Source: Pelagomonas calceolata (taxonomy: Eukaryota). Taken from it: DNA of 64,000 nt. The position numbers and the translations under genes are program-made. Below are positions 1 to 64,000 of this stretch, one piece after another. Numbering within the stretch: the stretch's first letter is position 1; each line of letters begins with the position of its first letter. The DNA lies in the NCBI GenBank assembly GCA_918797485.1, contig CAKKNE010000002.1, positions 4,092,001 to 4,156,000 of the forward strand. The letters run 5' to 3'. The notes below the pieces were generated by a model. The model searched no databases and had not been told where the DNA came from. It worked only from the letters and a program-made list of their open reading frames with translations.

Positions 1-2394
1 GTCGAGTAACTCCGAAAACTGTTCGTGGTTCACACCCTCACCACCCTTCGAGTAGTGCTCGATGGTATCAGACAAGTCTTCACTGTCAGGCACAGTAAGC
101 TTCATGTCCACAAAGACCTGCTCCAGGCCATCGACATCCACTCGACCGCCCTCGTTGTACTTGATGAAGGCGTCCCGATGCCTCGTTGCCTTCTTCTTTG
201 ATGTTTCATTCGGTTCCGCAATTCGTATGATAGCCTCGCCCACACCCTCGTCCGGCTTGTCGAGTCGTGCGCGTTCCACAGCTCTTCTTCGGTCGAAATT
301 CTGAAAAATAGCCAACCAGGCACCCTTGGTCTTTTCGAACACTTCCGTCAAGTCATTGACCGTGGTTTCCATTCTAGCGAGCCATTCCGGACCGTGCTGT
401 ACACTTGAGTCGTACTGCGACACCGCGCATAACGTACCTTCACTATCAATAGTAGCGACGTATCTCTGGGCAAGGTCAAGGCAGTCGACTCTTTTTTCAA
501 CGAGGAAAGGCAGGGGGAAGCACTCCCTAAGAGGCCACGCAGTCTCTTGCTGGTAGATGCGCAGACCGTCCTCGAGGGCGTGCTTCACCGTTTCCGACTT
601 AAGGATCAATCGCAACACATCTTCAGCTTTATAATAAGATAATGCTTTGAATTGAGACTCCCTGAATAATTGTAATTGATCATTTTTCGCTTTCCGTTGT
701 TGGAGCGTGTCCCGACCACCGCGGTTCATTTCCTTCTGCTCCTTGAGCTTCTCCCGCGCTTCCTTGCGCTTCTGCCTTGCTAGTTTCTCCTTGGCCTTGT
801 CATCTGTGGTCTTCTCGAGGAAGCAAGTCGAGACAGGGGCGTCCCATTTGATGCCCTCGTCGTCTTCGCTTTCCGACGACGAGGGCTCCTCTAACCGCGC
901 TAACAACGCGTCGTCGAGCAGTCTCAACGCATCGCTCTGGGCGCTGTCGTCGAGCGTCGCGCACGGTAGTAAGCTACAGCACGCGTGGTGCTTCAAAGCT
1001 TCTCTGATCGCCTGGGCCTCCCGCTCCTTCTTCTGCGCCTTCTCCCTCTCTTCCAGCGCATCCAACATGTTACAGAACTCGTCGAAGTAGACCTCGTCGC
1101 GCTCCTCGTCCTTGACCTGTGTGGAATGGACTCCGTCGCGACACGGCCGCGGCTCCCGCGCGAGACGCGTGGACTCTCTCACGGCCACATCGACGGCGTT
1201 GAGCGTCGATGCCATCGACGCGCCCCCACCAGGATTCTGCGCCGCGCCACGGACCGCATATTCAAAAATCAGGTCGTTGATCTGCTCCTGCGGTAACACG
1301 CGCTTCATGTCCCGGAAGATGACATCCAGCTCGCCCGCGTCCACGGTACCTCCTCGATCGACATCGTATCTGTTGAAGATGATCTGGTGTTCTTTTTGTT
1401 TACGTAAACGCATCTCCTCGGTGACATACGGCTCGTCCTCAGACTTCTGTGGAGGAGGCTCCTTTCTATATCTAGGTTGTGATAGTTTCCTCCCTAGGTA
1501 CCGATGCGCGTTCTCCAGGGCGTCCCGCAGTTTACCGAGCTCATACAGCGCCTCGGACCGCTCATCTCGCAGTTTCCGTTTCGCCTCGTTGGCCTTCCTA
1601 TGCAATGTATCTTTCTGTAGCCGACGCTTAGCTTTCTCTTCCTCGTTCTGTAAGCGTCGTTTCATGTTCTCCATCGTGCCCAGATTTGGCTCCCTTTTCA
1701 ACATGAGTGGTGGTCGCTTCCAGGTTAAGGGGTGCGGATTTCTCTTCGACGTGAACGAGGCCTTCTTCTTCTTGCCTACTGGACTATGCGCTTTCTGCTC
1801 CTTCTCGACGTCTAGGTCGATGTAGTACTTGTTGTTTCCCTTGGCTCTTTGTTCAAATTTTGTTAACAGCCACCTCCTAATTTTCCTTCTACAAATAAAA
1901 CCTCGTCCTAAGGATTGGAGTCTCGGTAACAACTCTCGGGCACTCGCCATCTTCTTGGCCATGAATTCGTAGGTAGCAGGCATGTCTGTCAATATCTCAT
2001 CTACGAAAATATCGAGGTCTTTTGCATGAGTCCCCTGCCTTGCTGTCCTTCTCAAAGCTGCGGCGCATTCCGGCGTGAGCCAGATATAGGTCTGCGGGAC
2101 GGCTTGGAGTGACTCATTCTGTTCGACGTCGTCGCGCCACAGGTCGGCGCCGTACTGTAAGAGAGTATGCGCATATTCACACGCCTTTTCTCGTCTTTCC
2201 TTGACTACTTTTTGATTCTCCTCTCTAGCTTTGCGCTCGACCTCGTCCCTACACACAGCCCACTGGTGCTGGGCGCTCCTTAAGCACACGGTGGCTGGCA
2301 GCCACGGGGACAACTGGAGGTAGGCGTCGGACTTGGGCGGCGGGGGCTTCTTGGGCGCTGCGGCTGGCTTCTTCTTCTTCTCGCCGGCGGCCAT
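1..2394 (-). CDS. IQ-motif and EF-hand coiled-coil protein, runs off the left edge of the window (3'-partial)
   Basis: Manual translation from ATG at 2394 (MAAGEKKKKPAAAPKK...); no stop in the stretches checked, and the frame is still open at base 1, which explains its absence from the ORF track. IQ-like LQSLGRGFICRRKIRR; EF-hands IFNRYDVDRGGTVDAGELDVIF and EHYSKGGEGVNHEQFSELLD. Confidence 0.8.
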   Translation of the reverse strand, partial: MAAGEKKKKPAAAPKKPPPPKSDAYLQLSPWLPATVCLRSAQHQWAVCRDEVERKAREENQKVVKERREKACEYAHTLLQYGADLWRDDVEQNESLQAVPQTYIWLTPECAAALRRTARQGTHAKDLDIFVDEILTDMPATYEFMAKKMASARELLPRLQSLGRGFICRRKIRRWLLTKFEQRAKGNNKYYIDLDVEKEQKAHSPVGKKKKASFTSKRNPHPLTWKRPPLMLKREPNLGTMENMKRRLQNEEEKAKRRLQKDTLHRKANEAKRKLRDERSEALYELGKLRDALENAHRYLGRKLSQPRYRKEPPPQKSEDEPYVTEEMRLRKQKEHQIIFNRYDVDRGGTVDAGELDVIFRDMKRVLPQEQINDLIFEYAVRGAAQNPGGGASMASTLNAVDVAVRESTRLAREPRPCRDGVHSTQVKDEERDEVYFDEFCNMLDALEEREKAQKKEREAQAIREALKHHACCSLLPCATLDDSAQSDALRLLDDALLARLEEPSSSESEDDEGIKWDAPVSTCFLEKTTDDKAKEKLARQKRKEAREKLKEQKEMNRGGRDTLQQRKAKNDQLQLFRESQFKALSYYKAEDVLRLILKSETVKHALEDGLRIYQQETAWPLRECFPLPFLVEKRVDCLDLAQRYVATIDSEGTLCAVSQYDSSVQHGPEWLARMETTVNDLTEVFEKTKGAWLAIFQNFDRRRAVERARLDKPDEGVGEAIIRIAEPNETSKKKATRHRDAFIKYNEGGRVDVDGLEQVFVDMKLTVPDSEDLSDTIEHYSKGGEGVNHEQFSELLD

Positions 2395-2522
2395 GCCTAC
2401 GGCATGGGGGCTGCCCGCGCAGCGCTTGGCTGGTTGTCGGGGCGCGAGCCCGCACGCTATCGACCTGGGGCTTTGGATATCAAGGCTCCTAGTCTTGGTA
2501 CTTACGGACTATGTACTTCCTT

Positions 2523-4151
2523 CTACTGACGGGGGCGGCGCGGCGGGCGTGCTGCGGCGTCCTCGGCCTGCTCCCGCCGGTAGGCGGCCCGGATCTTCTC
2601 TAGCTCGAGGTCCGCGGCCAGCTTCTTGATGTCCCGGCGCATCTCCGCGATGTCGCGGCCGGTGAACCACGCCTCGAAGTCGTGGTCGCGGAAGTCCAGG
2701 GAGACGTCCCGCCCGTTGACGGCGAGCGGTGCGCCTCGACACACGGCTCGCGTGAGGAACTCCTGGGCGTAGCGTAGCGCGTAGAGACCGGAGTCGGCCG
2801 AGTTCATCTGCTGCGGGACCTTGGGCCTCGCCAGCAGCAGGTCCGCCGGGTTCATGATGGCGCTGCCCGCCCGCGGCCCCGCCCAGAGCGTGAACGGCTC
2901 CTCGCCCGCGTGCCGCTTGCGCCACTCCATCTCTAGGAAACAGCGCAGCCACTTCTCGATCTTTCTCGCGCTGTGCAGCGAGGAGCCGCGCGAGTCCATA
3001 TGGATAACGCAGGGCCGCGCCGGGCCATCCTCGTGGTCGGCCGAGTCTACGGTGGGGTAGATGTGGCCCGCGATGGCGCGCTTCGCCAGCTCGCCCGGGT
3101 GGCAGACGATCGCCAGGCTCCAGTGCAGGTCCTCGACGACGGGCACGAGGAGGAACTTCTTTGCGAAGACGTCGACGCCGCGCGTCCAGCGCTCCACGCG
3201 TTCGTTGCCCGCGCTAAGCATCGTGAAAAAATCCGAGGGGAATGCGTGCACGGCGGACGCCATGTTGCCGAAGTCCGGATCTTCGGCGAGCGGCGAGCGG
3301 CGGGCGTCGGCGACGATGACCTTGAGGTAGAAGTCCACGAGCTTTTCGTTGAGGTACCCGCCCGGCTCGAGGCGGCGCAGGTCGCCCCTCGTGACGACGA
3401 TGCTGTCGCTGGCCGCCACGCCGGGCGGGTACTGGAAGACCAGCGTCGGGTCCGTCTCCGCGGGCCCCGCGCGCGTCGCGCGCGTCCGCCGTGCCGCCGG
3501 CGGCGACACGACGGCCAGATCGCCCGGCCGCTGCGCCTCGAGCGCCTCCAAGCGCGCCTTCAACCGCTGCGTCGCCTCGTGTTCCGCCGTCAGCCGCCGC
3601 TTGGCGTCGCGGACCTCGCCCTCCAGGTTCCGAATCCGCGCGTTCTGCGCGTCGAGCACCGGACCCAGCACGACGAAGGGACACGCTTGCTCATGGGCTG
3701 CGACTTCAAGGCGGCTCCCGACGAACGCGCAGCGCGCGCACTTGGATGGCTTGCACGGGCAGTTCGCCTCGTGAGCCTCGAGGTCGCCGAGGGCGCTCCA
3801 TGCTTCACAGCCGCGCGCCGCGTATCTGCAGGGGACCGACTGCGCGTCGATGATCTGCTGGACCGCGATGTTCGGGACGAGGACCGCCGCGATGTTGCCC
3901 TCGCGGACGGTGAGGCGCGTCCCGGTGAGCGGGTCCGTTCGATTCTCCGAGAGCCACGCCGTGATGCAGCCTTTGCAGTACGTGTTCCCGAGGGGCTTCA
4001 CGAAGACCGGCTCGTCGAACGGCCCGAGGCACATCGAGCAGCACAGATGCTGGCGCTTCCGGCGGCCCTCCTCGCCCTGGGCCTCAAAGGCTGCCTCCAG
4101 CCGCTGGCGCTTCGACGGGGGTGCTTCCGCTGCGTCGGCGGCGTCGGCCAT
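2523..4151 (-). CDS. RING/U-box + TRAF/Sina-type zinc fingers + coiled coil + Ulp1/C48 SUMO-protease-like domain (catalytic Cys replaced by Ser)
   Basis: 542 aa ORF. CSMC...YCKGCI...DPLTG; CRYAARGC...HEANC...CARC...HEQAC; C48 motifs GYLNEKLVDFYL, VERWTRGVDVFAKKFLLVPV, HWSL, MDS, PQQMNSADSG. Confidence 0.85.
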   Translation of the reverse strand: MADAADAAEAPPSKRQRLEAAFEAQGEEGRRKRQHLCCSMCLGPFDEPVFVKPLGNTYCKGCITAWLSENRTDPLTGTRLTVREGNIAAVLVPNIAVQQIIDAQSVPCRYAARGCEAWSALGDLEAHEANCPCKPSKCARCAFVGSRLEVAAHEQACPFVVLGPVLDAQNARIRNLEGEVRDAKRRLTAEHEATQRLKARLEALEAQRPGDLAVVSPPAARRTRATRAGPAETDPTLVFQYPPGVAASDSIVVTRGDLRRLEPGGYLNEKLVDFYLKVIVADARRSPLAEDPDFGNMASAVHAFPSDFFTMLSAGNERVERWTRGVDVFAKKFLLVPVVEDLHWSLAIVCHPGELAKRAIAGHIYPTVDSADHEDGPARPCVIHMDSRGSSLHSARKIEKWLRCFLEMEWRKRHAGEEPFTLWAGPRAGSAIMNPADLLLARPKVPQQMNSADSGLYALRYAQEFLTRAVCRGAPLAVNGRDVSLDFRDHDFEAWFTGRDIAEMRRDIKKLAADLELEKIRAAYRREQAEDAAARPPRRPRQ

Positions 4152-4366
4152 CTCTGAGGCTGATCTCTATGCTGAGAGCCTTTTCAACAATTCAACAAAG
4201 CTCGTCTCCCCTTGCGCGCCGATGCTCCCACGCTTCCAGCGCGCTGCCACGGAACAGATGCGGTACCAGAGACAACCTTTTTGTCCTGTTTTGCCGGTGA
4301 ATTACAAAGCGTTCCAAAGCCCGAGCTTAGCGTCCGGTAAGACACTAGGAGCTTGGTCCTAGTCCA

Positions 4367-4468
4367 CAGCCGGACGGGTGGGCCCGGGGGGAGCGGGAGG
4401 GGTACGGGGAACCCCGCGACGTAAATAGCCTGAGCCTGAGCCGATGACTAGCCTGAGCCTGAGCCTGA
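4367..4468. repeat. Dispersed G-rich element, copy 1 (about 76 bp core plus GCCTGA hexamers)
   Basis: CAGCCGGACGGGTGGGCCCGGGGGGAGCGGGAGGGGT...GCGACGTAA.TAGCCTGAGCCTGAGCC is shared with 17445-17520, with 4 mismatches. Confidence 0.9.
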
Positions 4469-4605
4469 ATCGGCGACGCGCGGTGTCTCCCCCAAACCCA
4501 CTAGTCCTAGCACCGTAACAATAGGACGCTCATCTTAGCTTAGATCCTTGGCTTGGTAGAGACCCAACCGGCGCCGACGACGAAAGCAATACAACAACAC
4601 TAGAA

Positions 4606-5754
4606 TTAGCACCCGCTCCCCCGCGCGTCCACGGCGAGCACGTCGACGACGACGCCGCCGCGGTGCAAGATCCAATGATCATGTAAATTCACGCAGGGGT
4701 CGCAGTGCGACGGGTACAGGCGCAGCTTCGCGCCCACTGCTAAATCGTCGCCCGCCTCGAGATCCAAAATGCCGTGCTCGTCGCCGCCGCTTCGGTACGG
4801 CCTGTTACCCTCCACATCTGGCGGCCCGGCGACGAGGTCAACGGCCTTCGACCCTGCGTCGACGACGCATCGATTCGGTGCTGGCCGCGAGAGGACCGTC
4901 GTCAACACTTCGAGAGCTCTCTCAAAAACAATTTCGTGCTCTATTGAACCATACTGGAGGTCCATGACACAAAACGAGCCAGGTTGGACCTCGTCGAACA
5001 CACCGCTGTCCCTATCTGCGGCTAAGGTACCGGTGCCGCCGCCCGTGATTACGAATTCGGCCAGCCCCGCAGCACTCAGAGCATTTCGGACCTCGCGGAC
5101 GGCGTCGGCCACATCAGCGACCGCCTCCCGTCGTTCTGCCTTCGAAGGCACGTGCTGCAATAGCCCGTGGTAGCAGTGGCAGCCCGCGAACCTCAGATTC
5201 TTTAACCGTGAGATTTGTAATGCTAAAGGCGCCGCTTCGGATGGTGAAACGCCGCAGCGGCGCTGGCCCACGTCGACCTCGACGTACGCATCTACTATCA
5301 CATCGTCGTCCAGCGCGAGATTTAAATCGGTCGCCTGGGCCCAGAAGTCGTCGATCAGCACGCCAACTCGACCACTGCTTTTTTTTGCGGCCGCCGCGAC
5401 GCGTTCGATTTTATCCGCACCGACGACCTCATTCGTGAGCAAGACGTCACCGACGCCCGCGTCCACAGCAGCCTCGAGCTCACTTACGGTCTGGGCGCAG
5501 ACGCCCGCCGCGTGCACGTCCAGCAGCTCGAGCTGCCTTTTCGCGAGCGCTCCCGACTTATGAGCCTTCATGTGGGGTCGCGCGCGCACGCCGGTGAGGG
5601 CGACTGCTGATTTTAACGTCTCGCAGTTGCGCTCGAAGGCGTCGGCGTCGAGCAATAAAGCCGGCGTCGCGACGTCGTGCAGTTTCTGTCCGATTACCGC
5701 GGGCGGCTTCGCGAGGGCGCGCGCGCCGGTTACGAGGAGCGCTATGAGGCGCAT
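4606..5754 (-). CDS. PLP-dependent D-threonine aldolase / DSD1 / 3-hydroxy-D-aspartate aldolase family enzyme with N-terminal targeting peptide
   Basis: TPALLLD, RPHMKAHKS (PLP Lys), EVDVGQRRCGV, YHG, TGGGTGT, EVQPGSF, DEHG, PSHCDPCVNLHD. Start placed at MRLIALL (5754). Confidence 0.85.
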   Translation of the reverse strand: MRLIALLVTGARALAKPPAVIGQKLHDVATPALLLDADAFERNCETLKSAVALTGVRARPHMKAHKSGALAKRQLELLDVHAAGVCAQTVSELEAAVDAGVGDVLLTNEVVGADKIERVAAAAKKSSGRVGVLIDDFWAQATDLNLALDDDVIVDAYVEVDVGQRRCGVSPSEAAPLALQISRLKNLRFAGCHCYHGLLQHVPSKAERREAVADVADAVREVRNALSAAGLAEFVITGGGTGTLAADRDSGVFDEVQPGSFCVMDLQYGSIEHEIVFERALEVLTTVLSRPAPNRCVVDAGSKAVDLVAGPPDVEGNRPYRSGGDEHGILDLEAGDDLAVGAKLRLYPSHCDPCVNLHDHWILHRGGVVVDVLAVDARGSGC

Positions 5755-5973
5755 CGCTTGTATGCTCTCTGGCAGCCTCCGGTAGCCGCTGCAGGCCGCG
5801 CACAACTATGCTCTCAGAAGGGAGATGGCTCTCCGGGCTTTTCTAGCCGTTTTGGCTGATCGGAGTTGACGTGCTTGGCTCGGTGGTGTCGGAATGTGTC
5901 CGAACCGTAGCTGCACGGCTCCAGATGCACAGCTGCGGCGAGATAGAGCTAGCTCCGCCGGAGGGCCTGCTTG

Positions 5974-5993
5974 CTAGTGTCTTAAGCCGCTAG
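5974..5993 (+). promoter_or_regulatory. Recurrent upstream motif CTAGTGTCTTA(C)A.CCGCTAG
   Basis: CTAGTGTCTTAAGCCGCTAG about 200 bp before the RPL34 ATG; one of about 12 copies in the window. Confidence 0.6.
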
Positions 5994-6188
5994 CTTCGGA
6001 CGCTTGAAAGCAGTCCAGCGAGGCCAGCGAGGGGTGTGGCGGCCGACGTAGCCATCTGGAGAGGCGTTCGCGGTGTAAAAATAGTCGCCATCGCCGGCAA
6101 GGCCAAGCCCATCGCCGTGCTAATTTGCCGCTAGCGCAGCGACAATTAGCCAGCCGCAGCCAGCGAAAGCACCTCATCCAAAGCAGCG

Positions 6189-6533
6189 ATGAAGGACGTC
6201 CGGGTCACTTTCTCGCGGCGCCACGCCTACGCGACGAAGAGCAATGTGCTCAAGGTCGTCAAGACGCCGGGCGGCCGCCTCGTCGGCGCCTACCGGAGCA
6301 AGAAGCGCCAGGGCCCGAAGTGCGGCGACTGCGGCACGCCGCTGCCGGGCATCAAGCACCTCTCGTCGTTCGCCTACAAAAACACGCACAAGCGCGAGCG
6401 CACCGTCTCGCGCGCGTACGGCGGCAGCCGCTGCGCCAAGTGCGTGCGGCAACGCGTCGTCCGGGCGTTTCTCATCGAGGAGCAGAAGATCGTCAAGCAG
6501 ATGATGATCGAGAAGCAGAAGAAGACGAAGTAA
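6189..6533 (+). CDS. RPL34: 60S ribosomal protein L34 (eL34)
   Basis: RVTFSRRHAYATKSN, VKTPGGRL, PKCGDCG, VSRAYGGSRCAKCVR, RAFLIEEQKIVK. Confidence 0.97.
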   Translation: MKDVRVTFSRRHAYATKSNVLKVVKTPGGRLVGAYRSKKRQGPKCGDCGTPLPGIKHLSSFAYKNTHKRERTVSRAYGGSRCAKCVRQRVVRAFLIEEQKIVKQMMIEKQKKTK

Positions 6534-6846
6534 GCGGCCGCCGAAAGGCGGGCGCATCTCGTTAAATTTGTGTCTCTCTCTACTCGCAGTGTCTCCTCTC
6601 CCCCCTCCTCTCCTCGACGGCGTCGCGGGGAAGCGTCGCGGCGCAGTCGTCGAAGGAACTCCCCGGGGGAGCGCGGCGGAACGTCGGGCCGGCGCACGTG
6701 CCGGCGCGACTCCATCATCTGGACCTGCGCTCCCAGCGGGCAGCCCAGGACCCGCTCTCGCTGTAGTGCGACTACTGGGGCCGGGAGACATACGCGCCAC
6801 CTAGACGCCGTCGACGCGACTACCAAAGACTAGTAGAGTCGAACCC

Positions 6847-8526
6847 TTACGCCTTCTCAAGAAACTCCTTCACGACCTTGGCGTGGTCGTAGCCAAACGT
6901 GACGCAGTCGGGGAAGGCCACGCCCGTGCGGTAGTTGCCCATCACATATAAGCCCGGCGTCTCGGCTTCGGCCTTCTCGAGCTGCTCGATGAGCGGCAGG
7001 TGCCCGAGCTCGTATTGCGGGATCGCCGTCGGCCAGAGCTTCACTCCCAAAATCTTGGGAGGCGGCGCGTCCGCATTCAGCAGCACCTGCCTGCACCCCT
7101 TGTCGACCTCGGCGACAATTTCTTCCTCCGACAGATCAGCAATCCCGACGTCTCGAGACCCGCCGATGTAGTTCAGCAGCACGTTGTAGTCCGCCGGGCA
7201 CCGTCCGGGAAATAGTGAAGAGGACCACAAGGTACCTAGCGTTCTGACACCCTCGGTCCGCGGATTCAACGACCCGAACCCAGGTAGATCTCGTAAGTTG
7301 CCAAACCCATTATCCAGCTCGATATCTCTGAACGCCGACTTGGGGTAGGCGACCGTGCAGGCGCAGACGGGCGGGTAGTACACGCCTTTCCTCTTGATAG
7401 TGTCGCGTACCTCCTCGACGAGCGGCAAAGCCGCGGGCAGGACGTTCTTCAGCACGTCGCCACCCAACTTATGGGCTGGTAAAGTAGACACTAAGGAGCG
7501 ACAGTCCACTATTCGTACACCGTCCGGTGTAGAAAAGGTAGCCTTGTAGCCCTTCGCCGATTTTTCAACAGACGTCAGTTCCCATTGTAGTTTCGCTTGA
7601 TCACCTAATTCGACAGCGATGGCGTTCGGTAGAGTGGATAAGCCCTTCCGGAAGCTCCCCGGATTGCCATATTCGAATTCCGGCCACCGCGGGTCCGGCG
7701 GCGCGGCTTTTCTTTCCTTGGTTAATTCGACCTGGCGCGCCAAACCGCCCCAGAACAAGCCGCCGAACTTGTTCCACTCGATATTGTATGAGTATCTTTC
7801 AATACGATTGATTTTTGGTAATGCCGCAGACATAGATAACGTCTCGGGATCTCCCGCGTACACGCCGCTCACGAACGGATCAATACATCTCAAAAACACC
7901 TCTTCACCCAATGTACGCGTGACCCACTCCCGGATCGTTTCCTCTTTATCGTCGGGTGGCGGCGGGTGGCCCAAAAAAGCACCTATGGCCGCCCTTATTT
8001 TCCCGGGCCACGTCAACAAATCACCAACTAATCCAAATTTCAAAACACCGTTCGGCCCAAACACCAATTCGAGCTGGCCCTTGGGGCCCTTGCCGCCCTG
8101 GCCCTTTGGCAGAGGGTGGAGCTTCCCGTTATGGTTGACCCACGGCGGTAGCGACTCATCCGCAAAAACCAACTCGTCACTAATACCGAGTTCGTAGGCG
8201 ATCCTTACGATCGACGGCTGCGTCGCGAAGGAATTAGGCCCTTCCTCCCACGTGAAGCCGTCTTCGGTGGTATGTGATTTCACGTTTCCGCCCAGGTAGT
8301 CCCGCTGTTCCGCCAGTAAACAGTCTACATTGTTCACTTTGAGGTTGTGGGCTAACGTACAGCCCGAGATGCCGCCGCCCACCACCAGACAGTCCGTCTC
8401 GATCGTCTGCGGCGGTTCGACGGGCGCGGCGTGCAGCGCCCTACTCTGGCGTACACGTAGAGGTGCCTGGAGCGCTGTCGCCAAAGCGAGGACGCATGCG
8501 GCTGCGAGCTGCCGCCGCGCGGGCAT
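6847..8526 (-). CDS. hemY: Protoporphyrinogen oxidase (HemY-type), plastid-targeted
   Basis: VVGGGISG, WEEGPNSF, FVSGVYAGDP, TLGTLWSSSLFPGRCP, LLNYIGG, AIPQY; N-terminal signal plus transit-like peptide. Confidence 0.95.
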   Translation of the reverse strand: MPARRQLAAACVLALATALQAPLRVRQSRALHAAPVEPPQTIETDCLVVGGGISGCTLAHNLKVNNVDCLLAEQRDYLGGNVKSHTTEDGFTWEEGPNSFATQPSIVRIAYELGISDELVFADESLPPWVNHNGKLHPLPKGQGGKGPKGQLELVFGPNGVLKFGLVGDLLTWPGKIRAAIGAFLGHPPPPDDKEETIREWVTRTLGEEVFLRCIDPFVSGVYAGDPETLSMSAALPKINRIERYSYNIEWNKFGGLFWGGLARQVELTKERKAAPPDPRWPEFEYGNPGSFRKGLSTLPNAIAVELGDQAKLQWELTSVEKSAKGYKATFSTPDGVRIVDCRSLVSTLPAHKLGGDVLKNVLPAALPLVEEVRDTIKRKGVYYPPVCACTVAYPKSAFRDIELDNGFGNLRDLPGFGSLNPRTEGVRTLGTLWSSSLFPGRCPADYNVLLNYIGGSRDVGIADLSEEEIVAEVDKGCRQVLLNADAPPPKILGVKLWPTAIPQYELGHLPLIEQLEKAEAETPGLYVMGNYRTGVAFPDCVTFGYDHAKVVKEFLEKA

Positions 8527-8985
8527 GGCTATAGCTGCTCAGCTTTGCTTGTAGTTGCTCAGGTACGTCACCGCTCGCGTTTCAGCCGATGGTGCGTCGC
8601 GGATGCAGTATGCGCACACGACTGACCACAAAAATGCAATCTCTGATGCAGCAGCGGTACAGCACACGCAATAGATCCAATGCCTCCACTGCTACATTAG
8701 CATACCCGCACGCAACGTCACTGCCAGCACGGATGTTACGGAGCGGTCGGAAAGGTCCGTTGGAACCGCAACGGGTCGCTCTCGCCTTTGAATCCGCGGG
8801 GCGAGACGGCCTGCTTGCGGCATGCCAGTGAGTCTGGCTGCTGCGCTATACTGGTGTGTACGAGCGTCTATTAATCGTCGCGCGCGCTCATACGAGCCAT
8901 TTTCACACGTGCACCAACTTGCAGACAGTCGCTGCGGTGCTGCACAAGCTGCACACACTTAGCCACACTCACTGCACCTGAAAGC

Positions 8986-9657
8986 ATGCGCCTATACGTC
9001 CTCGCAGCGGTACTGCTGCTGCAACACACGCATGCGCTCACCTTCCCCAAGTTCGAAGTGCAGAAGAAGGCGCCGCCGCCCGCGCCTGCGCCCGCGCCGT
9101 TCTCGCTCTTCGGCCCAACGATCCGCAAGGCCCAGATCGCGGACCTCGAGCCCCTCGCCGAGACACGGTTACAAGCAAGCCCGTTCGCGGCGGGCTACGC
9201 CATCGCGTCGCGAAAGGAAGCCGGCGAGAAGCTCAGCGACTTATTTTGCAGAGGTATTGAAAAGGGCGACACGGTCTGCTACCTAGCCGTGGAGAACGAT
9301 GATATCATCGGGAGCTGCGACGTCACGGTGCGCAAGCGCTTGGGGAGAGGGCTGCCGAAGCATGCCTACCTCAAGAACCTATTCGTGGATGAAGCGTATA
9401 GAAGGCGAGGTATTGGTGGGAAGTTAGTAGCAGCGTGCGCGGAGGAAGCAAGGCGCTGGGACGTGTGTACGCTGGCTCTCGAGGTCGAGAACGACAATGA
9501 CCAAGCAGCTAGACTGTACGAGCGCCTCGGCTTCGAAGAAAAGGCGTCGCTGGCGTCCTTCGAGAGCCTGTGGCGCTTCGAGACGTTCTTTTATGGAAGG
9601 TCGATCCTCTGGAAGGCCAACGACGGCGTCCGTTCTTCGCGGGGGGCGTGGTTCTAG
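8986..9657 (+). CDS. GNAT family N-acetyltransferase, probably plastid-targeted
   Basis: YLKNLFVDEAYRRRGIGGKLV, LEVENDNDQAARLYERLGF; signal peptide followed by ALT-F. Confidence 0.9.
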   Translation: MRLYVLAAVLLLQHTHALTFPKFEVQKKAPPPAPAPAPFSLFGPTIRKAQIADLEPLAETRLQASPFAAGYAIASRKEAGEKLSDLFCRGIEKGDTVCYLAVENDDIIGSCDVTVRKRLGRGLPKHAYLKNLFVDEAYRRRGIGGKLVAACAEEARRWDVCTLALEVENDNDQAARLYERLGFEEKASLASFESLWRFETFFYGRSILWKANDGVRSSRGAWF

Positions 9658-9662
9658 GCCCT

Positions 9663-9758
9663 CGGTCGCGGCGACGGCGTGCCCGTGACGCCGTCGACGC
9701 GAAGACTAGTGAGGCGCCGTCGACGCTAGGGGCCGGTCGCGGCGACGGCGTGCCCGTG
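9663..9758. repeat. Direct repeat, 25 bp x2, in a convergent intergenic region
   Basis: CGGTCGCGGCGACGGCGTGCCCGTG at 9663-9687 and 9734-9758; GAAGACTAGTG also occurs twice. Confidence 0.85.
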
Positions 9759-9786
9759 GAAGACTAGTGTGTAACTGTTGTTAAGT

Positions 9787-10779
9787 CTAGTTCTTCGGCG
9801 GCCCGTAATGTCCCAACCCGCGGCCCGGGCGGCCCCGCCCACGCCCACGGCCGCGGCCCGCCGACCGGATGGACCGCCCGCGGCCCTTGCCTCGACCCCG
9901 TCCGCCCTTGCCGCCCTTGCCCCGCTTCGCCTCGCGCGCGGCCTCCCTTTTCGCGTCGGCATCTTTCCGATACGCGTCCTCGAGCTCCGGCGCCATCACG
10001 ACGACGGTCACGGCGGCGCCCTCGATCTCCACACAAGCACAAGCCTTCACGGCGCTCTCGTTATCATCAAAACGCGCGATCGCATAACCCTCGTCGTCGT
10101 TCAGGTCCACAAAACGCGGCACCGCAAACTCCGACAAAGCTTCCTTGATCTCTCCATATTGGATGGCCTGGCCCGACAAGCCATCAATGCGCACGTGGGC
10201 GCCTCGAGGTGGCGGGTCTCGCGCTTTTTTTTGAGGCGACTCCTTGTACTCGCGCGCGCCCATGGACTGCCTTCCCAAGGTCAGTGCCGACTTCGTGGAG
10301 TCTTTCGGGTAGAGCTCGTCGACGCACTTGCGGGCGGAGAAGCCCGCTCTTGAACCATCGGTCCGCTCGACAAAAAACGACTTCGTGTCCGGGTACTCTT
10401 GATTGATATCAAAACCGATCTTCGCCGCACCCGGCGCGAGTTTCTCGTTGGCCCCGGGGTGGCACGTCACCAACGCAAACAAGAAGAAGGCGTCCGCGCC
10501 CTCGGCGACGCCGCCGTCGATCTTTCGCTGGAGGGAAAGCACGTGGGCCCAGAGCTCGTCTCTATTCGCAAAGCGGCGGCCGGCTATTACTCTCACCTTC
10601 GCGGCGTCGTCGTCTTCTTCCTCTTCCGCGTCGGCTGGTGCTGGTGCTGGCGCTGGCGCCTCGCTCGCGGGTGCCGGCGCGGCGGCCGGCTCCGTGTCCG
10701 GTTCTTCCGTGCGCGCCTTCTTCGTGGCCGGTTCTTCCGTGCTATCGGCCGCTGCGTCTGTGGTGTCCATGGCACTCAT
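9787..10779 (-). CDS. DCL/DUF3223 domain + RRM + RGG-rich tail; putative nucleolar RNA-binding protein
   Basis: CHPGANEKL...YPDTKSFFVERTDGSRAGFSARKCV (DUF3223); HVRIDGL...IKEALSEF...RFVDL...GYAIARF (RRM); GKGGRGRG tail. Confidence 0.8.
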   Translation of the reverse strand: MSAMDTTDAAADSTEEPATKKARTEEPDTEPAAAPAPASEAPAPAPAPADAEEEEDDDAAKVRVIAGRRFANRDELWAHVLSLQRKIDGGVAEGADAFFLFALVTCHPGANEKLAPGAAKIGFDINQEYPDTKSFFVERTDGSRAGFSARKCVDELYPKDSTKSALTLGRQSMGAREYKESPQKKARDPPPRGAHVRIDGLSGQAIQYGEIKEALSEFAVPRFVDLNDDEGYAIARFDDNESAVKACACVEIEGAAVTVVVMAPELEDAYRKDADAKREAAREAKRGKGGKGGRGRGKGRGRSIRSAGRGRGRGRGRPGRGLGHYGPPKN

Positions 10780-10965
10780 CGCGCTGCGGCAAAGTTGTTG
10801 TGCTGTCCAGCGATTGATTGAATGCTTGCAAACCAGCCGCTACTAGCTGTCGTTTGCACCGGAAATAGTTCACGGGGGGTGTCAGTAATGTACGCACGTC
10901 CCCAAGTCCTCCTAGTGGCACTATTGTGATCGCTAGAGGCAAAAAACGCTACGGAGAGCTGCTTG

Positions 10966-10988
10966 CTAGTGTCTTTACAGGCCGCTAG
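10966..10988 (+). promoter_or_regulatory. Recurrent upstream motif
   Basis: CTAGTGTCTTTACAGGCCGCTAG about 220 bp before ATG 11206. Confidence 0.6.
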
Positions 10989-11205
10989 GCCGAAAAAATA
11001 ATTAGTGGATTGCGGGCCGAGCGCGCACGATCCGGCCGGGGCTGGCCCGGTAGTGGTTGATCCGAGCTCGGCGGTCGTCACAGTGGTGCTGCCGCTCGCA
11101 CAGTGGTGCTGCCGCTCGCCCCCAGTCTGTTTCAGGGTGTGGGGGCTGCCTACTCCTCACTTGCGATCCGGGCCCCGGGGAGCGCCGTCGTCGAGGCAGG
11201 CCACG

Positions 11206-13803
11206 ATGGCGCGGGCCGATGCACCCATCATGCAGTGGCAAGGTAATCCCCGCAACCTGCCCATAAGAGATGGCAGCATATCCCTCAACTGGAGCGCGCT
11301 CGGGAAATGGGATCCCCGCTCTAAAATCGGATTAGTATGGAAGTTCCAATTGGAGCCGCGGATGGATCTGGGGAACGGCCACACGGTCACGCTGACGGTC
11401 TCGTTCCGGTCGAGTCGGCGCGTCATCGTGCACGACGGCGTGCGGGTGGAGTACAGCGTCCGCGAGGATCGCGCGCGCAGCTATGCCTGGCGACGTGACG
11501 GCCACGACTTCGCGATCCAGGAGCTGCCGAACGGCCCGCGCGACATCTCGCGCTTCCGATTTGTTGTGGACAGCGCGTGCTCGTTTACGACGCCCGGCGG
11601 GCAGCGCGCGTTCATCGACGTCGCGCTGTCGGGCACGCGCTCCCCGACGCACGCGCAGCCAGTTTCTGCGAACGCGGCTAGCGCGCTCCCGTGCGCCGAA
11701 GCGAGAGTCGTGGACGCGGACCCGGCGAGCGGGACCCTGACGGCGGAGCGCGCCGGCGTCTACTTGACGCCGGCGGAGCGGCAGGAGCATATTTTCCAAG
11801 TCGGGGGCGTCGATGCAGACCTCGCACGGGCGCTCGCGGCGTCGGCGCGCGAATCGGCCAACGCCCGCCAGTTCGAGGCGGACACGGCCCTGGCGCGCCA
11901 GCTGTCGAGCGACGGAGAGGTGGCGTCGCCGCGGAGGCCGCGCGCCCCCGACGCGCCCCCGGCGTCGCCACTGTCGCCGCGGTCGCCGACGGCGCCCCCG
12001 CTGCCCGTGGCCTCGCCGTCGCCGCGGCCGTCCGCCACGTGGTACTGGGAGGAGGAGCCGCACCGACTGACGGCGCACAACCCCGCCCTCGTGAAGCCGC
12101 CACACTGGGTCGCGTACCCCGACGACGTCCAGGCCGTGCTGGAAGCGGCCTTTCAAGCGGGACATCCCACGTGCACCGGCGCAAATAACGTCGTGGACTT
12201 CGTGGCGCGGCAGCAAACGAATTTGCGGACCGGCGCCAAGCGGGCCGTGCTGCGGGACGACGCCGCCTTCTTCGAGCGCGACGTGCTGCGGGAGGACCGC
12301 GACGCCGCGGCGGCCTTCGCACCCCCGTCGCCGCCCGCGGTCGTCGCGCCGCCTGCGCCGGCACCTGCGCCACGGCGTCCGCCGGCACCCTCGTCGCCGC
12401 CGACCGGGCCGCCACCTCAGCGGCAGTGGGACGAGGCACGGCCGTGGGTCGCGGCGGACGAGGCGCTCGCCGACATCGCCGAGGCCGCGTCCATCGTCCA
12501 TGCGTCCACGAGCGGCCAGAGCCTCGACCCGCGCGCGCTTGCTTCGGTGCCCTGGGCGCACCAAATCATCGAGCTGCGAACTTTGATCGGCGCCAAAGGC
12601 ATGGAGACGCTCAGCGCCGGCCGCGAGCCCGTGCCCCGCTTCGCTGTGACGTGGGCGAAGCTCCGCACGCAACGCGCGGAGATCGACCGAGCGCTGCGCG
12701 ATCGAGCTGCCGAAGCGCCGGCGGCGTCGGTCGCGCCGCCGTCGCCGCCGCGTCTCAGCCGGGCGCAGGAACTGCAACGACGCCGGGATCTGCAACGAAG
12801 CCGGGCACCGCCGTCGCCACCCGCGGAGCCGCTTCGCCTACACGCGCGCATCACCGCTTTGAGCTTTGAGGAGGCACGGCACCGGACGCAGGAAGGCGCC
12901 ACCGCCGGCGTGGGTGACGACGATGATCTGACGCGGGCGCTGGCGGCGTCGCGGCGCGTCGCGGCTGCCGAGGAGCGGCACCGGGAAGATCTCACACGGG
13001 CGCTCGTGGCGTCGCGTGACGTTGCGGTTGCCGAGGAGCGGCGTCGGGCACAGTGCGCCACCGCCGACGACGAGGTCGAGTACGCCCGTCACGTCCACAT
13101 CGGCGAGACGCCCGTCCCGCCTGGCCATGTAAGAGTTCGCGTGCCGCCGGGCATGGGCCCCGGTTCGGAGGCGGCCTTCACGGCGCCGGACGGAAGAGTG
13201 CTTAGGGCAACTATCCCAGCCGGTGCGACGGAGGACTCCCTCTTCGACGTACGATTGCCACCGCGGCGCACCATCTCCGAGGAAGCTTCACCCGCGGCGC
13301 CGCCGTCGCCGCCCGCGGAAGAGGCCAGTCCCGGCCGTCGAGGTGACGTGATACGGATCTTCGAGGAAGCGCAGCGCCGGCGCGCCGCTGAGGCAGCCGC
13401 GGCCAAAGACGACGTGCCACCCCAACCGCGCGTCGCGGGACGCATGATGGCCGAAAGTGACAGCGATAGCGACAGCGACGAGGCAAAGGAGACCGCCCGC
13501 GGGGCGCGGCCCGCCCCGCCGCCGATGTTAGGCGGCGTCCCGGACGGACCGGAACAGCTCGTTAGGAACATCGAGGCCCACATCCGTCTGCTGGAGCCCG
13601 CGTCGAGGGCCGACTTCCGCCGCCGCCTCGCGGCCGCGCGCAATAACATCAGCGCCCTGGCGGAGCTGAACCGACGCGTGGCCCAGGCCGTCGACGAGGA
13701 AAACGAAGCCACCGCGGAGCCCGAGCCCGCGCCGATCGACCGGGAGGCGTTCGAGGCGCTCCTCGCGGGCCTCACCGACGACTCGGGCTCGGACGACTAC
13801 TAG
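11206..13803 (+). CDS. Multidomain protein: FAIM1-like beta domain, UIM repeats, WWE domain, Pro-rich linkers, VP.G..PG beta module
   Basis: UIM-like DADLARALAAS, DDDLTRALAAS, REDLTRALVAS; WWE TWYWEE...WVAYPDDVQAVLEAAF...VDFVARQQTNLRTGAKRAVLR. First ATG is 11206; the FAIM1 call is tentative. Confidence 0.75.
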   Translation: MARADAPIMQWQGNPRNLPIRDGSISLNWSALGKWDPRSKIGLVWKFQLEPRMDLGNGHTVTLTVSFRSSRRVIVHDGVRVEYSVREDRARSYAWRRDGHDFAIQELPNGPRDISRFRFVVDSACSFTTPGGQRAFIDVALSGTRSPTHAQPVSANAASALPCAEARVVDADPASGTLTAERAGVYLTPAERQEHIFQVGGVDADLARALAASARESANARQFEADTALARQLSSDGEVASPRRPRAPDAPPASPLSPRSPTAPPLPVASPSPRPSATWYWEEEPHRLTAHNPALVKPPHWVAYPDDVQAVLEAAFQAGHPTCTGANNVVDFVARQQTNLRTGAKRAVLRDDAAFFERDVLREDRDAAAAFAPPSPPAVVAPPAPAPAPRRPPAPSSPPTGPPPQRQWDEARPWVAADEALADIAEAASIVHASTSGQSLDPRALASVPWAHQIIELRTLIGAKGMETLSAGREPVPRFAVTWAKLRTQRAEIDRALRDRAAEAPAASVAPPSPPRLSRAQELQRRRDLQRSRAPPSPPAEPLRLHARITALSFEEARHRTQEGATAGVGDDDDLTRALAASRRVAAAEERHREDLTRALVASRDVAVAEERRRAQCATADDEVEYARHVHIGETPVPPGHVRVRVPPGMGPGSEAAFTAPDGRVLRATIPAGATEDSLFDVRLPPRRTISEEASPAAPPSPPAEEASPGRRGDVIRIFEEAQRRRAAEAAAAKDDVPPQPRVAGRMMAESDSDSDSDEAKETARGARPAPPPMLGGVPDGPEQLVRNIEAHIRLLEPASRADFRRRLAAARNNISALAELNRRVAQAVDEENEATAEPEPAPIDREAFEALLAGLTDDSGSDDY

Positions 13804-13856
13804 GAACCTCCATGCTCCCCTTCTACCAATCTAATGTGATCACAAAATTAAAACTA

Positions 13857-15950
13857 CTAGACCTGGAAGTAGATGGCCGTCTGCGGCTCCACCAAACACG
13901 CGTCGCCGGCCTGCTTACTGATCGTCATCGCCGTCTTGTAGAAGAGGAGCTGGCCCTTGTGGTTCACGAGCCAGCTCCGGTCCGCCCCCGCTTCTACCTT
14001 GAAGTTGCGGCCCGGCCGGTAATCAACTTCATCTAAAGAAGAAAAGCACCGGAAGCACTGGAGCCGCGGCCTTGTTACTGTTTCGGTGGAAATCCAGAAC
14101 AGCGGCGTCTCCGGGTTCGCTATTCCTCTGTCAACGGCCTCGTCGACGTACCACGTCTGATGTTCATAAGCACTGATGGTAGGCGACCGCCACTGATGGG
14201 CCCGTTTCACCGCCTCGCCCCAGAGCGGTATACAACTATAACCAGCACCACCAGCACCACAAGCCGATTTTTTGGTACATTCGAAATCATAAGGACGCCT
14301 CTCCTGAACATGGGACCCGTTCATGGCCCACAATTGCAACCATTCTAGGGCAGCTTGGTCGTGCGGGTGGCACTGGGCCAAACCGTCCCGCGCGACGGCG
14401 AGCCACTTCCGCACGACCTCCCTTCCATCTGCATTGCCCCTTACGAGAAACACTCCAGTGTTCAAACCTCGGTAGTTGCCCAAGACGACATGTCTATTTT
14501 GAGGAACGTCTTCGACATACCTCTCGAGTTCCACAGAAAACTGACTAGGATTCACCCAGGCGTCGGCGTCGATCCAGCAGTACCACCTCGCTGTCCTATA
14601 TCGACGCATCGCGTCGCGCACCATGAGTATCTTCGAGAACTCCCACGCCAAGCGCTTTTCCTCGAAAATATGTGAATGCGCCGTCTTCCGCCGCAGCAAC
14701 CGATCCAGCGTGTCCGCCACATAGAAAGCAAACCCGTAACCTCGGGCAAGAGCGTAGGCCCGCTTGTTCAGCGCAAGGTCCACGTCCGCCTTCGCGTTGT
14801 TCCCGTCCCTCACATTCACGCCGGACACAATGACGAAAGCTGGTGCATGCGGCTCTTGCGTCGTCGCGAACCCATGCATGCATGGTAATCTCCGATCACC
14901 TTCATCTCCAAGAATACGAGCGGCGAGGGCGTCGATTTTACTCGCGTCGCCCTCGAACTTGACTAATCTTTCAGGCGTGCCCGCGCGGACTTTCGCCCGC
15001 TCGCGCTCGAGGTCGGCGCCGGCGCAGCCGGCGCCGCATGAGGCGCAGCGTAACTGTGGAGGGAGGTCGCTCGGTTCTATACTAAGATCGTAGGCCGCGT
15101 CCAAGACCGCGTCCGGCGGGCTCTCGGAGGACCCGGGGCCCGCCAGTTGTTTGTCTCTGTAGTTTCGTAAGACGTCCGCGAGTTCTTTGGCCCTCTGACC
15201 ACCTTTCGTAGAAGCCCAGCCTATCAAAGTGGTCGAGAGGTCCGCGACGGCCGCGTGGCCGGGTTTTGTAGGGGGTGCCGCGGCGACGTATAAAGTGTCA
15301 CCATCAATGGAGGGCAGCGCGGCCCAGAAGTCCTTGGAGAAGGTTCTGCAAGGGGTCCACGCGTCCAGATCTATAGACACGATGATCTGCGAGGAGGCCT
15401 CGGCCGTGCCTTCGTCGAGCTCCGTAATTAATGATTCGGTGACGCGGCTCGTTCTGGATGAAGTACCGGACGTGCCGAGCGCCGCGTGGCGCCGTTCCAA
15501 GCCCGCCGCCTCCGCCACCGACCAAAGCTCGTCCTGGAACCGCTCGCGCTCGTCTTCTTTCGAACCGCTCCCCCAGTAGGGCGTCTGCACGAGGACCGCC
15601 GTGCGTGCTGCTCTTTGACCTCTCAGTTCCTTCACGATGCGCAGCGCGGACCGCCTTGCAGAAGGCGAGGCCGCGTGCAGCGTCAATCGCACGGACGGAG
15701 GCAGGGGCGCCGGCGTCGGCGGCCGCGGCTTGTGGTCGTCGGCGGCCCAGTTCGTGACCTGAGACATTATTTTCGTGTAAAATTGCAAAGCTCGTTCGTC
15801 CTCGGCGAGCTCTTTTGGAGTGCGGGGCGCGTAGTTCTCGCGGTAGCGCTTCTCGTCGGCGAGGGCCATCTCCTTGGCGACGGGGTCGACGAGGCGCTCA
15901 TTTGTTATAGCTGCGCAGGCGGCCGCGGCGCAGAGGAGGAGCGCTCGCAT
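13857..15950 (-). CDS. Secretory-pathway glycosyltransferase, GT34 (GMA12/MNN10)-like C-terminal domain
   Basis: Signal peptide; NKRAYALARGY, EFSKIL, WYCWIDADA (DxD), GLNTGVFLVR, HDQAAL. Confidence 0.8.
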   Translation of the reverse strand: MRALLLCAAAACAAITNERLVDPVAKEMALADEKRYRENYAPRTPKELAEDERALQFYTKIMSQVTNWAADDHKPRPPTPAPLPPSVRLTLHAASPSARRSALRIVKELRGQRAARTAVLVQTPYWGSGSKEDERERFQDELWSVAEAAGLERRHAALGTSGTSSRTSRVTESLITELDEGTAEASSQIIVSIDLDAWTPCRTFSKDFWAALPSIDGDTLYVAAAPPTKPGHAAVADLSTTLIGWASTKGGQRAKELADVLRNYRDKQLAGPGSSESPPDAVLDAAYDLSIEPSDLPPQLRCASCGAGCAGADLERERAKVRAGTPERLVKFEGDASKIDALAARILGDEGDRRLPCMHGFATTQEPHAPAFVIVSGVNVRDGNNAKADVDLALNKRAYALARGYGFAFYVADTLDRLLRRKTAHSHIFEEKRLAWEFSKILMVRDAMRRYRTARWYCWIDADAWVNPSQFSVELERYVEDVPQNRHVVLGNYRGLNTGVFLVRGNADGREVVRKWLAVARDGLAQCHPHDQAALEWLQLWAMNGSHVQERRPYDFECTKKSACGAGGAGYSCIPLWGEAVKRAHQWRSPTISAYEHQTWYVDEAVDRGIANPETPLFWISTETVTRPRLQCFRCFSSLDEVDYRPGRNFKVEAGADRSWLVNHKGQLLFYKTAMTISKQAGDACLVEPQTAIYFQV

Positions 15951-16088
15951 CCTTCACGGCAGGCGCGGTGCAACAGGCAGCATGGCTTTGCACGTTCGAG
16001 CGCTACTAGCACTCGTCCGTCACGGATGCGCAACTATAAGGTATACCAAGCCAGGCTCACGCTTTTTTTTGGTCAGCTTGCTTTCTTG

Positions 16089-16109
16089 CTAGTGTCTTAC
16101 AGCCGCTAG
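16089..16109 (+). promoter_or_regulatory. Recurrent motif, consensus copy
   Basis: CTAGTGTCTTACAGCCGCTAG; this copy is antisense to the nearest start (15950, minus strand). Confidence 0.55.
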
Positions 16110-16242
16110 CTAACCAACACCCGATCGCCAATCCCAATAGTGGCGAAGCGTTCGGGGTCCGTACTACCTGGGGGTGGGTTCAATAAGTGGCTCTCTCTCT
16201 CAGCAGGCGCGAAGGTTTTGTACTAGCACCGTAACAACGGCC

Positions 16243-17247
16243 TTAACGCTCCATCTCTTCCACGCGGACCGAGCCCCCGCCCCCGCCGCCGCCGCCGTCG
16301 CCGCCGCCGCCGTCTCCCTGCTGGTGGTACGGGTACACGACGCTCTCGAAGATGGCGGCCGCGAACCACACCTCGGGGGGCACGTCGTTCTTGGCGGGCA
16401 GTTGCATGCTATACGTCTGGAGGCCGATCGGCTTCCCCCCGGGGCAGAAGCAACACGGCATTCGCCGGAAGGGCTGGACTGGGTCGCGCCCGGGCCCGCT
16501 CGCGCACGGCTGGAGTATCCACCGGTACATCCCCGCACCCGGTTCGCCCTCGACGGGCCGCACGAACGGCGTGTCACAGCAGGGCTGCACGCAACACGGA
16601 TACAGCGTGCCCTTCAGAGTTGTTGAATTGACTGTCATGTCAGCATCAGCAATACACTGGGGGCAGGCGCTCGGGCCGCCGTGGGACACGAGGGGATACG
16701 CGACGCCGGCCTTGACGACCCGCCCCGAGATAGGCGTGTTGTCGCAGGGGCACTGACACGCGGGGACGACGTCGAAATGAAGTCGGGCCGCTTCGAAGTT
16801 TCTGTCCGTGATCTTACCGTTGCCAGCGTCGATCGTCGAGAGGTACACGGGCACCTCTAAACCTTGATAGGGGTTCTTGCAGCAGCCCATGTTATCCATG
16901 ATCATGCCGAACGTCACTTCCGACGCGAAGGCCGGCCGCGCCCCGGCGCCCATCACGTCGTCCGCGGCGTAGCCCGCGAAGGCCTGTCCCGGGAACTTGC
17001 CACAATTGGCGACGAGCAAGTGGTCGACGAGGACCACTGGTCCGGCGGGCGCGGCCGGCATCATCATCTGCGGAGCGGCGGCGGGCACGGCGATCGTGAA
17101 CTGCTGGCCCGGGCCCAGGCCCGGCGGGATCTGGACCTGGACCGGCTGCCCATTGGGGGCCGTGAGCTGGACCATTGTCCCGGGCGGAGCACCCTCTGGC
17201 ACCTGGACCGTCATCATGGCGCTAGGGGCCGCCATGACTTGTGCCAT
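16243..17247 (-). CDS. Cys-rich protein with N-terminal VP.G..PG module; possibly scramblase/tubby-like
   Basis: 334 aa ORF. MTVQVPEGAPPGTMVQLTAPNGQPVQVQIPPGLGPGQQF; clustered CC/CxC motifs; hydrophobic C-terminal helix VWFAAAIFESVVY. Confidence 0.7.
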   Translation of the reverse strand: MAQVMAAPSAMMTVQVPEGAPPGTMVQLTAPNGQPVQVQIPPGLGPGQQFTIAVPAAAPQMMMPAAPAGPVVLVDHLLVANCGKFPGQAFAGYAADDVMGAGARPAFASEVTFGMIMDNMGCCKNPYQGLEVPVYLSTIDAGNGKITDRNFEAARLHFDVVPACQCPCDNTPISGRVVKAGVAYPLVSHGGPSACPQCIADADMTVNSTTLKGTLYPCCVQPCCDTPFVRPVEGEPGAGMYRWILQPCASGPGRDPVQPFRRMPCCFCPGGKPIGLQTYSMQLPAKNDVPPEVWFAAAIFESVVYPYHQQGDGGGGDGGGGGGGGSVRVEEMER

Positions 17248-17444
17248 GGTTCACTCGACAGCAGCCGCTCTGGGGCCGTGAGCACGAACGGTGTGTTACT
17301 CGGGCTGGCGCACAACGTAATGGGCAGCCTGAGCGAGTCGTGGGGGTCTAGTCCCTAGTCCTTGGTGATGGCTAGGCTACTATCTTGTAGCAAAGCACAG
17401 CGCCTGTAAACTACCTAGCTAGGTAGAGACACTAGCCGATTCAC

Positions 17445-17523
17445 CAGCCGGACGGGTGGGCCCGGGGGGAGCGGGAGGGGTGCGGGGGACCCTGCGACGT
17501 AACTAGCCTGAGCCTGAGCCTGA
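17445..17523. repeat. Dispersed G-rich element, copy 2
   Basis: Near-identical to 4367-4442. Both copies are preceded by AGACACTAG and followed by CTAGCACCG. Confidence 0.9.
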
Positions 17524-17608
17524 TTCACGCACTCCCGTGCTAGCACCGCAGACTAGCATCGTATATCAGAAACTGAAACACACTCATAAAATTAACAAAA
17601 CCGCGTCG

Positions 17609-20600
17609 TCAGCGACGCGACCCTTCGCGCACGAACTTGTGCGGCACGTAGCCCTCTCGGTCGGAGCCGTCCGTCTTCCTGGCGTAGACCAGGGATCCGA
17701 ACTTCGCGAGGTCCGCGGCCGGCACCAAGACCACGTCGCCTTCGTTCACCGAGAGCTCGTTCGGCGAGTGGGCGACAAACGCGCGGACGACGACGCAGCG
17801 CCGCTCGCCGCGCGAGGGCGTCACGGTCGCGGGCGCTGGGGCCGGCTCCGGCGGCGCAATTGGCGCCGCTTTTGGCTTTGGCGGCGTCGCGACGGGTTCT
17901 GGGCTCCTCTGTGGCGTCGCAGGTGGCTCCGGCGCAGGCCTCGGCGTCGCGGCCGGCTCCGAAGGTGACAGCTCGATCGACCGCGGCGTCGCAATCGCCA
18001 CGGGACTCGGTTTGCGCGGCGACGGCGACGGAGACACGGGCGACGCGGCGGCGGTCGAGGCCGGACTCGTCGGAGGCGACGGGGTCGGGCTCTTCGGCCC
18101 GCCCGCTGCCGCGTTGACGGTGCGCAGGAGCCGCGCGCAGGCGACTGTTGCCCACAATGCCTCGTCGGCGTCGGCCGCGACGCCGTGGCCAAAGATCAGC
18201 GGCGCCGTCGCGGCCGCGAGCCCGCGCCACGAAGCGCCGTTCAAACGGCGCCGACGCACGATTTTCCCGAGGTGTTTCGCCAGGCGCGTCAGCACCTCGC
18301 GGTGAAAGGGTGGGAGCTCCCCGAGGAGAATGCACAGGTGATGACGCTGGCCGGCGACGCCGCGGCTCGGGCTCGGCTCCGTCGCGGCGCGGATGAAGGC
18401 TTGCCTCCGCCCCAGTGTCGCCAATGGTGCGCGCTCCCGGAGCAGCGCGGCGACCGCGTCGATCACGGCGTGCGGGTCGCCGGCGTCGATCGCTGCGGCG
18501 ATCGCGGGCTTCGCCTCTAGAACCACTCGCACGGCCGCGGACCTCGCCTCGTCGCCGTGCCGCATCCAGAGTCCTGGGGCGCAGAGCGCGCGCTCGTCCC
18601 CGTCGAGCGCGTCGAGCGCGCCTCGCATCACCTCGGCGTCGCCGGCCGTCCAGGGCGGCAGGTCGTCGTCGTCGTCGTCCACGTCCACCTCCACGTGTTC
18701 ATCCGGCGGCCCATCCCCTCCCTGCTCGAAGGCGTCGTCGTCGTCCTCGGCGCCGACGCGGCAGCAGGTCGCGCCGAAAAACGCCGATACGCGGGCGAAC
18801 GACGCGCCGTCCGCGCCGGGCGTCGCATGAGAGGCGAAGGCGGCGCCGCAGCCGCTCGAGATGGCCCCCTCGATGCCCGTCGACAGAGCCGCCCCGCGCG
18901 CCCCCTGGGCCAGGAGCTCGAACTGGAGCCGCGCGGTTCGGCGCCGCGCGCCAAAGGGGCCCTTGTGGAGCTTCGTGCGCTTGACCACGTGCTCCCAGAA
19001 CTGGTGGAAGCTCAGAGTTGAGGCCACCTGAGCTGATACGTCCGCGACGCGCTCGTCGAAGCCCTTCATGCGCACGAAGAGAGTTTCACTTAACGCGCGC
19101 CGCGTCTCCGCGTCGAGGCCGAGGCCACTGCAGATGCTCGACGCGCACGCCGCGGGCTCCTCCGACGCGAGGCGCCAGACGCAGAACGCCACGAACTCCG
19201 GCAGGTCGAAGCCCGGCGCGACGGCCACCTCCCGCAGATCGTCGTCGACGAGTGCGTAGTAGCCCTTGCGCGCGCAGGAGATGGCGTCGACGAGCCCCAA
19301 TGCTTCCTCGCTCGAAATCTCGCAGCCCTGCGACTGGTAGTGGAACCGCAGGTCGTCGACGCTCACGAGGCCGTCCTGGTCCTTGTCTAGCAAACGGAAG
19401 GCCGTGCGCAGGTGGCCGAGCTGGAACGGCAGCGCGACGTCCACCAAATGCTCGGGATCCTGGATCGCGTCCGCGTCGAGGGCGACGGCCTTCTCCGAGG
19501 TAGGACTCGCCGGGCGGCGGTGCTTCAGCGCCCGCTCGGCCGCGTGGCGCCAGGCGCCCTTCTTGCTGCTCGCGTGTGGCTCGGCAACGGGGCTCGGAGC
19601 CGTCGCCTCCATCTCTAGAATTTCCTCGAGCTCGTCGACGTGGCCCAAAAAGGCGGCGCGCATCGGCGCGCCCCGTAGCTCGTGGTCGGCCACGGCCTCG
19701 CGCACCTTTCGACGCAACTTCGTCGCCTCGTGCTCCTTCCGCGCTTTCAATCGCGGGTACGCGCGGCGCCAGAGGCTCCCGGAAATGGGCCGCGCGCGCC
19801 ACGCGGCCACGTTGTACGGTTCCAGAGAGGGGTGCAGCGTCAGCACGTAGATTAAGTGCAACGCTCGCCAGGCGTCGGCGAGTTCTCCGCGCTTCAATGA
19901 TGAAGGAACGCGCCCGCCCAGCAGGACGTCGTCCAGGATGCGAGCGAGCTCGTCTGATTGTAAACGGCACGCCAGCGCGCGGCTCGGCGCCGGCGCCGCG
20001 AAGGCGAGGCAGTGCGCCGGCCGCACGCGCCGCGCGTAGGCGTCCTCGACCGCCGACAGTATCAAACGCGAGGCCGCGCACATGACGGGGTTGTTGTGTC
20101 TCTCAGAAAGCATGACCGTGGACGCGAACGTGTTGTAGCCCGGGTCCAACCAGCCGATGTTGCCCGTGAAGAGCGAGACGTCGACCCGGAACACGTTGAT
20201 CGTGGCGATGAGGTAGAGGACGAGCACCCGCAGCGGCCCCGCGACGGGCCCCACTATCAAATCCCACATCCCGAGCACAAAGTCCCACAAGTCGAAACAA
20301 TTCCGGTGGTGCACGTACGTGCCGTCGCTGATGAACTTGTTGAGGAAGACGAACAGCAGCATGTTGAAGAGCCACAGCACGAGCAAGGGTACGATGGCGC
20401 CGCCCAGCAACTCCACGACGTACCGCCGCGCCGCCTCCTGCGCCTCCCAGGCGTTCCAGGCGAAAACCACCAGTCCCGCGCCCAGAAAGCATATCGCCGA
20501 GACGACCAGCGCGTGCGCCACGACGACGCCCATGAACCGGATCGCGTATGGCGCCGCCGGCGTAATAAACCCACGCCACAGCCGGTCGCCCAGGGTCCGG

Positions 20601-22654
20601 GGCAGCGTCGCCTCCGCTTTTATAAGGTCGCGCCCGTCCAGCAGGCCCGTCTCGCGCATCTCGAGCGTCGCCTCCTCGAAGCGGAACAGGATCATCAGCA
20701 GGCCGTAGTTCACGAACACGAACGCCGCGACGGCCGCGACGTTGCCGGCGTCGGTGAGCATCGCGCAGTAGCGCTCCGCCGCCGCCGTCCATTTGCCGAG
20801 CTCGCTCCGGTACTCGAGGACGTACGGTAGATATTGGCGGGTCATGTTCTGCGCGCGCTCCATTTCGACGGCGAGGACTTGCGCGGCGTCGGTCAGGCGC
20901 GAGACGTCTTGCGCGACGTCGACGCCGAGGCCCGTCGCGTTCAGGGCCGCGTCCAGGGTACTGGCGGCGCTCGCGACGCCCGCGACCGCATCGTACTGGG
21001 CGACTTGGGCGCACGACGCGTTGGTGAGGCGGTCGAAGCTACTTGTACACGAAGCATTGTAGTAAGACGCCACGATTGCGTCAACGTCGTCCAGGTCGTC
21101 CTCGAGGTTCCCGAGCCGCTTCTCAACAGTGATCGCCACGAGCCACGTCAGATACGCGAGCGCGGCGATGACTGTCACCGCTACCAACCACGCGGCGGCT
21201 ACCGCGGCGATGAGCCGCGCGGCCGGGTGGTAGCTCCGGTCGCGGACGCGGTCCTCCCAGGCCGTCTCCGCGCCCTCGGGCAGGTGCAGGCGGTCGAGGC
21301 GCGGCTCGTCGCGCGCGTCCCCCTGGGCCTTGAAGAGCGCCCCGCACAGCGAATTCGTGCAGCACTCAAACGCGAGCCGCCGCGAGTAGAGCTGGACCCG
21401 GCGGGCGCCGCGCTTCGCGACCCTGAAGGACCTGTCGTCGTCCTCGGACGAGCCGCTCTGCCGGACAAAGTCCTCGTACGCGCCGTCGCCCTTCTCCAAG
21501 ATCGCCTGGGCGCGTCGCTGCAGGGGCCGCGGCCGCTTCGTCGGGTCGTGCGCGCGTTCGGCGAGGTCGTGGCCACCGAACGGGCCCGGACAGGCGCCCG
21601 GTGGGTGAATGAGCGCGGCGAGCAATGCGCGCTGCTCGGCCTCCTTGTAGAGGTGCGAAGGAGCCCAGGTCGGGTCGCGCAGCGTCCCGCGGAGCAGCGC
21701 GCGCCAGGCGTCCGCCCTCGGGCGCCAGGCGCGCGGGAGCGCGCCGGGCGCCTCGGCCTTCAGGTCCGCGAGGAGCGCCTCGTCGCGCGCCAGCGCTTTT
21801 TCGAGGACCGCACGCTCGACGGAATCCTTCTCCCGCGCCAGGCGGTCGCGCGTCGCCTCCACACGTTTCGCCTGCTCGGCCGCGTCGTGCGGCGCGAATG
21901 CCACAGCGATCACGAGGGCGTAAGCCAGGACCGCCACGAGCAGCGCGTCGCAGATCAAGATGATCGCGCAGCCGATGACATGAACAATACTCCGGGACTT
22001 CGCGGTCGCGTCGAGCGGGCGCTCGTGGTTCCAGTAGGTCAGGCGCGCGTCGCGCGCGACGGCGACGAAGAGACTCGCCGCCGCCGCGACGAGCCAGTGC
22101 CAGCGCCGCAATTGGCACCTGTTGCGCTGCCTTGATTTCACGGAGGCGTTGTTCGCGCCGCACACGGCCGCCATGAAAATGATTTCCAGTAGCATGTCCG
22201 CGTAGAAGTTGGAGGCCCAGCCGTCCCGGTCCACAAAAACCGCGTACAGAAGCTTGCCGAAGCTTGATTCGGGCTCGTGCTCGTATAATTTCTCGCGCTG
22301 CGCGCACTCCCAGCGGTACATGCTGTCATCACATTTCTTCAAAGGAGCGAGCAGGAGCACGTAGACGCCCCGCAGCACGAGCCGGAAGATCACGATCGCC
22401 GGAAAGTATTGCGAGAGGTGCGAGTTCCGCAGCAGTTGCCAGCAGTTCAGTAAGTACCGCTCGAGATACGCCGTGGCCTCGTCGATCGCGCGCGGGACGG
22501 ACCACCGTCTGTGCTTCGCCTGCCGGTCGGGCGGCTTTTCGTGGCGCGCGACGCAGGCGCCTTCTACAGCAGCTACATGACGCGCCACCGGCGACTCCAC
22601 GTCTTGGTGCGCCCTTGCCTCCTTCTTCGTGCGCGCCCGGCCCCCTCCGAACAT
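17609..22654 (-). CDS. Multi-pass STRA6/RBP-receptor-like membrane protein fused to EF-hand, RhoGAP-like and SH3 domains
   Basis: Many TM segments. STRA6-like LDPGYNTFASTVMLSERHNNPVM and IYVLTLHPSL; EF loop DKDQDGLVSVDDL; RhoGAP-like PGLWMRHG...DPHAV...LPPFHREVLTRLAKHLGKIV...LAAATAPLIF; SH3 VVRAFVAHSPNELSVNEGDVV...EGYVPHKFV. First ATG is 22654. Confidence 0.8.
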   Translation of the reverse strand: MFGGGRARTKKEARAHQDVESPVARHVAAVEGACVARHEKPPDRQAKHRRWSVPRAIDEATAYLERYLLNCWQLLRNSHLSQYFPAIVIFRLVLRGVYVLLLAPLKKCDDSMYRWECAQREKLYEHEPESSFGKLLYAVFVDRDGWASNFYADMLLEIIFMAAVCGANNASVKSRQRNRCQLRRWHWLVAAAASLFVAVARDARLTYWNHERPLDATAKSRSIVHVIGCAIILICDALLVAVLAYALVIAVAFAPHDAAEQAKRVEATRDRLAREKDSVERAVLEKALARDEALLADLKAEAPGALPRAWRPRADAWRALLRGTLRDPTWAPSHLYKEAEQRALLAALIHPPGACPGPFGGHDLAERAHDPTKRPRPLQRRAQAILEKGDGAYEDFVRQSGSSEDDDRSFRVAKRGARRVQLYSRRLAFECCTNSLCGALFKAQGDARDEPRLDRLHLPEGAETAWEDRVRDRSYHPAARLIAAVAAAWLVAVTVIAALAYLTWLVAITVEKRLGNLEDDLDDVDAIVASYYNASCTSSFDRLTNASCAQVAQYDAVAGVASAASTLDAALNATGLGVDVAQDVSRLTDAAQVLAVEMERAQNMTRQYLPYVLEYRSELGKWTAAAERYCAMLTDAGNVAAVAAFVFVNYGLLMILFRFEEATLEMRETGLLDGRDLIKAEATLPRTLGDRLWRGFITPAAPYAIRFMGVVVAHALVVSAICFLGAGLVVFAWNAWEAQEAARRYVVELLGGAIVPLLVLWLFNMLLFVFLNKFISDGTYVHHRNCFDLWDFVLGMWDLIVGPVAGPLRVLVLYLIATINVFRVDVSLFTGNIGWLDPGYNTFASTVMLSERHNNPVMCAASRLILSAVEDAYARRVRPAHCLAFAAPAPSRALACRLQSDELARILDDVLLGGRVPSSLKRGELADAWRALHLIYVLTLHPSLEPYNVAAWRARPISGSLWRRAYPRLKARKEHEATKLRRKVREAVADHELRGAPMRAAFLGHVDELEEILEMEATAPSPVAEPHASSKKGAWRHAAERALKHRRPASPTSEKAVALDADAIQDPEHLVDVALPFQLGHLRTAFRLLDKDQDGLVSVDDLRFHYQSQGCEISSEEALGLVDAISCARKGYYALVDDDLREVAVAPGFDLPEFVAFCVWRLASEEPAACASSICSGLGLDAETRRALSETLFVRMKGFDERVADVSAQVASTLSFHQFWEHVVKRTKLHKGPFGARRRTARLQFELLAQGARGAALSTGIEGAISSGCGAAFASHATPGADGASFARVSAFFGATCCRVGAEDDDDAFEQGGDGPPDEHVEVDVDDDDDDLPPWTAGDAEVMRGALDALDGDERALCAPGLWMRHGDEARSAAVRVVLEAKPAIAAAIDAGDPHAVIDAVAALLRERAPLATLGRRQAFIRAATEPSPSRGVAGQRHHLCILLGELPPFHREVLTRLAKHLGKIVRRRRLNGASWRGLAAATAPLIFGHGVAADADEALWATVACARLLRTVNAAAGGPKSPTPSPPTSPASTAAASPVSPSPSPRKPSPVAIATPRSIELSPSEPAATPRPAPEPPATPQRSPEPVATPPKPKAAPIAPPEPAPAPATVTPSRGERRCVVVRAFVAHSPNELSVNEGDVVLVPAADLAKFGSLVYARKTDGSDREGYVPHKFVREGSRR

Positions 22655-22898
22655 GATGATTGCTAGCTTTTGCCGGCAGTGGCAGGAGCCAGGGAATACC
22701 TTGGTTGCTTGAAAGCTAGCTAGCTGCCCGTGGTGCGCATTGTGCACTTTGTGGGTCTTTACGGGCTGCTTGGGGCAGCGTTTTGGCACAGCGCCTTGAG
22801 ACCCAATCACAAACCTAGTATGTCTCACACTAACCCACAAAACTGGCCGCGCGGCGTCCAGTGCGCGCCCTTGAGGCTAGGCTAGGCTATCTATAATA

Positions 22899-23423
22899 TT
22901 ACCTCGCTATCCGCAGCGCCTCGTCGTCGCCCCGCGGCGTCCAGTAGACGCCCGCGCGGCACGCCTCCTCGGCCGAGAACTGGCGTCGTTCTTCCCGCCG
23001 CCGCGCCGCGTGCACGATACAAAAGCCGCCGAAGAGAATGGTGAGGAGCACGACGCCGCCAAGGACCCAGAGCGCCGCCGTGGCGAACGTGTCGGCGTCG
23101 GTCGGTGCCGCGTCGTCGTCGCCGTCGTCGTCCGAGCAGCGGCTCGCGGCTGCGAGCCCCGCCCGGGCCTCGGTCGTGTTCGTGGCGTTGCAAAAGCGCT
23201 CGAGGTCCGCGCCACAGGTCGCTCGCGCGACGGCCTCGGTGCAGTTCCAGGCCGTCGGCGCGGCGGACGGCAGCGGACTCGGAACGGCCGTCGGCTGGCG
23301 CGTCGGCTGGTGCGTCGGTCGCGGCGTCGGCTGGCGCGTCGGTCGCGGCGTCGGCTGGCGCGTCGGCCGCGGTGTGGGGCTGCCCCATACGGCCACCAGC
23401 AAGAGCCAGCCCCACGCATGCAT
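22899..23423 (-). CDS. Small type I membrane protein with PTRQPTPR mucin-like repeats
   Basis: Signal peptide MHAWGWLLLVAVWG, PT-rich repeats, Cys-rich segment, TM ALWVLGGVVLLTILFGGFCIV. Confidence 0.7.
   Translation of the reverse strand: MHAWGWLLLVAVWGSPTPRPTRQPTPRPTRQPTPRPTHQPTRQPTAVPSPLPSAAPTAWNCTEAVARATCGADLERFCNATNTTEARAGLAAASRCSDDDGDDDAAPTDADTFATAALWVLGGVVLLTILFGGFCIVHAARRREERRQFSAEEACRAGVYWTPRGDDEALRIAR
23288..23372. repeat. Coding tandem repeat (12/24 bp units, CGTCGGCTGGCGCGTCGGTCGCGG)
   Basis: Directly visible; encodes PTRQPTPR. Confidence 0.85.
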
Positions 23424-23726
23424 CCAGCATTCAGCGGGCGACGTTCTGGACCATGGCTTCGCTGCGTAGCCGTTGTCTAGGCTGCTGGTATGCAGCGCTC
23501 TGATTGATTTTTTGCAATCTAGTGTGTTACTACGCTGGCACAGCATCATCGGCGCCGCACTGGGGCAGCCCAGAACGACCCGCAGCGCTCGTAAAAACGG
23601 CGGCCGTCCCTCCCTGGGCCTGGGCCCTGATTGGGCTCATTGTGGGCATCCCATTTTGTGCCCAGCTCAATTGTTACATCGAGAAGAAGCGCGAGGAATG
23701 CGCGAAAAGAGATGAGGTAGACGCAA

Positions 23727-24110
23727 ATGTGTGATGATGCCTCCGATGGCGTCTGCGCCACGGGCTCGTTCCTGCTCGGCGGCTTTTCCGGCGGCATGGG
23801 CGGCTTTGTTGGAATGCTCCTTGGGGCGCCGGTGTTCGGCGTCTTCGGCGGCGTGACGCTCGGCGTCCTCGCGGGCGCCTACCCGAACGGCCCGCCGCGC
23901 GCCGTCCTCGCGACCGTCGTCGCGGCCGCGGCGCCGGCGGCCTACGCGAGCTGCGCAATCGTAAGGACGCGCGACGCCGGCGTGCTGTTCGCCTGCGCAG
24001 TATTTACATCCGGTGCGGCGAGCCTGGCCCTCTTCGCGAGCGGGGCCCTCGCGGCGCATCGGAGGCGGCTCGAGGTCGAGGAGGAGCTCCTCAAGGAGAC
24101 GTCGGTATGA
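23727..24110 (+). CDS. Small hypothetical multi-pass membrane protein
   Basis: 127 aa ORF with about 4 Gly/Ala-rich hydrophobic segments and GC-rich third codon positions. Confidence 0.55.
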   Translation: MCDDASDGVCATGSFLLGGFSGGMGGFVGMLLGAPVFGVFGGVTLGVLAGAYPNGPPRAVLATVVAAAAPAAYASCAIVRTRDAGVLFACAVFTSGAASLALFASGALAAHRRRLEVEEELLKETSV

Positions 24111-24264
24111 TACGTCTGCTCGATGGCGTGGATGCTGGCGCCCGTCTCACGACTCGGGCGCCGTCGACGACTGGAACGCGGCGTGCGGTCACTCAGATGA
24201 CCCGCTGGTGGCTAGGCGGCCTAGCTCTAAGCAAAGCAACAGGAACTAGGAATCTCAACCTTAC

Positions 24265-25710
24265 TCATGACTGCGTCGACCGCTGCTCGCGGACCGTCCC
24301 GCGCGTCCGTCTTTTTCGACGCACGGTCTTCCGCTTCCGCTTGACAGAGTCCTCGGGCCACTCCGCGTCGAGCTCATCCAAGAACCCCGCCACATCCGAC
24401 GACACCTTGCAGACGGCGCTCCGTGTCGCGTACTCCTCGACCTCCTCGATCGACGGCCAGGAGACGTTTATCGCGTTCACTTTCTCGGCCTTGTCCCTTA
24501 TTCTTCGCAGTAGTCTTTCTTCGGACTCCTGCTTGCGTTGACGAGCCATGCCTTCTTCTTCTCGTCGTCTTCTGTGTTCAATCCTGACAATCTTGTGGAA
24601 GCAAGTCAGAAATTCCGCGCCGTCGACGAGGCCGTCGCCGTGGCGATCTAACACACCCATCAACGCAGCTAACTCCGCCGGTGTGAGCGTGATCCGTAAA
24701 CAGACTTTCAGGAAGTGTTTGAGAGTGGTAGCGTCCATGTTCGACCCCTTCTTGAAGGGGTTTAAGTCTGGTGCGGCCGCGCCTCTCAGAGCCCCTCGCG
24801 CGATCTTTGCCAACTTGCCCAACGCAGACGCCTCGTCGTCCTCCGTGTAGTCCTCCAACAAAGCCTCTTCGTCCCTCGCGAAGAACCTTTCATGGATCGC
24901 CTCCTCGACGTCCCGTTGCCGTCGTTGCCGCTGCTCCCGCGATCGCCGTTCCTCGTCGAAGCGCGCTGATCTTAATTCAGCACTCAACCGGAAGAACCTC
25001 GAAGCAAATTCCCCACCATCAACTAACCCGTCTTCATTGGCGAAGAAGGCCATGACCGCCGCGAGTTCCGACGGGTCGAGTTGCACGTTGAAAACCACGC
25101 GTAATTGCTGCCAGAAGGATGAGGGAGTCAGGGGCCCGCCCTCCGAGAAAGGAGTTAGTGCAGGACCTTTGGGTGGCGGCGCCCAGGCACCAGCCGCGGC
25201 CTCCAACTTCCGCAGACCCCGGTCGCGGTCCTCATCACTCCACGTCGCAGCTACAGCGACCTGCGCCTGCTTCCGATGTTTAGCAACAACGGCAGCTTCC
25301 CGTTCCAACTTCCGCTCCAGGAAGTAGGAGTTGTCCTCCCTTGCCAATCGTTCCCGTTTCGTCTTCTCTTCCGTTTTCACGTCAGACAGGTGTTTGGCGA
25401 ACTCCTTCGCAGCGACGGTCCCGTCGCCGTCGTTGTCGAAGGCGCAGAACAACATGCCGAGCTCCTTCGCATTCAGCTTCACGTTCAGAGAACGCATCTG
25501 CTTGGCGAAAGCCTTCGGGTCCAAGTCGGCGCCCGTCGCGAGCTGCCTGAGCTCCTTCTGGTCAATCACAAAAGCGCCCCGGGCGAGTTTTCTCCTCGTC
25601 AAAGCCCATCGCGGCGAGTCGAGCATGGCGCGCCTTTCGTTTATGTTGGGCAGGATGAGACTCCCTCTTGTGGACAGCGCCGACGCGTCGTCGAGGTGGT
25701 GGTAGGACAT
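24265..25710 (-). CDS. EF-hand protein with three internal repeats and coiled coils
   Basis: FDNDGDGTVAAKEF, FANEDGLVDGGEF, LDRHGDGLVDGAEF, each preceded by L..(K/S/A)EL. Confidence 0.85.
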   Translation of the reverse strand: MSYHHLDDASALSTRGSLILPNINERRAMLDSPRWALTRRKLARGAFVIDQKELRQLATGADLDPKAFAKQMRSLNVKLNAKELGMLFCAFDNDGDGTVAAKEFAKHLSDVKTEEKTKRERLAREDNSYFLERKLEREAAVVAKHRKQAQVAVAATWSDEDRDRGLRKLEAAAGAWAPPPKGPALTPFSEGGPLTPSSFWQQLRVVFNVQLDPSELAAVMAFFANEDGLVDGGEFASRFFRLSAELRSARFDEERRSREQRQRRQRDVEEAIHERFFARDEEALLEDYTEDDEASALGKLAKIARGALRGAAAPDLNPFKKGSNMDATTLKHFLKVCLRITLTPAELAALMGVLDRHGDGLVDGAEFLTCFHKIVRIEHRRRREEEGMARQRKQESEERLLRRIRDKAEKVNAINVSWPSIEEVEEYATRSAVCKVSSDVAGFLDELDAEWPEDSVKRKRKTVRRKRRTRGTVREQRSTQS

Positions 25711-26139
25711 GCCTGCTGCGCGTTGTGTTGGGGCAGCCCCCTCGGTGGTTCTGGCGGTCTCTGCGCTTTCCTGGGGCGCCTTTTTGGCCCTGGTGTCTCT
25801 GGCGTCTCTGTGGCGCTGTCCCGGGTGTGACCGGGACGCTGGTTGACAACGGACGCGTCGGCGGCCTTCCTGACGCGCGGCGAGGACTGGTGGGGCGGTG
25901 GTGCTGGATTTGCTAGTGTCTTTGTGTCTTTAGCTTTTCATCGATCTCCAGCCAAAAAAAACAGCGTGGTCTTGCCCACACGATTGCCGGTCACCGCCAC
26001 CAGGTTAGCAGGTAGGCAGTAGGAGCTCCGTTCCGGGAGCTGTCGCTTTCGCGCTGCCGGCGTCGGCCCTGCCGGCTGCATTGCCACTGTTGCACAACTC
26101 CCGCCTGCGGCGGTCGCGGGCGGTCCCGGCCCGGCAACC

Positions 26140-27612
26140 ATGGTGAAACATGCCGCATTCATGCGCCGGAAGGAGAAGAAGGTCGAGGCGCCCGCGCCGA
26201 GCGCGCCCGCCGCGCCGGCGCCGACCGCGCCCGCGCCGGCGCCCGCCGCGCCCGCGCCGCCGCCGCCGAAACCCAAGCCTAAGGCGTCCTGGGGCGCGCC
26301 GTCGCCCGCGCCGACCGCGTCAAAACCCAAGGCCTCGTGGGCCGCGCCGTCGCCGAAGCCGACGGCGTCGCCGGGCGCCGCCGCGCCCCGCAAGGCGTCC
26401 TGGGGCGCCGCCCTCGGCGGCGCGAACAAGCCGAAGCTCAGCTGGAGCCAGCTCGGCGGCGCGGCCAAAACCAAAGCCAAGGATATACGTATCGGCGACG
26501 CGCCGCCTCCCAAGGCCTCCTGGGGCAGCGCGCTCGGGAAAGAACGTACGAACTCCGAGGAGAGCCCGCGCAGCGTCGTCTCGAGCCCCGTCCAGGCGAA
26601 GGAGGCCACCTCCACGAAGCGAGGCTGGGGCGACGCGACTGGTAACCCTGTCAAGAGACAAAAGACGGAAGACCCGGAGAGCTGCGTGGTTTTAGCGTGC
26701 AAGTACGACACGCCGAACAGGAACAAGGACTGTCCCGACCACGTGCGGTTGGACGCGTTGCAGAAACTGTACCCTTCGTTTCGGGTCGTCGGGTGCTCGG
26801 AGTATCGCCCGGGGCCCAAGTCCTTAGATTCAAAGTCGGGCAAGGCCGACGACGTCATCATGGGCCAAGCTAACACAAAGGAGGACACGCACATCTCCGC
26901 GAATTTCAAGAAGACGCTACGGGAGATCTTGCGGGGGCGGAACCCGAAAGTGCTCATGTTGGACTACTTCTGGCTCCAGCCGGGCTACTACGAGGAGCGA
27001 TATGGGATGAATTTTTTATCATCAAAGGTGGATTCCGATGTGGGATCTAAGATAAGAGAACTGTTCATATCGCACCAGTGCCAGGTCATGCTGCTACCAT
27101 GCGACTCGCGGGGCGCGGTGCGGGAAATGTACAAGAACTCGTTTGATGACCGGCCGGACTGCGTCTGCATCGACTTCGTCGATGAAAGGGATGGCCTGAA
27201 GCACCATCCTCTCGTCAGGGCGACGCGGCATATCGATAGTGAATTGAAGGACCTCGCGAAGCGCGTCCAACACTCCAAAGGCAGGTGGCACGACATGCAG
27301 ATGTTAAGGTTACAAAATCCGGAGCCCTTCCTCGTGGCCTACCGGAAAGGTTTAGATTGGCGCGCGTATTTGGATGAAAGATGCATCCTGGGCGTCGCCG
27401 CGGAGCCGTCTCCCCTGGAGATCCGGCCGCCGCCGCCTCCAACGACAACAAAAAAGCGGCGGTCGCGGTCTACTACTCCGCCAGTGGTTGTTAGTGCTCC
27501 CGCGGACGTGTCCTCGGACGACGAGCCCGTCGGGTTGATCATAGCGAGGCAGGGCGGCGACGTGTCGTCGGACGACGAGCCCGTGGGGCTGTTGGTGCCG
27601 GCGAGCGCCTGA
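26140..27612 (+). CDS. Hypothetical protein with Pro/Ala-rich KASWG repeats and an unassigned globular domain
   Basis: 490 aa ORF; (K)ASWG-like motif about 6 times; DVSSDDEPVGL twice near the C-terminus. Confidence 0.7.
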   Translation: MVKHAAFMRRKEKKVEAPAPSAPAAPAPTAPAPAPAAPAPPPPKPKPKASWGAPSPAPTASKPKASWAAPSPKPTASPGAAAPRKASWGAALGGANKPKLSWSQLGGAAKTKAKDIRIGDAPPPKASWGSALGKERTNSEESPRSVVSSPVQAKEATSTKRGWGDATGNPVKRQKTEDPESCVVLACKYDTPNRNKDCPDHVRLDALQKLYPSFRVVGCSEYRPGPKSLDSKSGKADDVIMGQANTKEDTHISANFKKTLREILRGRNPKVLMLDYFWLQPGYYEERYGMNFLSSKVDSDVGSKIRELFISHQCQVMLLPCDSRGAVREMYKNSFDDRPDCVCIDFVDERDGLKHHPLVRATRHIDSELKDLAKRVQHSKGRWHDMQMLRLQNPEPFLVAYRKGLDWRAYLDERCILGVAAEPSPLEIRPPPPPTTTKKRRSRSTTPPVVVSAPADVSSDDEPVGLIIARQGGDVSSDDEPVGLLVPASA

Positions 27613-27840
27613 TGATTTTTCTCTTAAGTTATAGTTACTCCGTTTACCTTCGTTGTTTTAAGGACCAATGAGGTGGGGATGGGCCGATGGAACAAAAAAG
27701 GAGCACCGGGCTCTTTTCGCGTCCATCGGGCCCCACACACCCACTCGCGCTGCACCGAGCGCGTACCCTCTGTCCTACGGCCCCGGCAACCCCGCCGGGC
27801 AGCCCCTGATCACCGCATCACAAGCACGAGCGCAGCTAAA

Positions 27841-28107
27841 ATGTTTGGGTGGCTCAAGGGAAGCGGCAAGACGCCGGCTGCCCGCCGGCAAGAGCTCCGC
27901 GACGCGGCCAAGCTCCCGAAGGGCACGACGACAGAGGCCAGGTCGCCCGTCAAGCGGCGCAACACGGCCCCGGCGTTCTCGCGCGAACAATGCCGCCGCG
28001 ACCGCGCGATGATGTCCTCGTCGTTCCGCCGGCGCATGACCTGGCAGCAGTCTTTGTGCGTGGCGCCCGTCATCCAGCTTCCAGCTTCGGAGCGCCTGGC
28101 GAAGTAG
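27841..28107 (+). CDS. Small basic hypothetical protein
   Basis: ATG 27841 (MFGWLKGSGK...), GC-rich third positions, fills a gap between genes; no recognisable domain. Confidence 0.4.
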   Translation: MFGWLKGSGKTPAARRQELRDAAKLPKGTTTEARSPVKRRNTAPAFSREQCRRDRAMMSSSFRRRMTWQQSLCVAPVIQLPASERLAK

Positions 28108-28265
28108 GCCCCTCTTCCCCCGTCCGCACCTTAACTTTATGTCTCCTCTCTATCGCGCGCGCGCCGACTCGAGCGCGCCCTCACTGGGCCATGGTCGAGG
28201 TCCGCGGTTCGGAAGGCCGGCTAGCCGTGCCGACAAAACTAAACGTGATACTACTATGTACATTA

Positions 28266-29447
28266 CTAGCCCCCGATCTTGACCATGGGCCGGTTCTCGG
28301 ACGCGTTCCGCGCGACGCCCTCGGCGTTCCCGTGGCCGCCGTGCTTGAAGTGCTTCTTCAGGAGGGCGCCCTGTATTAAATCGCCGAGCTCCCGGTCCGA
28401 CACGCCGCTTCGTAAAGCGTCCCTCAACGAAACAGAATCGGACCCGAACAAACACGTTTTGAGCGACCCGTCGGCCGTCACGCGCACGCGATTGCACGAC
28501 CCACAGAAGTGCTCGGACATGGACGTGATGAAGCCCACTTGTGAAGAGCCAGCGGTCCACCATTTCGTCGTGTCGTGTCTATCACTAGATGGGAGCGGCA
28601 CCAAGGGAGGCAGCATCTTCATCATTTCCGCGTAGGGCACCAACCGTTTCGCGTCGTAGGCGTTGCCCGAGAAGGGCATCCACTCGATGAAGCGGACTTT
28701 CACGGACGAGTCCCACCTTTCTGCGAAAGCTGCTAGTTCGTGCTCGTTCTCGCCTCGCAGCACCACACAATTGACCTTAACATTTAAACCGAGGGAAGCG
28801 CACGCGTCGATCGCATCCAGGACCCGTTTATGGGTCGATGATGGCCGCCGCGTCATGCGCGAGAAAACGTCGGCGTCGAGCGAGTCCAGGGAAATGTTGA
28901 CCGAGTCCACGCCCGAGGCTGCCAGCGCATCCACTAGTCTCACACCATCCGACCGCGATAGCAGCTTCATGCCGTTCGTCGTGAGGCCCAGCGATTTCAC
29001 ACCAGGATTGTCCCGCTTGATCGATGAACAGATGTCCACCAAATCTCTTCGCAGCGTCGGCTCGCCGCCCGTCAATCTAACTTTGGACGCGCCGGCCCGC
29101 GCGAAGACGTTGATGACGCGCTCGACCTCTTTTGTTGTCAGTAACTCATGTGAGGGCGTCAAATCGGAAACGCCCTCGGCCGGCATGCAGTACCTACATC
29201 TCAAATTGCACCGCTCGGTGAGCGACATGCGGAGGTAGCCGTGGAAGCGTCGATATGAATCCGTCAGGACGTCGCGCGGCAATGCGTGCGTGTCCCTCGG
29301 CATCGCCTCGAGCGGCGGCGGTATTGATGGCCTCCGTAAAAAGTCGGCGAAGGACGGCCCCTGGGGGAGCGGGCGGCGCTGCGGCAGCGCCGTGGACTTC
29401 TGTCTTCTCAGGAAGAGGCGCCGCCGCGCGCGCAAGCGCAGCAGCAT
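28266..29447 (-). CDS. moaA: GTP 3',8-cyclase (molybdenum cofactor biosynthesis protein A, CNX2/MOCS1A)
   Basis: YLRMSLTERCNLRCRYCMP, KVRLTGGEP, VNISLDSL, RFIEWMPF, HFCGSCNRVRVTADGSLKTCLF, C-terminal MVKIGG. Confidence 0.96.
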   Translation of the reverse strand: MLLRLRARRRLFLRRQKSTALPQRRPLPQGPSFADFLRRPSIPPPLEAMPRDTHALPRDVLTDSYRRFHGYLRMSLTERCNLRCRYCMPAEGVSDLTPSHELLTTKEVERVINVFARAGASKVRLTGGEPTLRRDLVDICSSIKRDNPGVKSLGLTTNGMKLLSRSDGVRLVDALAASGVDSVNISLDSLDADVFSRMTRRPSSTHKRVLDAIDACASLGLNVKVNCVVLRGENEHELAAFAERWDSSVKVRFIEWMPFSGNAYDAKRLVPYAEMMKMLPPLVPLPSSDRHDTTKWWTAGSSQVGFITSMSEHFCGSCNRVRVTADGSLKTCLFGSDSVSLRDALRSGVSDRELGDLIQGALLKKHFKHGGHGNAEGVARNASENRPMVKIGG

Positions 29448-29747
29448 GGTGGCTGAAGGGCTGGAGGCAAGGTGGCCGAGCGCTGCTTTTTGCGACGCGC
29501 GTCGCCGGCGTCGATCGCTACGCGTGAAATGCGTCTACTTTGCACTGCTATCGGCACGCGTGTCGCATCGCTGCGAATGGCAGCGTCTTGTGATGCAAAG
29601 AGCAGCAGGCAAGTTGACATAGCAGTTTTCCCTTTCGCCACCCGTCCCGGAACGGGTCCGAGGACGACGGTCCGTACACGTCGTAGAGGTGAGCGACAAG
29701 AATTGAAACAGCAAAGCCCGCACGCCTCCTGTTCCACGCCCCAGGGT

Positions 29748-29962
29748 CTTTGCCAATGCGCTGCCGAGCAGCAGCGCCGTGGCAGGAAGAGGCGCCGCGC
29801 GCCGAGGTGGAGCGCTGCTTTTTGCGCGATCGCTGACGCGTGTCGCACTTGTGATGCAAAGAGCACGGCGACGTATCGTGCAGCTTTGCCAATGCGCTGC
29901 CGAGCAGGCGTGGGGAGCGGTGGCGCGCCGAGACGCTGACGCACGGCGACGTATCGTGCAGC
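29748..29962. repeat. Mosaic of short direct repeats, including a deletion-condensed copy of 29384-29604
   Basis: Collinear blocks shared with the MoaA 5' region; CTTTGCCAATGCGCTGCCGAGCAG twice; GCACGGCGACGTATCGTGCAGC twice. Confidence 0.85.
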
Positions 29963-30041
29963 GCCGGATCGCAGCGCGCGAATCGGGTAGCCCTTTCGCA
30001 CTAGCGCACAGCCCCACCTGAAACCCAGGGCAGCCAGCACG

Positions 30042-32297
30042 ATGGTGCTCGCGCTCATCAAGAAGCCCTTCGTCTGGGTGTGGGCACTCATAACAGCACC
30101 AATACGATGGCTGCGCGGCGGCAGGAGGAGGCACCGGCGCGGCCTCTTCAGCAAAGTGGGCGACCTGATGCCGACGTTTTCGTTTATGTCGTTCGTCCGA
30201 GGCGGTCAGGACGAATCAATACCGATGCAGTGCGAGCGCGACCAGCAACCAGGCGAGGAAGCGCCGCCCGCGCGAGTGGTGGAAGAGGAAGCGCCGCCTC
30301 CCCCAAAGAAGAAGCGCGTCGCGTGGTCGAAGAAGGCGGCCACGACCAAATTACAAGCTAGATGGCGCGGCAGGAAAGCGAGGCAGAACTCGAAGCGGCG
30401 GGCGCCGCCCCGACGGCAGCAGTCCTTCTCCGAGGGTACCCTTGGCATACATAGGGACGTGCATCCCCTTACCAGGGAAGACATCTTGGCTCGGAGAGCT
30501 ATCGCGCACTGTCGCCTAAGGCAGAAGGTCGGGCGCTTCGTTACGGTAGCGTGGCCCGTGCTCAACTTCGTGAAAAGCTGTATCAGGTGCTACGTCGGCA
30601 CTTGCTTACGAGTGTTACTCTTCATTTTTGTCCAATTGCCGATGCTGGGACGAACGAGGAGGGACTTCAAGTGGCCTCTGCTCACAGCAGCCTGCAACGC
30701 CTTCCTGACGCTGTTCTGGCCGCGACTGCGAATCATCGTCTCGAACGTCTTGCGGGATCGCGTCCGAGAGATCGTCAACGATGTATTAGATGGCATGCCC
30801 AATCCACCAATCAAGTCACTGGTCTCGCTAGAATGCAACCTCGGCCGACGAGCGATCACGATCGAAGAGGCGTGGCTCTCGACGTCCTACCACTCCTACG
30901 ATTTCCTAGACTTACACCTAGTTTGCTCCTTCGAAGGCGACACGCTGGAGTTAGTTTCCGATTTATGTGTCGATTCCAGGAATAAACTCCTCCCGCAGCT
31001 CACGGCGGTCGTCCGAGGTTTATCCTTTCAATCCGAGCGCCTCAAGGTCAAGTTCGGACCCTTGTCGACGTCATTGCCCTGCTTCGGCGCCCTGCAAGTC
31101 GCCTTCGCCGAGGCTCCGAAGGTAGACCTCCGGGCCAATGTCACTGCCTTAGATGCGATCTCCCTGACCGGTTTTAGTTCGTTCAACGTCATCAATAGTT
31201 TTGTGGAGAAACTCGTGCAGAATCTACTGCGGAACCACTTCTGCTGGCCTAGAGCAGTTATTGTACCAACAAAAGGCTGGGCCCACAATATTGGGGCCGT
31301 GCCGCGATGCGACGAGGAGTGGTGGGGTGATGGGATAAGGTTGGAGAAGCAGCGGGAGCTCGTGAAGGGGGCTTTATCTTTATCTGTATTTGACTGTGCG
31401 ACGGCGGGGCCCATGTCCATTAACGGCTCGACGTTCTATGTGCGAGCGAGCGTTGGTTCTAGGATAAAAGAAGCTCCCCTCGTCTTGAACGACCGCTCTG
31501 AAAACGCACAGTGCACCTTCGACTTCCACATCAAGCCCGATGTGGATGACATCAAACTAGAAGTGTATGAGCGAAGTAAGAAAAAAGACCTAGGCGTAAG
31601 TACGACGAAGGACATGTTACTCGGCCAGGCCGTGCTCGATCACGTGCAATCCATCGATAGCTTGCCGCCCCACGTCAAGGTGCGACGCGTCTTAAAACTG
31701 GAAAAGCAGCAGACCCAGCTCCAGAGCGGCCTGGAGTACGTTGAGAAGAAGATGGGCAAGGTGTACCGCAAGGTCGTCAAGGCCGAGGAGGAGGTCATCC
31801 ACGAAGGCAAGGTCTGTTGCGGGTGTGCGAAGGACCAACGGACCCACAAGACCTCGAAAGTGGCCAAGAAGGCTAGAAAGAAAGCTGTAGGCGACGAGCG
31901 GAAGCTGCCCGAGAAGAGTTCGTTCACCCGCAAGCACTCATTTGATTCTCCTAGGGCTTCGTCGGGCCTCGGTTTCAGAGCGACGCAACTGAAAGTCGGC
32001 CTGGAGTGGGCGCCGGCCTTGACTCTACGTCGCCATTTCCACCACCGCCTCATGCTCGGTCTGGTGGCGGTGTTGGTCGTCGCGATGGGGCGGTGGGTGT
32101 ACGCGGAGATCCATAGTCGGACGTGGTTGGCGGACTTCTGCGGCCTCGCGGTCGATGTCGTCGCGTCGGGCGCGCTCGCGGCGCCGTTCCTCGTGACGGC
32201 CGGGATGAGGCTGCTGCACCGGGCGCACGACTATGCCGCCGGCGACATCTACGCCGACGCATCGGCGGGGAAAGTGATAGCCGCGGAGGACTGGTAG
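30042..32297 (+). CDS. Extended-synaptotagmin/tricalbin-like protein (IQ motif, TM, SMP domain, C2 domain, C-terminal TMs)
   Basis: LQARWRGRKAR; SMP-like CNAFLTLFWP...NLGRRAITI...PLSTSLPCFGALQVAFAEAPKVD...FCWPRAVIVP; C2-like LSLSVFD...YVRASVG...KLEVYE...DMLLGQA. Confidence 0.75.
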   Translation: MVLALIKKPFVWVWALITAPIRWLRGGRRRHRRGLFSKVGDLMPTFSFMSFVRGGQDESIPMQCERDQQPGEEAPPARVVEEEAPPPPKKKRVAWSKKAATTKLQARWRGRKARQNSKRRAPPRRQQSFSEGTLGIHRDVHPLTREDILARRAIAHCRLRQKVGRFVTVAWPVLNFVKSCIRCYVGTCLRVLLFIFVQLPMLGRTRRDFKWPLLTAACNAFLTLFWPRLRIIVSNVLRDRVREIVNDVLDGMPNPPIKSLVSLECNLGRRAITIEEAWLSTSYHSYDFLDLHLVCSFEGDTLELVSDLCVDSRNKLLPQLTAVVRGLSFQSERLKVKFGPLSTSLPCFGALQVAFAEAPKVDLRANVTALDAISLTGFSSFNVINSFVEKLVQNLLRNHFCWPRAVIVPTKGWAHNIGAVPRCDEEWWGDGIRLEKQRELVKGALSLSVFDCATAGPMSINGSTFYVRASVGSRIKEAPLVLNDRSENAQCTFDFHIKPDVDDIKLEVYERSKKKDLGVSTTKDMLLGQAVLDHVQSIDSLPPHVKVRRVLKLEKQQTQLQSGLEYVEKKMGKVYRKVVKAEEEVIHEGKVCCGCAKDQRTHKTSKVAKKARKKAVGDERKLPEKSSFTRKHSFDSPRASSGLGFRATQLKVGLEWAPALTLRRHFHHRLMLGLVAVLVVAMGRWVYAEIHSRTWLADFCGLAVDVVASGALAAPFLVTAGMRLLHRAHDYAAGDIYADASAGKVIAAEDW

Positions 32298-32366
32298 CTC
32301 GGCGCTTAAGTTTATTTGTGTAGTACACACGCCGTCGACGACGCGAGAAGATTTTCAATGCACTAC

Positions 32367-34337
32367 TTACGACACGCAGCACCCGTCCGCGTTCGGCGTC
32401 GGCGATTCGCCATCCAGACATGCAGCCAACACGCGCGCCCGAAACGCCCCCTGGGCCTGCGTCGCCGCGTCCTTGTTGATGTCCTCGTAGGACCCTATTC
32501 TTTTGGCGCCTTTATTCCGCGACACGAACAGAGCTTGCTCGGTCGCCGCCAACATCCGAGCCGCGAAGGTCCTCAATCTAGACACGGCCGGCGCCGGCGC
32601 ACCTAGTAAATCCTCGTCGTTTTCGGAAGGCAAACAGTCCACCTCGGCCACGAAGCCTCTCAGAACTAAGACTAATTCCTCGACCTCGAGGTTCGCGTAA
32701 GCAGAGGGCGCCGTCCAGTTCCGCGCTTTCTTTACTGTTTGTTCAAATAACCCTTCTGGTGCCGGCGGCAATTGCTTCGCATACAAGGCGTGTAGTTCCG
32801 CCAGTCTACGGGAGCATTCTCTCAAATGATCTGTTGTGACCGCGTCGGATCGACCTTGCTGGTTCATGTGCGAGAGGACCGGGGTCGTCCGTTCCAACGC
32901 GTAGACGTCTCCGGAAGGACCGGGAGCGTCGGCACAGGCCGCGTCTATTAATTCTAGCTCAGACTCGCTCAGTTCGAGCCTTTCTGCCCGGCCGGCGTCT
33001 TTCACATGTTCCGCGGCCCTCGCTCCTAGCACGACGGCTTTCACGCCCGTTTGTGCTAACGCCCAGGCCACAGCCACCATGGACAAGGTGACGCCGTCCC
33101 TGTGACAAGCGACGTCATGCAGCGCCTGCAGCACTTTCTGGAATCGAGACCAGCCCCCAAATTCTTCCACCAGTACAAGATTCGACCGGACGTTCGGGTG
33201 GGCGTCGGGCGACGGCTTTGCGGCGCCCAGCCACTTTTTTGACAGTAAACCGCCCATGAGCGCGCCGTGGGCTAGTAATCTCACATCGTGTGCGACACAC
33301 AACTCGGCGAGACCGCTCGTCAGCGCGCGGCGGTCTACCACGGACAGGTTGACCTGGACGCTGTGTATTCGAGGCGTTCCTGTTGATGGGGCTTCCAGTA
33401 AATGTTGTAAGCTTTGAGCATCCACGTTCGTTAATCCCACATCTCGCACGACGCCTCGCACGCGCAGCGCTTCCAGCGTCTTCAGCGCCGCGTCAAAACC
33501 TTGTTCCGACCAGTCGCCCCAGTGCAGGTAGACGAGATCAATCACCGCGGCACCTAGTCGGTTAGCTGACCGCCACACAGAAGCCTCGACGCATCTCGCT
33601 ACTGCTCGTTCGCCCCGTCTACGAGCTAGCGGATCGGGACTGACGCATCTTCTCGTGATGTGGCGGTCGGGCACGACTTTCGTATGCAATCGCACGGCGT
33701 CCGCTAATGCCCTATGTTGGCCGCGCGCCGTCGCCAGGAACCTTCCAACAAGCTCCTCGACGCCGGCGTAGATGTCGCCGCAGTCGAAGGCGCGCGACCC
33801 GACGACGGCGTGCGCCGCGCAGGCCCTTCTCGCAAGATCATCAGCCTTGTCGGGATCCTCCTTATTCAGCCGCCACGTGCACGAGCCGGCGACGATGCGC
33901 GCCTCCTGGTCGTCGTCGCGGGGCCGCGGCTGCGCGCCCTCGAGCTTCGTGGGCGGTGGCCTTCGATGCTGGGCCTTCAGCCGTTTGAGGAACGCGCGGC
34001 CTGCGGCCTCGCCGGGCTCGTCGCCGCCGATCGCGTCCAAGGTGCGCTTCAAAGCGAGGGGCGAGGCCTGCGGCGCCCGGTTCTCCGGGCTTTCAAACGT
34101 GACGCGCACGTCTCCCTCTGTTTTGGCCTGCAGCGCCTCTACCAGATCGCTCTTGGACGCGACGGCCGCGCCGTCGACTTCTACAACAGTCCAGTGCACG
34201 ACGCCGTAGCGCGCCGCCTTGATCGCGCGGCTGTCCGGGTCATTTACCCTTCTTACTTTCAGGGCCTCATCCACAGAAATGCCCAGCGAGGCGCCCGCCG
34301 GGAACTGGATGTCCTGGCGCAGGCGCGCTTCGGCCAT
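32367..34337 (-). CDS. Aldo/keto reductase with N-terminal PDZ-like segment
   Basis: FDCGDIY (D,Y), LHTKVVPD (K), IDLVYLHW (H), VGLTN, QVNLSVVDRR, GALMGGLL; N-terminal SLGISV...VRRV...VVEVDG is PDZ-like. Confidence 0.85.
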   Translation of the reverse strand: MAEARLRQDIQFPAGASLGISVDEALKVRRVNDPDSRAIKAARYGVVHWTVVEVDGAAVASKSDLVEALQAKTEGDVRVTFESPENRAPQASPLALKRTLDAIGGDEPGEAAGRAFLKRLKAQHRRPPPTKLEGAQPRPRDDDQEARIVAGSCTWRLNKEDPDKADDLARRACAAHAVVGSRAFDCGDIYAGVEELVGRFLATARGQHRALADAVRLHTKVVPDRHITRRCVSPDPLARRRGERAVARCVEASVWRSANRLGAAVIDLVYLHWGDWSEQGFDAALKTLEALRVRGVVRDVGLTNVDAQSLQHLLEAPSTGTPRIHSVQVNLSVVDRRALTSGLAELCVAHDVRLLAHGALMGGLLSKKWLGAAKPSPDAHPNVRSNLVLVEEFGGWSRFQKVLQALHDVACHRDGVTLSMVAVAWALAQTGVKAVVLGARAAEHVKDAGRAERLELSESELELIDAACADAPGPSGDVYALERTTPVLSHMNQQGRSDAVTTDHLRECSRRLAELHALYAKQLPPAPEGLFEQTVKKARNWTAPSAYANLEVEELVLVLRGFVAEVDCLPSENDEDLLGAPAPAVSRLRTFAARMLAATEQALFVSRNKGAKRIGSYEDINKDAATQAQGAFRARVLAACLDGESPTPNADGCCVS

Positions 34338-34743
34338 CCTCTAGGTTGTTTTATCTTTTGCGCTGCTGCTCTACGTACACGGCTGCGGTATAACCCTGCC
34401 GCTGGCAGCGTCTTCGGCTTGCAACCTTGTCGCGCAGCCTATCTTTTCAGTTGGCTTGTCTTTGGCTTCTAGCTTTTTGTGACGCGCGCTGTTATGATCG
34501 TGGCTTGCGCAGCTGCGGGACACGCTTGTGGCGGGTACTGTGTGCAGCGTCACGGCTCTATCGGTGCGCACGAGCCGATATGCAAGCCAAATTACAAGCT
34601 TTGTTTTTGCCTACGCACATCCTCGTGCCATGTTGCAGGAGGCCGAATCTCCGGGATAGAGGTCTCCGGAAGGTCTCTAGGACCCAATCGGGGGCCGATG
34701 GGCGGGACTTGTTTGTTTTTGTTGTTGTTGATGGCAGCAGATC

Positions 34744-34779
34744 ACCCTAACTACAGCGATCTGTCGCTGTAGTTAGGGT
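34744..34779. other. Perfect 16-bp inverted repeat with a 4-nt loop
   Basis: ACCCTAACTACAGCGA-TCTG-TCGCTGTAGTTAGGGT. Confidence 0.9.
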
Positions 34780-34984
34780 AGACTGCAACGCACTGCCGCG
34801 ACGCACGCTTCGACGGCCGGGGCCTTCGTGGCGCAGCACGAGGTCGCCGCGTTCTACGCGAGACGGCGGCCACGCCGGCGAGTCGACCACCATATAAAGC
34901 TAAACACCATACGACGCACACACACTAACGGAACTCCCAAACCCCGCCTTACTACGCGTCTACCGAGAGCGCGCGGCGAGAGGC

Positions 34985-35560
34985 TCACGACGACCCCGGG
35001 ATCCGCAATTGATCAAAATACCGATCCAGGACCTTCGGGTGCGCGAAGTCGTCCATCTCGTGGATGATACACTCCCCTATAGACTTGGAAGACACGATTT
35101 TCGCACCGTTGACCGTCACTCCCCCATCCTCTTTACCTCCGATGCCCATGAACCCACCCACCACCGACCGCCCGACGTCGATCCGCCCGCCCGCCGTCAC
35201 GACGCCCGACGACTCGTACAGGTCGTCCTTGGACACGGGGTCGCTGATCACGTGGTACGCGCCGATCTGTTCGACGACCTCGCCGTTCCGCGGGTCCTTC
35301 AGTTGCGAGCGCCGCTTGTCTTCTAGCTTGTTGAAGGCGGCCTCGTTCGGGGCCAGCACCGTATATCCAGAACCGTCCCGCAGGCCCCGCCACAGCTCCT
35401 CGTTCTGGAACACTAGAGCGGCGAACGACGGGAACTCGTCGTTGAGGCAGGCCTCGACCTCCGCCGTGTTGTACAGGCGCGTGGCTGGCCTCTGGGGTCG
35501 CTGCGTCAGGCGTGGGGGCTGCAGGGCGCTCGTGAACGCGGCAAGGAGCAGAGCGCGCAT
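34985..35560 (-). CDS. Fasciclin (FAS1) domain protein with targeting peptide
   Basis: YTVLAPNEAAF, AYHVI, VTVNGAKIV, IIHEMD; start placed at MRALLL. Confidence 0.88.
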   Translation of the reverse strand: MRALLLAAFTSALQPPRLTQRPQRPATRLYNTAEVEACLNDEFPSFAALVFQNEELWRGLRDGSGYTVLAPNEAAFNKLEDKRRSQLKDPRNGEVVEQIGAYHVISDPVSKDDLYESSGVVTAGGRIDVGRSVVGGFMGIGGKEDGGVTVNGAKIVSSKSIGECIIHEMDDFAHPKVLDRYFDQLRIPGSS

Positions 35561-35883
35561 GGTGCTGGCTCTGTGGAGCACGGCTGCGCCTTGTGTTGTA
35601 CAGGAGAGTTGTCGGCTGTGTCCAATGGACTTCTATCCCGCTGCCGTAGCCCAGATCGACCGCTGGCGGTAGCCTAGGACTCAGAGCTTTGGCCGATCAT
35701 AGCTAGAGCTCCATGACCTAGCTAATGGCCAATTGCAAGTGAGGCTAGCGCATAAATGACGCTACGCGCATGACACGGGCGTCTTGGCAGCTCTATACAC
35801 TCCAGTACTGTCCCAAAGTGCTTAACTCTGGCGGCGTCCATCGCTAAGGGCTGAGCGCACTGGCTGCAGCTCCGCATGCATAG

Positions 35884-37263
35884 ATGAGTGAAAACTACGT
35901 GGTCTGCCACAACTGCGACGGCGAGGGCGACGTCGCGCCGACCGAGCTCAGCGCGCGGCAGAAAAAGCGCCTCGCCCACACGGGCAAGGCGCCGCAGCGG
36001 CAGCCCTGCGTGACCTGCGCAGGCCGCGGCGTCGTACCTGGTAACAGCAGCCCGGGAGGACCACCCCAAGTCGCCATAGTAGGCGGCGGCCTCGCCGGCT
36101 GCGCCGCGGCGTTGGCCCTCAAGCAGCGCGGCGTCGCCTGTGCTATCTACGAGGGCGACAGCTCCCAAAACGAGCGGCCCCAGGGCTACGCGCTGACGCT
36201 GCAGCAGGGCTCGCGCGCGCTGCGGTCGTTGGGCGTCGTTGTGCGCGGCACGACGCCGACCGGGCACGCGTCCTTCGATTCGACGGGACGCACGCTCGGC
36301 GCCTACGCGCCCACGCAAACTGGCCAGGGCCGATCACAAATGCGCAGCGCGAACGTCGTCTGCCCCCGGCGGAGGGTCCGCGACGCCGTCGCGGCCGGCC
36401 TCGACGTGACTTATGGGAGGCGCTGCGTGTCGGTTGCTGACTGCGTCATCACCTTCGAGGACGGGACGACGGAGGGGCCCTTCGATGTGATAATAGGCGC
36501 CGACGGCGTGCGGAGCCGCGTCGCGCGCAACAAGCCCACGTACCTGGGCTACGTCGTGGCTCTAGGCATCGCACCGGCGGAGGCCGTGCCTACGCATTTA
36601 CGAAGAGCGACGTGGCAGTGCCTCGACGGCGTCGCGAACCGCATGTACTCCATGCCCTTCGACGGCTGTACGGACGCGAGCACGGACGCCGCCGACGATA
36701 TCAGGGAGACGTCCGACGGAGATCGGGTCATGTGGCAGTTCTCCTGGCGCGAGGCCGACGAAGGCGCCGCGCGGTTACTCGCGAAGGCCGGCGGCGTTAC
36801 CATTCGCGAGACCGTACAAGAGCGCTGCCGCGACTGGGCCTCATATGTGCCTCATTTAGTATCGGAAACGGCGCCCGAGGATATTGTCGCGTACGCGCTC
36901 GTCGACATCGATCAGGTGAGGTGCGTCGTCGACGACCGCACCGTGTTGATAGGCGACGCGGCCCACGCGATGTCGCCGTTCAAGGGCCAGGGCGCGAACC
37001 AGGCGTTGGTGGATGGCGTCGAGCTCGCGCGGCGTTTGTATAGGGTGCAGTCGTTGCGGCCTGTATCATCACCACCGCCGCGCGGAGCCTTATCTGTCGA
37101 AGAGGCTCTGTTGGACTTCGAACGGGAATGTATCATGAGAGTGACTCCGAAACTGAACATGTCGCGGGCCAACGCGCAGCTGACGCATTCCATATCGGCG
37201 CTGGCCGTGGCCGACGTGCCGCGGGCGGAGGCCGCGCGAGCCGCTCTCTCCGGGGCGTTGTGA
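35884..37263 (+). CDS. FAD-dependent monooxygenase with an N-terminal CxxCxGxG zinc finger
   Basis: CHNCDGEG...CVTCAGRG; VAIVGGGLAG; IIGADGVRSRV; LIGDAAHAMSPFKGQGANQALVD. Confidence 0.9.
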   Translation: MSENYVVCHNCDGEGDVAPTELSARQKKRLAHTGKAPQRQPCVTCAGRGVVPGNSSPGGPPQVAIVGGGLAGCAAALALKQRGVACAIYEGDSSQNERPQGYALTLQQGSRALRSLGVVVRGTTPTGHASFDSTGRTLGAYAPTQTGQGRSQMRSANVVCPRRRVRDAVAAGLDVTYGRRCVSVADCVITFEDGTTEGPFDVIIGADGVRSRVARNKPTYLGYVVALGIAPAEAVPTHLRRATWQCLDGVANRMYSMPFDGCTDASTDAADDIRETSDGDRVMWQFSWREADEGAARLLAKAGGVTIRETVQERCRDWASYVPHLVSETAPEDIVAYALVDIDQVRCVVDDRTVLIGDAAHAMSPFKGQGANQALVDGVELARRLYRVQSLRPVSSPPPRGALSVEEALLDFERECIMRVTPKLNMSRANAQLTHSISALAVADVPRAEAARAALSGAL

Positions 37264-37327
37264 TTTTAACCTGTGGAAGTTGTGTGTAATTCTGCCCACC
37301 GCACCGTCCGCGAGCAATCGAATTTTG

Positions 37328-37350
37328 CTAGTGTGTTTACAAACCGCTAG
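37328..37350 (+). promoter_or_regulatory. Recurrent upstream motif
   Basis: CTAGTGTGTTTACAAACCGCTAG about 160-180 bp before ATG 37507. Confidence 0.6.
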
Positions 37351-37506
37351 CATGCAGCTTAGCCTTTTTTGCGATTTGGGCTCGCAGCGGTGCTCATAAC
37401 GTGTGGTTTCATCGTCCACGGTGGTCGTCGGATAAACGCAAACAACTGCCGAACGAGCAGCCATACGCATTTCAGCAGCACAAAGGAGGCCGCACAGCTC
37501 GCAACC

Positions 37507-38199
37507 ATGGGCCGCTCCGGCGGCGGCAACACGAAGGTGATGGCGGCCAACGCCAAGAAGGCGGAAGCCCAAGCCGCCAAAGACGCACAGAAAGCAAAAG
37601 AGCAAGAAAAAAAGGACGCCGCGGCCTGGGCCGTCGGTTCCAACCAGCGCGGCGCGTCGAAGGCCCAAGCGGCGGCCGACAAGCAGGCCGAGAAGATGCG
37701 GCGCGACGCCGAGAAGAAGGCATTGGAGGCGGAGGAGGATGCTGCCGCATCAAAAGTTATGAAGCCGAAGAAGAAGAAAAAAGATAAAGACGACGTAAGT
37801 GCGTTACTCATGGCCGGCTTGGACGGCGGCAAGAAGATGAAAAAAGTCCCTGTCACGAAGTCTGCCGAGAAGGAGAAGTTGAGTGCGTTGCGGCTGGCCC
37901 AGGAGGAGGCGATGCGGAAAAAAGGCGTGGTGCTGCAGAATGACGATTTACTGAGGGCGAACAAAAATCGGCAGATGGAAGAAGAAGGTAGCGCGACGGG
38001 TTTGGACAACGCCCTGAATATGTTGGGCATGGAAGAGAAGGAGAAGTCGAAGAATTTGAAGGTGCTCTTCAACGAGTTCTCCGAGCGGGAAACACCCAAA
38101 GTGCGCGCGGACAACCCGGGCCTGAAGCTGTCGCAAGTGAAGGAGCGCGTCTTCCGGGCCTGGGAGAAGTCGCCGGACAACCCCAAGAATCAAGTGTAA
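37507..38199 (+). CDS. CCDC124: CCDC124/Lso2/Oxs1 family coiled-coil protein
   Basis: GNTKVMAANAKKAE, DAAAWAVG, ATGLDNAL, FNEFSERETPKVRADNPGLKLSQVKERVFRAWEKSPDNPKNQ. Confidence 0.9.
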   Translation: MGRSGGGNTKVMAANAKKAEAQAAKDAQKAKEQEKKDAAAWAVGSNQRGASKAQAAADKQAEKMRRDAEKKALEAEEDAAASKVMKPKKKKKDKDDVSALLMAGLDGGKKMKKVPVTKSAEKEKLSALRLAQEEAMRKKGVVLQNDDLLRANKNRQMEEEGSATGLDNALNMLGMEEKEKSKNLKVLFNEFSERETPKVRADNPGLKLSQVKERVFRAWEKSPDNPKNQV

Positions 38200-38561
38200 G
38201 CTGTAGTATTTTTCTCGCGGTCGCGGTGACTTCTGTGACGGTGCTAGTCGCGGCGTCGGGTTCTGGTACGGTGCAGGGACTAGTGGGCGGAGGCCCTGGG
38301 GGGAGGCACCTGGTAGGCGCGTCGAGCTGCGTGCGGGTACGTCGGCGCTCTCCGACACAGCACAACAACACAGCAACAATTGTGCGGCTAATTGAGGGGC
38401 GAAGGACGTTCGATACGCTTGCAGACACGCGCAAGGAGCCAGCCAGCCAAGCAGCAGCACTGCTAACCGCACAGCATTAGGGCGGGCAGCATCTGGGGCA
38501 GCACAAAAACCAGGCTTGAGCATACACAGACAGGCTCGGCGGTAAAAAGGGCAGCCACCCC

Positions 38562-39080
38562 ATGGCGACAAAAGCAGCAAGACGCAGCCGCAAGCCGCGC
38601 CAGGCCCCGAAGAGCGAGGTCCATCTGTCGGTGCAGACGCCCTGGCCCGACGAGGCGCCGCGCTTGCGGAAGCAGCACGCGTCTTTGACAAGACCGCCGG
38701 GCTACGTTCCGTTGGTGCAGGGTTGTATTGAGTGCGAGCCGCGGCGAAGGAGCGACGTCGACGACGCGCGGCGGCGTTATGAGCGAGATGGGGACCGGGA
38801 CCAGTTCGCAGATGCCATTTACGAATGTACTGTGGAGACGTCTACCGTGAATGGGGGCGGCTGGTTCGACGATGGATTGGATCGAAGGGAAGTGGAAGCG
38901 CCTCCTCCATCAGAACGGTGGGTCGGGCCGCTGAGCTGTTTAGATGGGCGCGAGGCCGTCGACGACGCTACTGGACGGGGCGGCGTCCAGGTCTTCGGGG
39001 GGCTGGACGACAACGAGACGCCGGGGTCGCGGCCGAGCTCCCCGGGCTTCTTCTCGACGTTTGTGAGTAAAGGTACATGA
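38562..39080 (+). CDS. Hypothetical protein
   Basis: 172 aa ATG ORF; its 3' end overlaps the opposite-strand TilS ORF. Confidence 0.5.
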   Translation: MATKAARRSRKPRQAPKSEVHLSVQTPWPDEAPRLRKQHASLTRPPGYVPLVQGCIECEPRRRSDVDDARRRYERDGDRDQFADAIYECTVETSTVNGGGWFDDGLDRREVEAPPPSERWVGPLSCLDGREAVDDATGRGGVQVFGGLDDNETPGSRPSSPGFFSTFVSKGT

Positions 39081-41034
39081 CATTCAAACTTACAGTGACG
39101 CGGACCCACTGGTCTCCCTTTCCGACGGGCACGGGCACTACATCTCTGAGCCGCGGCGACTTCGTCAATCCGTCGAGGCGCTGGAGCGGCCGGCACTTGC
39201 GGAGGCCCTGGCGCGGCGCCAGCGTCAACGAGCCCGCACATTGCACATTGTAGGCGAACCGCCCCGTCGCCACAAACTCCGCGAGGTCGCACTCGTCGTA
39301 TTCGTCCATTCGCGTCGTGACCACGGTCCAGCGCCCGAATCGCGTCGTCGCATCCAGCGGGACGGCGGCACCATGAGGCACCTTACCTTCGAACACCGCG
39401 TCGTCGAAGAGGTACAACGCACCTTCTTCATCCAAATACGACCGCCAGCCCTTCTTGAGCTCGAGCCAGCCCTCTACGGGTAACGCGCCCTCGACCGGTT
39501 TCGAGGCGACGCCGCGCGCGCCCTTTAAGCGCTGCACGAGCAAGTTGATCGCCTTCCGCGACAAGCGACCTCTTCCGAGTGAGTCCGCGAGATCCCCAAG
39601 AAACGTCCTCCAGAAGAACGGGGACTCATCTTTAAACCGCAATAGAGCGATGCGCACGCCCAGCCTGCCTCTGGACACAGCTGAATGAGCCTCATGGAAC
39701 ACCCTCCGGTCGCACAATGCTCGTAGTTGATCGGAGTCCTCCGCCAGTTGAGTCAAAGACTCCAAACAACCAGCACCGTACACATCTTTTAGGAGAGGTA
39801 AAACCTCATTTCTCAACCGCCCGCGCGTCGACCAGGCCGGCGTCGAGTCGCGAAAAAACGGCACGCCGTGATCATACGCGACTTTCAGAATTTGCGCCTT
39901 GTCCAAAGTCAAAAGAGGCCTCCGTATCTCGACGTCATACAACCTATCTCGTGCATTCATGCCCGCCAGTCTCAAAGGCCCGGCGCCCTTCAGCGCATTG
40001 GAGATACAATTTTCCATGACGTCTCCGCGGTGGTGCGCTAACAGTACGGGGACGCCCTCCTCCCGGTAGAACGCAAACCTAAGCTCTCGAGCTTCCTTCT
40101 CGTACTGTTCGCGATCCGTGACGCCGCGTCGCAAATGTGAAGGCATTCGTAGCACCTTCAGAGGTATCTGTAACGATGCGCACCACCTTTCCAGGAACGC
40201 CGCCTCCGCGTCCGCCTCGGGACGGTTGCCGTAGTTGATGTGTAGCGCTGACACATCTGTGAGTTTTGAAAGGACATATAACAGGACCATCGAGTCTACT
40301 CCGCCAGATAAGGACACGGCGCATTTGTCATGCGTTTTTGAGAATTCTTTCAGCACGCCATGGACTTCCGAGTCGTTGCTCGACGTACCTCCACTGGTAC
40401 AGCGCGTATCGAGCAACTCCGCGTCCTCACCGTTCAGATTGGGTCTTCCGCCCGGCGGCTCCGCGCGCTCGCGCCGTCGACGTTGTGTAGCTCTTCGAAA
40501 CTTGTCGAGCACCTCGGCTTCCTGCTTGTCGTGGTTTTGGCGTCTTTCAATAAGCTTCTCAATTACTTCGTAATTGTAACGATTCGCGTGTCTCATCGAC
40601 AACAATCCAAATGCGTGCTGCGACGGCGTCAGACTCGTATGCGGGTCCCATCTCCCAAAATCCTCCAGGTACACTTCCGCGGCCCTCTTCGCAGTAAGGG
40701 TGTGGTCCTCGTCGCGGTGCACGTGCCTCGACAATTGGTCGAGCACGACCACGAGCGCGATTGAACCGCGCGGCGTCCGGCGCCAGTGCTCCAACTTACC
40801 AGAGAGCGCCTCCTCGACGACGCCCGCGAAGCGGTCTCTCACTAAAACGTCCGCCGCGTCCCTATCCTTGCCGCGCGCGAACCAGAGCTTGCGCCCGCGG
40901 TCGGCTCCCTTAAACCAGAAGTCGAGGACTTCTATGATGCGTGCGTCGTCCGTTTTTCGTCGGCGGCGTCTCAGTGCGAGGTAGATCGCTGCTGCAGCGG
41001 CGCCTCCCGCGATAGCGGCTGCAGCTTTTCGCAT
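38968..41034 (-). CDS. tilS: DUF924 + TilS-like PP-loop (tRNA(Ile)-lysidine synthase-like) fusion; 3' end uncertain
   Basis: DUF924 VLDFWF...LWF...ALVVVLDQLSRHVHR; PP-loop SLSGGVDSMVL, HINYGNR, ARELRF, AHHRGDVMEN, IRRPLL, RGRLRNEVLP. A GTAAGT donor at 39093 may shorten the ORF. Confidence 0.85.
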   Translation of the reverse strand: MRKAAAAIAGGAAAAAIYLALRRRRRKTDDARIIEVLDFWFKGADRGRKLWFARGKDRDAADVLVRDRFAGVVEEALSGKLEHWRRTPRGSIALVVVLDQLSRHVHRDEDHTLTAKRAAEVYLEDFGRWDPHTSLTPSQHAFGLLSMRHANRYNYEVIEKLIERRQNHDKQEAEVLDKFRRATQRRRRERAEPPGGRPNLNGEDAELLDTRCTSGGTSSNDSEVHGVLKEFSKTHDKCAVSLSGGVDSMVLLYVLSKLTDVSALHINYGNRPEADAEAAFLERWCASLQIPLKVLRMPSHLRRGVTDREQYEKEARELRFAFYREEGVPVLLAHHRGDVMENCISNALKGAGPLRLAGMNARDRLYDVEIRRPLLTLDKAQILKVAYDHGVPFFRDSTPAWSTRGRLRNEVLPLLKDVYGAGCLESLTQLAEDSDQLRALCDRRVFHEAHSAVSRGRLGVRIALLRFKDESPFFWRTFLGDLADSLGRGRLSRKAINLLVQRLKGARGVASKPVEGALPVEGWLELKKGWRSYLDEEGALYLFDDAVFEGKVPHGAAVPLDATTRFGRWTVVTTRMDEYDECDLAEFVATGRFAYNVQCAGSLTLAPRQGLRKCRPLQRLDGLTKSPRLRDVVPVPVGKGDQWVRVTVSLNVMYLYSQTSRRSPGSSAATPASRCRPAPRRPGRRPVQ

Positions 41035-41164
41035 TGGTGCCTTGCACGCCCTGCAGTGCTCTCCGTGTTGACTGCAGCAGCTTATGCAGCCAAGAAATGC
41101 TCGTAGATGTCGGCTTCGAGGCTTAATCTAGTTGCACAGCAATGCCAATCGCAGGCGCAAAAAG

Positions 41165-41186
41165 CTAGTGCGTTACAGGCCGCTAG
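41165..41186 (+). promoter_or_regulatory. Recurrent upstream motif
   Basis: CTAGTGCGTTACAGGCCGCTAG in a divergent promoter. Confidence 0.55.
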
Positions 41187-41429
41187 CTCGAAAAAACGCG
41201 CCTTGGATTCTCGGGCTCAATCTCATCGCAATTGCTGAATCGGTGCTCGCGGCCTTTTTGGGGGTGGGCCAAGGCACCGCCAGCTACAGCTCAGCGCGGC
41301 GAAGCCAGCATTCACAGCCGCCAGCTCACAAAAAAGGCTGCTCTGCCATTTTTCTTCGGCCTTTACTACGCGCGACGAACTCACCGACGCGCTCCGAGCT
41401 CTCAAGTTTTAGTTAGTTTAGTATTTAGT

Positions 41430-44400
41430 ATGCGGCTCACGCTGGTGTTGACGCTGCCGTGCGTGGCCCAGGCCCTGCGCGTGCCCGGGCCCGGGCGCAT
41501 GCCACCGCAGAAGCAGATCAACCACCATCTACCGGGCGCCGTGGCGGAGCCGCGGCCCGACGCCATCGCTGAACTGCGACGCAACGACTTCGGCGACCTG
41601 TACAACTTCCTCAAGTCTTTCGAGTCCTGCGCGACGCTCGCCGACGCGCTCGAGCCTCTATCATTACCTCAAGTGGACTACGTCGTCGACCAGGCCGTCA
41701 AGCCGCCCTCGACATTAGCGGACACGGGCGCCTGCCTCCAGCTGATGGCCGAGGGCGACTTTCTCGGGGCCCACGACGTCTGCGAGGGCTTGGTGGAGAA
41801 GGGCGCCGGGGCTGGCGACGCGGCCCGATCAACAGCCTTCTCTATCATTAGTGCATTATGTGAAGGGGAACTGACGGGCACCTACGACCTCGCATTCCTA
41901 GATCGTTTGGACGACATTGTGATCAATGATCCGCGATCAAGACCGTTCGTCGACCTCGGACGAGCGTTCTCGTCGACGGCCGAGGAGGCTCTGGGCCACG
42001 CTTTGGCGGCGGCGGCGCACCCGGCGCTCGCCGCGCTGGCCTCGGAGGCGGCGCGCCGGGCCGACTCGGAAATATCAGTGGTAGAAGTCGAGGAGGAGGT
42101 CCATACAGAGGTAGAAGAGGACGAGCAGCTCCCGCCCAAAGCGCTGACGGCCCTAGACGAGTTAGTGGCCATCAAGCCGGCCAAGGCGTTGTTTGCTGCA
42201 TTGACGGACGCGGCTCTGTTAGCGGAGGAGCGCCAGGACGACCTCCGAGAAACTAGCTTCTCATGCGTCTTTTCGGGCAATCCCGGGACGGGCAAGAGCA
42301 CCGTGATGAAGCTCTACGGCTCCCTGCTCGAGGAATTGAAGGTAGCCCCTCAAGGGAAGACGGTCGAAACGACAGGCGGCGAGTTAGCGCGGGGCGGCAC
42401 GGACGGCTTCGAGGCACTCATCAAGAAGTCCTTCGCGGACCCGCAAACGTCTATCCTACAAGTAGGGGACAAAGTCGAAGTGAAGCGCGGCGCGTCGTGG
42501 GGCAATTTTGGGGAAGTGGTGTTTGTGGACAAGAATACCTATGACGTGCGGCACGGCGACTGCGTCGAGATCAAGGCGCCCCGACACAGAATCAGAGACA
42601 AGCGCGAGGAGGGCGGGGTGTTGTTGGTCGATGAGGCGTATCAACTGGACCCGTCGAACAGTAACGCGGGAAGACAAGTACTGGAGATGCTCGTCAAGGA
42701 GATGGATGCGCGTCAGGGTTCACTGACGGTCGTGTTCGCGGGCCCCGCGAAGGAGATGGACCTGTTCCTGTCGTCGACACCTGGTCTATCGAGTAGAGTG
42801 CGTCGCACGGTGGACTTCCCCGACTTTTCCGACGATGAGTTGGTCGAGGTTTCTCAAAGAAAATTCGCGTCGCGGTTCGGGAATTATCAATTAGCAGACG
42901 AAAAGTATTTGCGGATCGCGGCGCGGCGGTTGGGCAAAGGTCGGGGCGCCCCGGGCTTCGGGAACGCGCGAGCCGTCTCGCATCTCATAGACAACGCCTG
43001 GGAGAAGCAGACTCGGAGAATCTCGTTAGAAAGGGCCCGAGGCGGAGACCCGGATCCCTTCTTTATGACGAGGGAAGATTTATTAGGCAATAGGACCTTG
43101 GATATGTCCCAGTCCGAACCGCTCCAAGCTCTTCGAGCCATGGAGGGCCTCGAGCGAGTCAAAGCGAATGTCGATGACTTGCTACGCGTGGTGGAGACGA
43201 ACAACGAGAGAGAAGATAACGAAGAGAAGCCCCAACAGCTGTCGCTCAATAAAGTCTTCCTGGGCAACCCGGGGACCGGAAAAACAACTGTAGCACGGTT
43301 ATATGGTCGCATCCTGAACGAGCTCGGGTTTTTGTCGAAGGGCGACGTCGTGTTAGCTACTCCCTCGGATTTCGTGGGAAGCGCACTAGGCCAGTCGGAA
43401 GAGAAGACGAACGCTCTGCTCGACAAGGCTCGGGGGTGTGTTTTAGTTATTGACGAGGCCTATGGACTGGACCCGTCGTCCGGGAATGGGAATGGCGCCA
43501 TCGCGGGCGGCGACCCATTTAGAGGAGCCGTCGTCGATGCCCTCGTCAGTAGAGTGCAGGGCGAGGCCGGCGCCGACGTCTGCGTTTTATTACTGGGTTA
43601 CGAAAGACCCATGCGGGAATTTCTGCGCAAGGCGAACCCGGGACTCGCGCGGCGCTTCGACCTGGAGAACGCCTTCGTCTTCGACGACTATGATGATCAA
43701 GCCTTGCTCAAAATCTTATTACAGAACGTGCGGAAGCGTTCTTTGAAAGTTTCTTTGAGCGATGCCAAAGCTGCCGTAAGAAAGCGCCTCGCGAAGCAGC
43801 GGCTACGGCCGAACTTCGGCAATGCGGGGGCCGCCGAGGCGTTAGTCGCGGAAGCTGTTCAAAGAAGGGAACGCCGATTAGAGTCGTTAGATGCTTCGCA
43901 ACGATCTATGGAGCGGGACTTGGTTCTTGAGGACTTATATGTGGAACCTGATCACGTCAAGGACCCGTCACTGGTCTTCGACGGACTCATAGGTTGCCAA
44001 GAGATAAAGCAGAAGCTCACCGAATACAGAGCGGTGGTGGACGCCGCTCGAATCGCGGGACGGGATCCCATGGACGACCTCGGGATGACGTTCTGCTTCC
44101 AGGGGAGTCCGGGGACGGGCAAGACGACGGTGGCTAGAAGGATGGGGCTGTTGTTCGAGGCGCTAGGCGTATTACCGTCGGCGGAGGTCGTCCAGGTCTC
44201 GGCGTCGGACTTCGTGACCGGTTACGTGGGTCAAGCGGCGAAGAAGACGCGGGACATCTTCGAGAGTGCTAGGGGTGCGGTCTTGTTCGTCGACGAGGCC
44301 TACCGCTTGTACGACCCCACCGGAAGGTCGTATTTTCAGGAGGCCGTCGACGAGATTGTTACATTATTGACGGAGGAGGAGTACCGGAACAAGCTGGTCG

Positions 44401-45317
44401 TGGTGTTTGCGGGCTACGGCGGGCAGATGCGCACGTTGCTGGATCGGGTGAACCCAGGTTTAAAGAGTCGCGTGTCCGATATCATCGACTTTCCCGACTT
44501 TACGGCAACGGACGCCGCGGCGATTGCTGCCAATCTGTTGAAGCGGAAGCGTTTGGGACGGGTCGGCACGGATATCTTGGTCGAGGAAGCTTCGAAGCTT
44601 GTGAGTGCGCCGGACTGGGCGAACGGGCGGGACGTCGACGCGTGGGTCCGGCGTATTGCTGTTGAAAGTGCCACGCGCGGGTCTTCTGTAGCGACGCCCG
44701 CTTCTGTACGAGCCGCGACCCAAGATTTGTTGGAGCGGAAGCGCGGCGCCGTTCTTGTGGACGCGCCGCCCGTCCTGCAAGAAGATTTCATGACCGAGGA
44801 CATGACGATAGCGCCGCCGCGCGTCGAGGTGCAGACGGTGACGGACGTGCGCGAGGACGACGATGATGACGACGACGACGAGCCGTCCTTTGGTGCGCCG
44901 GATTTGAATGGTGCCCTCGAGGAGGCCTGCGTGGCGCTGGGCTACGGCGACCCGGCGCGACGGGCGGAGCTCATGGACGCACTCACAAATGGAGTGCCCG
45001 ACGACGTCGTCGCCCAGGTCGTCGCGACGCGCGGCGGCGACCGCGGCGCCGTGGCCCAGGAGCTCGCGCGGCAGGCCGGGCCCTTCCGCGAGGCCCTCAA
45101 GCGCGTGGCCGTCGCGACGCGGCTCGGCCGCAAGATTGACAAGGACCGCGACGCGGAGGCGGGCGGCGACGACCTGACGGACGAGGACATCGTCCAGCGC
45201 CTGCGCGAGATGGGGCCCTGCCCGATGGGCTTCGCCTGGCACCGCGAGGGCTCGGGCTGGCGCTGCGGCGGCGGGAGCCATTTCGTACATGATGATGATC
45301 CGATGCTCCAGGCGTAG
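41430..45317 (+). CDS. Triple CbbX/SpoVK-type AAA+ ATPase with signal-like N-terminus and C-terminal CP.GF.W...C.GGSH motif
   Basis: Three Walker A motifs (GNPGTGKS, GNPGTGKT, GSPGTGKT), three DEAY Walker B motifs, PGL..R arginine fingers, FGNARAV/FGNAGA/WANGRDV. First ATG 41430, MRLTLVLTLPCVAQA. Confidence 0.9.
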   Translation: MRLTLVLTLPCVAQALRVPGPGRMPPQKQINHHLPGAVAEPRPDAIAELRRNDFGDLYNFLKSFESCATLADALEPLSLPQVDYVVDQAVKPPSTLADTGACLQLMAEGDFLGAHDVCEGLVEKGAGAGDAARSTAFSIISALCEGELTGTYDLAFLDRLDDIVINDPRSRPFVDLGRAFSSTAEEALGHALAAAAHPALAALASEAARRADSEISVVEVEEEVHTEVEEDEQLPPKALTALDELVAIKPAKALFAALTDAALLAEERQDDLRETSFSCVFSGNPGTGKSTVMKLYGSLLEELKVAPQGKTVETTGGELARGGTDGFEALIKKSFADPQTSILQVGDKVEVKRGASWGNFGEVVFVDKNTYDVRHGDCVEIKAPRHRIRDKREEGGVLLVDEAYQLDPSNSNAGRQVLEMLVKEMDARQGSLTVVFAGPAKEMDLFLSSTPGLSSRVRRTVDFPDFSDDELVEVSQRKFASRFGNYQLADEKYLRIAARRLGKGRGAPGFGNARAVSHLIDNAWEKQTRRISLERARGGDPDPFFMTREDLLGNRTLDMSQSEPLQALRAMEGLERVKANVDDLLRVVETNNEREDNEEKPQQLSLNKVFLGNPGTGKTTVARLYGRILNELGFLSKGDVVLATPSDFVGSALGQSEEKTNALLDKARGCVLVIDEAYGLDPSSGNGNGAIAGGDPFRGAVVDALVSRVQGEAGADVCVLLLGYERPMREFLRKANPGLARRFDLENAFVFDDYDDQALLKILLQNVRKRSLKVSLSDAKAAVRKRLAKQRLRPNFGNAGAAEALVAEAVQRRERRLESLDASQRSMERDLVLEDLYVEPDHVKDPSLVFDGLIGCQEIKQKLTEYRAVVDAARIAGRDPMDDLGMTFCFQGSPGTGKTTVARRMGLLFEALGVLPSAEVVQVSASDFVTGYVGQAAKKTRDIFESARGAVLFVDEAYRLYDPTGRSYFQEAVDEIVTLLTEEEYRNKLVVVFAGYGGQMRTLLDRVNPGLKSRVSDIIDFPDFTATDAAAIAANLLKRKRLGRVGTDILVEEASKLVSAPDWANGRDVDAWVRRIAVESATRGSSVATPASVRAATQDLLERKRGAVLVDAPPVLQEDFMTEDMTIAPPRVEVQTVTDVREDDDDDDDDEPSFGAPDLNGALEEACVALGYGDPARRAELMDALTNGVPDDVVAQVVATRGGDRGAVAQELARQAGPFREALKRVAVATRLGRKIDKDRDAEAGGDDLTDEDIVQRLREMGPCPMGFAWHREGSGWRCGGGSHFVHDDDPMLQA

Positions 45318-45389
45318 TTGGAGCGTTCTTCCCTTCCCCGTGTGTAATTTATTGATCAAATCTAGATAACCACCACCGAAAGGAAGCGC

Positions 45390-46586
45390 CTACTTCTTCC
45401 GCCGCGCCGGCGCCGCGCCGGCCTTCTCCTTCTTCCGCCGCGCGATGTGGTCGTCGACCAGCCGCCAGAACGAGTGCGCCGCCGTCGGGTCGAGGTGTCT
45501 TTTATGTTTATTGACGGAGACCACCGAGACGTTCCACTTTTTGACGTCCTTGGGAGTTTCGCTGTCGTCGTACTTGATGTGCACGCCCAGGTACTTGTTG
45601 AATAAATCCACAGGCTGGGAAACCTTCCAGCCCTTGAACTGCCAGGCGGCGCCCTGCGCGACGACGGCCACGACCTTCTTCCAGTCGCTGTCCGACAACC
45701 GCCGCGGGTCGTCTACTAATTTAAATGATTGCACGACACCATCACCTCTTGTACGAGACACCTTGACGACCGGCTCCTTCTTCGCGCCCTGCTGCCGTTT
45801 TTGGGCCGGTGTTATGTAGGTGTTCCGTTCGAGCAAATCGGCCGCATTTACTAACGTAAGTAAGGCCGTGGGGGCGTTGGGCACGATGATGATGCCGACC
45901 GTACCGGACGTCCTCGGTTTCTTCTTTGATTCGGCCTTGGCCTCCTCGCGCGCCCGTTTCTTGTCCGCGGCCACCGGATCTTTTTTGCGGAGCTTTTCAT
46001 CCCTAGCGGCCTTCTCCTTGGCCTTCTTCTCTTCGTGCTGTCGTTTTTTGGCCGCCTGCTTTTCCCGTTCTACGTATCTCTCCCACAGCCTCGCCGCGAA
46101 GGAGAAGTCGCGGCCCGGGATACAAACTAGAGCGGCATTCCGGTCGCCCAACGAGTAGCACTTCGACTCGAAGGGGTCGTCGGCGTCGTCGTCGACCTCT
46201 TCCTTCTGTTGCGTAGCCTGGGTCTCCACCACTTCGATGGGAGGCGCTTCTACCGGCTCTTCGCCCTCCAAGTTCGCCGAGTCGTCCTTGGCTCCCGATA
46301 ACAGCGCGCGCACGTCGCCCTGGTCGACCGTGACGACGCCGCGAATTTTGCGCGCGATGCACGCTCGGAGGTATTCCGATTGTTTTGTGTACCTTACGAG
46401 CAGTACGACGGCGGCGAGCGAGTACACCCCGATGCCCTGCTGGGAACTCCGGTACCCGGTCGGCTCTTCACCTTTATAGGTCGTACCATCGATCGCCACG
46501 GAGCCGTCGTCGGCGACGTCGGGCGGGTTGTTGGGCCGCGTCGCGAGGTGGGCCCGCAGCGCGCGGAGGCAGGGAGCGCCGCGCAT
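45390..46586 (-). CDS. CDC73: PAF1 complex subunit CDC73 (parafibromin)
   Basis: YSLAAV...EYLRAC; IIIVPNAPTALLTLVNA; DWKKVVAVVAQGAAWQFKGW; KWNVSVVSVNKHKRHLD...FW. Confidence 0.93.
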   Translation of the reverse strand: MRGAPCLRALRAHLATRPNNPPDVADDGSVAIDGTTYKGEEPTGYRSSQQGIGVYSLAAVVLLVRYTKQSEYLRACIARKIRGVVTVDQGDVRALLSGAKDDSANLEGEEPVEAPPIEVVETQATQQKEEVDDDADDPFESKCYSLGDRNAALVCIPGRDFSFAARLWERYVEREKQAAKKRQHEEKKAKEKAARDEKLRKKDPVAADKKRAREEAKAESKKKPRTSGTVGIIIVPNAPTALLTLVNAADLLERNTYITPAQKRQQGAKKEPVVKVSRTRGDGVVQSFKLVDDPRRLSDSDWKKVVAVVAQGAAWQFKGWKVSQPVDLFNKYLGVHIKYDDSETPKDVKKWNVSVVSVNKHKRHLDPTAAHSFWRLVDDHIARRKKEKAGAAPARRKK

Positions 46587-46808
46587 CTTGGTGTTTTTGT
46601 CTCGCGCTCGCTCGCGCGCGGCGACGGCGTGGGGGGCGGCTTGCCTTGCCCTCAGCGGAAGAGGTGTTGGTCGCGCCGCCTCGCAGGTCCTGCGTAAAGG
46701 GACTAACTGGTGCTTTGAAAGATGACTGCCAGTGAATCTCTTGGGCTCAACAGCAGCTCTGATGGCGCAAAAAACGTCCCCGCGAGCTGCTCGAGCTCAC
46801 TAATCGTG

Positions 46809-46829
46809 CTAGCGGCTGTAAGACACTAG
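46809..46829 (-). promoter_or_regulatory. Recurrent upstream motif, consensus copy on the minus strand
   Basis: CTAGCGGCTGTAAGACACTAG, about 220 bp before the CDC73 ATG. Confidence 0.6.
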
Positions 46830-47185
46830 GAAGATTAAAACTCCAGGAAGCGCAGGGAGGGCACACAGACGCGTCCCGAGACAGCTCGAGCATCGTTGTA
46901 GCGCGTGGGAGCCCGGAGGCGCCGCTCGACGTTTGTGGGACCGCACTTTTTGACGGCTCCCGCTGCGCCAACAATTCGCCAGCGGTGCGCAGGAGACGTC
47001 CATATAGTGCGCTGAGAGCCGGTTGCCACGCCTACGGCCGCGGCGCTGCTCGCAGACGCGCCCAAAACGCGGGCGACACCACCAGTGCCCAAAAGTAGTT
47101 GACGACGTAAACGCCGCGCCGCGCCCTCCTCTGGCACCGTCGGACCGTCCTGAAGGACGCGGCCGCCGCAAACGACAGCGACACC

Positions 47186-48217
47186 ATGCCCACGACGCCC
47201 CCCAAACCGCCAAGCGCCGAGGCCGCCGAGCGCCTCGAGCGCATCAGGTCTGCGTCGGCCACAAAACCCGCGTTAGCGATGCGCACGAACGACCGCGTCT
47301 CCTTCTGCACGCCGCCCACTTTGCAAGTGCCCGAGACGCCCCAGGACCGCAGCGCCAAGATCCGCGCGGACGCCTCCGCGCGCTTCGAGAGGGAAAAGCG
47401 GCGCCGCGCGTCGTCGATCAGCGCCACGAAGATCCCGGAGGGCGGGCCCCTGCCGCGGAGCACGCTGGGCGGGCCCTCGGCGAAGAAGATCTGTGACAAG
47501 GAGAATTCTGCTGTCCACGCAGAAGAAACTTCGACAATCGACGAGCCGCGCTTCACGGAGGCGTCGCGCTGGTCGTCGACGTCGCTGAAGGGCGTGAGTG
47601 CGACGCGAGATGATTCCTGGAGCGCGGCACTCGACGCGCGGGCCTGGGAGGAACCCGTACCTCAAGTCGCTGCTTTGGAGGCCGATCTCGTGGACAAGAT
47701 GGTCTGGGCGCCCGTTGGTGATGATGAAAAGCCGGGGAGGGTGCGCAAGGTCTGGCTGGACGACAAGGGCGCGTATTTCGTCGGGGTCGAGTTATTGCAG
47801 GACCACGCTAACGCCTCGTCGACGGCGTTCCCGTGCTTGCCTCATCGGGGCGTGGCCGTGTCGCCGTCCTCCATTAGATTATTGAGCTGGCAGGACTTGT
47901 GTGCTCTGCCGCCGCCGGCGCCGCCGCCGCCCGCCGGGCCGCCGCAGACGTCCTCGGAGGGCTCGACCGAGTGCGACCCGTCGCCATTAATCGAGGGCCG
48001 CACGCCGCCGGCCTGGGCCGAGCGCGATCAGTTGAATGCGTCGCTGCGACGGCAGGACTTCGCGAACCCGCCGCTCGAATTAGGACCGGAAGGCGCCATG
48101 GGCACGTCCTGCGACCTCGCCGACGTGTTCGGGCGGGCGTCGCTCGCGCCGCGGGGCTACCGCGAGACGGGGGACTGGGCGGCGGACTCGTGGGACCTGC
48201 GGACGGGCGCCGTCTAG
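47186..48217 (+). CDS. INCENP-like protein (C-terminal Aurora-binding IN-box) with a CAP-Gly-like domain
   Basis: IN-box PPAWAERDQLNASLRRQ...CDLADVFG...RETGDW; CAP-Gly-like VWAP...GRVRKV...YFVGVEL...CLPHRGVAV. Confidence 0.7.
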   Translation: MPTTPPKPPSAEAAERLERIRSASATKPALAMRTNDRVSFCTPPTLQVPETPQDRSAKIRADASARFEREKRRRASSISATKIPEGGPLPRSTLGGPSAKKICDKENSAVHAEETSTIDEPRFTEASRWSSTSLKGVSATRDDSWSAALDARAWEEPVPQVAALEADLVDKMVWAPVGDDEKPGRVRKVWLDDKGAYFVGVELLQDHANASSTAFPCLPHRGVAVSPSSIRLLSWQDLCALPPPAPPPPAGPPQTSSEGSTECDPSPLIEGRTPPAWAERDQLNASLRRQDFANPPLELGPEGAMGTSCDLADVFGRASLAPRGYRETGDWAADSWDLRTGAV

Positions 48218-48324
48218 AGGTGTTCGTCGGCTAAGACTTGTTGCTTTTTAGATCCGCCTCGATGGCGTGAAAATGAACGGGCTATCATCATCATCGAACC
48301 GAACGGTGCTCGAACGGCTACTTG

Positions 48325-48345
48325 CTAGTGTCTTACCGCCGCTAG
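48325..48345 (+). promoter_or_regulatory. Recurrent upstream motif
   Basis: CTAGTGTCTTACCGCCGCTAG about 170-185 bp before ATG 48510. Confidence 0.6.
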
Positions 48346-48509
48346 CCGGCGGCTTGGCTGAAGCGTCGCGGCGAGCGTCGCGGCGCTGCAGGCGTACAGT
48401 GGTCAGCACTGGCAGGCTAAACGGCTTATGAGCGCTGCGGCTGCGCCACTCGCAGGATATCACCTTTGAGAGCACCCCGCGGGCAAGCCAGACGCCGCAC
48501 CAAGCCAGC

Positions 48510-49908
48510 ATGGCCTCACTGCCACCGGAGCCCGCCGAGGGCTGCACGCTGCGCCTGGAAATCCAACCGCGCGGCCAGGCGCCGCGCCGCCTCGAGCGCA
48601 AGTTCGACGGAGACGACACCGGCGCTCTGGTACTAAGGTGGCTCGCCGCCGAGGGCTGCACCGACTGCTTCCAGGACTGGCGTTTATACCGCGTCGACGT
48701 GCACCCGGAGGTCGTGATCCAGGAGACCTTCGCCCGACAGACGCTGCAGTCACTAGGACTGTGGCCGTCGGCGCGTTTAGCGTTGCGCCCGCGGCCCACG
48801 TATCGGATCACGGTTAGGACCGCCCGGTCCCAGGACGGTGAATGTCTACTGGAGTGCTTCGCCGACGAGACCGCTTCAGCGATAGCGCGGCGCGCGTGCG
48901 AGAAGCTGCCGCTATTTTGTAGCGACCGCTTACAAGCGAGGGACTGGGACAAGTGCCGCTTAGTGTACGCCGGCAAAATTATCGAAGGCCTCGGCGACGT
49001 CGACCAGGACGCGACGCTCTTCCTCGCGCCGCCGCCGCCTACCACAACACCGGAGCCGCCAAGAGTAGACGAAGGCCCGCCGACCTGCCGCATCTGCTAC
49101 TCGGAAGACAATAGTCAAGAGGACCCGCTCATCAGTCCCTGCCTGTGCACCGGCACGATGCGCCACGTCCACGTGTCCTGTCTGAACGCCTGGCGCGCCG
49201 CGGCGCCGGACGCGCGGTCTTCCTTTAGGTGTGACCAGTGCCGCTACGCCTACCGCATCGAACGTACAAAAGTTGCGGCGTTCCTCGGGACAAGAAGGGG
49301 CGCGTTGCTCGTCGCGTTCTCCGTGCTACTTTGTGTTGTTCTTGTTATGGGCTACCTATGTCTCTTGGTCGTTCCTCCACACAAGCGGGTGTGGTTGTAC
49401 CGGTGGCTTAGATTAAGGACGCGCCTCGACCATCGCGCCGAGGAGGTCATAACGCTGGGCCTCGCCTGCGTCGGCCTGGGCATGTTCTCCCTGTATGCCT
49501 GCCTGGAGGTCGCGGCGGCGCAGCACTTCCGGCGGCCGACGCCGGCCGCGTTACTGGCGGTCTGGATCGCGGCCGAGGTGCGAGATGCGCGGCGCGGGCG
49601 CGCCTTAGCTGTGGTCGGATTGTGGCTCGCGGGCCAGGCGACGTGGCGCACGGCCTTCCACGCGGCGCGGGCGCTCGCGCAGAAGATCGGCGACCGCGTT
49701 TTGGACGTGCAGGCCGGTGATTGTGCCGGCGTCTCTTACACTTCCTGCCGTCGATGATGCTCAAACGATTAGTCTTTCCAAAGGGCCTTTCGGGCCCGGT
49801 GCCGACAGAACTTTTGATGATTCACCTGAGACGCTCCTGTTTTCCTTCTGCCGCTCGGCGTTCGTGCGGCGCGCGGCCGAGCTTTCCCCGCTCGCAGGTA
49901 CTACGTAG
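48510..49908 (+). CDS. UBX-like + ubiquitin-like + RING-CH (MARCH-type) membrane E3 ligase; probable join 48510..49716, 49898..49908
   Basis: UBX-like LERKF...TLQSLGLWPSARL; Ubl CRLVYAGKII; RING-CH CRIC...LISPCLCTGTMRHVHVSCLNAW...CDQC; TMs. A GT(49717)..CGCAG(49897) intron gives QAGTT-stop; the unspliced ORF ends at 49757. Confidence 0.85.
49749..49833 (+). ncRNA. Box C/D snoRNA (intronic) with an LSU rRNA antisense element
   Basis: Terminal stem CGTC/GACG; box C-like ATGATG(C) at 49754; C'-like TGATGA at 49815; box D CTGA at 49826. CGATTAGTCTTTC is the exact complement of the conserved 25S/28S sequence GAAAGACTAATCG. Confidence 0.75.
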
Positions 49909-50503
49909 TGCGCCGGCGTGATGTGTGTAAGTGTATGATATGTTCTTTTCTCTAGCTCTAAGTAGAGCCGCCCCGCCGGCCGCGACCGCGCCAATCCTGC
50001 TCAAGTGGGCAGCCCGGGGTTTTGCGAGTGGGTTTCGTCATGGGAGAAAGCCACGCTCGCGGCCTGCGGAGTGAGCCTACTAGCCGCAGCCGAGCTCCAG
50101 CAGCTTCTTCACTTGAGTTTTTGCCCTACTTTTTTGGGGTTACCCTCCCCCGCGCTGGCGCTTATAGGGCCGCAAATACGAGGACACACGCGCCCTGTGA
50201 GACCTCCTCCGCTGGGATGCGTGCAGGGGTCTGCGCGAATGCGAATAACAATTAATTAGCCTGCAATTTGCCCATGCGGGCGGCGCGGCGCTTATTTGCT
50301 TGTTGCGCGCACTCTAAGCCCGCGCGCGACCGGGAAAAAGGCTTCCCGAGCCCTCACTCGTGGGCAGATAACTTTGGACCGCAGCCCGGACACGGCAGGT
50401 CACGGCAGCACTCGATTTGACTTGCCCGCCGCTTGCCGTCTCAACAGCTAAATACAGAGTCACGAGCCGTGTCCCGCGGGCCCACAAGCGATCACAGACC
50501 ACT

Positions 50504-51964
50504 ATGAGCAGCCCCGCGAGTCAACCGGACCGCAAGAAGGCGAGAAGGGCCTGGACGGGCGAATGCCGCACGTGCGGCGCGCGATTTAGTGGAGACGGCG
50601 CCTGGAACACGCGCGCGGCCCACGAGCGCGCCTGCGGGCAATCTATAGCTCCCATTCCCGTGACGCGCGAGGCGAGCGACGAGCCCTACGCGCCGCATCG
50701 CGACCCGGCGTCGCCGCAGTCGCTCGTGAGGCGCGCGTCGCTGTCGAAACGACCGGATCTCGAGGAGACGCCGGCGCCGCGCGTGTCTGGGAGGAAAACG
50801 AGACCCGTCGAGCTCTACAATCCATTGCTCGAGGCCGCAAGGCCGCAGTGGGGCGGCCTCGAGTCTCCGCGGTCTCCCGCACCGAGGCAGTCTCTTGGAG
50901 TCAAGTCACCCGTACAATACGCTCCCGATGATAGGAAGTTCGAACCTATTGATCCGGCGCAGATTCCCGACGTCGGTGCTACTTTGGAGGACGATGCGTT
51001 ACTCTATGAGAAATTGTGGCGGCCGTCGGGCGACCCGGGCGCCGACCTGGCTCTGTTGAGGAGAGTCGTGCCGCAGCACACGGACGAACCTATCCAGAGC
51101 GAGCACCCCGACGCGGATAATGCAACGAACCCGATGCCTCGTGAAGCAAGAGCGCTAGCGGCTCTACAGACATCAAGCAGAGACCCGGACCAGGCTAAAT
51201 TACTACTAGAGAGGCGCGACGCCGCGTTTAGAACCGCAAAAATAGGCCCCGGGCCGTCGGCGTGCGACGCTTTGCTCGTCGAGCATGGTGGTGATGTGCA
51301 GTACGCGGCTCGCTTGTACGCTCCGGAGAAGCGGGCGGCGACGCGCGGCGCTCTGTTAGCTCGCTTGTACGGCCAGCCGCGCGTCCAGGCCAACTTGTTG
51401 GGAGGTGATGACTCTTCAGCGACGTCCAAGAGTGTAGAATCGGATAGCGATGACGACGCGCCGTCCGCGCGCGTCGCGGTCGCGGACGCCTGGGAGGCGG
51501 AACCCCAGTTGCCCGCGGGTGCTTTGAGAGCGGTACCTAGAGGTGCCAAGCGAAGGTTCTACCGACGAGCACGAGCAAGATGGGGTTCGGACCATTGGAC
51601 CTTTGATCGAGGGCGCGGGCCCGTGCAGACGACGTGTCCGCTCATCTGCGAGCCGGGGAAACCGCGAGCTAGATACGCTGTGCTACCGGTCGACTTTTAC
51701 GTCGACAGCGATGATGGGCACGCGATGCTCGTGTTCCGCTGGTTCTACAAAAAGTCCGACATCGACCGGAAAGCACTAAACGCGCTGAAGAAGGACGACC
51801 CGTTCGATGCGAGGGATGAATTGGCGCTGGGCCGGGGCATCTACGAAACTCCTTTGGAGTACGTGAGGGGCGCGACGACGGTCTTCGCCGAGGCCGGCGT
51901 CGGCCGGTACTGCGCGCGCGACTATGATGAACAGAAGGGGAAGCTGTATAAGAGGCAACTATAG
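50504..51964 (+). CDS. Chromatin protein: zinc finger, ELM2-like, degenerate SANT-like and C-terminal BAH domain
   Basis: CRTC...HERAC; ELM2-like AQIPDV...KLWRP...EARALAALQ...DQAKLLL; BAH-like VDFYVD...LVFRWFYKKSDI...ELALG...TPLEYVRG. Confidence 0.7.
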   Translation: MSSPASQPDRKKARRAWTGECRTCGARFSGDGAWNTRAAHERACGQSIAPIPVTREASDEPYAPHRDPASPQSLVRRASLSKRPDLEETPAPRVSGRKTRPVELYNPLLEAARPQWGGLESPRSPAPRQSLGVKSPVQYAPDDRKFEPIDPAQIPDVGATLEDDALLYEKLWRPSGDPGADLALLRRVVPQHTDEPIQSEHPDADNATNPMPREARALAALQTSSRDPDQAKLLLERRDAAFRTAKIGPGPSACDALLVEHGGDVQYAARLYAPEKRAATRGALLARLYGQPRVQANLLGGDDSSATSKSVESDSDDDAPSARVAVADAWEAEPQLPAGALRAVPRGAKRRFYRRARARWGSDHWTFDRGRGPVQTTCPLICEPGKPRARYAVLPVDFYVDSDDGHAMLVFRWFYKKSDIDRKALNALKKDDPFDARDELALGRGIYETPLEYVRGATTVFAEAGVGRYCARDYDEQKGKLYKRQL

Positions 51965-52181
51965 TAGTCTGTGTCTGCTCGGCGGCGTGCCAGTGGAAGG
52001 TCTCCGTCGCGGGGCGCCCGCCGTGTTCGGGGCCGCGCCGCCCGGGCGCCGCAGCGCAAAGCGCACTACTGCTTAGTTGTCCACGCCATCGAGGCGACAC
52101 ACGAGTACTACTACTATCACAACAGCATGGTCTCCGACGACTCGCGGCGTGACTACGACGGGCAGTTGTAGATAGCTACTA

Positions 52182-53339
52182 CTAGTTACGCCGCCGGCGC
52201 GACGTGTCGGGGCCGCAGCCCTCTAAACCCATCATCTGCTTCCGCGTCCAGGTCGCGAGCTTCTCCCGATGGATCGACAGGCCGATCAATTCCGACCGCG
52301 GCTCGCGCCAGTTCTCCGTGACGTTGTGCTTTTTGACCCCGGGCTTCGGGTGCAACGCCTTGAAGGCGCACGTCTTCTCGAAGACGCCGGGCACGCCCGC
52401 GTGGACATACAACAACACGTCGTCGCCATCCACGGAAATCCCGTCGACGGCGTGGTCGACAATTTCGCCCCCAACGTGACTGGACTCGAACAGCCGTATA
52501 GGTGCAGAGAAGTGGGAGCCGTCGCAGGACACCGCCATTAAAATGGAGGCGGCCGTCTTGAGGGCCGTCGGGAAGAGGCCCAGCAATGTACCCGGCACGG
52601 ACGGGTTCTCATTCACCGCTCCGAAGTAGACGTCGGCTTCTTCCCTAGCTTTGTTTGGATCATGCAAGACGTCGAAGGGCTTGGGAGATGGCTGAAACGT
52701 GATCGGTCGCAGGGGCCCCCACTCGTTTTTTACGAGCGTAGAAATGGTCACCGCGCGCCCGCCACTCACAGGGTTCGTGTTGCCCCGCGCGTAGAGTAAC
52801 GTGGCATTCCCGAGCTTCGCGAGCGAGAAGCGCCCGTCGTACTCGCACACCGGCCGGTTCGGCCTCCGCTCCACACATCCCGGGTGGTCGCTGGACAGCC
52901 CCGGTATAGAATTGACGAGCCAGTCCGACGATGAGGCTAATAAACCCATGGTCGTACTGCGCTTCTGGGACGTCAGGCCGGTCACGCCCCAGACCTTCTG
53001 ATTGTCAGCAAGCACAGCGTAGTTGTGCACGTCAGAAGCACCTTTCGCCACGACGTGCGGCGGCGCGCAGCCTCGGAGCTTTGCATCGCAGCCCTTGAAG
53101 ACGTTTAATGTAGATTTCAGCGCCGCGTTCGGGTATGAGCCGTTCTTGGCCAGGAGCCAATAATCGGTGCCGACCGGCGCCCTTATGATCGAGAAGTAGC
53201 GGCTTGGATCATGACGCGGGAATCGTTTAACAACCCAGCGCCTCGTCACGAGGGCGTGGTGGTGGCGCCGCGGCCTTTGCGGCGCGTCGAGGCAGGCGTG
53301 AGTTGTGGTGATTATGGCTAGGAGCTTTACAGCTGCCAT
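52182..53339 (-). CDS. Secreted hypothetical protein, possible beta-propeller glycoside-hydrolase-like fold
   Basis: Signal peptide; HPGCVERR...CEYDGRFSLA...LLYARGN...GGRAV; AVSCDGSHFS (Asp-box-like). Confidence 0.7.
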   Translation of the reverse strand: MAAVKLLAIITTTHACLDAPQRPRRHHHALVTRRWVVKRFPRHDPSRYFSIIRAPVGTDYWLLAKNGSYPNAALKSTLNVFKGCDAKLRGCAPPHVVAKGASDVHNYAVLADNQKVWGVTGLTSQKRSTTMGLLASSSDWLVNSIPGLSSDHPGCVERRPNRPVCEYDGRFSLAKLGNATLLYARGNTNPVSGGRAVTISTLVKNEWGPLRPITFQPSPKPFDVLHDPNKAREEADVYFGAVNENPSVPGTLLGLFPTALKTAASILMAVSCDGSHFSAPIRLFESSHVGGEIVDHAVDGISVDGDDVLLYVHAGVPGVFEKTCAFKALHPKPGVKKHNVTENWREPRSELIGLSIHREKLATWTRKQMMGLEGCGPDTSRRRRN

Positions 53340-53798
53340 GCGGGCTGCCGCTTGCTGTGCATCACATCACATCCATCGCAGGTGTTATGTTGACGAGGCG
53401 TGGTGCATTCTTATGGCTTCTGGGCTGCAGTGCCATTCATGGACGGCGTCCTGAGGCGTACAACCCGAACACGGTTCGTTGCAAAAAGTTGCATCCCAGC
53501 CGTACATAGCCACCAGAAGAGCTCTCCTTACGCGCCGGGAGAGCTCTGAGGGAGATCTGCGAGGTTGCGCCTCGCGCTTGGACTTGAGCAATCACGTCTC
53601 CGTGATCCTGTCACCGCGGCCTAAACGCAGCGGTTGCGCGCAAGGTGACCGGTTGCAGGTCGGCAACAGCGTCAGTGTCTCGCACAGTTGCAGCGAGCGC
53701 AACGGCGTGATAGCTGACGCAGCATATCCAACTTCGCCGCCAGACTGGAGCAGCTCCTGTAGCTTGCTCGTCAAGGCGCGCGGAGCCAAGCAATAACC

Positions 53799-56102
53799 AT
53801 GGCGCGACGGAGGATAGCATGCGTGCTCGCAGTAGCGAGCGTCAGCGCCTGGCTCGCGCCCATGAGCAAGCCGGCCGCGCGCGGCATCCGGCCGCAGACG
53901 GCGACGATGACGCCCGAGGAGCGCATCGCCGCCATGGACGCCCAGGAGGGCGCGGCCAAGGACGTCACGGCGCGCAGCGAGCAGGACGGCCTGCCGCTGT
54001 CCATGGTCGTGGGCCAGGACAGCATCAAGACAGCGCTTCTACTCGCGTCCGTCAACCGCGACATGGGCGGCGTCCTCATTTCTGGGGGACGCGGCACGGC
54101 GAAGTCCGTGATGGCTCGAGCGTTACACTCGTTGTTACCTCCCATCGAGGTCGTGAAGGACTCGAAATACAACGCGGACCCGGAAAACGTCCAAGAAATC
54201 GATTCTCTGTTGCGAAAGCAGCTCGAGGCCATGGACGACGGCAAGAAGGTGACCGAGCGACTCGCTGATCTCGACCGGGAGATCATTAAGGCGCCGTTCG
54301 TCCAAATCCCGCTCAACGTCATGGACGACATGCTTCTCGGTAGTATTGATGTAGAGGAATCGGTGAAGCAGGGCAAGTCCGTCTTCCAGCCCGGGTTGTT
54401 AGCTCGGGCCCACCGGGGTGTGCTGTACGTCGACGACATCAATCTGCTGGATTCCGAGGCTACTAATATCCTGTTGCAGGTTATCAGTGATGGCAAGGTC
54501 ATCGTCGAGCGCGAGGGCATTTCGGTCACGTATGCGTGCAAACCCTTGCTGATCGCGACCTTCAACCCCGAGGAGGGCGAGATGCGCGACCACTTGCTGG
54601 ATCGCATCGCCGTGTCTTTATCTGCCGATGCGGCGCCGCTAGATATCACCCAAAGAGCCGAGGCCGTTGACAGTGTATTAACCTTCGCCGCGGGCGGCGA
54701 GAAGCGCGCCAAGGCCTTAGACGAGGACATGGAGGCCTCCGACGCGTTGCGGTCTAGAATTATCTTCGCTCGTGAGGAGATCGGGGACGTCACGTTATCG
54801 AGGGACCAGTTGGTCTACTTATGTGAAGAAGCTGTAAGGGCGGGCTGCCAGGGCCACCGCGCCGACATCTACGCCGCGGAAGTTGCGAGAGCCTCGGCCG
54901 CACTCGCGGGAAGAACCGCGGTCGACGCGGAAGACCTCAAATTGGCCGTCAAACTCGCCATCGTACCTAGATCTTCGTTTGTAGCGGACATGGAGGAGCC
55001 GCCGGACCTCGACATGCCGCCGCCGCCGCCGCCGCCGCCGCCGCCCCAGGACCAGATGGACGAGATTGACGAGGACCAGGACCAGGACGAGCAGCAGGAG
55101 CCGCCCGACCAGGAGGACCAGGAGGACCAGGAGGACGCGCCCGAGCCCGAGCCCGAGGAGCCCGAGCTGCCGGAAGAGTTCATGTTCGACGCGGAGGGCG
55201 TGCCCATCGACCCCGAGTTACTGGCGTTCGCCAATAAACAGAAGCAGGGCAAGTCCGGCGGGCGGGGCATGATCTTCTCGGAGGATCGGGGGCGGTACAT
55301 CAAAGCTCAATTGCCTCGTGGTAAGGTTCGGCGGTTGGCTGTGGACGCGACGATGCGAGCGTCGGCGCCGTACCAAAAGCCGCGCCGCGAGAGGCAGCAG
55401 GCGAACCCGCAGAAGAAGTACATGGGCCGCAAGGTGTTCATCGAGGAGAGCGACGTTCGCTCGAAGCGCATGGCGCGCAAGGCCGGTTCTCTGATCATCT
55501 TCGTCGTCGACGCGTCGGGCTCCATGGCTCTGAACCGCATGCAGGCCGCGAAGGGTGCGGCTCTCAGCTTATTGACGGAGGCCTACCAGTCGCGCGACCA
55601 GATCTCGCTGATCCCCTTCCAAGGCGATGCCGCGGACGTGCTGGTGCCGCCGACGCGGTCGATCGCTCTCACCAAAAAACGCTTGGAGACCATGGCGTGT
55701 GGGGGCGGCTCGCCGTTGGCGCACGCCTTGTCCATGGCGGCGCGCACGGGCATGAACGCCCAAAAATCAGGCGACGTCGGCAAGGTCGTCGTCGTCTGCA
55801 TTGGTGATGGGCGGGCGAACGTGCCGCTCGACGTGTCGTTAGGTACGGCGGAGCCCCTGGAGCCGGGCACGAAGCCCGATAGGCAAGCTCTCAAGGACGA
55901 ACTTATCGACACGGCGAAACAACTCGGCTCCATTCCTGGGTTTTCGTTACTGATGCTCGACACGGAGAACAAGTTCGTCTCGACGGGCCTGGCCAAGGAC
56001 ATCGCCGACGCGGCGCAGGGCCGCTACTTCAAGCTGCCGAAGACGAACGAGGCCGCGATCGCCGAGCTGACGCAGGGCGCGGTCGGCGCGATGAAGGCAT
56101 AG
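53799..56102 (+). CDS. chlD: Magnesium chelatase subunit D, plastid-targeted
   Basis: [34 protein letters not shown], polyproline/acidic linker, [10 protein letters not shown], v[23 protein letters not shown]. Confidence 0.97.
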
Positions 56103-56481
56103 ATAGGCGCGCGGTCCTATCCTCGACCTAAGGAGGCGTGGTCGCTAGTTCTTTTTGCGGCGGGGAGACACAGTGCGTCGCCGATCCATCGGCGCGGGCG
56201 GGGGCGTCGGGCGAGGGCCGCGTCGGGAGGGGCCCTTTTCGTCGCGCTCGCAAAGGAGCGGTCTGGCGAGGCCTCTCATACGACCGAGAGCGTCCGCGGA
56301 CGAGTCTCCCGCGTGCGGAGCCGCATCTCTAGAGCGCATGATTTGACAGCTTGGAACGCCTCGGCACCGGGCCAGCGGCACGACCGACCGGCTGAGTTTC
56401 GACGCGGGGCAGCCCCGGAGCGCGCATACGTCGAAGGGAGGCCAGCACGGCCTCGATATATGCCGCTCCCAAGCCATTAGG

Positions 56482-59049
56482 ATGAGGAGCCCACTCCCCC
56501 TGCTCCTGGCTGCGGCGGCCGCCGGCGCGGCCACCGTGGAGGTCCGCTTCACGGCGGACTTCACGGACGCGGTGACCTCCACCAGCAGCACGTCCTGCCG
56601 CGGCGGCGCCTACCGCGCGCACGCGCTCAACGTCGCCAGCAGCGCCGACGCGCTCCTGCGCATCGAGGGCGGGGGCGTGGCCAAGGCCTGCGGAACCGAC
56701 GCAAGATGCGCCCAAGTCTTCGCCGCGATGGGCTACGACGCCTGGGCGCTGAACGCCGCCGACGTCGCGTCGGGGTCCCTCCAGACATTCGTCAATGCCG
56801 CCGGCAGCAAGCCCGTGGCCTCGAACTACGACGAGGTCTACACGACGACCTTCGCCGACCTCGGCGGCGCCGTCCTGCTGGCGCTGTCGGCGACAAGTAC
56901 TGCCACGTACCGCAAGGGGCTCGAGGTCGGCTGGGCCGACGCGCTCGCGGCCGGCGCGAGCCTCGACGATATCGTCGTGCTCTGCGTGTCCGGCATCTCG
57001 CAACCCGACATCGACGCGTTCGGCGCGAGCAGCGCCGCGGACGCCGTGCGCAAGATCGCCGAGGAAAACACGGAGGTCGACATTGTGATCGCGACGGGTA
57101 TCTCCTCCGACCTGCCGTCGGCAGAGGAGCGGACGAACCACTTGAATCAGAGGGTTCTGATCGTGTCCGCCGACGCGGACACCTCCGTCGCGAAGTTCAC
57201 GTTCGACATGTCCGACGTCTCCCCGGCGTCGGCGGCGGCGGTCGCGTCCGGGACATGTTCGTCGTCGTACCAGGACACGTTCGTCAAGGGCATCATCGAC
57301 GGCGACGTCGACACCGTCCAGGTCGCGATGCTCTGCGAGGACAGCGTCGCCGGGCGCGAGGAGTGCGACGCGGGGCGCGCGGCGATCGACGCGATCAACG
57401 ACAAGAACGATGGTTATTTCGACGACCTGCTACCCCTCACGAAGCTGCAGCCCTCGATCGTGGAGTTCCAAAGCTGCGGCGACAACGGCGCACGGACCGC
57501 GTGGCAGTCACTTCCTGTAACTCCCGTGGCCTCGATCGGGCCCGGCGCCACCTCGTGCGTCAAGTCCGTGACATCAACCACCAACCGGGACTTCCTGGGC
57601 CAGCCGGACGACCACCAACCAGTCGTCCTCTCGGAGTCGTCGACGGCCACGCCCGTCAGCGATCGATCTCAATACCCGAACCTCGTCCGGCTGAGCAGCT
57701 CCGAGCGCATCGTGAACGTCGCCCTGTCGGCGGTCACCAACTATTATGGCTGGGACCGGATCGCCGTCGTCTACGAGGTCTCGGACTCGTGGGCCCGGGA
57801 CGCGGCGCGGATATTTAGCGAGAACGTCAACTCGGTGGTTGGCGACCGCTGCACGTCGACCTACTGCCCGACGGAAGACGAGGCGGGTCACGACGGGCCC
57901 AAGACGGGCATCCGTTTCGATAAGACCACGCACTGGTCCGGCTGGCACAAGTACTGCGCCGGCGAATCGTCGAGGACCTGCTCCAGCGACGCCGACTGCG
58001 TCGGCGCCGACACGTGCGACGACACGCTCCGGCCTGAGGCGGCCGACGAGATCCTCAGGGAGCTGGAAGCCAACGACGCCAAGATCATCTATGTGGCGAT
58101 GCACCCCAGAGACCAGAAAGTACTTTTCGAGTGCATCAAGGAGACCGGCATGATGCATGGCGCCGGCCACGCGATCCTCAGTGGGTGGCTCTCGGAGGGT
58201 ATCTTCTTGAACGACGACGGGACGACGAACGCAGCAGCCGTGGAGGGTGCCCGGGGCGTCATCATCGCCATGGAGAAGGCCGTGACGACCGGCAGCGTCG
58301 CGCAGGACTTCATCGCCCACCGCACGCCCCGCCTCGACGAGAGCGTGTGCACAGGCGACCAGATCGCCGGAATGTACTGCGACGTCGACGGCGACGGCGG
58401 GACCATCGGCGGCTACGGGCCGTTCGTCGTAGACACGGTTTATACGCTGGCGAAGGGGCTCGACAGCCTGACGAGCATCACCCGCCAGGACCCCGATTCG
58501 GTCTACGCGGCGATCGCGGGCCTCGGTTCGTTCGAGAGCTTCTCGGGCGACGTGACCCTGGATGGCAACAACGAACGCCTGGGGTCGATGACGATCGTGA
58601 ATCTGCAGCTCGTGACGAGCAACCAGACGTCGCGGCGCCTCGGCGTGCCGCTCAGCGCGACGAGCGCGGATTTTGTCCCCGTGGGCACGATCGTCGACGG
58701 CGTGTTCAGCCCGATCGCGGGCGTGGACGTCATCTTCCCGGGCGGCACGACGGACGTGCCCTGCGACCCGTGCCCGGAGGACAAACACAAGAGCAAGGTG
58801 GACACCGGCCTCGCCGTCGGCCTCGGCTGCGGCTTCGGCGCCCTCATCCTGCTCATGGCCGGCGTGTGGTACCACCACTCAAAAAAGCTCAACAAGGACC
58901 TGGCCAAGGTCCGCGCGGATTTGCAGGACTTCAAGGACTCCGTCGTCGGCGTGAAGGTTGCGGTGAGGGACTACGTGCCCAAGGCCGTGTCGACGGGCGA
59001 CGCCGGGACGGCCGCGGCCAACGCCGTCCAGGGCGCGACGTGGTACTGA
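56482..59049 (+). CDS. Receptor moiety: signal peptide, degenerate 5'-nucleotidase-like domain, ANF-receptor/Venus-flytrap domain, TM, coiled coil; ends in TGA at the start of a WWE domain and continues in frame
   Basis: AMGYDAWAL...PVASNY (UshA-N-like); AAIDAIN...LLP, IGPGATS, LSESSTATPVSDRSQYPNLVRL, YYGWDRIAVVY, VDTVYTLAKGL, SFESFSGDVTLD (VFT); TM LAVGLGCGFGALILLMAGVWY. Confidence 0.85.
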   Translation: MRSPLPLLLAAAAAGAATVEVRFTADFTDAVTSTSSTSCRGGAYRAHALNVASSADALLRIEGGGVAKACGTDARCAQVFAAMGYDAWALNAADVASGSLQTFVNAAGSKPVASNYDEVYTTTFADLGGAVLLALSATSTATYRKGLEVGWADALAAGASLDDIVVLCVSGISQPDIDAFGASSAADAVRKIAEENTEVDIVIATGISSDLPSAEERTNHLNQRVLIVSADADTSVAKFTFDMSDVSPASAAAVASGTCSSSYQDTFVKGIIDGDVDTVQVAMLCEDSVAGREECDAGRAAIDAINDKNDGYFDDLLPLTKLQPSIVEFQSCGDNGARTAWQSLPVTPVASIGPGATSCVKSVTSTTNRDFLGQPDDHQPVVLSESSTATPVSDRSQYPNLVRLSSSERIVNVALSAVTNYYGWDRIAVVYEVSDSWARDAARIFSENVNSVVGDRCTSTYCPTEDEAGHDGPKTGIRFDKTTHWSGWHKYCAGESSRTCSSDADCVGADTCDDTLRPEAADEILRELEANDAKIIYVAMHPRDQKVLFECIKETGMMHGAGHAILSGWLSEGIFLNDDGTTNAAAVEGARGVIIAMEKAVTTGSVAQDFIAHRTPRLDESVCTGDQIAGMYCDVDGDGGTIGGYGPFVVDTVYTLAKGLDSLTSITRQDPDSVYAAIAGLGSFESFSGDVTLDGNNERLGSMTIVNLQLVTSNQTSRRLGVPLSATSADFVPVGTIVDGVFSPIAGVDVIFPGGTTDVPCDPCPEDKHKSKVDTGLAVGLGCGFGALILLMAGVWYHHSKKLNKDLAKVRADLQDFKDSVVGVKVAVRDYVPKAVSTGDAGTAAANAVQGATWY

Positions 59050-60670
59050 AAGGAGACGGAAGCGAACATCACGCGGCACGACGTCGCGCTGGTCAAGCCG
59101 CCGTGCTGGGTCGCGTATCCTCCCGACGTCCAGCGGCAGCTCGAGCAGGCCTTCGAGAGCAATTTACCTAGGGTCCAGACGGGGCCCAACTACTCTGTTG
59201 AGTTGGGGACCATGCAGCAGGTGAACGCGCGGAGCGGGTTCAAGCGCGACGTCTTAAGGGACGTCTCATCAGCCTCGCAAAAATCAACGAGACCGAGCGA
59301 AAAGGCAAATACAGAAGTGCGGCCCGACGAATTGTTGGGAGAGGACGCCCTGCTCCTGCGCAAGGGCTCGATGATCCAGATCAAGGACCAGCGGAAAGAC
59401 GGCTGGGCCTACGGGACTGTTGTCCTGAACAAAGGAGACGAGAGTAAAGATAGACGGTTCCTCGAGGACGGCATCTCGCTGTCGGCGGGCTGGTTTCCCC
59501 TCGCGTGTACGGACGTGCCGTCCGTCGATCAACTCGGCGAGCTCCAGAAGCTGCTCGGCGGCGCGGGCGACTCGGCGCTCGATCCGCCGAAGTACTGGGG
59601 CCAGGTGAAGGACCCGCTCATGGCCGAGTACTTTCCGCTGCAGCAAGGAAGCGAGGAGTACCAGCGCGTCTACGACGCCATCAACCTGACGACGGGGCCG
59701 CAGCAGCTCAGGATCCACTCCATCGAGCGGGTGCAGAACATTAGTTTGTGGCAGTCGTACTGCGTGAAGAAGAGCGCCACGGTCGCGCGCGAAAAGGACC
59801 CCGTGGCGGCGGAGCGCAAGTACGTGCGCAATTGGTCGAGAGCTGTGTGGAAATCAACCAGTGAGTTGGCTGCCTGGAATTTTCACGCCATCGAGCAGAC
59901 GCAGCTACGGAGAAAATATCGCGTCGATGGCGTGGGGCGCGACCGAAATTTGATTTCCACACAGGCTCTTCCACGGGTGCGGCCCCGACGTCGTCGATAA
60001 GATCCTCCAGCAGGGATTCAACCGCTCCTTCTGCGGCAAGAACGCGACGTTCTACGGCAAGGGCGTCTACTTCGCGCGCGACGCGAGTTATAGTACGTAT
60101 CCACTCTACTCGCCCGCCGACGGGCGCGGGTTGCAGACCATCTTCGCCGTGCGCGTCGTCGTCGGCGCGTGGTCCAAGGGCGTCAAAGACGCGCTGACGC
60201 CCGACGTGCGCGACGCGAGGCGCAACCTCCTCTACGACACGACCGTCGACAACATGGCCGACCCGAGCATCTTCGTGACCTACCACGACGCCCAGGCCTA
60301 CCCCGAGTACCGGATCCGCTTCACGCAGTCGAATCCGGCGCAGGGCCACCCGCAGGCCGGCCAGAAGCGCCCCGCCGGCTACAAGCCGAATTTGCTCGAG
60401 GGCGTCGAGGACGTCAAGCCGCGGGCGTCGTCGATCGACGCGCAACCACAACAACAACCACAACAACAACAACCGCAGCGGGTGGCCCCGGCCCCCGTGC
60501 CCCAGCCCGTCGCTCAGCCCGTCGCTCAGCGCCAGCAGTTCATGGTCCAGATTCCCGCGGGCGTCGCGCCGGGCGCGGTGATGACGGTGAGAGCTCCCGA
60601 CGGGCGGCTCTTGCAGGTGCAAGTACCGGCCGGAGCTGTACCTGGTAGCACGATACAAGTTGCGGCCTAG
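59050..60670 (+). CDS. Cytoplasmic moiety: WWE + SH3-like + PARP catalytic (mono-ADP-ribosyltransferase) + VP.G..PG module; join 59050..59834, 59965..60670 (first own ATG 59212)
   Basis: WWE WVAYPPDVQRQLEQAF...MQQVNARSGFKRDVLR; SH3 LLLRKGSMIQI...DGWAYG...GWFP; IERVQNISLWQSY. After splicing: WLFHG...QGFNRSFCGKNATFYGKGVYFARDASYS...YDTTVDNMADPSIFV...QAYPEYRIRF. Confidence 0.88.
59835..59964 (+). mobile_element. Introner element: 130-bp GT-AG intron with 15-bp terminal inverted repeats
   Basis: CTGTGTGGAAATCAA (59843-59857) and TTGATTTCCACACAG (59950-59964). Removal joins TG|G and restores W-LFHG and the reading frame. Confidence 0.9.
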
Positions 60671-60801
60671 CTTCTACCCGCCCGCCGCGCGGCGGGCCAC
60701 TGTCCAATGTTCTCAATTCCAATTCCACCCTTTTTCCTCTTGCTAAGCCTTTTTCTGAGTTTGAACGACTCGGATGTTGTATACAGGTTTTTACACACAA
60801 A

Positions 60802-61323
60802 TCAGTACGACGTGCCCCCGAGGCCGCAGCGGCTCTCGAGGCACGCGAGCGCCTCGCTCGCACCCTTCTGCTTGTAGTGGAGGTATGCCCAGCGGTTCGT
60901 CGTCTCGCAGTCGATGGATTGGATTTTGTCGCATCCGCCGGCCCGCGTGATGTAGGAGGCGAACGCCCACTCGCAGACGCACCAATGCTGCACCGGACAG
61001 AGTCCTCGCTTGCCGTCGCACTGCATGTAATCGTCGCACCAGTTCGGCTGGCCCGTCACCTCGCAGAAGTTGCCGCCGTCGACGCTATCCATCTCTATGC
61101 ATATGTGGTGCGAGCCCGCGTCGTCGACGCGGTCAGTGCACGTGCCTTCGCGCGTGAACCCAGTCAACGCCATGCCCGGGCCGCTACACTTCTTCAGCGG
61201 CGCACCGTAGACGTTCAGGTAGCGGTCCGACCGCGTGTCGTTGTCGTTCTCCGTATGCACGTCGAGTCGGCTGCGCTGCGCCGAAACGCTCAGTGCGAGC
61301 AGGATGAGGGTTTTGACAGTCAT
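60802..61323 (-). CDS. DUF2237 family protein with signal peptide
   Basis: NVYGAPLKKCS...TGFTREGTC...DAGSHHIC...WCVC; start placed at MTVKTLILL. Confidence 0.85.
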   Translation of the reverse strand: MTVKTLILLALSVSAQRSRLDVHTENDNDTRSDRYLNVYGAPLKKCSGPGMALTGFTREGTCTDRVDDAGSHHICIEMDSVDGGNFCEVTGQPNWCDDYMQCDGKRGLCPVQHWCVCEWAFASYITRAGGCDKIQSIDCETTNRWAYLHYKQKGASEALACLESRCGLGGTSY

Positions 61324-61526
61324 AATCGCTTTCCGGTGAGAGTTCGTGTGTCTGACTGGGTTTGCTCTCTCTGACTCTGATGCCCTGTGCTCACGCGTGG
61401 GCAAGTTAGCGATGGAAATTATCACGCTCTACGTTACGAGAGAGCAAGCGACGCTCGCTTTTAGTACTGATGCTGCGTGCAAGCCAAATTGCTTACACTG
61501 CCATACACACAAGTCAAATAATCGCG

Positions 61527-61547
61527 CTAGCGCGTGTAAGACACTAG
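61527..61547 (-). promoter_or_regulatory. Recurrent upstream motif, minus strand
   Basis: CTAGCGCGTGTAAGACACTAG about 200 bp before ATG 61323. Confidence 0.6.
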
Positions 61548-61600
61548 CAAACTATCACCTTGGAGATCACTAGCTCTATTCAGGCTGCCCGACGGGTACC

Positions 61601-63991
61601 ATGGATGATCAGGCGATGGATGCTGAAGCAGCAGCTATCTTGCGGCAAGAGGCAACTGCGTACGATGTGTTGGGCGTCGATCCGCGCGCAGATGCCAATG
61701 CTATCAGACGAGCTTATCACAATCGAAGTATGCGGTGGCATCCGGACAGGTGCAACCACGCCCGCAGGACGGAGGTTATGCAGCGTATCAATAGCTCCTA
61801 TGAATCGGTAAGGGACGAGGCTCGCCGAGCAAACTACGACGAGTCGCTCAGGGCCGCGGCGCGGCGCGCGCGCCGGAACCGAGATTCGCCATGGATCGGT
61901 GCGACAATGCGCAACGGCGCGTACGGCCGATTGATGGAGTTCGTTGCGAAGGTCGACCGTGACGGTGTGTTCGAAATGACGCTCCCCACCATCGTGGTGG
62001 TTGGCCTCGAAAGTCACGGGAAGAGCTCGCTCATGGAGCGGCTTGCCCTACGCGACGTGTTCCCGCGTGGGGTGGGCTTCGTGACCAGAATGCCCATTTT
62101 GCTGAAATTGCGCCAGGTTAACTTCGAGAACTCGGTCGGCATCCGCCTGATCCGCCTGAGCGGCTCGAGTGTCGTAGAGGAAGTCGAAGAAGAAAAGAAG
62201 TTTTACGACATCGGCCAGCGCAACTTTGCGGAGGTCGTCGCTGAGAAGATGCAGCAGTTTATCTCGCAGAGGGGCGGAGGTAGCGGCGACATGCAGGTCG
62301 TTATTGACCATAGGATTGAGATCGAGATCCGTGCCGCGGACCTGGTCGACATCGACCTCTTAGATCTTCCGGGCATCGTGAGCATGCCGAAGGATGTTGC
62401 CGAAGCATCGCTGCGACTGACGCGCGAGTTTCTGCAGAGAGACGACACGCTGGCGCTGTGCGTTATCGATGATCTTTTGCCGGCCGTCAGATCGTCCCAG
62501 GCACTGGGCGAGATCGGGCGAGTCGACGGCCTGGGGGCACGCACCATCGTGGTGCTCACGAAGGTCGACATGTTGCAGGGTCCATCGTCGCAGCAGAACC
62601 CGGCCCGCCTGGCGCATCGCCTGGCAAACCCGGCCACAACGGTCGGCTTTGCGCCCAAGGCATTCATCCCCGTCATCAATCGTGGCGAAGACGACGGAAG
62701 GTCGCTCTCAGATACGCTCGACGCCGAGGAGGCGACCTTCGCGGAGTGGAAGAGGACAACTCCAGAACTGCCCGCTGCCGACCACTTGGGCCTCACGGGA
62801 GTCCTCAAATCTCTCAATTCGCTCATCGAGGAACATATTCGCCAAAAGTGGCTACCTCATCAGCTCGAGAAAGCAACACGTCGACTGCAGGTGGTTCGGG
62901 ATGAAATCGACTCGCTTGGCGCGCTGTCTGTGTCAAGAGAGCTCTTCCTTGATCGTTTATGTGAAGTGGTGAGTGAGAAGCTGGCAGAGTTGGACTTGAA
63001 AAATGGTAGCAGCAATCCCGAGATGAAATTCTACTATGATTGGATGGCAAAATTGAACTTTCCAGCTGATATACCACGGGGGGGCGGTCGATTTAATCGT
63101 GTTCGTCGCCGTATGCGGGCGAAGGCCATTTGGAAACTCATCGTGGAAAGCGTGCCTAGTGAGGACTTGGTACGAAAACTGATCAGCTTGGCACTTTCAG
63201 ATTCTCAGTTGCCGGTCAAGATGGACCGTTTCGACCCGAGTATCGGCCGCACGCTGTGCGCATACGCGATGAATAACAACGCCGAAATTGAAACGCTCGC
63301 CAACTTAGGCTTCCGTGAACATTGTTACAGTGAACCGCTGGATGACTATCAGTATCATAATCATGCTGCAGCTGCTGACTCGCGAATTAGGGAAGAGGCC
63401 AAGGATGCGGTCCTCGAACACGTCTTCATGCCATTGGTTGAACGGTCCTTTTGGTCGGGTCTCCAGCTCGATCTTCAGGAGAGCCCTCAATCGCGGGATC
63501 GGCGGAACCACCTCCTCGCTCAGGACGCGGCCCTGGTGCGGCTCATTGATGAGCTGAACCGGTTCCGCGACGGTCAACACTCTAACGCGCAGGCGCCAGC
63601 AGGTGACGGTGGGTCACCAGCAGGCGCCGGACGGGCAACACCTACGGACTCCTCGGGGCGGCGGCGTAACTCGGGGCGGCGGCGTCATCCAAGGGGCAAC
63701 CCGCCGCAATCGCCTTTTGGCCAGTCCAGTTCGACGTTTGGCGGCGGTTCGCCATTTGGAGGCGCCTCGCCCGCTCCCTCCGGCTTCACAGATGCCAGTG
63801 GCGGATTCACATTTGGTCATGGTGGCCCTACATTTAGCGCGTCTCCATCTGCCGCCGCGCCGCCCGCGCCTGGGCCCGCCGCAAGTTTCTCCTTCGGCGC
63901 TACCGCGCCCGCCCCCGCGCCCGGTTTCTCCTTCGGCGCCGCCCCGCCCGCGCCCCCACCCGCCGCCCCTTTCTCCTTCGGGCCCCGATAG
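61601..63991 (+). CDS. DnaJ domain + dynamin/Mx-like GTPase + helical stalk + FG-repeat tail
   Basis: J-domain YDVLGV...IRRAY...WHPDR; G1 VVVGLESHGKSSLME, G2 TRMP, G3 LLDLPGI, G4 LTKVD; tail SPFG, TFGG, FTFG, FSFG x3. Confidence 0.88.
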   Translation: MDDQAMDAEAAAILRQEATAYDVLGVDPRADANAIRRAYHNRSMRWHPDRCNHARRTEVMQRINSSYESVRDEARRANYDESLRAAARRARRNRDSPWIGATMRNGAYGRLMEFVAKVDRDGVFEMTLPTIVVVGLESHGKSSLMERLALRDVFPRGVGFVTRMPILLKLRQVNFENSVGIRLIRLSGSSVVEEVEEEKKFYDIGQRNFAEVVAEKMQQFISQRGGGSGDMQVVIDHRIEIEIRAADLVDIDLLDLPGIVSMPKDVAEASLRLTREFLQRDDTLALCVIDDLLPAVRSSQALGEIGRVDGLGARTIVVLTKVDMLQGPSSQQNPARLAHRLANPATTVGFAPKAFIPVINRGEDDGRSLSDTLDAEEATFAEWKRTTPELPAADHLGLTGVLKSLNSLIEEHIRQKWLPHQLEKATRRLQVVRDEIDSLGALSVSRELFLDRLCEVVSEKLAELDLKNGSSNPEMKFYYDWMAKLNFPADIPRGGGRFNRVRRRMRAKAIWKLIVESVPSEDLVRKLISLALSDSQLPVKMDRFDPSIGRTLCAYAMNNNAEIETLANLGFREHCYSEPLDDYQYHNHAAAADSRIREEAKDAVLEHVFMPLVERSFWSGLQLDLQESPQSRDRRNHLLAQDAALVRLIDELNRFRDGQHSNAQAPAGDGGSPAGAGRATPTDSSGRRRNSGRRRHPRGNPPQSPFGQSSSTFGGGSPFGGASPAPSGFTDASGGFTFGHGGPTFSASPSAAAPPAPGPAASFSFGATAPAPAPGFSFGAAPPAPPPAAPFSFGPR

Positions 63992-64000
63992 GTAAGCGCC

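What the first reader, a model, noticed from the sequence alone, without database searches (positions are those of the whole stretch)
56482..60670. Hidden single-pass 'receptor PARP': Venus-flytrap ectodomain wired to WWE-SH3-mono-ADP-ribosyltransferase
Seen: three ORF-track fragments (56482, 59203, 60131) form one reading frame once the TGA at 59047 is read through and the 59835-59964 intron is removed. The order is signal peptide, 5'-nucleotidase-like domain, ANF-receptor/Venus-flytrap domain, one TM, coiled coil, WWE, SH3, PARP catalytic domain. The triad is H-Y-I (LFHG, GVYFA, PSIFV). Established: H-Y-I marks mono-ARTs such as PARP7/11/12; VFT+TM+enzyme is the layout of natriuretic-peptide receptor guanylyl cyclases; WWE domains can bind ADP-ribose. 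Inference: a cell-surface receptor whose output is ADP-ribosylation rather than phosphorylation or cGMP. I do not know of a described receptor class like this.
Basis: partly seen in the sequence, partly recalled or inferred. Interest (0 to 1): 0.92.

Follow-up and report, generated by a model that had tools for sequence, protein, structure and literature searches.

The report
Receptor ADP-ribosyltransferases of marine algae
This algal gene belongs to a large family of single-pass membrane proteins that join swappable outside sensor domains to an inside PARP-type enzyme and likely turn an outside signal into ADP-ribose tags; the copy in this genome is cut short by a stop codon, while relatives at the same locus are intact.

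Summary
With intron 59835-59964 removed, 56482-60670 is one 1352-codon frame with one internal stop. The TGA is real (DNA and RNA) but is a nonsense allele of an invariant Trp codon: 12 of 12 other close alleles read Trp, and L001 encodes the same locus as one intact 1355-aa ORF. The intron is an introner-like element, seen retained and never seen spliced, so this copy probably makes only a truncated receptor. The architecture: signal-like start, dead 5'-nucleotidase lobe, Venus flytrap, one TM helix, an SH3 with the WWE inserted into it, and a PARP15-like H-Y-I domain. Homologues come from pelagophytes, diatoms and a choanoflagellate; 112 of 116 aligned have a TM just before the module. Their ectodomains vary (flytrap, CUB/NMT1, Cache, PBP, LRR) and are exchanged even between alleles of this locus (AU p=1e-6). 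Related ectodomains also carry kinase or TIR outputs. Seven paper searches found no such receptor class. Activity, ligand and dimer activation are untested.

The parts
56482..56532 (+). Predicted signal peptide (aa 1-17)
   Evidence: Hydrophobic Leu/Ala-rich start, best 10-mer hydropathy 2.26; no dedicated predictor was available
56533..57276 (+). Degenerate N-terminal (metallophosphoesterase) lobe of a 5'-nucleotidase; C-lobe deleted, metal motifs decayed
   Evidence: HH-align prob 100 to the N-lobe of longer relatives, whose profile hits 5'-nucleotidase 2z1a (E 5e-54) and CD73; no Pfam hit on its own
57313..58746 (+). Venus-flytrap (ANF_receptor, type-I periplasmic-binding fold) ectodomain
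   Evidence: Pfam E 4e-20; ectodomain model pLDDT 87.9; Foldseek GABA-B and mGluR; VIA Z 31.8 to Leu-binding protein, 27.8 to NPR-C, 26.1 to GC-A
58804..58872 (+). Single transmembrane helix (aa 775-797)
   Evidence: Only hydrophobic segment called in P0001; a TM at this place in 112 of 116 homologues
58873..58944 (+). Basic juxtamembrane helix, continuous with the TM (coiled-coil-like)
   Evidence: One helix, residues 3-51, in the model of homologue P0003; more K/R after than before the TM in 110 of 112
58945..58977 (+). First strand of the SH3 domain (VGVKVAVRDY)
   Evidence: SH3 matches span model residues 54-239; Vav SH3 Z 8.5, 64 of 65 aligned, rmsd 1.6
59035..59265 (+). WWE domain, inserted into the SH3
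   Evidence: Pfam; VIA Z 10.8 TRIP12, 10.6 HUWE1, 10.2 DTX1 WWE at model residues 74-156
59047..59049 (+). Premature TGA in place of an invariant Trp codon (W856 of W-Y-W-K-E)
   Evidence: No variant at this place in the runs that cover it; Trp in 114 of 114 aligned homologues with a residue there; Trp in 11 of 11 other close proteins and TGG in L001
59341..59517 (+). Remainder of the SH3 domain (DGW and GWFP motifs)
59584..59834 (+). PARP catalytic domain, part in exon 1
   Evidence: Alignment of homologue P0003 to PARP15
59835..59964 (+). 130-nt GT-AG intron made of an introner-like element with 15-bp terminal inverted repeats (59843-59857 and 59950-59964)
   Evidence: Bin depth 63,709 against about 600 in flanking exon in DNA run X1; hairpin z -4.3 that buries the 3' splice site; absent from L001-L003; retained in RNA-type contigs and in P0258
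59965..60328 (+). PARP catalytic domain, part in exon 2, with H1121, Y1153, I1220
   Evidence: Pfam; for homologue P0003, PARP15 at E 8e-37 and VIA Z 24.9, rmsd 1.9 over 191 residues
60329..60670 (+). Q/P-rich linker and small C-terminal repeat domain of no known family; stop TAG at 60668-60670
   Evidence: Sequence; a similar tail in P0003, P0007, P0270 and in window gene 11206-13803

Best explanation
The locus encodes a member of a family of single-pass membrane proteins (sensor ectodomain, TM helix, SH3 with inserted WWE, PARP15-like H-Y-I domain) that likely work as receptors whose output is mono-ADP-ribosylation, and the allele in this genome carries a premature stop before the enzyme. 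Shown: the architecture, its spread, the catalytic motifs, the exchange of ectodomains and the nonsense allele. Inferred mechanism: a small molecule would close the flytrap and re-set a receptor dimer. The continuous TM-plus-juxtamembrane helix, which ends on the first SH3 strand, would pass this movement on to the two PARP domains. These would pair as PARP15 does, and ADP-ribosylate the receptor and partners using NAD+. The WWE would read the ADP-ribose mark (feedback or recruitment) and the SH3 would dock partners. The window's allele would give an 855-aa protein with no output (a null or a decoy). Loss of the spliced mRNA by nonsense-mediated decay would explain why only the intron-retaining form was seen.
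For: Intact ORFs at the same locus (L001: TM onward 96-100% identical per 50-aa bin) and at the syntenic locus (L002/L003, flanked by the same ChlD and DUF2237 genes). 347 hits to the cytoplasmic module. A TM precedes the module in 112 of 116 aligned homologues, against 0 of 116 in a control window; positive-inside in 110 of 112. Triad: H in 116/116, Y in 117/117, third position I/L/V/M/F in 114/114 and never E. Fold closest to PARP15. Ectodomains are ligand-binding folds of many kinds, with at least 20 label changes on the module tree against a minimum of 7. Related ectodomains carry a kinase in 4 and TIR in 3 of 32 proteins scanned, so the PARP module fills a signalling-output slot. PARP15 needs ART dimers for activity (PMC12572374, passages); the equivalents of its interface residues R576 and D665 are R in 117/117 and D in 110/114.
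Against: No activity, ligand, location or oligomer state was measured. The signal-peptide test was crude and positive in only 47 of 90, so ER or another organelle is possible. The R576/D665-equivalent residues may be general to this PARP clade (recalled, not checked), so they are weak support for dimer activation. Inter-domain geometry in the model is uncertain (pTM 0.65). No spliced mRNA of the window allele was seen: none of the 4 joints is the splice, and it is not among the 15 joints shown of 41. Expression of this copy is low and partly antisense. TM segments in the kinase and TIR fusions were not checked.
Confidence: 0.65

Rival explanations
1. Immune or non-self receptors: the ectodomains recognise viral, bacterial or competitor cues, and the PARP domain is a defence effector (marking proteins or RNA, or draining NAD+) rather than a step in nutrient or pheromone signalling. 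This is compatible with the receptor architecture and differs in purpose.
For: Alleles of one locus keep 96-100% identity inside but only 30-66% outside. A single clade for their ectodomains is rejected, p-AU 1.1e-6. Related ectodomains are fused to TIR domains. The closest human enzymes, PARP14 and PARP15, are linked to antiviral defence (PMC12572374, abstract). A loss-of-function allele in this isolate fits a dispensable, fast-evolving gene.
Against: Most ectodomains are small-molecule binding folds (flytrap, NMT1, PBP, Bmp, Cache); LRR types are 2 of 116. No infection data were examined.
Confidence: 0.3
2. The PARP domain is a pseudo-enzyme or only an NAD+/ADP-ribose binder, and the protein signals as a scaffold, as PARP13 or plant RCD1 are thought to.
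For: No activity was shown; PARP13 and RCD1 share the fold; the N-terminal nucleotidase lobe of the same protein is degenerate.
Against: H and Y are invariant, and D-loop and acceptor-site residues are nearly invariant across 117 rows. The catalytic domain is the most conserved region (0.62 against 0.28-0.49 elsewhere).
Confidence: 0.12
3. The window allele makes the full-length receptor by programmed stop read-through, selenocysteine insertion or TGA=Trp recoding.
For: The frame downstream of the stop is intact and almost identical to L001; leaky UGA read-through often inserts Trp (recalled).
Against: The 17 other Trp codons of the gene are TGG, and TGA closes other long ORFs of the window. 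No SECIS match in 56100-61500. 12 of 12 other close alleles read Trp, so the stop is not conserved. The retained intron would also break the enzyme. An intact downstream frame is expected for a recent mutation.
Confidence: 0.06
4. The truncated 855-aa product is a selected decoy or co-receptor that pairs with intact paralogues, not a decaying null allele.
For: The stop leaves signal, ectodomain, TM and juxtamembrane helix whole; the protein is on record from genome and transcriptome sources (P0255); more highly expressed paralogues appear in the same RNA runs (loose ends).
Against: The stop was found only in sequences identical to the window's (2 of 13 database proteins that span the site), with no independent truncation at this point.
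Confidence: 0.15

Closest known systems
Receptor guanylyl cyclases (NPR-A/GC-A) and the clearance receptor NPR-C
   Same: Flytrap ectodomain plus one TM helix plus, for GC-A, a cytosolic enzyme; ectodomain fold matches GC-A (Z 26.1) and NPR-C (Z 27.8)
   Different: No kinase-homology or cyclase domain; the output is a PARP domain behind an SH3/WWE module; many members use other ectodomains
Human mono-ADP-ribosyltransferases PARP15, PARP14, PARP10, PARP12 (clade 3 ARTDs)
   Same: Catalytic domain about 37% identical to PARP15, rmsd 1.9; H-Y-hydrophobic triad; WWE next to a PARP domain as in PARP12 and PARP14 (recalled)
   Different: Those are soluble (macrodomains, zinc fingers); here the enzyme is tied to a TM helix and an ectodomain, and the WWE is nested in an SH3
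PARP16 and the TM-bearing clade-3 PARPs noted in a sponge and in Rhizaria (Perina et al. 2014, PMC4245714, passages read)
   Same: PARP domain anchored in a membrane
   Different: PARP16 has a C-terminal anchor and no ectodomain; the sponge and rhizarian proteins are mentioned only as TM plus PARP, with no ligand-binding ectodomain or receptor role in the passages seen
Receptor kinases and TIR-domain receptors
   Same: Modular ectodomain-TM-output design; related 5'-nucleotidase/flytrap ectodomains occur with kinase and TIR domains
   Different: Output chemistry would be ADP-ribose transfer, not phosphorylation or TIR assembly
Class C GPCRs (GABA-B, mGluR)
   Same: Top Foldseek matches for the flytrap
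   Different: One TM helix, not seven; enzyme fused directly

Membership tests
PARP/ARTD family, clade-3-type mono-ADP-ribosyltransferase | PARP catalytic fold | tested here: met
   Pfam PF00644; PARP15 Z 24.9 for homologue P0003
PARP/ARTD family, clade-3-type mono-ADP-ribosyltransferase | H-Y-hydrophobic triad | tested here: met
   H 116/116, Y 117/117, third position I85/L14/V8/M6/F1
PARP/ARTD family, clade-3-type mono-ADP-ribosyltransferase | NAD+-dependent mono-ADP-ribosylation | not testable with these tools
   Needs an enzyme assay
Poly-ADP-ribose polymerases (PARP1/2, tankyrase) | Catalytic glutamate (H-Y-E) | tested here: not met
   E in 0 of 114 rows with a residue at that column
Receptor guanylyl cyclase | Flytrap ectodomain and single TM | tested here: met
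Receptor guanylyl cyclase | Kinase-homology domain and cyclase domain | tested here: not met
   The cytoplasmic part is accounted for by SH3, WWE and PARP
Class C GPCR | Seven TM helices after the flytrap | tested here: not met
   One hydrophobic segment in P0001
5'-nucleotidase (CD73/UshA) | N-terminal metallophosphoesterase lobe | tested here: met
   through longer relatives
5'-nucleotidase (CD73/UshA) | C-terminal substrate lobe and metal-binding motifs | tested here: not met
   C-lobe is a gap in the alignment; the DaGD and GNHE positions read EGGG and LNAAD
Type-I cell-surface receptor | Cleaved signal peptide and plasma-membrane location | tested here: inconclusive
   Crude hydropathy test only; positive-inside rule in 110 of 112 supports the orientation
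Type-I cell-surface receptor | Ligand-dependent change of output | not testable with these tools
   Needs ligand and activity assays
Introner (transposon-derived intron) | Terminal inverted repeats, high copy number, recent gain | tested here: met
Introner (transposon-derived intron) | Target-site duplication | tested here: inconclusive
   The 8 nt before (GTCGAGAG) and after (GCTCTTCC) the element differ; it may have diverged
Introner (transposon-derived intron) | Removed from the mRNA by splicing | tested here: inconclusive
   Retention seen; splice joint not seen, but 26 joints were not shown; L001 may be a spliced transcript or an intron-free allele

The most novel reading that the evidence does not exclude
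A new class of enzyme-linked receptors, receptor ADP-ribosyltransferases, in which interchangeable sensor domains control a cytosolic PARP15-like enzyme through a conserved TM-SH3(WWE) coupling module. They are spread across pelagophytes, diatoms and a choanoflagellate, and swap ectodomains between alleles and paralogues as a diversifying sensory or immune repertoire.
Probability: 0.7. Interest if true: 0.93.

Novelty: categorically new. Interest (0 to 1): 0.86.

Why it matters
The known enzyme-linked receptors signal through kinases, phosphatases, cyclases or TIR domains (textbook knowledge). A receptor that writes ADP-ribose directly would add a new output chemistry. It would also give a ligand-switchable PARP, which makes the open question of how mono-ARTs such as PARP15 are switched on testable in a natural system. 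The family occurs in abundant phytoplankton, including Aureococcus, which an early survey listed as having no PARP (PMC2964712), so it points to an unrecognised way these cells sense nutrients, partners or enemies. The WWE-in-SH3 module and the allele-level ectodomain exchange are of separate interest.

Tried and rejected
Assembly error at the TGA: rejected; no variant row in two DNA runs (one may be the window's source) and two raw RNA runs of one sample, nor in three more RNA-type contig sets. The metatranscriptome X15 had no cover at that place. Two separate genes: rejected. Recoding or SECIS: not supported. PDB search with the N-lobe alignment alone gave nothing significant. The VIA and Foldseek lists for the ectodomain model were filled by the flytrap, so the N-lobe fold was not tested structurally. 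The ESM Atlas gave no usable hit. No whole genome is held for the window, so paralogues were not counted. The search for shorter proteins gave 23 hits, many on short contigs; I did not examine them for TM segments, so a soluble form of the module is neither shown nor excluded. Four look-ups in earlier scan findings gave nothing relevant. Three look-ups by recalled paper id, for a review of ART natural history and an RNF146 WWE structure paper, were not held.
Full report
Observation. The window looks like a pelagophyte alga; this is inferred from the closest named homologues (Aureococcus) and the intron type. ATG 56482 opens an 855-codon ORF that ends in TGA at 59047-59049 in the context W-Y-stop-K-E, and the same frame stays open to 60000. 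Removing the GT..AG intron 59835-59964 gives a 4059-nt CDS whose only stops are codons 856 and 1353. Pfam places ANF_receptor, WWE and PARP on the pieces.

The stop. It is not an assembly error: no other base is read there in DNA runs X1 (possibly the window's source) and X6, in raw poly(A) runs X21 and X22 (one sample), or in contig sets X4, X9 and X10, which are only guessed to be RNA. The 855-aa protein is on record from genome and transcriptome sources (P0255). The position is Trp in 114 of 114 aligned homologues with a residue there. Of 13 database proteins with the close motif across the site, 11 read Trp and the 2 that stop are identical to the window's; L001 has TGG. The gene's other 17 Trp codons are TGG and no SECIS was found. 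I read it as a recent nonsense allele. Sense RNA cover is continuous across the stop and no ends or starts pile up there. One X4 contig of 3283 nt ends at 59867 and bridges the stop at even depth. So this is one transcription unit.

The intron. It has 15-bp terminal inverted repeats, its bin is about 100-fold deeper than exon sequence in DNA run X1, and it folds into a hairpin that buries the 3' splice site (z -4.3). An element at this position shows in 11 other database proteins that read through into it; it is absent from L001-L003. Contigs of X4, X9 and X10 run into it at exon depth, none of the 4 joints is the splice, and transcriptome-sourced P0258 reads through it. In one search the splice was not among the 15 joints shown of 41, which is inconclusive. 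Decay of the spliced, stop-bearing mRNA would explain this pattern; that step is inference.

Intact forms. L001 holds the same 5' region and the start of the neighbouring DUF2237 gene, and encodes one uninterrupted 1355-aa protein with ANF_receptor, WWE and PARP. It may be a spliced transcript or an intron-free allele. L002 and L003 encode P0003 (1329 aa) without intron or stop, next to the same ChlD and DUF2237 genes.

The family. The cytoplasmic module of P0003 found 347 proteins among 7828 candidates, 120 of them listed. I aligned 116 homologues with a P0003 stretch, leaving out P0002, P0008 and P0010 (end before the enzyme) and P0073 and P0104 (partial match). 112 of 116 have a hydrophobic segment within 90 aa before the module (median gap 31.5 aa), against 0 of 116 in a control window; 110 of 112 follow the positive-inside rule. 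My tally of ectodomain labels: flytrap 51, nucleotidase plus flytrap 5, NMT1/CUB 17, Cache 9, PBP 3, LRR 2, Bmp 1, multi-TM 4, unlabelled 24. Named members come from Aureococcus, Nitzschia, Seminavis, Cylindrotheca, Stauroneis and the choanoflagellate Stephanoeca (one transcript for the last, contamination not excluded). No named haptophyte appeared. Labels change at least 20 times on a FastTree of the module (minimum 7; shuffled mean 38.8, so types are clustered but mixed). Of 32 ectodomain relatives picked, 7 carry PARP, 4 a protein kinase, 3 a TIR and 1 EF-hands.

Structure. The model of P0003's TM and cytoplasmic part (pLDDT 87.2, pTM 0.65) shows one helix from the TM into the cytosol. Its PARP domain matches PARP15 (Z 24.9, rmsd 1.9, 191 residues), residues 74-156 match WWE domains (Z 10-11), and SH3 matches run from residue 54 to 239 (Vav SH3 Z 8.5, 64 of 65 aligned). 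So the SH3 starts right after the helix and the WWE is inserted within it; a range gives only first and last residues, but the strand pattern agrees. The WWE keeps W, Y, Q and R residues (Q 115/117, R 115/117) at positions I recall as ADP-ribose contacts in RNF146. The window's ectodomain model (pLDDT 87.9) is a flytrap like GABA-B, mGluR, LIV-binding proteins and natriuretic-peptide receptors. Residues 18-265 align to the N-lobe of relatives that are whole 5'-nucleotidase-like domains, without the C-lobe or metal motifs.

Ectodomain exchange. Window and L001 are 92% identical over the first 50 aa and 96-100% from the TM on, but 30-66% between. In trees the cytoplasmic parts group together, while the window's ectodomain groups with P0003/P0004 (100/99) and L001's with paralogue P0017 (100/100). 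Holding them together is rejected, p-AU 1.1e-6. The simplest reading is that L001-type alleles took their ectodomain from a paralogue by recombination.

Mechanism. The triad is H-Y-hydrophobic in every row that has it and never has the glutamate, which points to mono-ADP-ribosylation. PARP15 needs its catalytic domain to dimerise through R576 and D665 (PMC12572374, abstract and passages); the equivalent residues are kept here, though they may be general to the clade. Flytrap receptors act as dimers (established knowledge). I therefore favour ligand-driven dimer rearrangement that switches on the enzyme (0.65 overall). Whether the purpose is chemical sensing or defence is open.

Prior knowledge. 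Seven full-text searches for this architecture found no description of it. PMC2964712 (passages) lists Aureococcus and two diatoms as lacking PARPs and never uses 'transmembrane'. PMC4245714 (passages) mentions TM-plus-PARP proteins in a sponge and Rhizaria without an ectodomain. PMC8195603 (passages) was not relevant. Term searches in PMC7335047, PMC9481584 and preprint 10.1101/2024.10.30.620910 found no 'PARP'. No supplements were read, subscription journals are not searched, and a review of ART natural history could not be fetched; any of these may already show the architecture. Databases label single members only automatically.

Verdict. A real and apparently undescribed receptor-like PARP family; the window's own copy is a nonsense allele. 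Interest 0.86.

Noticed in passing
window 11206-13803 (+): Soluble-looking 865-aa protein with a WWE of the same subfamily (Pfam E 2.5e-7), repeats that resemble ubiquitin-interacting motifs (by eye) and the same small C-terminal repeat domain as the receptor; a candidate downstream reader of ADP-ribose.
   Followed up: partly
window 57450-57930: A peak of reads in the antisense orientation inside the flytrap-coding region in both raw RNA runs.
   Followed up: no
window 60029-60300: Loose read ends show at least one much more highly expressed paralogous PARP gene in the same organism.
   Followed up: no
P0099, P0101, P0105, P0120: The same WWE/SH3-PARP module behind several TM segments, one with a Cache ectodomain and one with nucleotidase and cysteine-rich domains; possibly multi-pass receptor versions.
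   Followed up: partly
window 59838-59842 and 59966-59970: The 5' end of the intron pairs with the start of exon 2, extending the introner hairpin over the 3' splice site; the expected target-site duplication is not seen.
   Followed up: partly
window 61601-63991 (+): DnaJ domain fused to a dynamin-family GTPase.
   Followed up: no
window 17609-22654 (-): 1681-aa protein with RBP-receptor (STRA6-like), EF-hand, RhoGAP and SH3 matches, an unusual receptor-like fusion.
   Followed up: no
L002 10301-10798; L003 6219-6716: The DUF2237 neighbour is inverted relative to the window in the related species.
   Followed up: no
L005-L007: Short flytrap-only genes related to this ectodomain, with no TM-PARP part in the match.
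   Followed up: no
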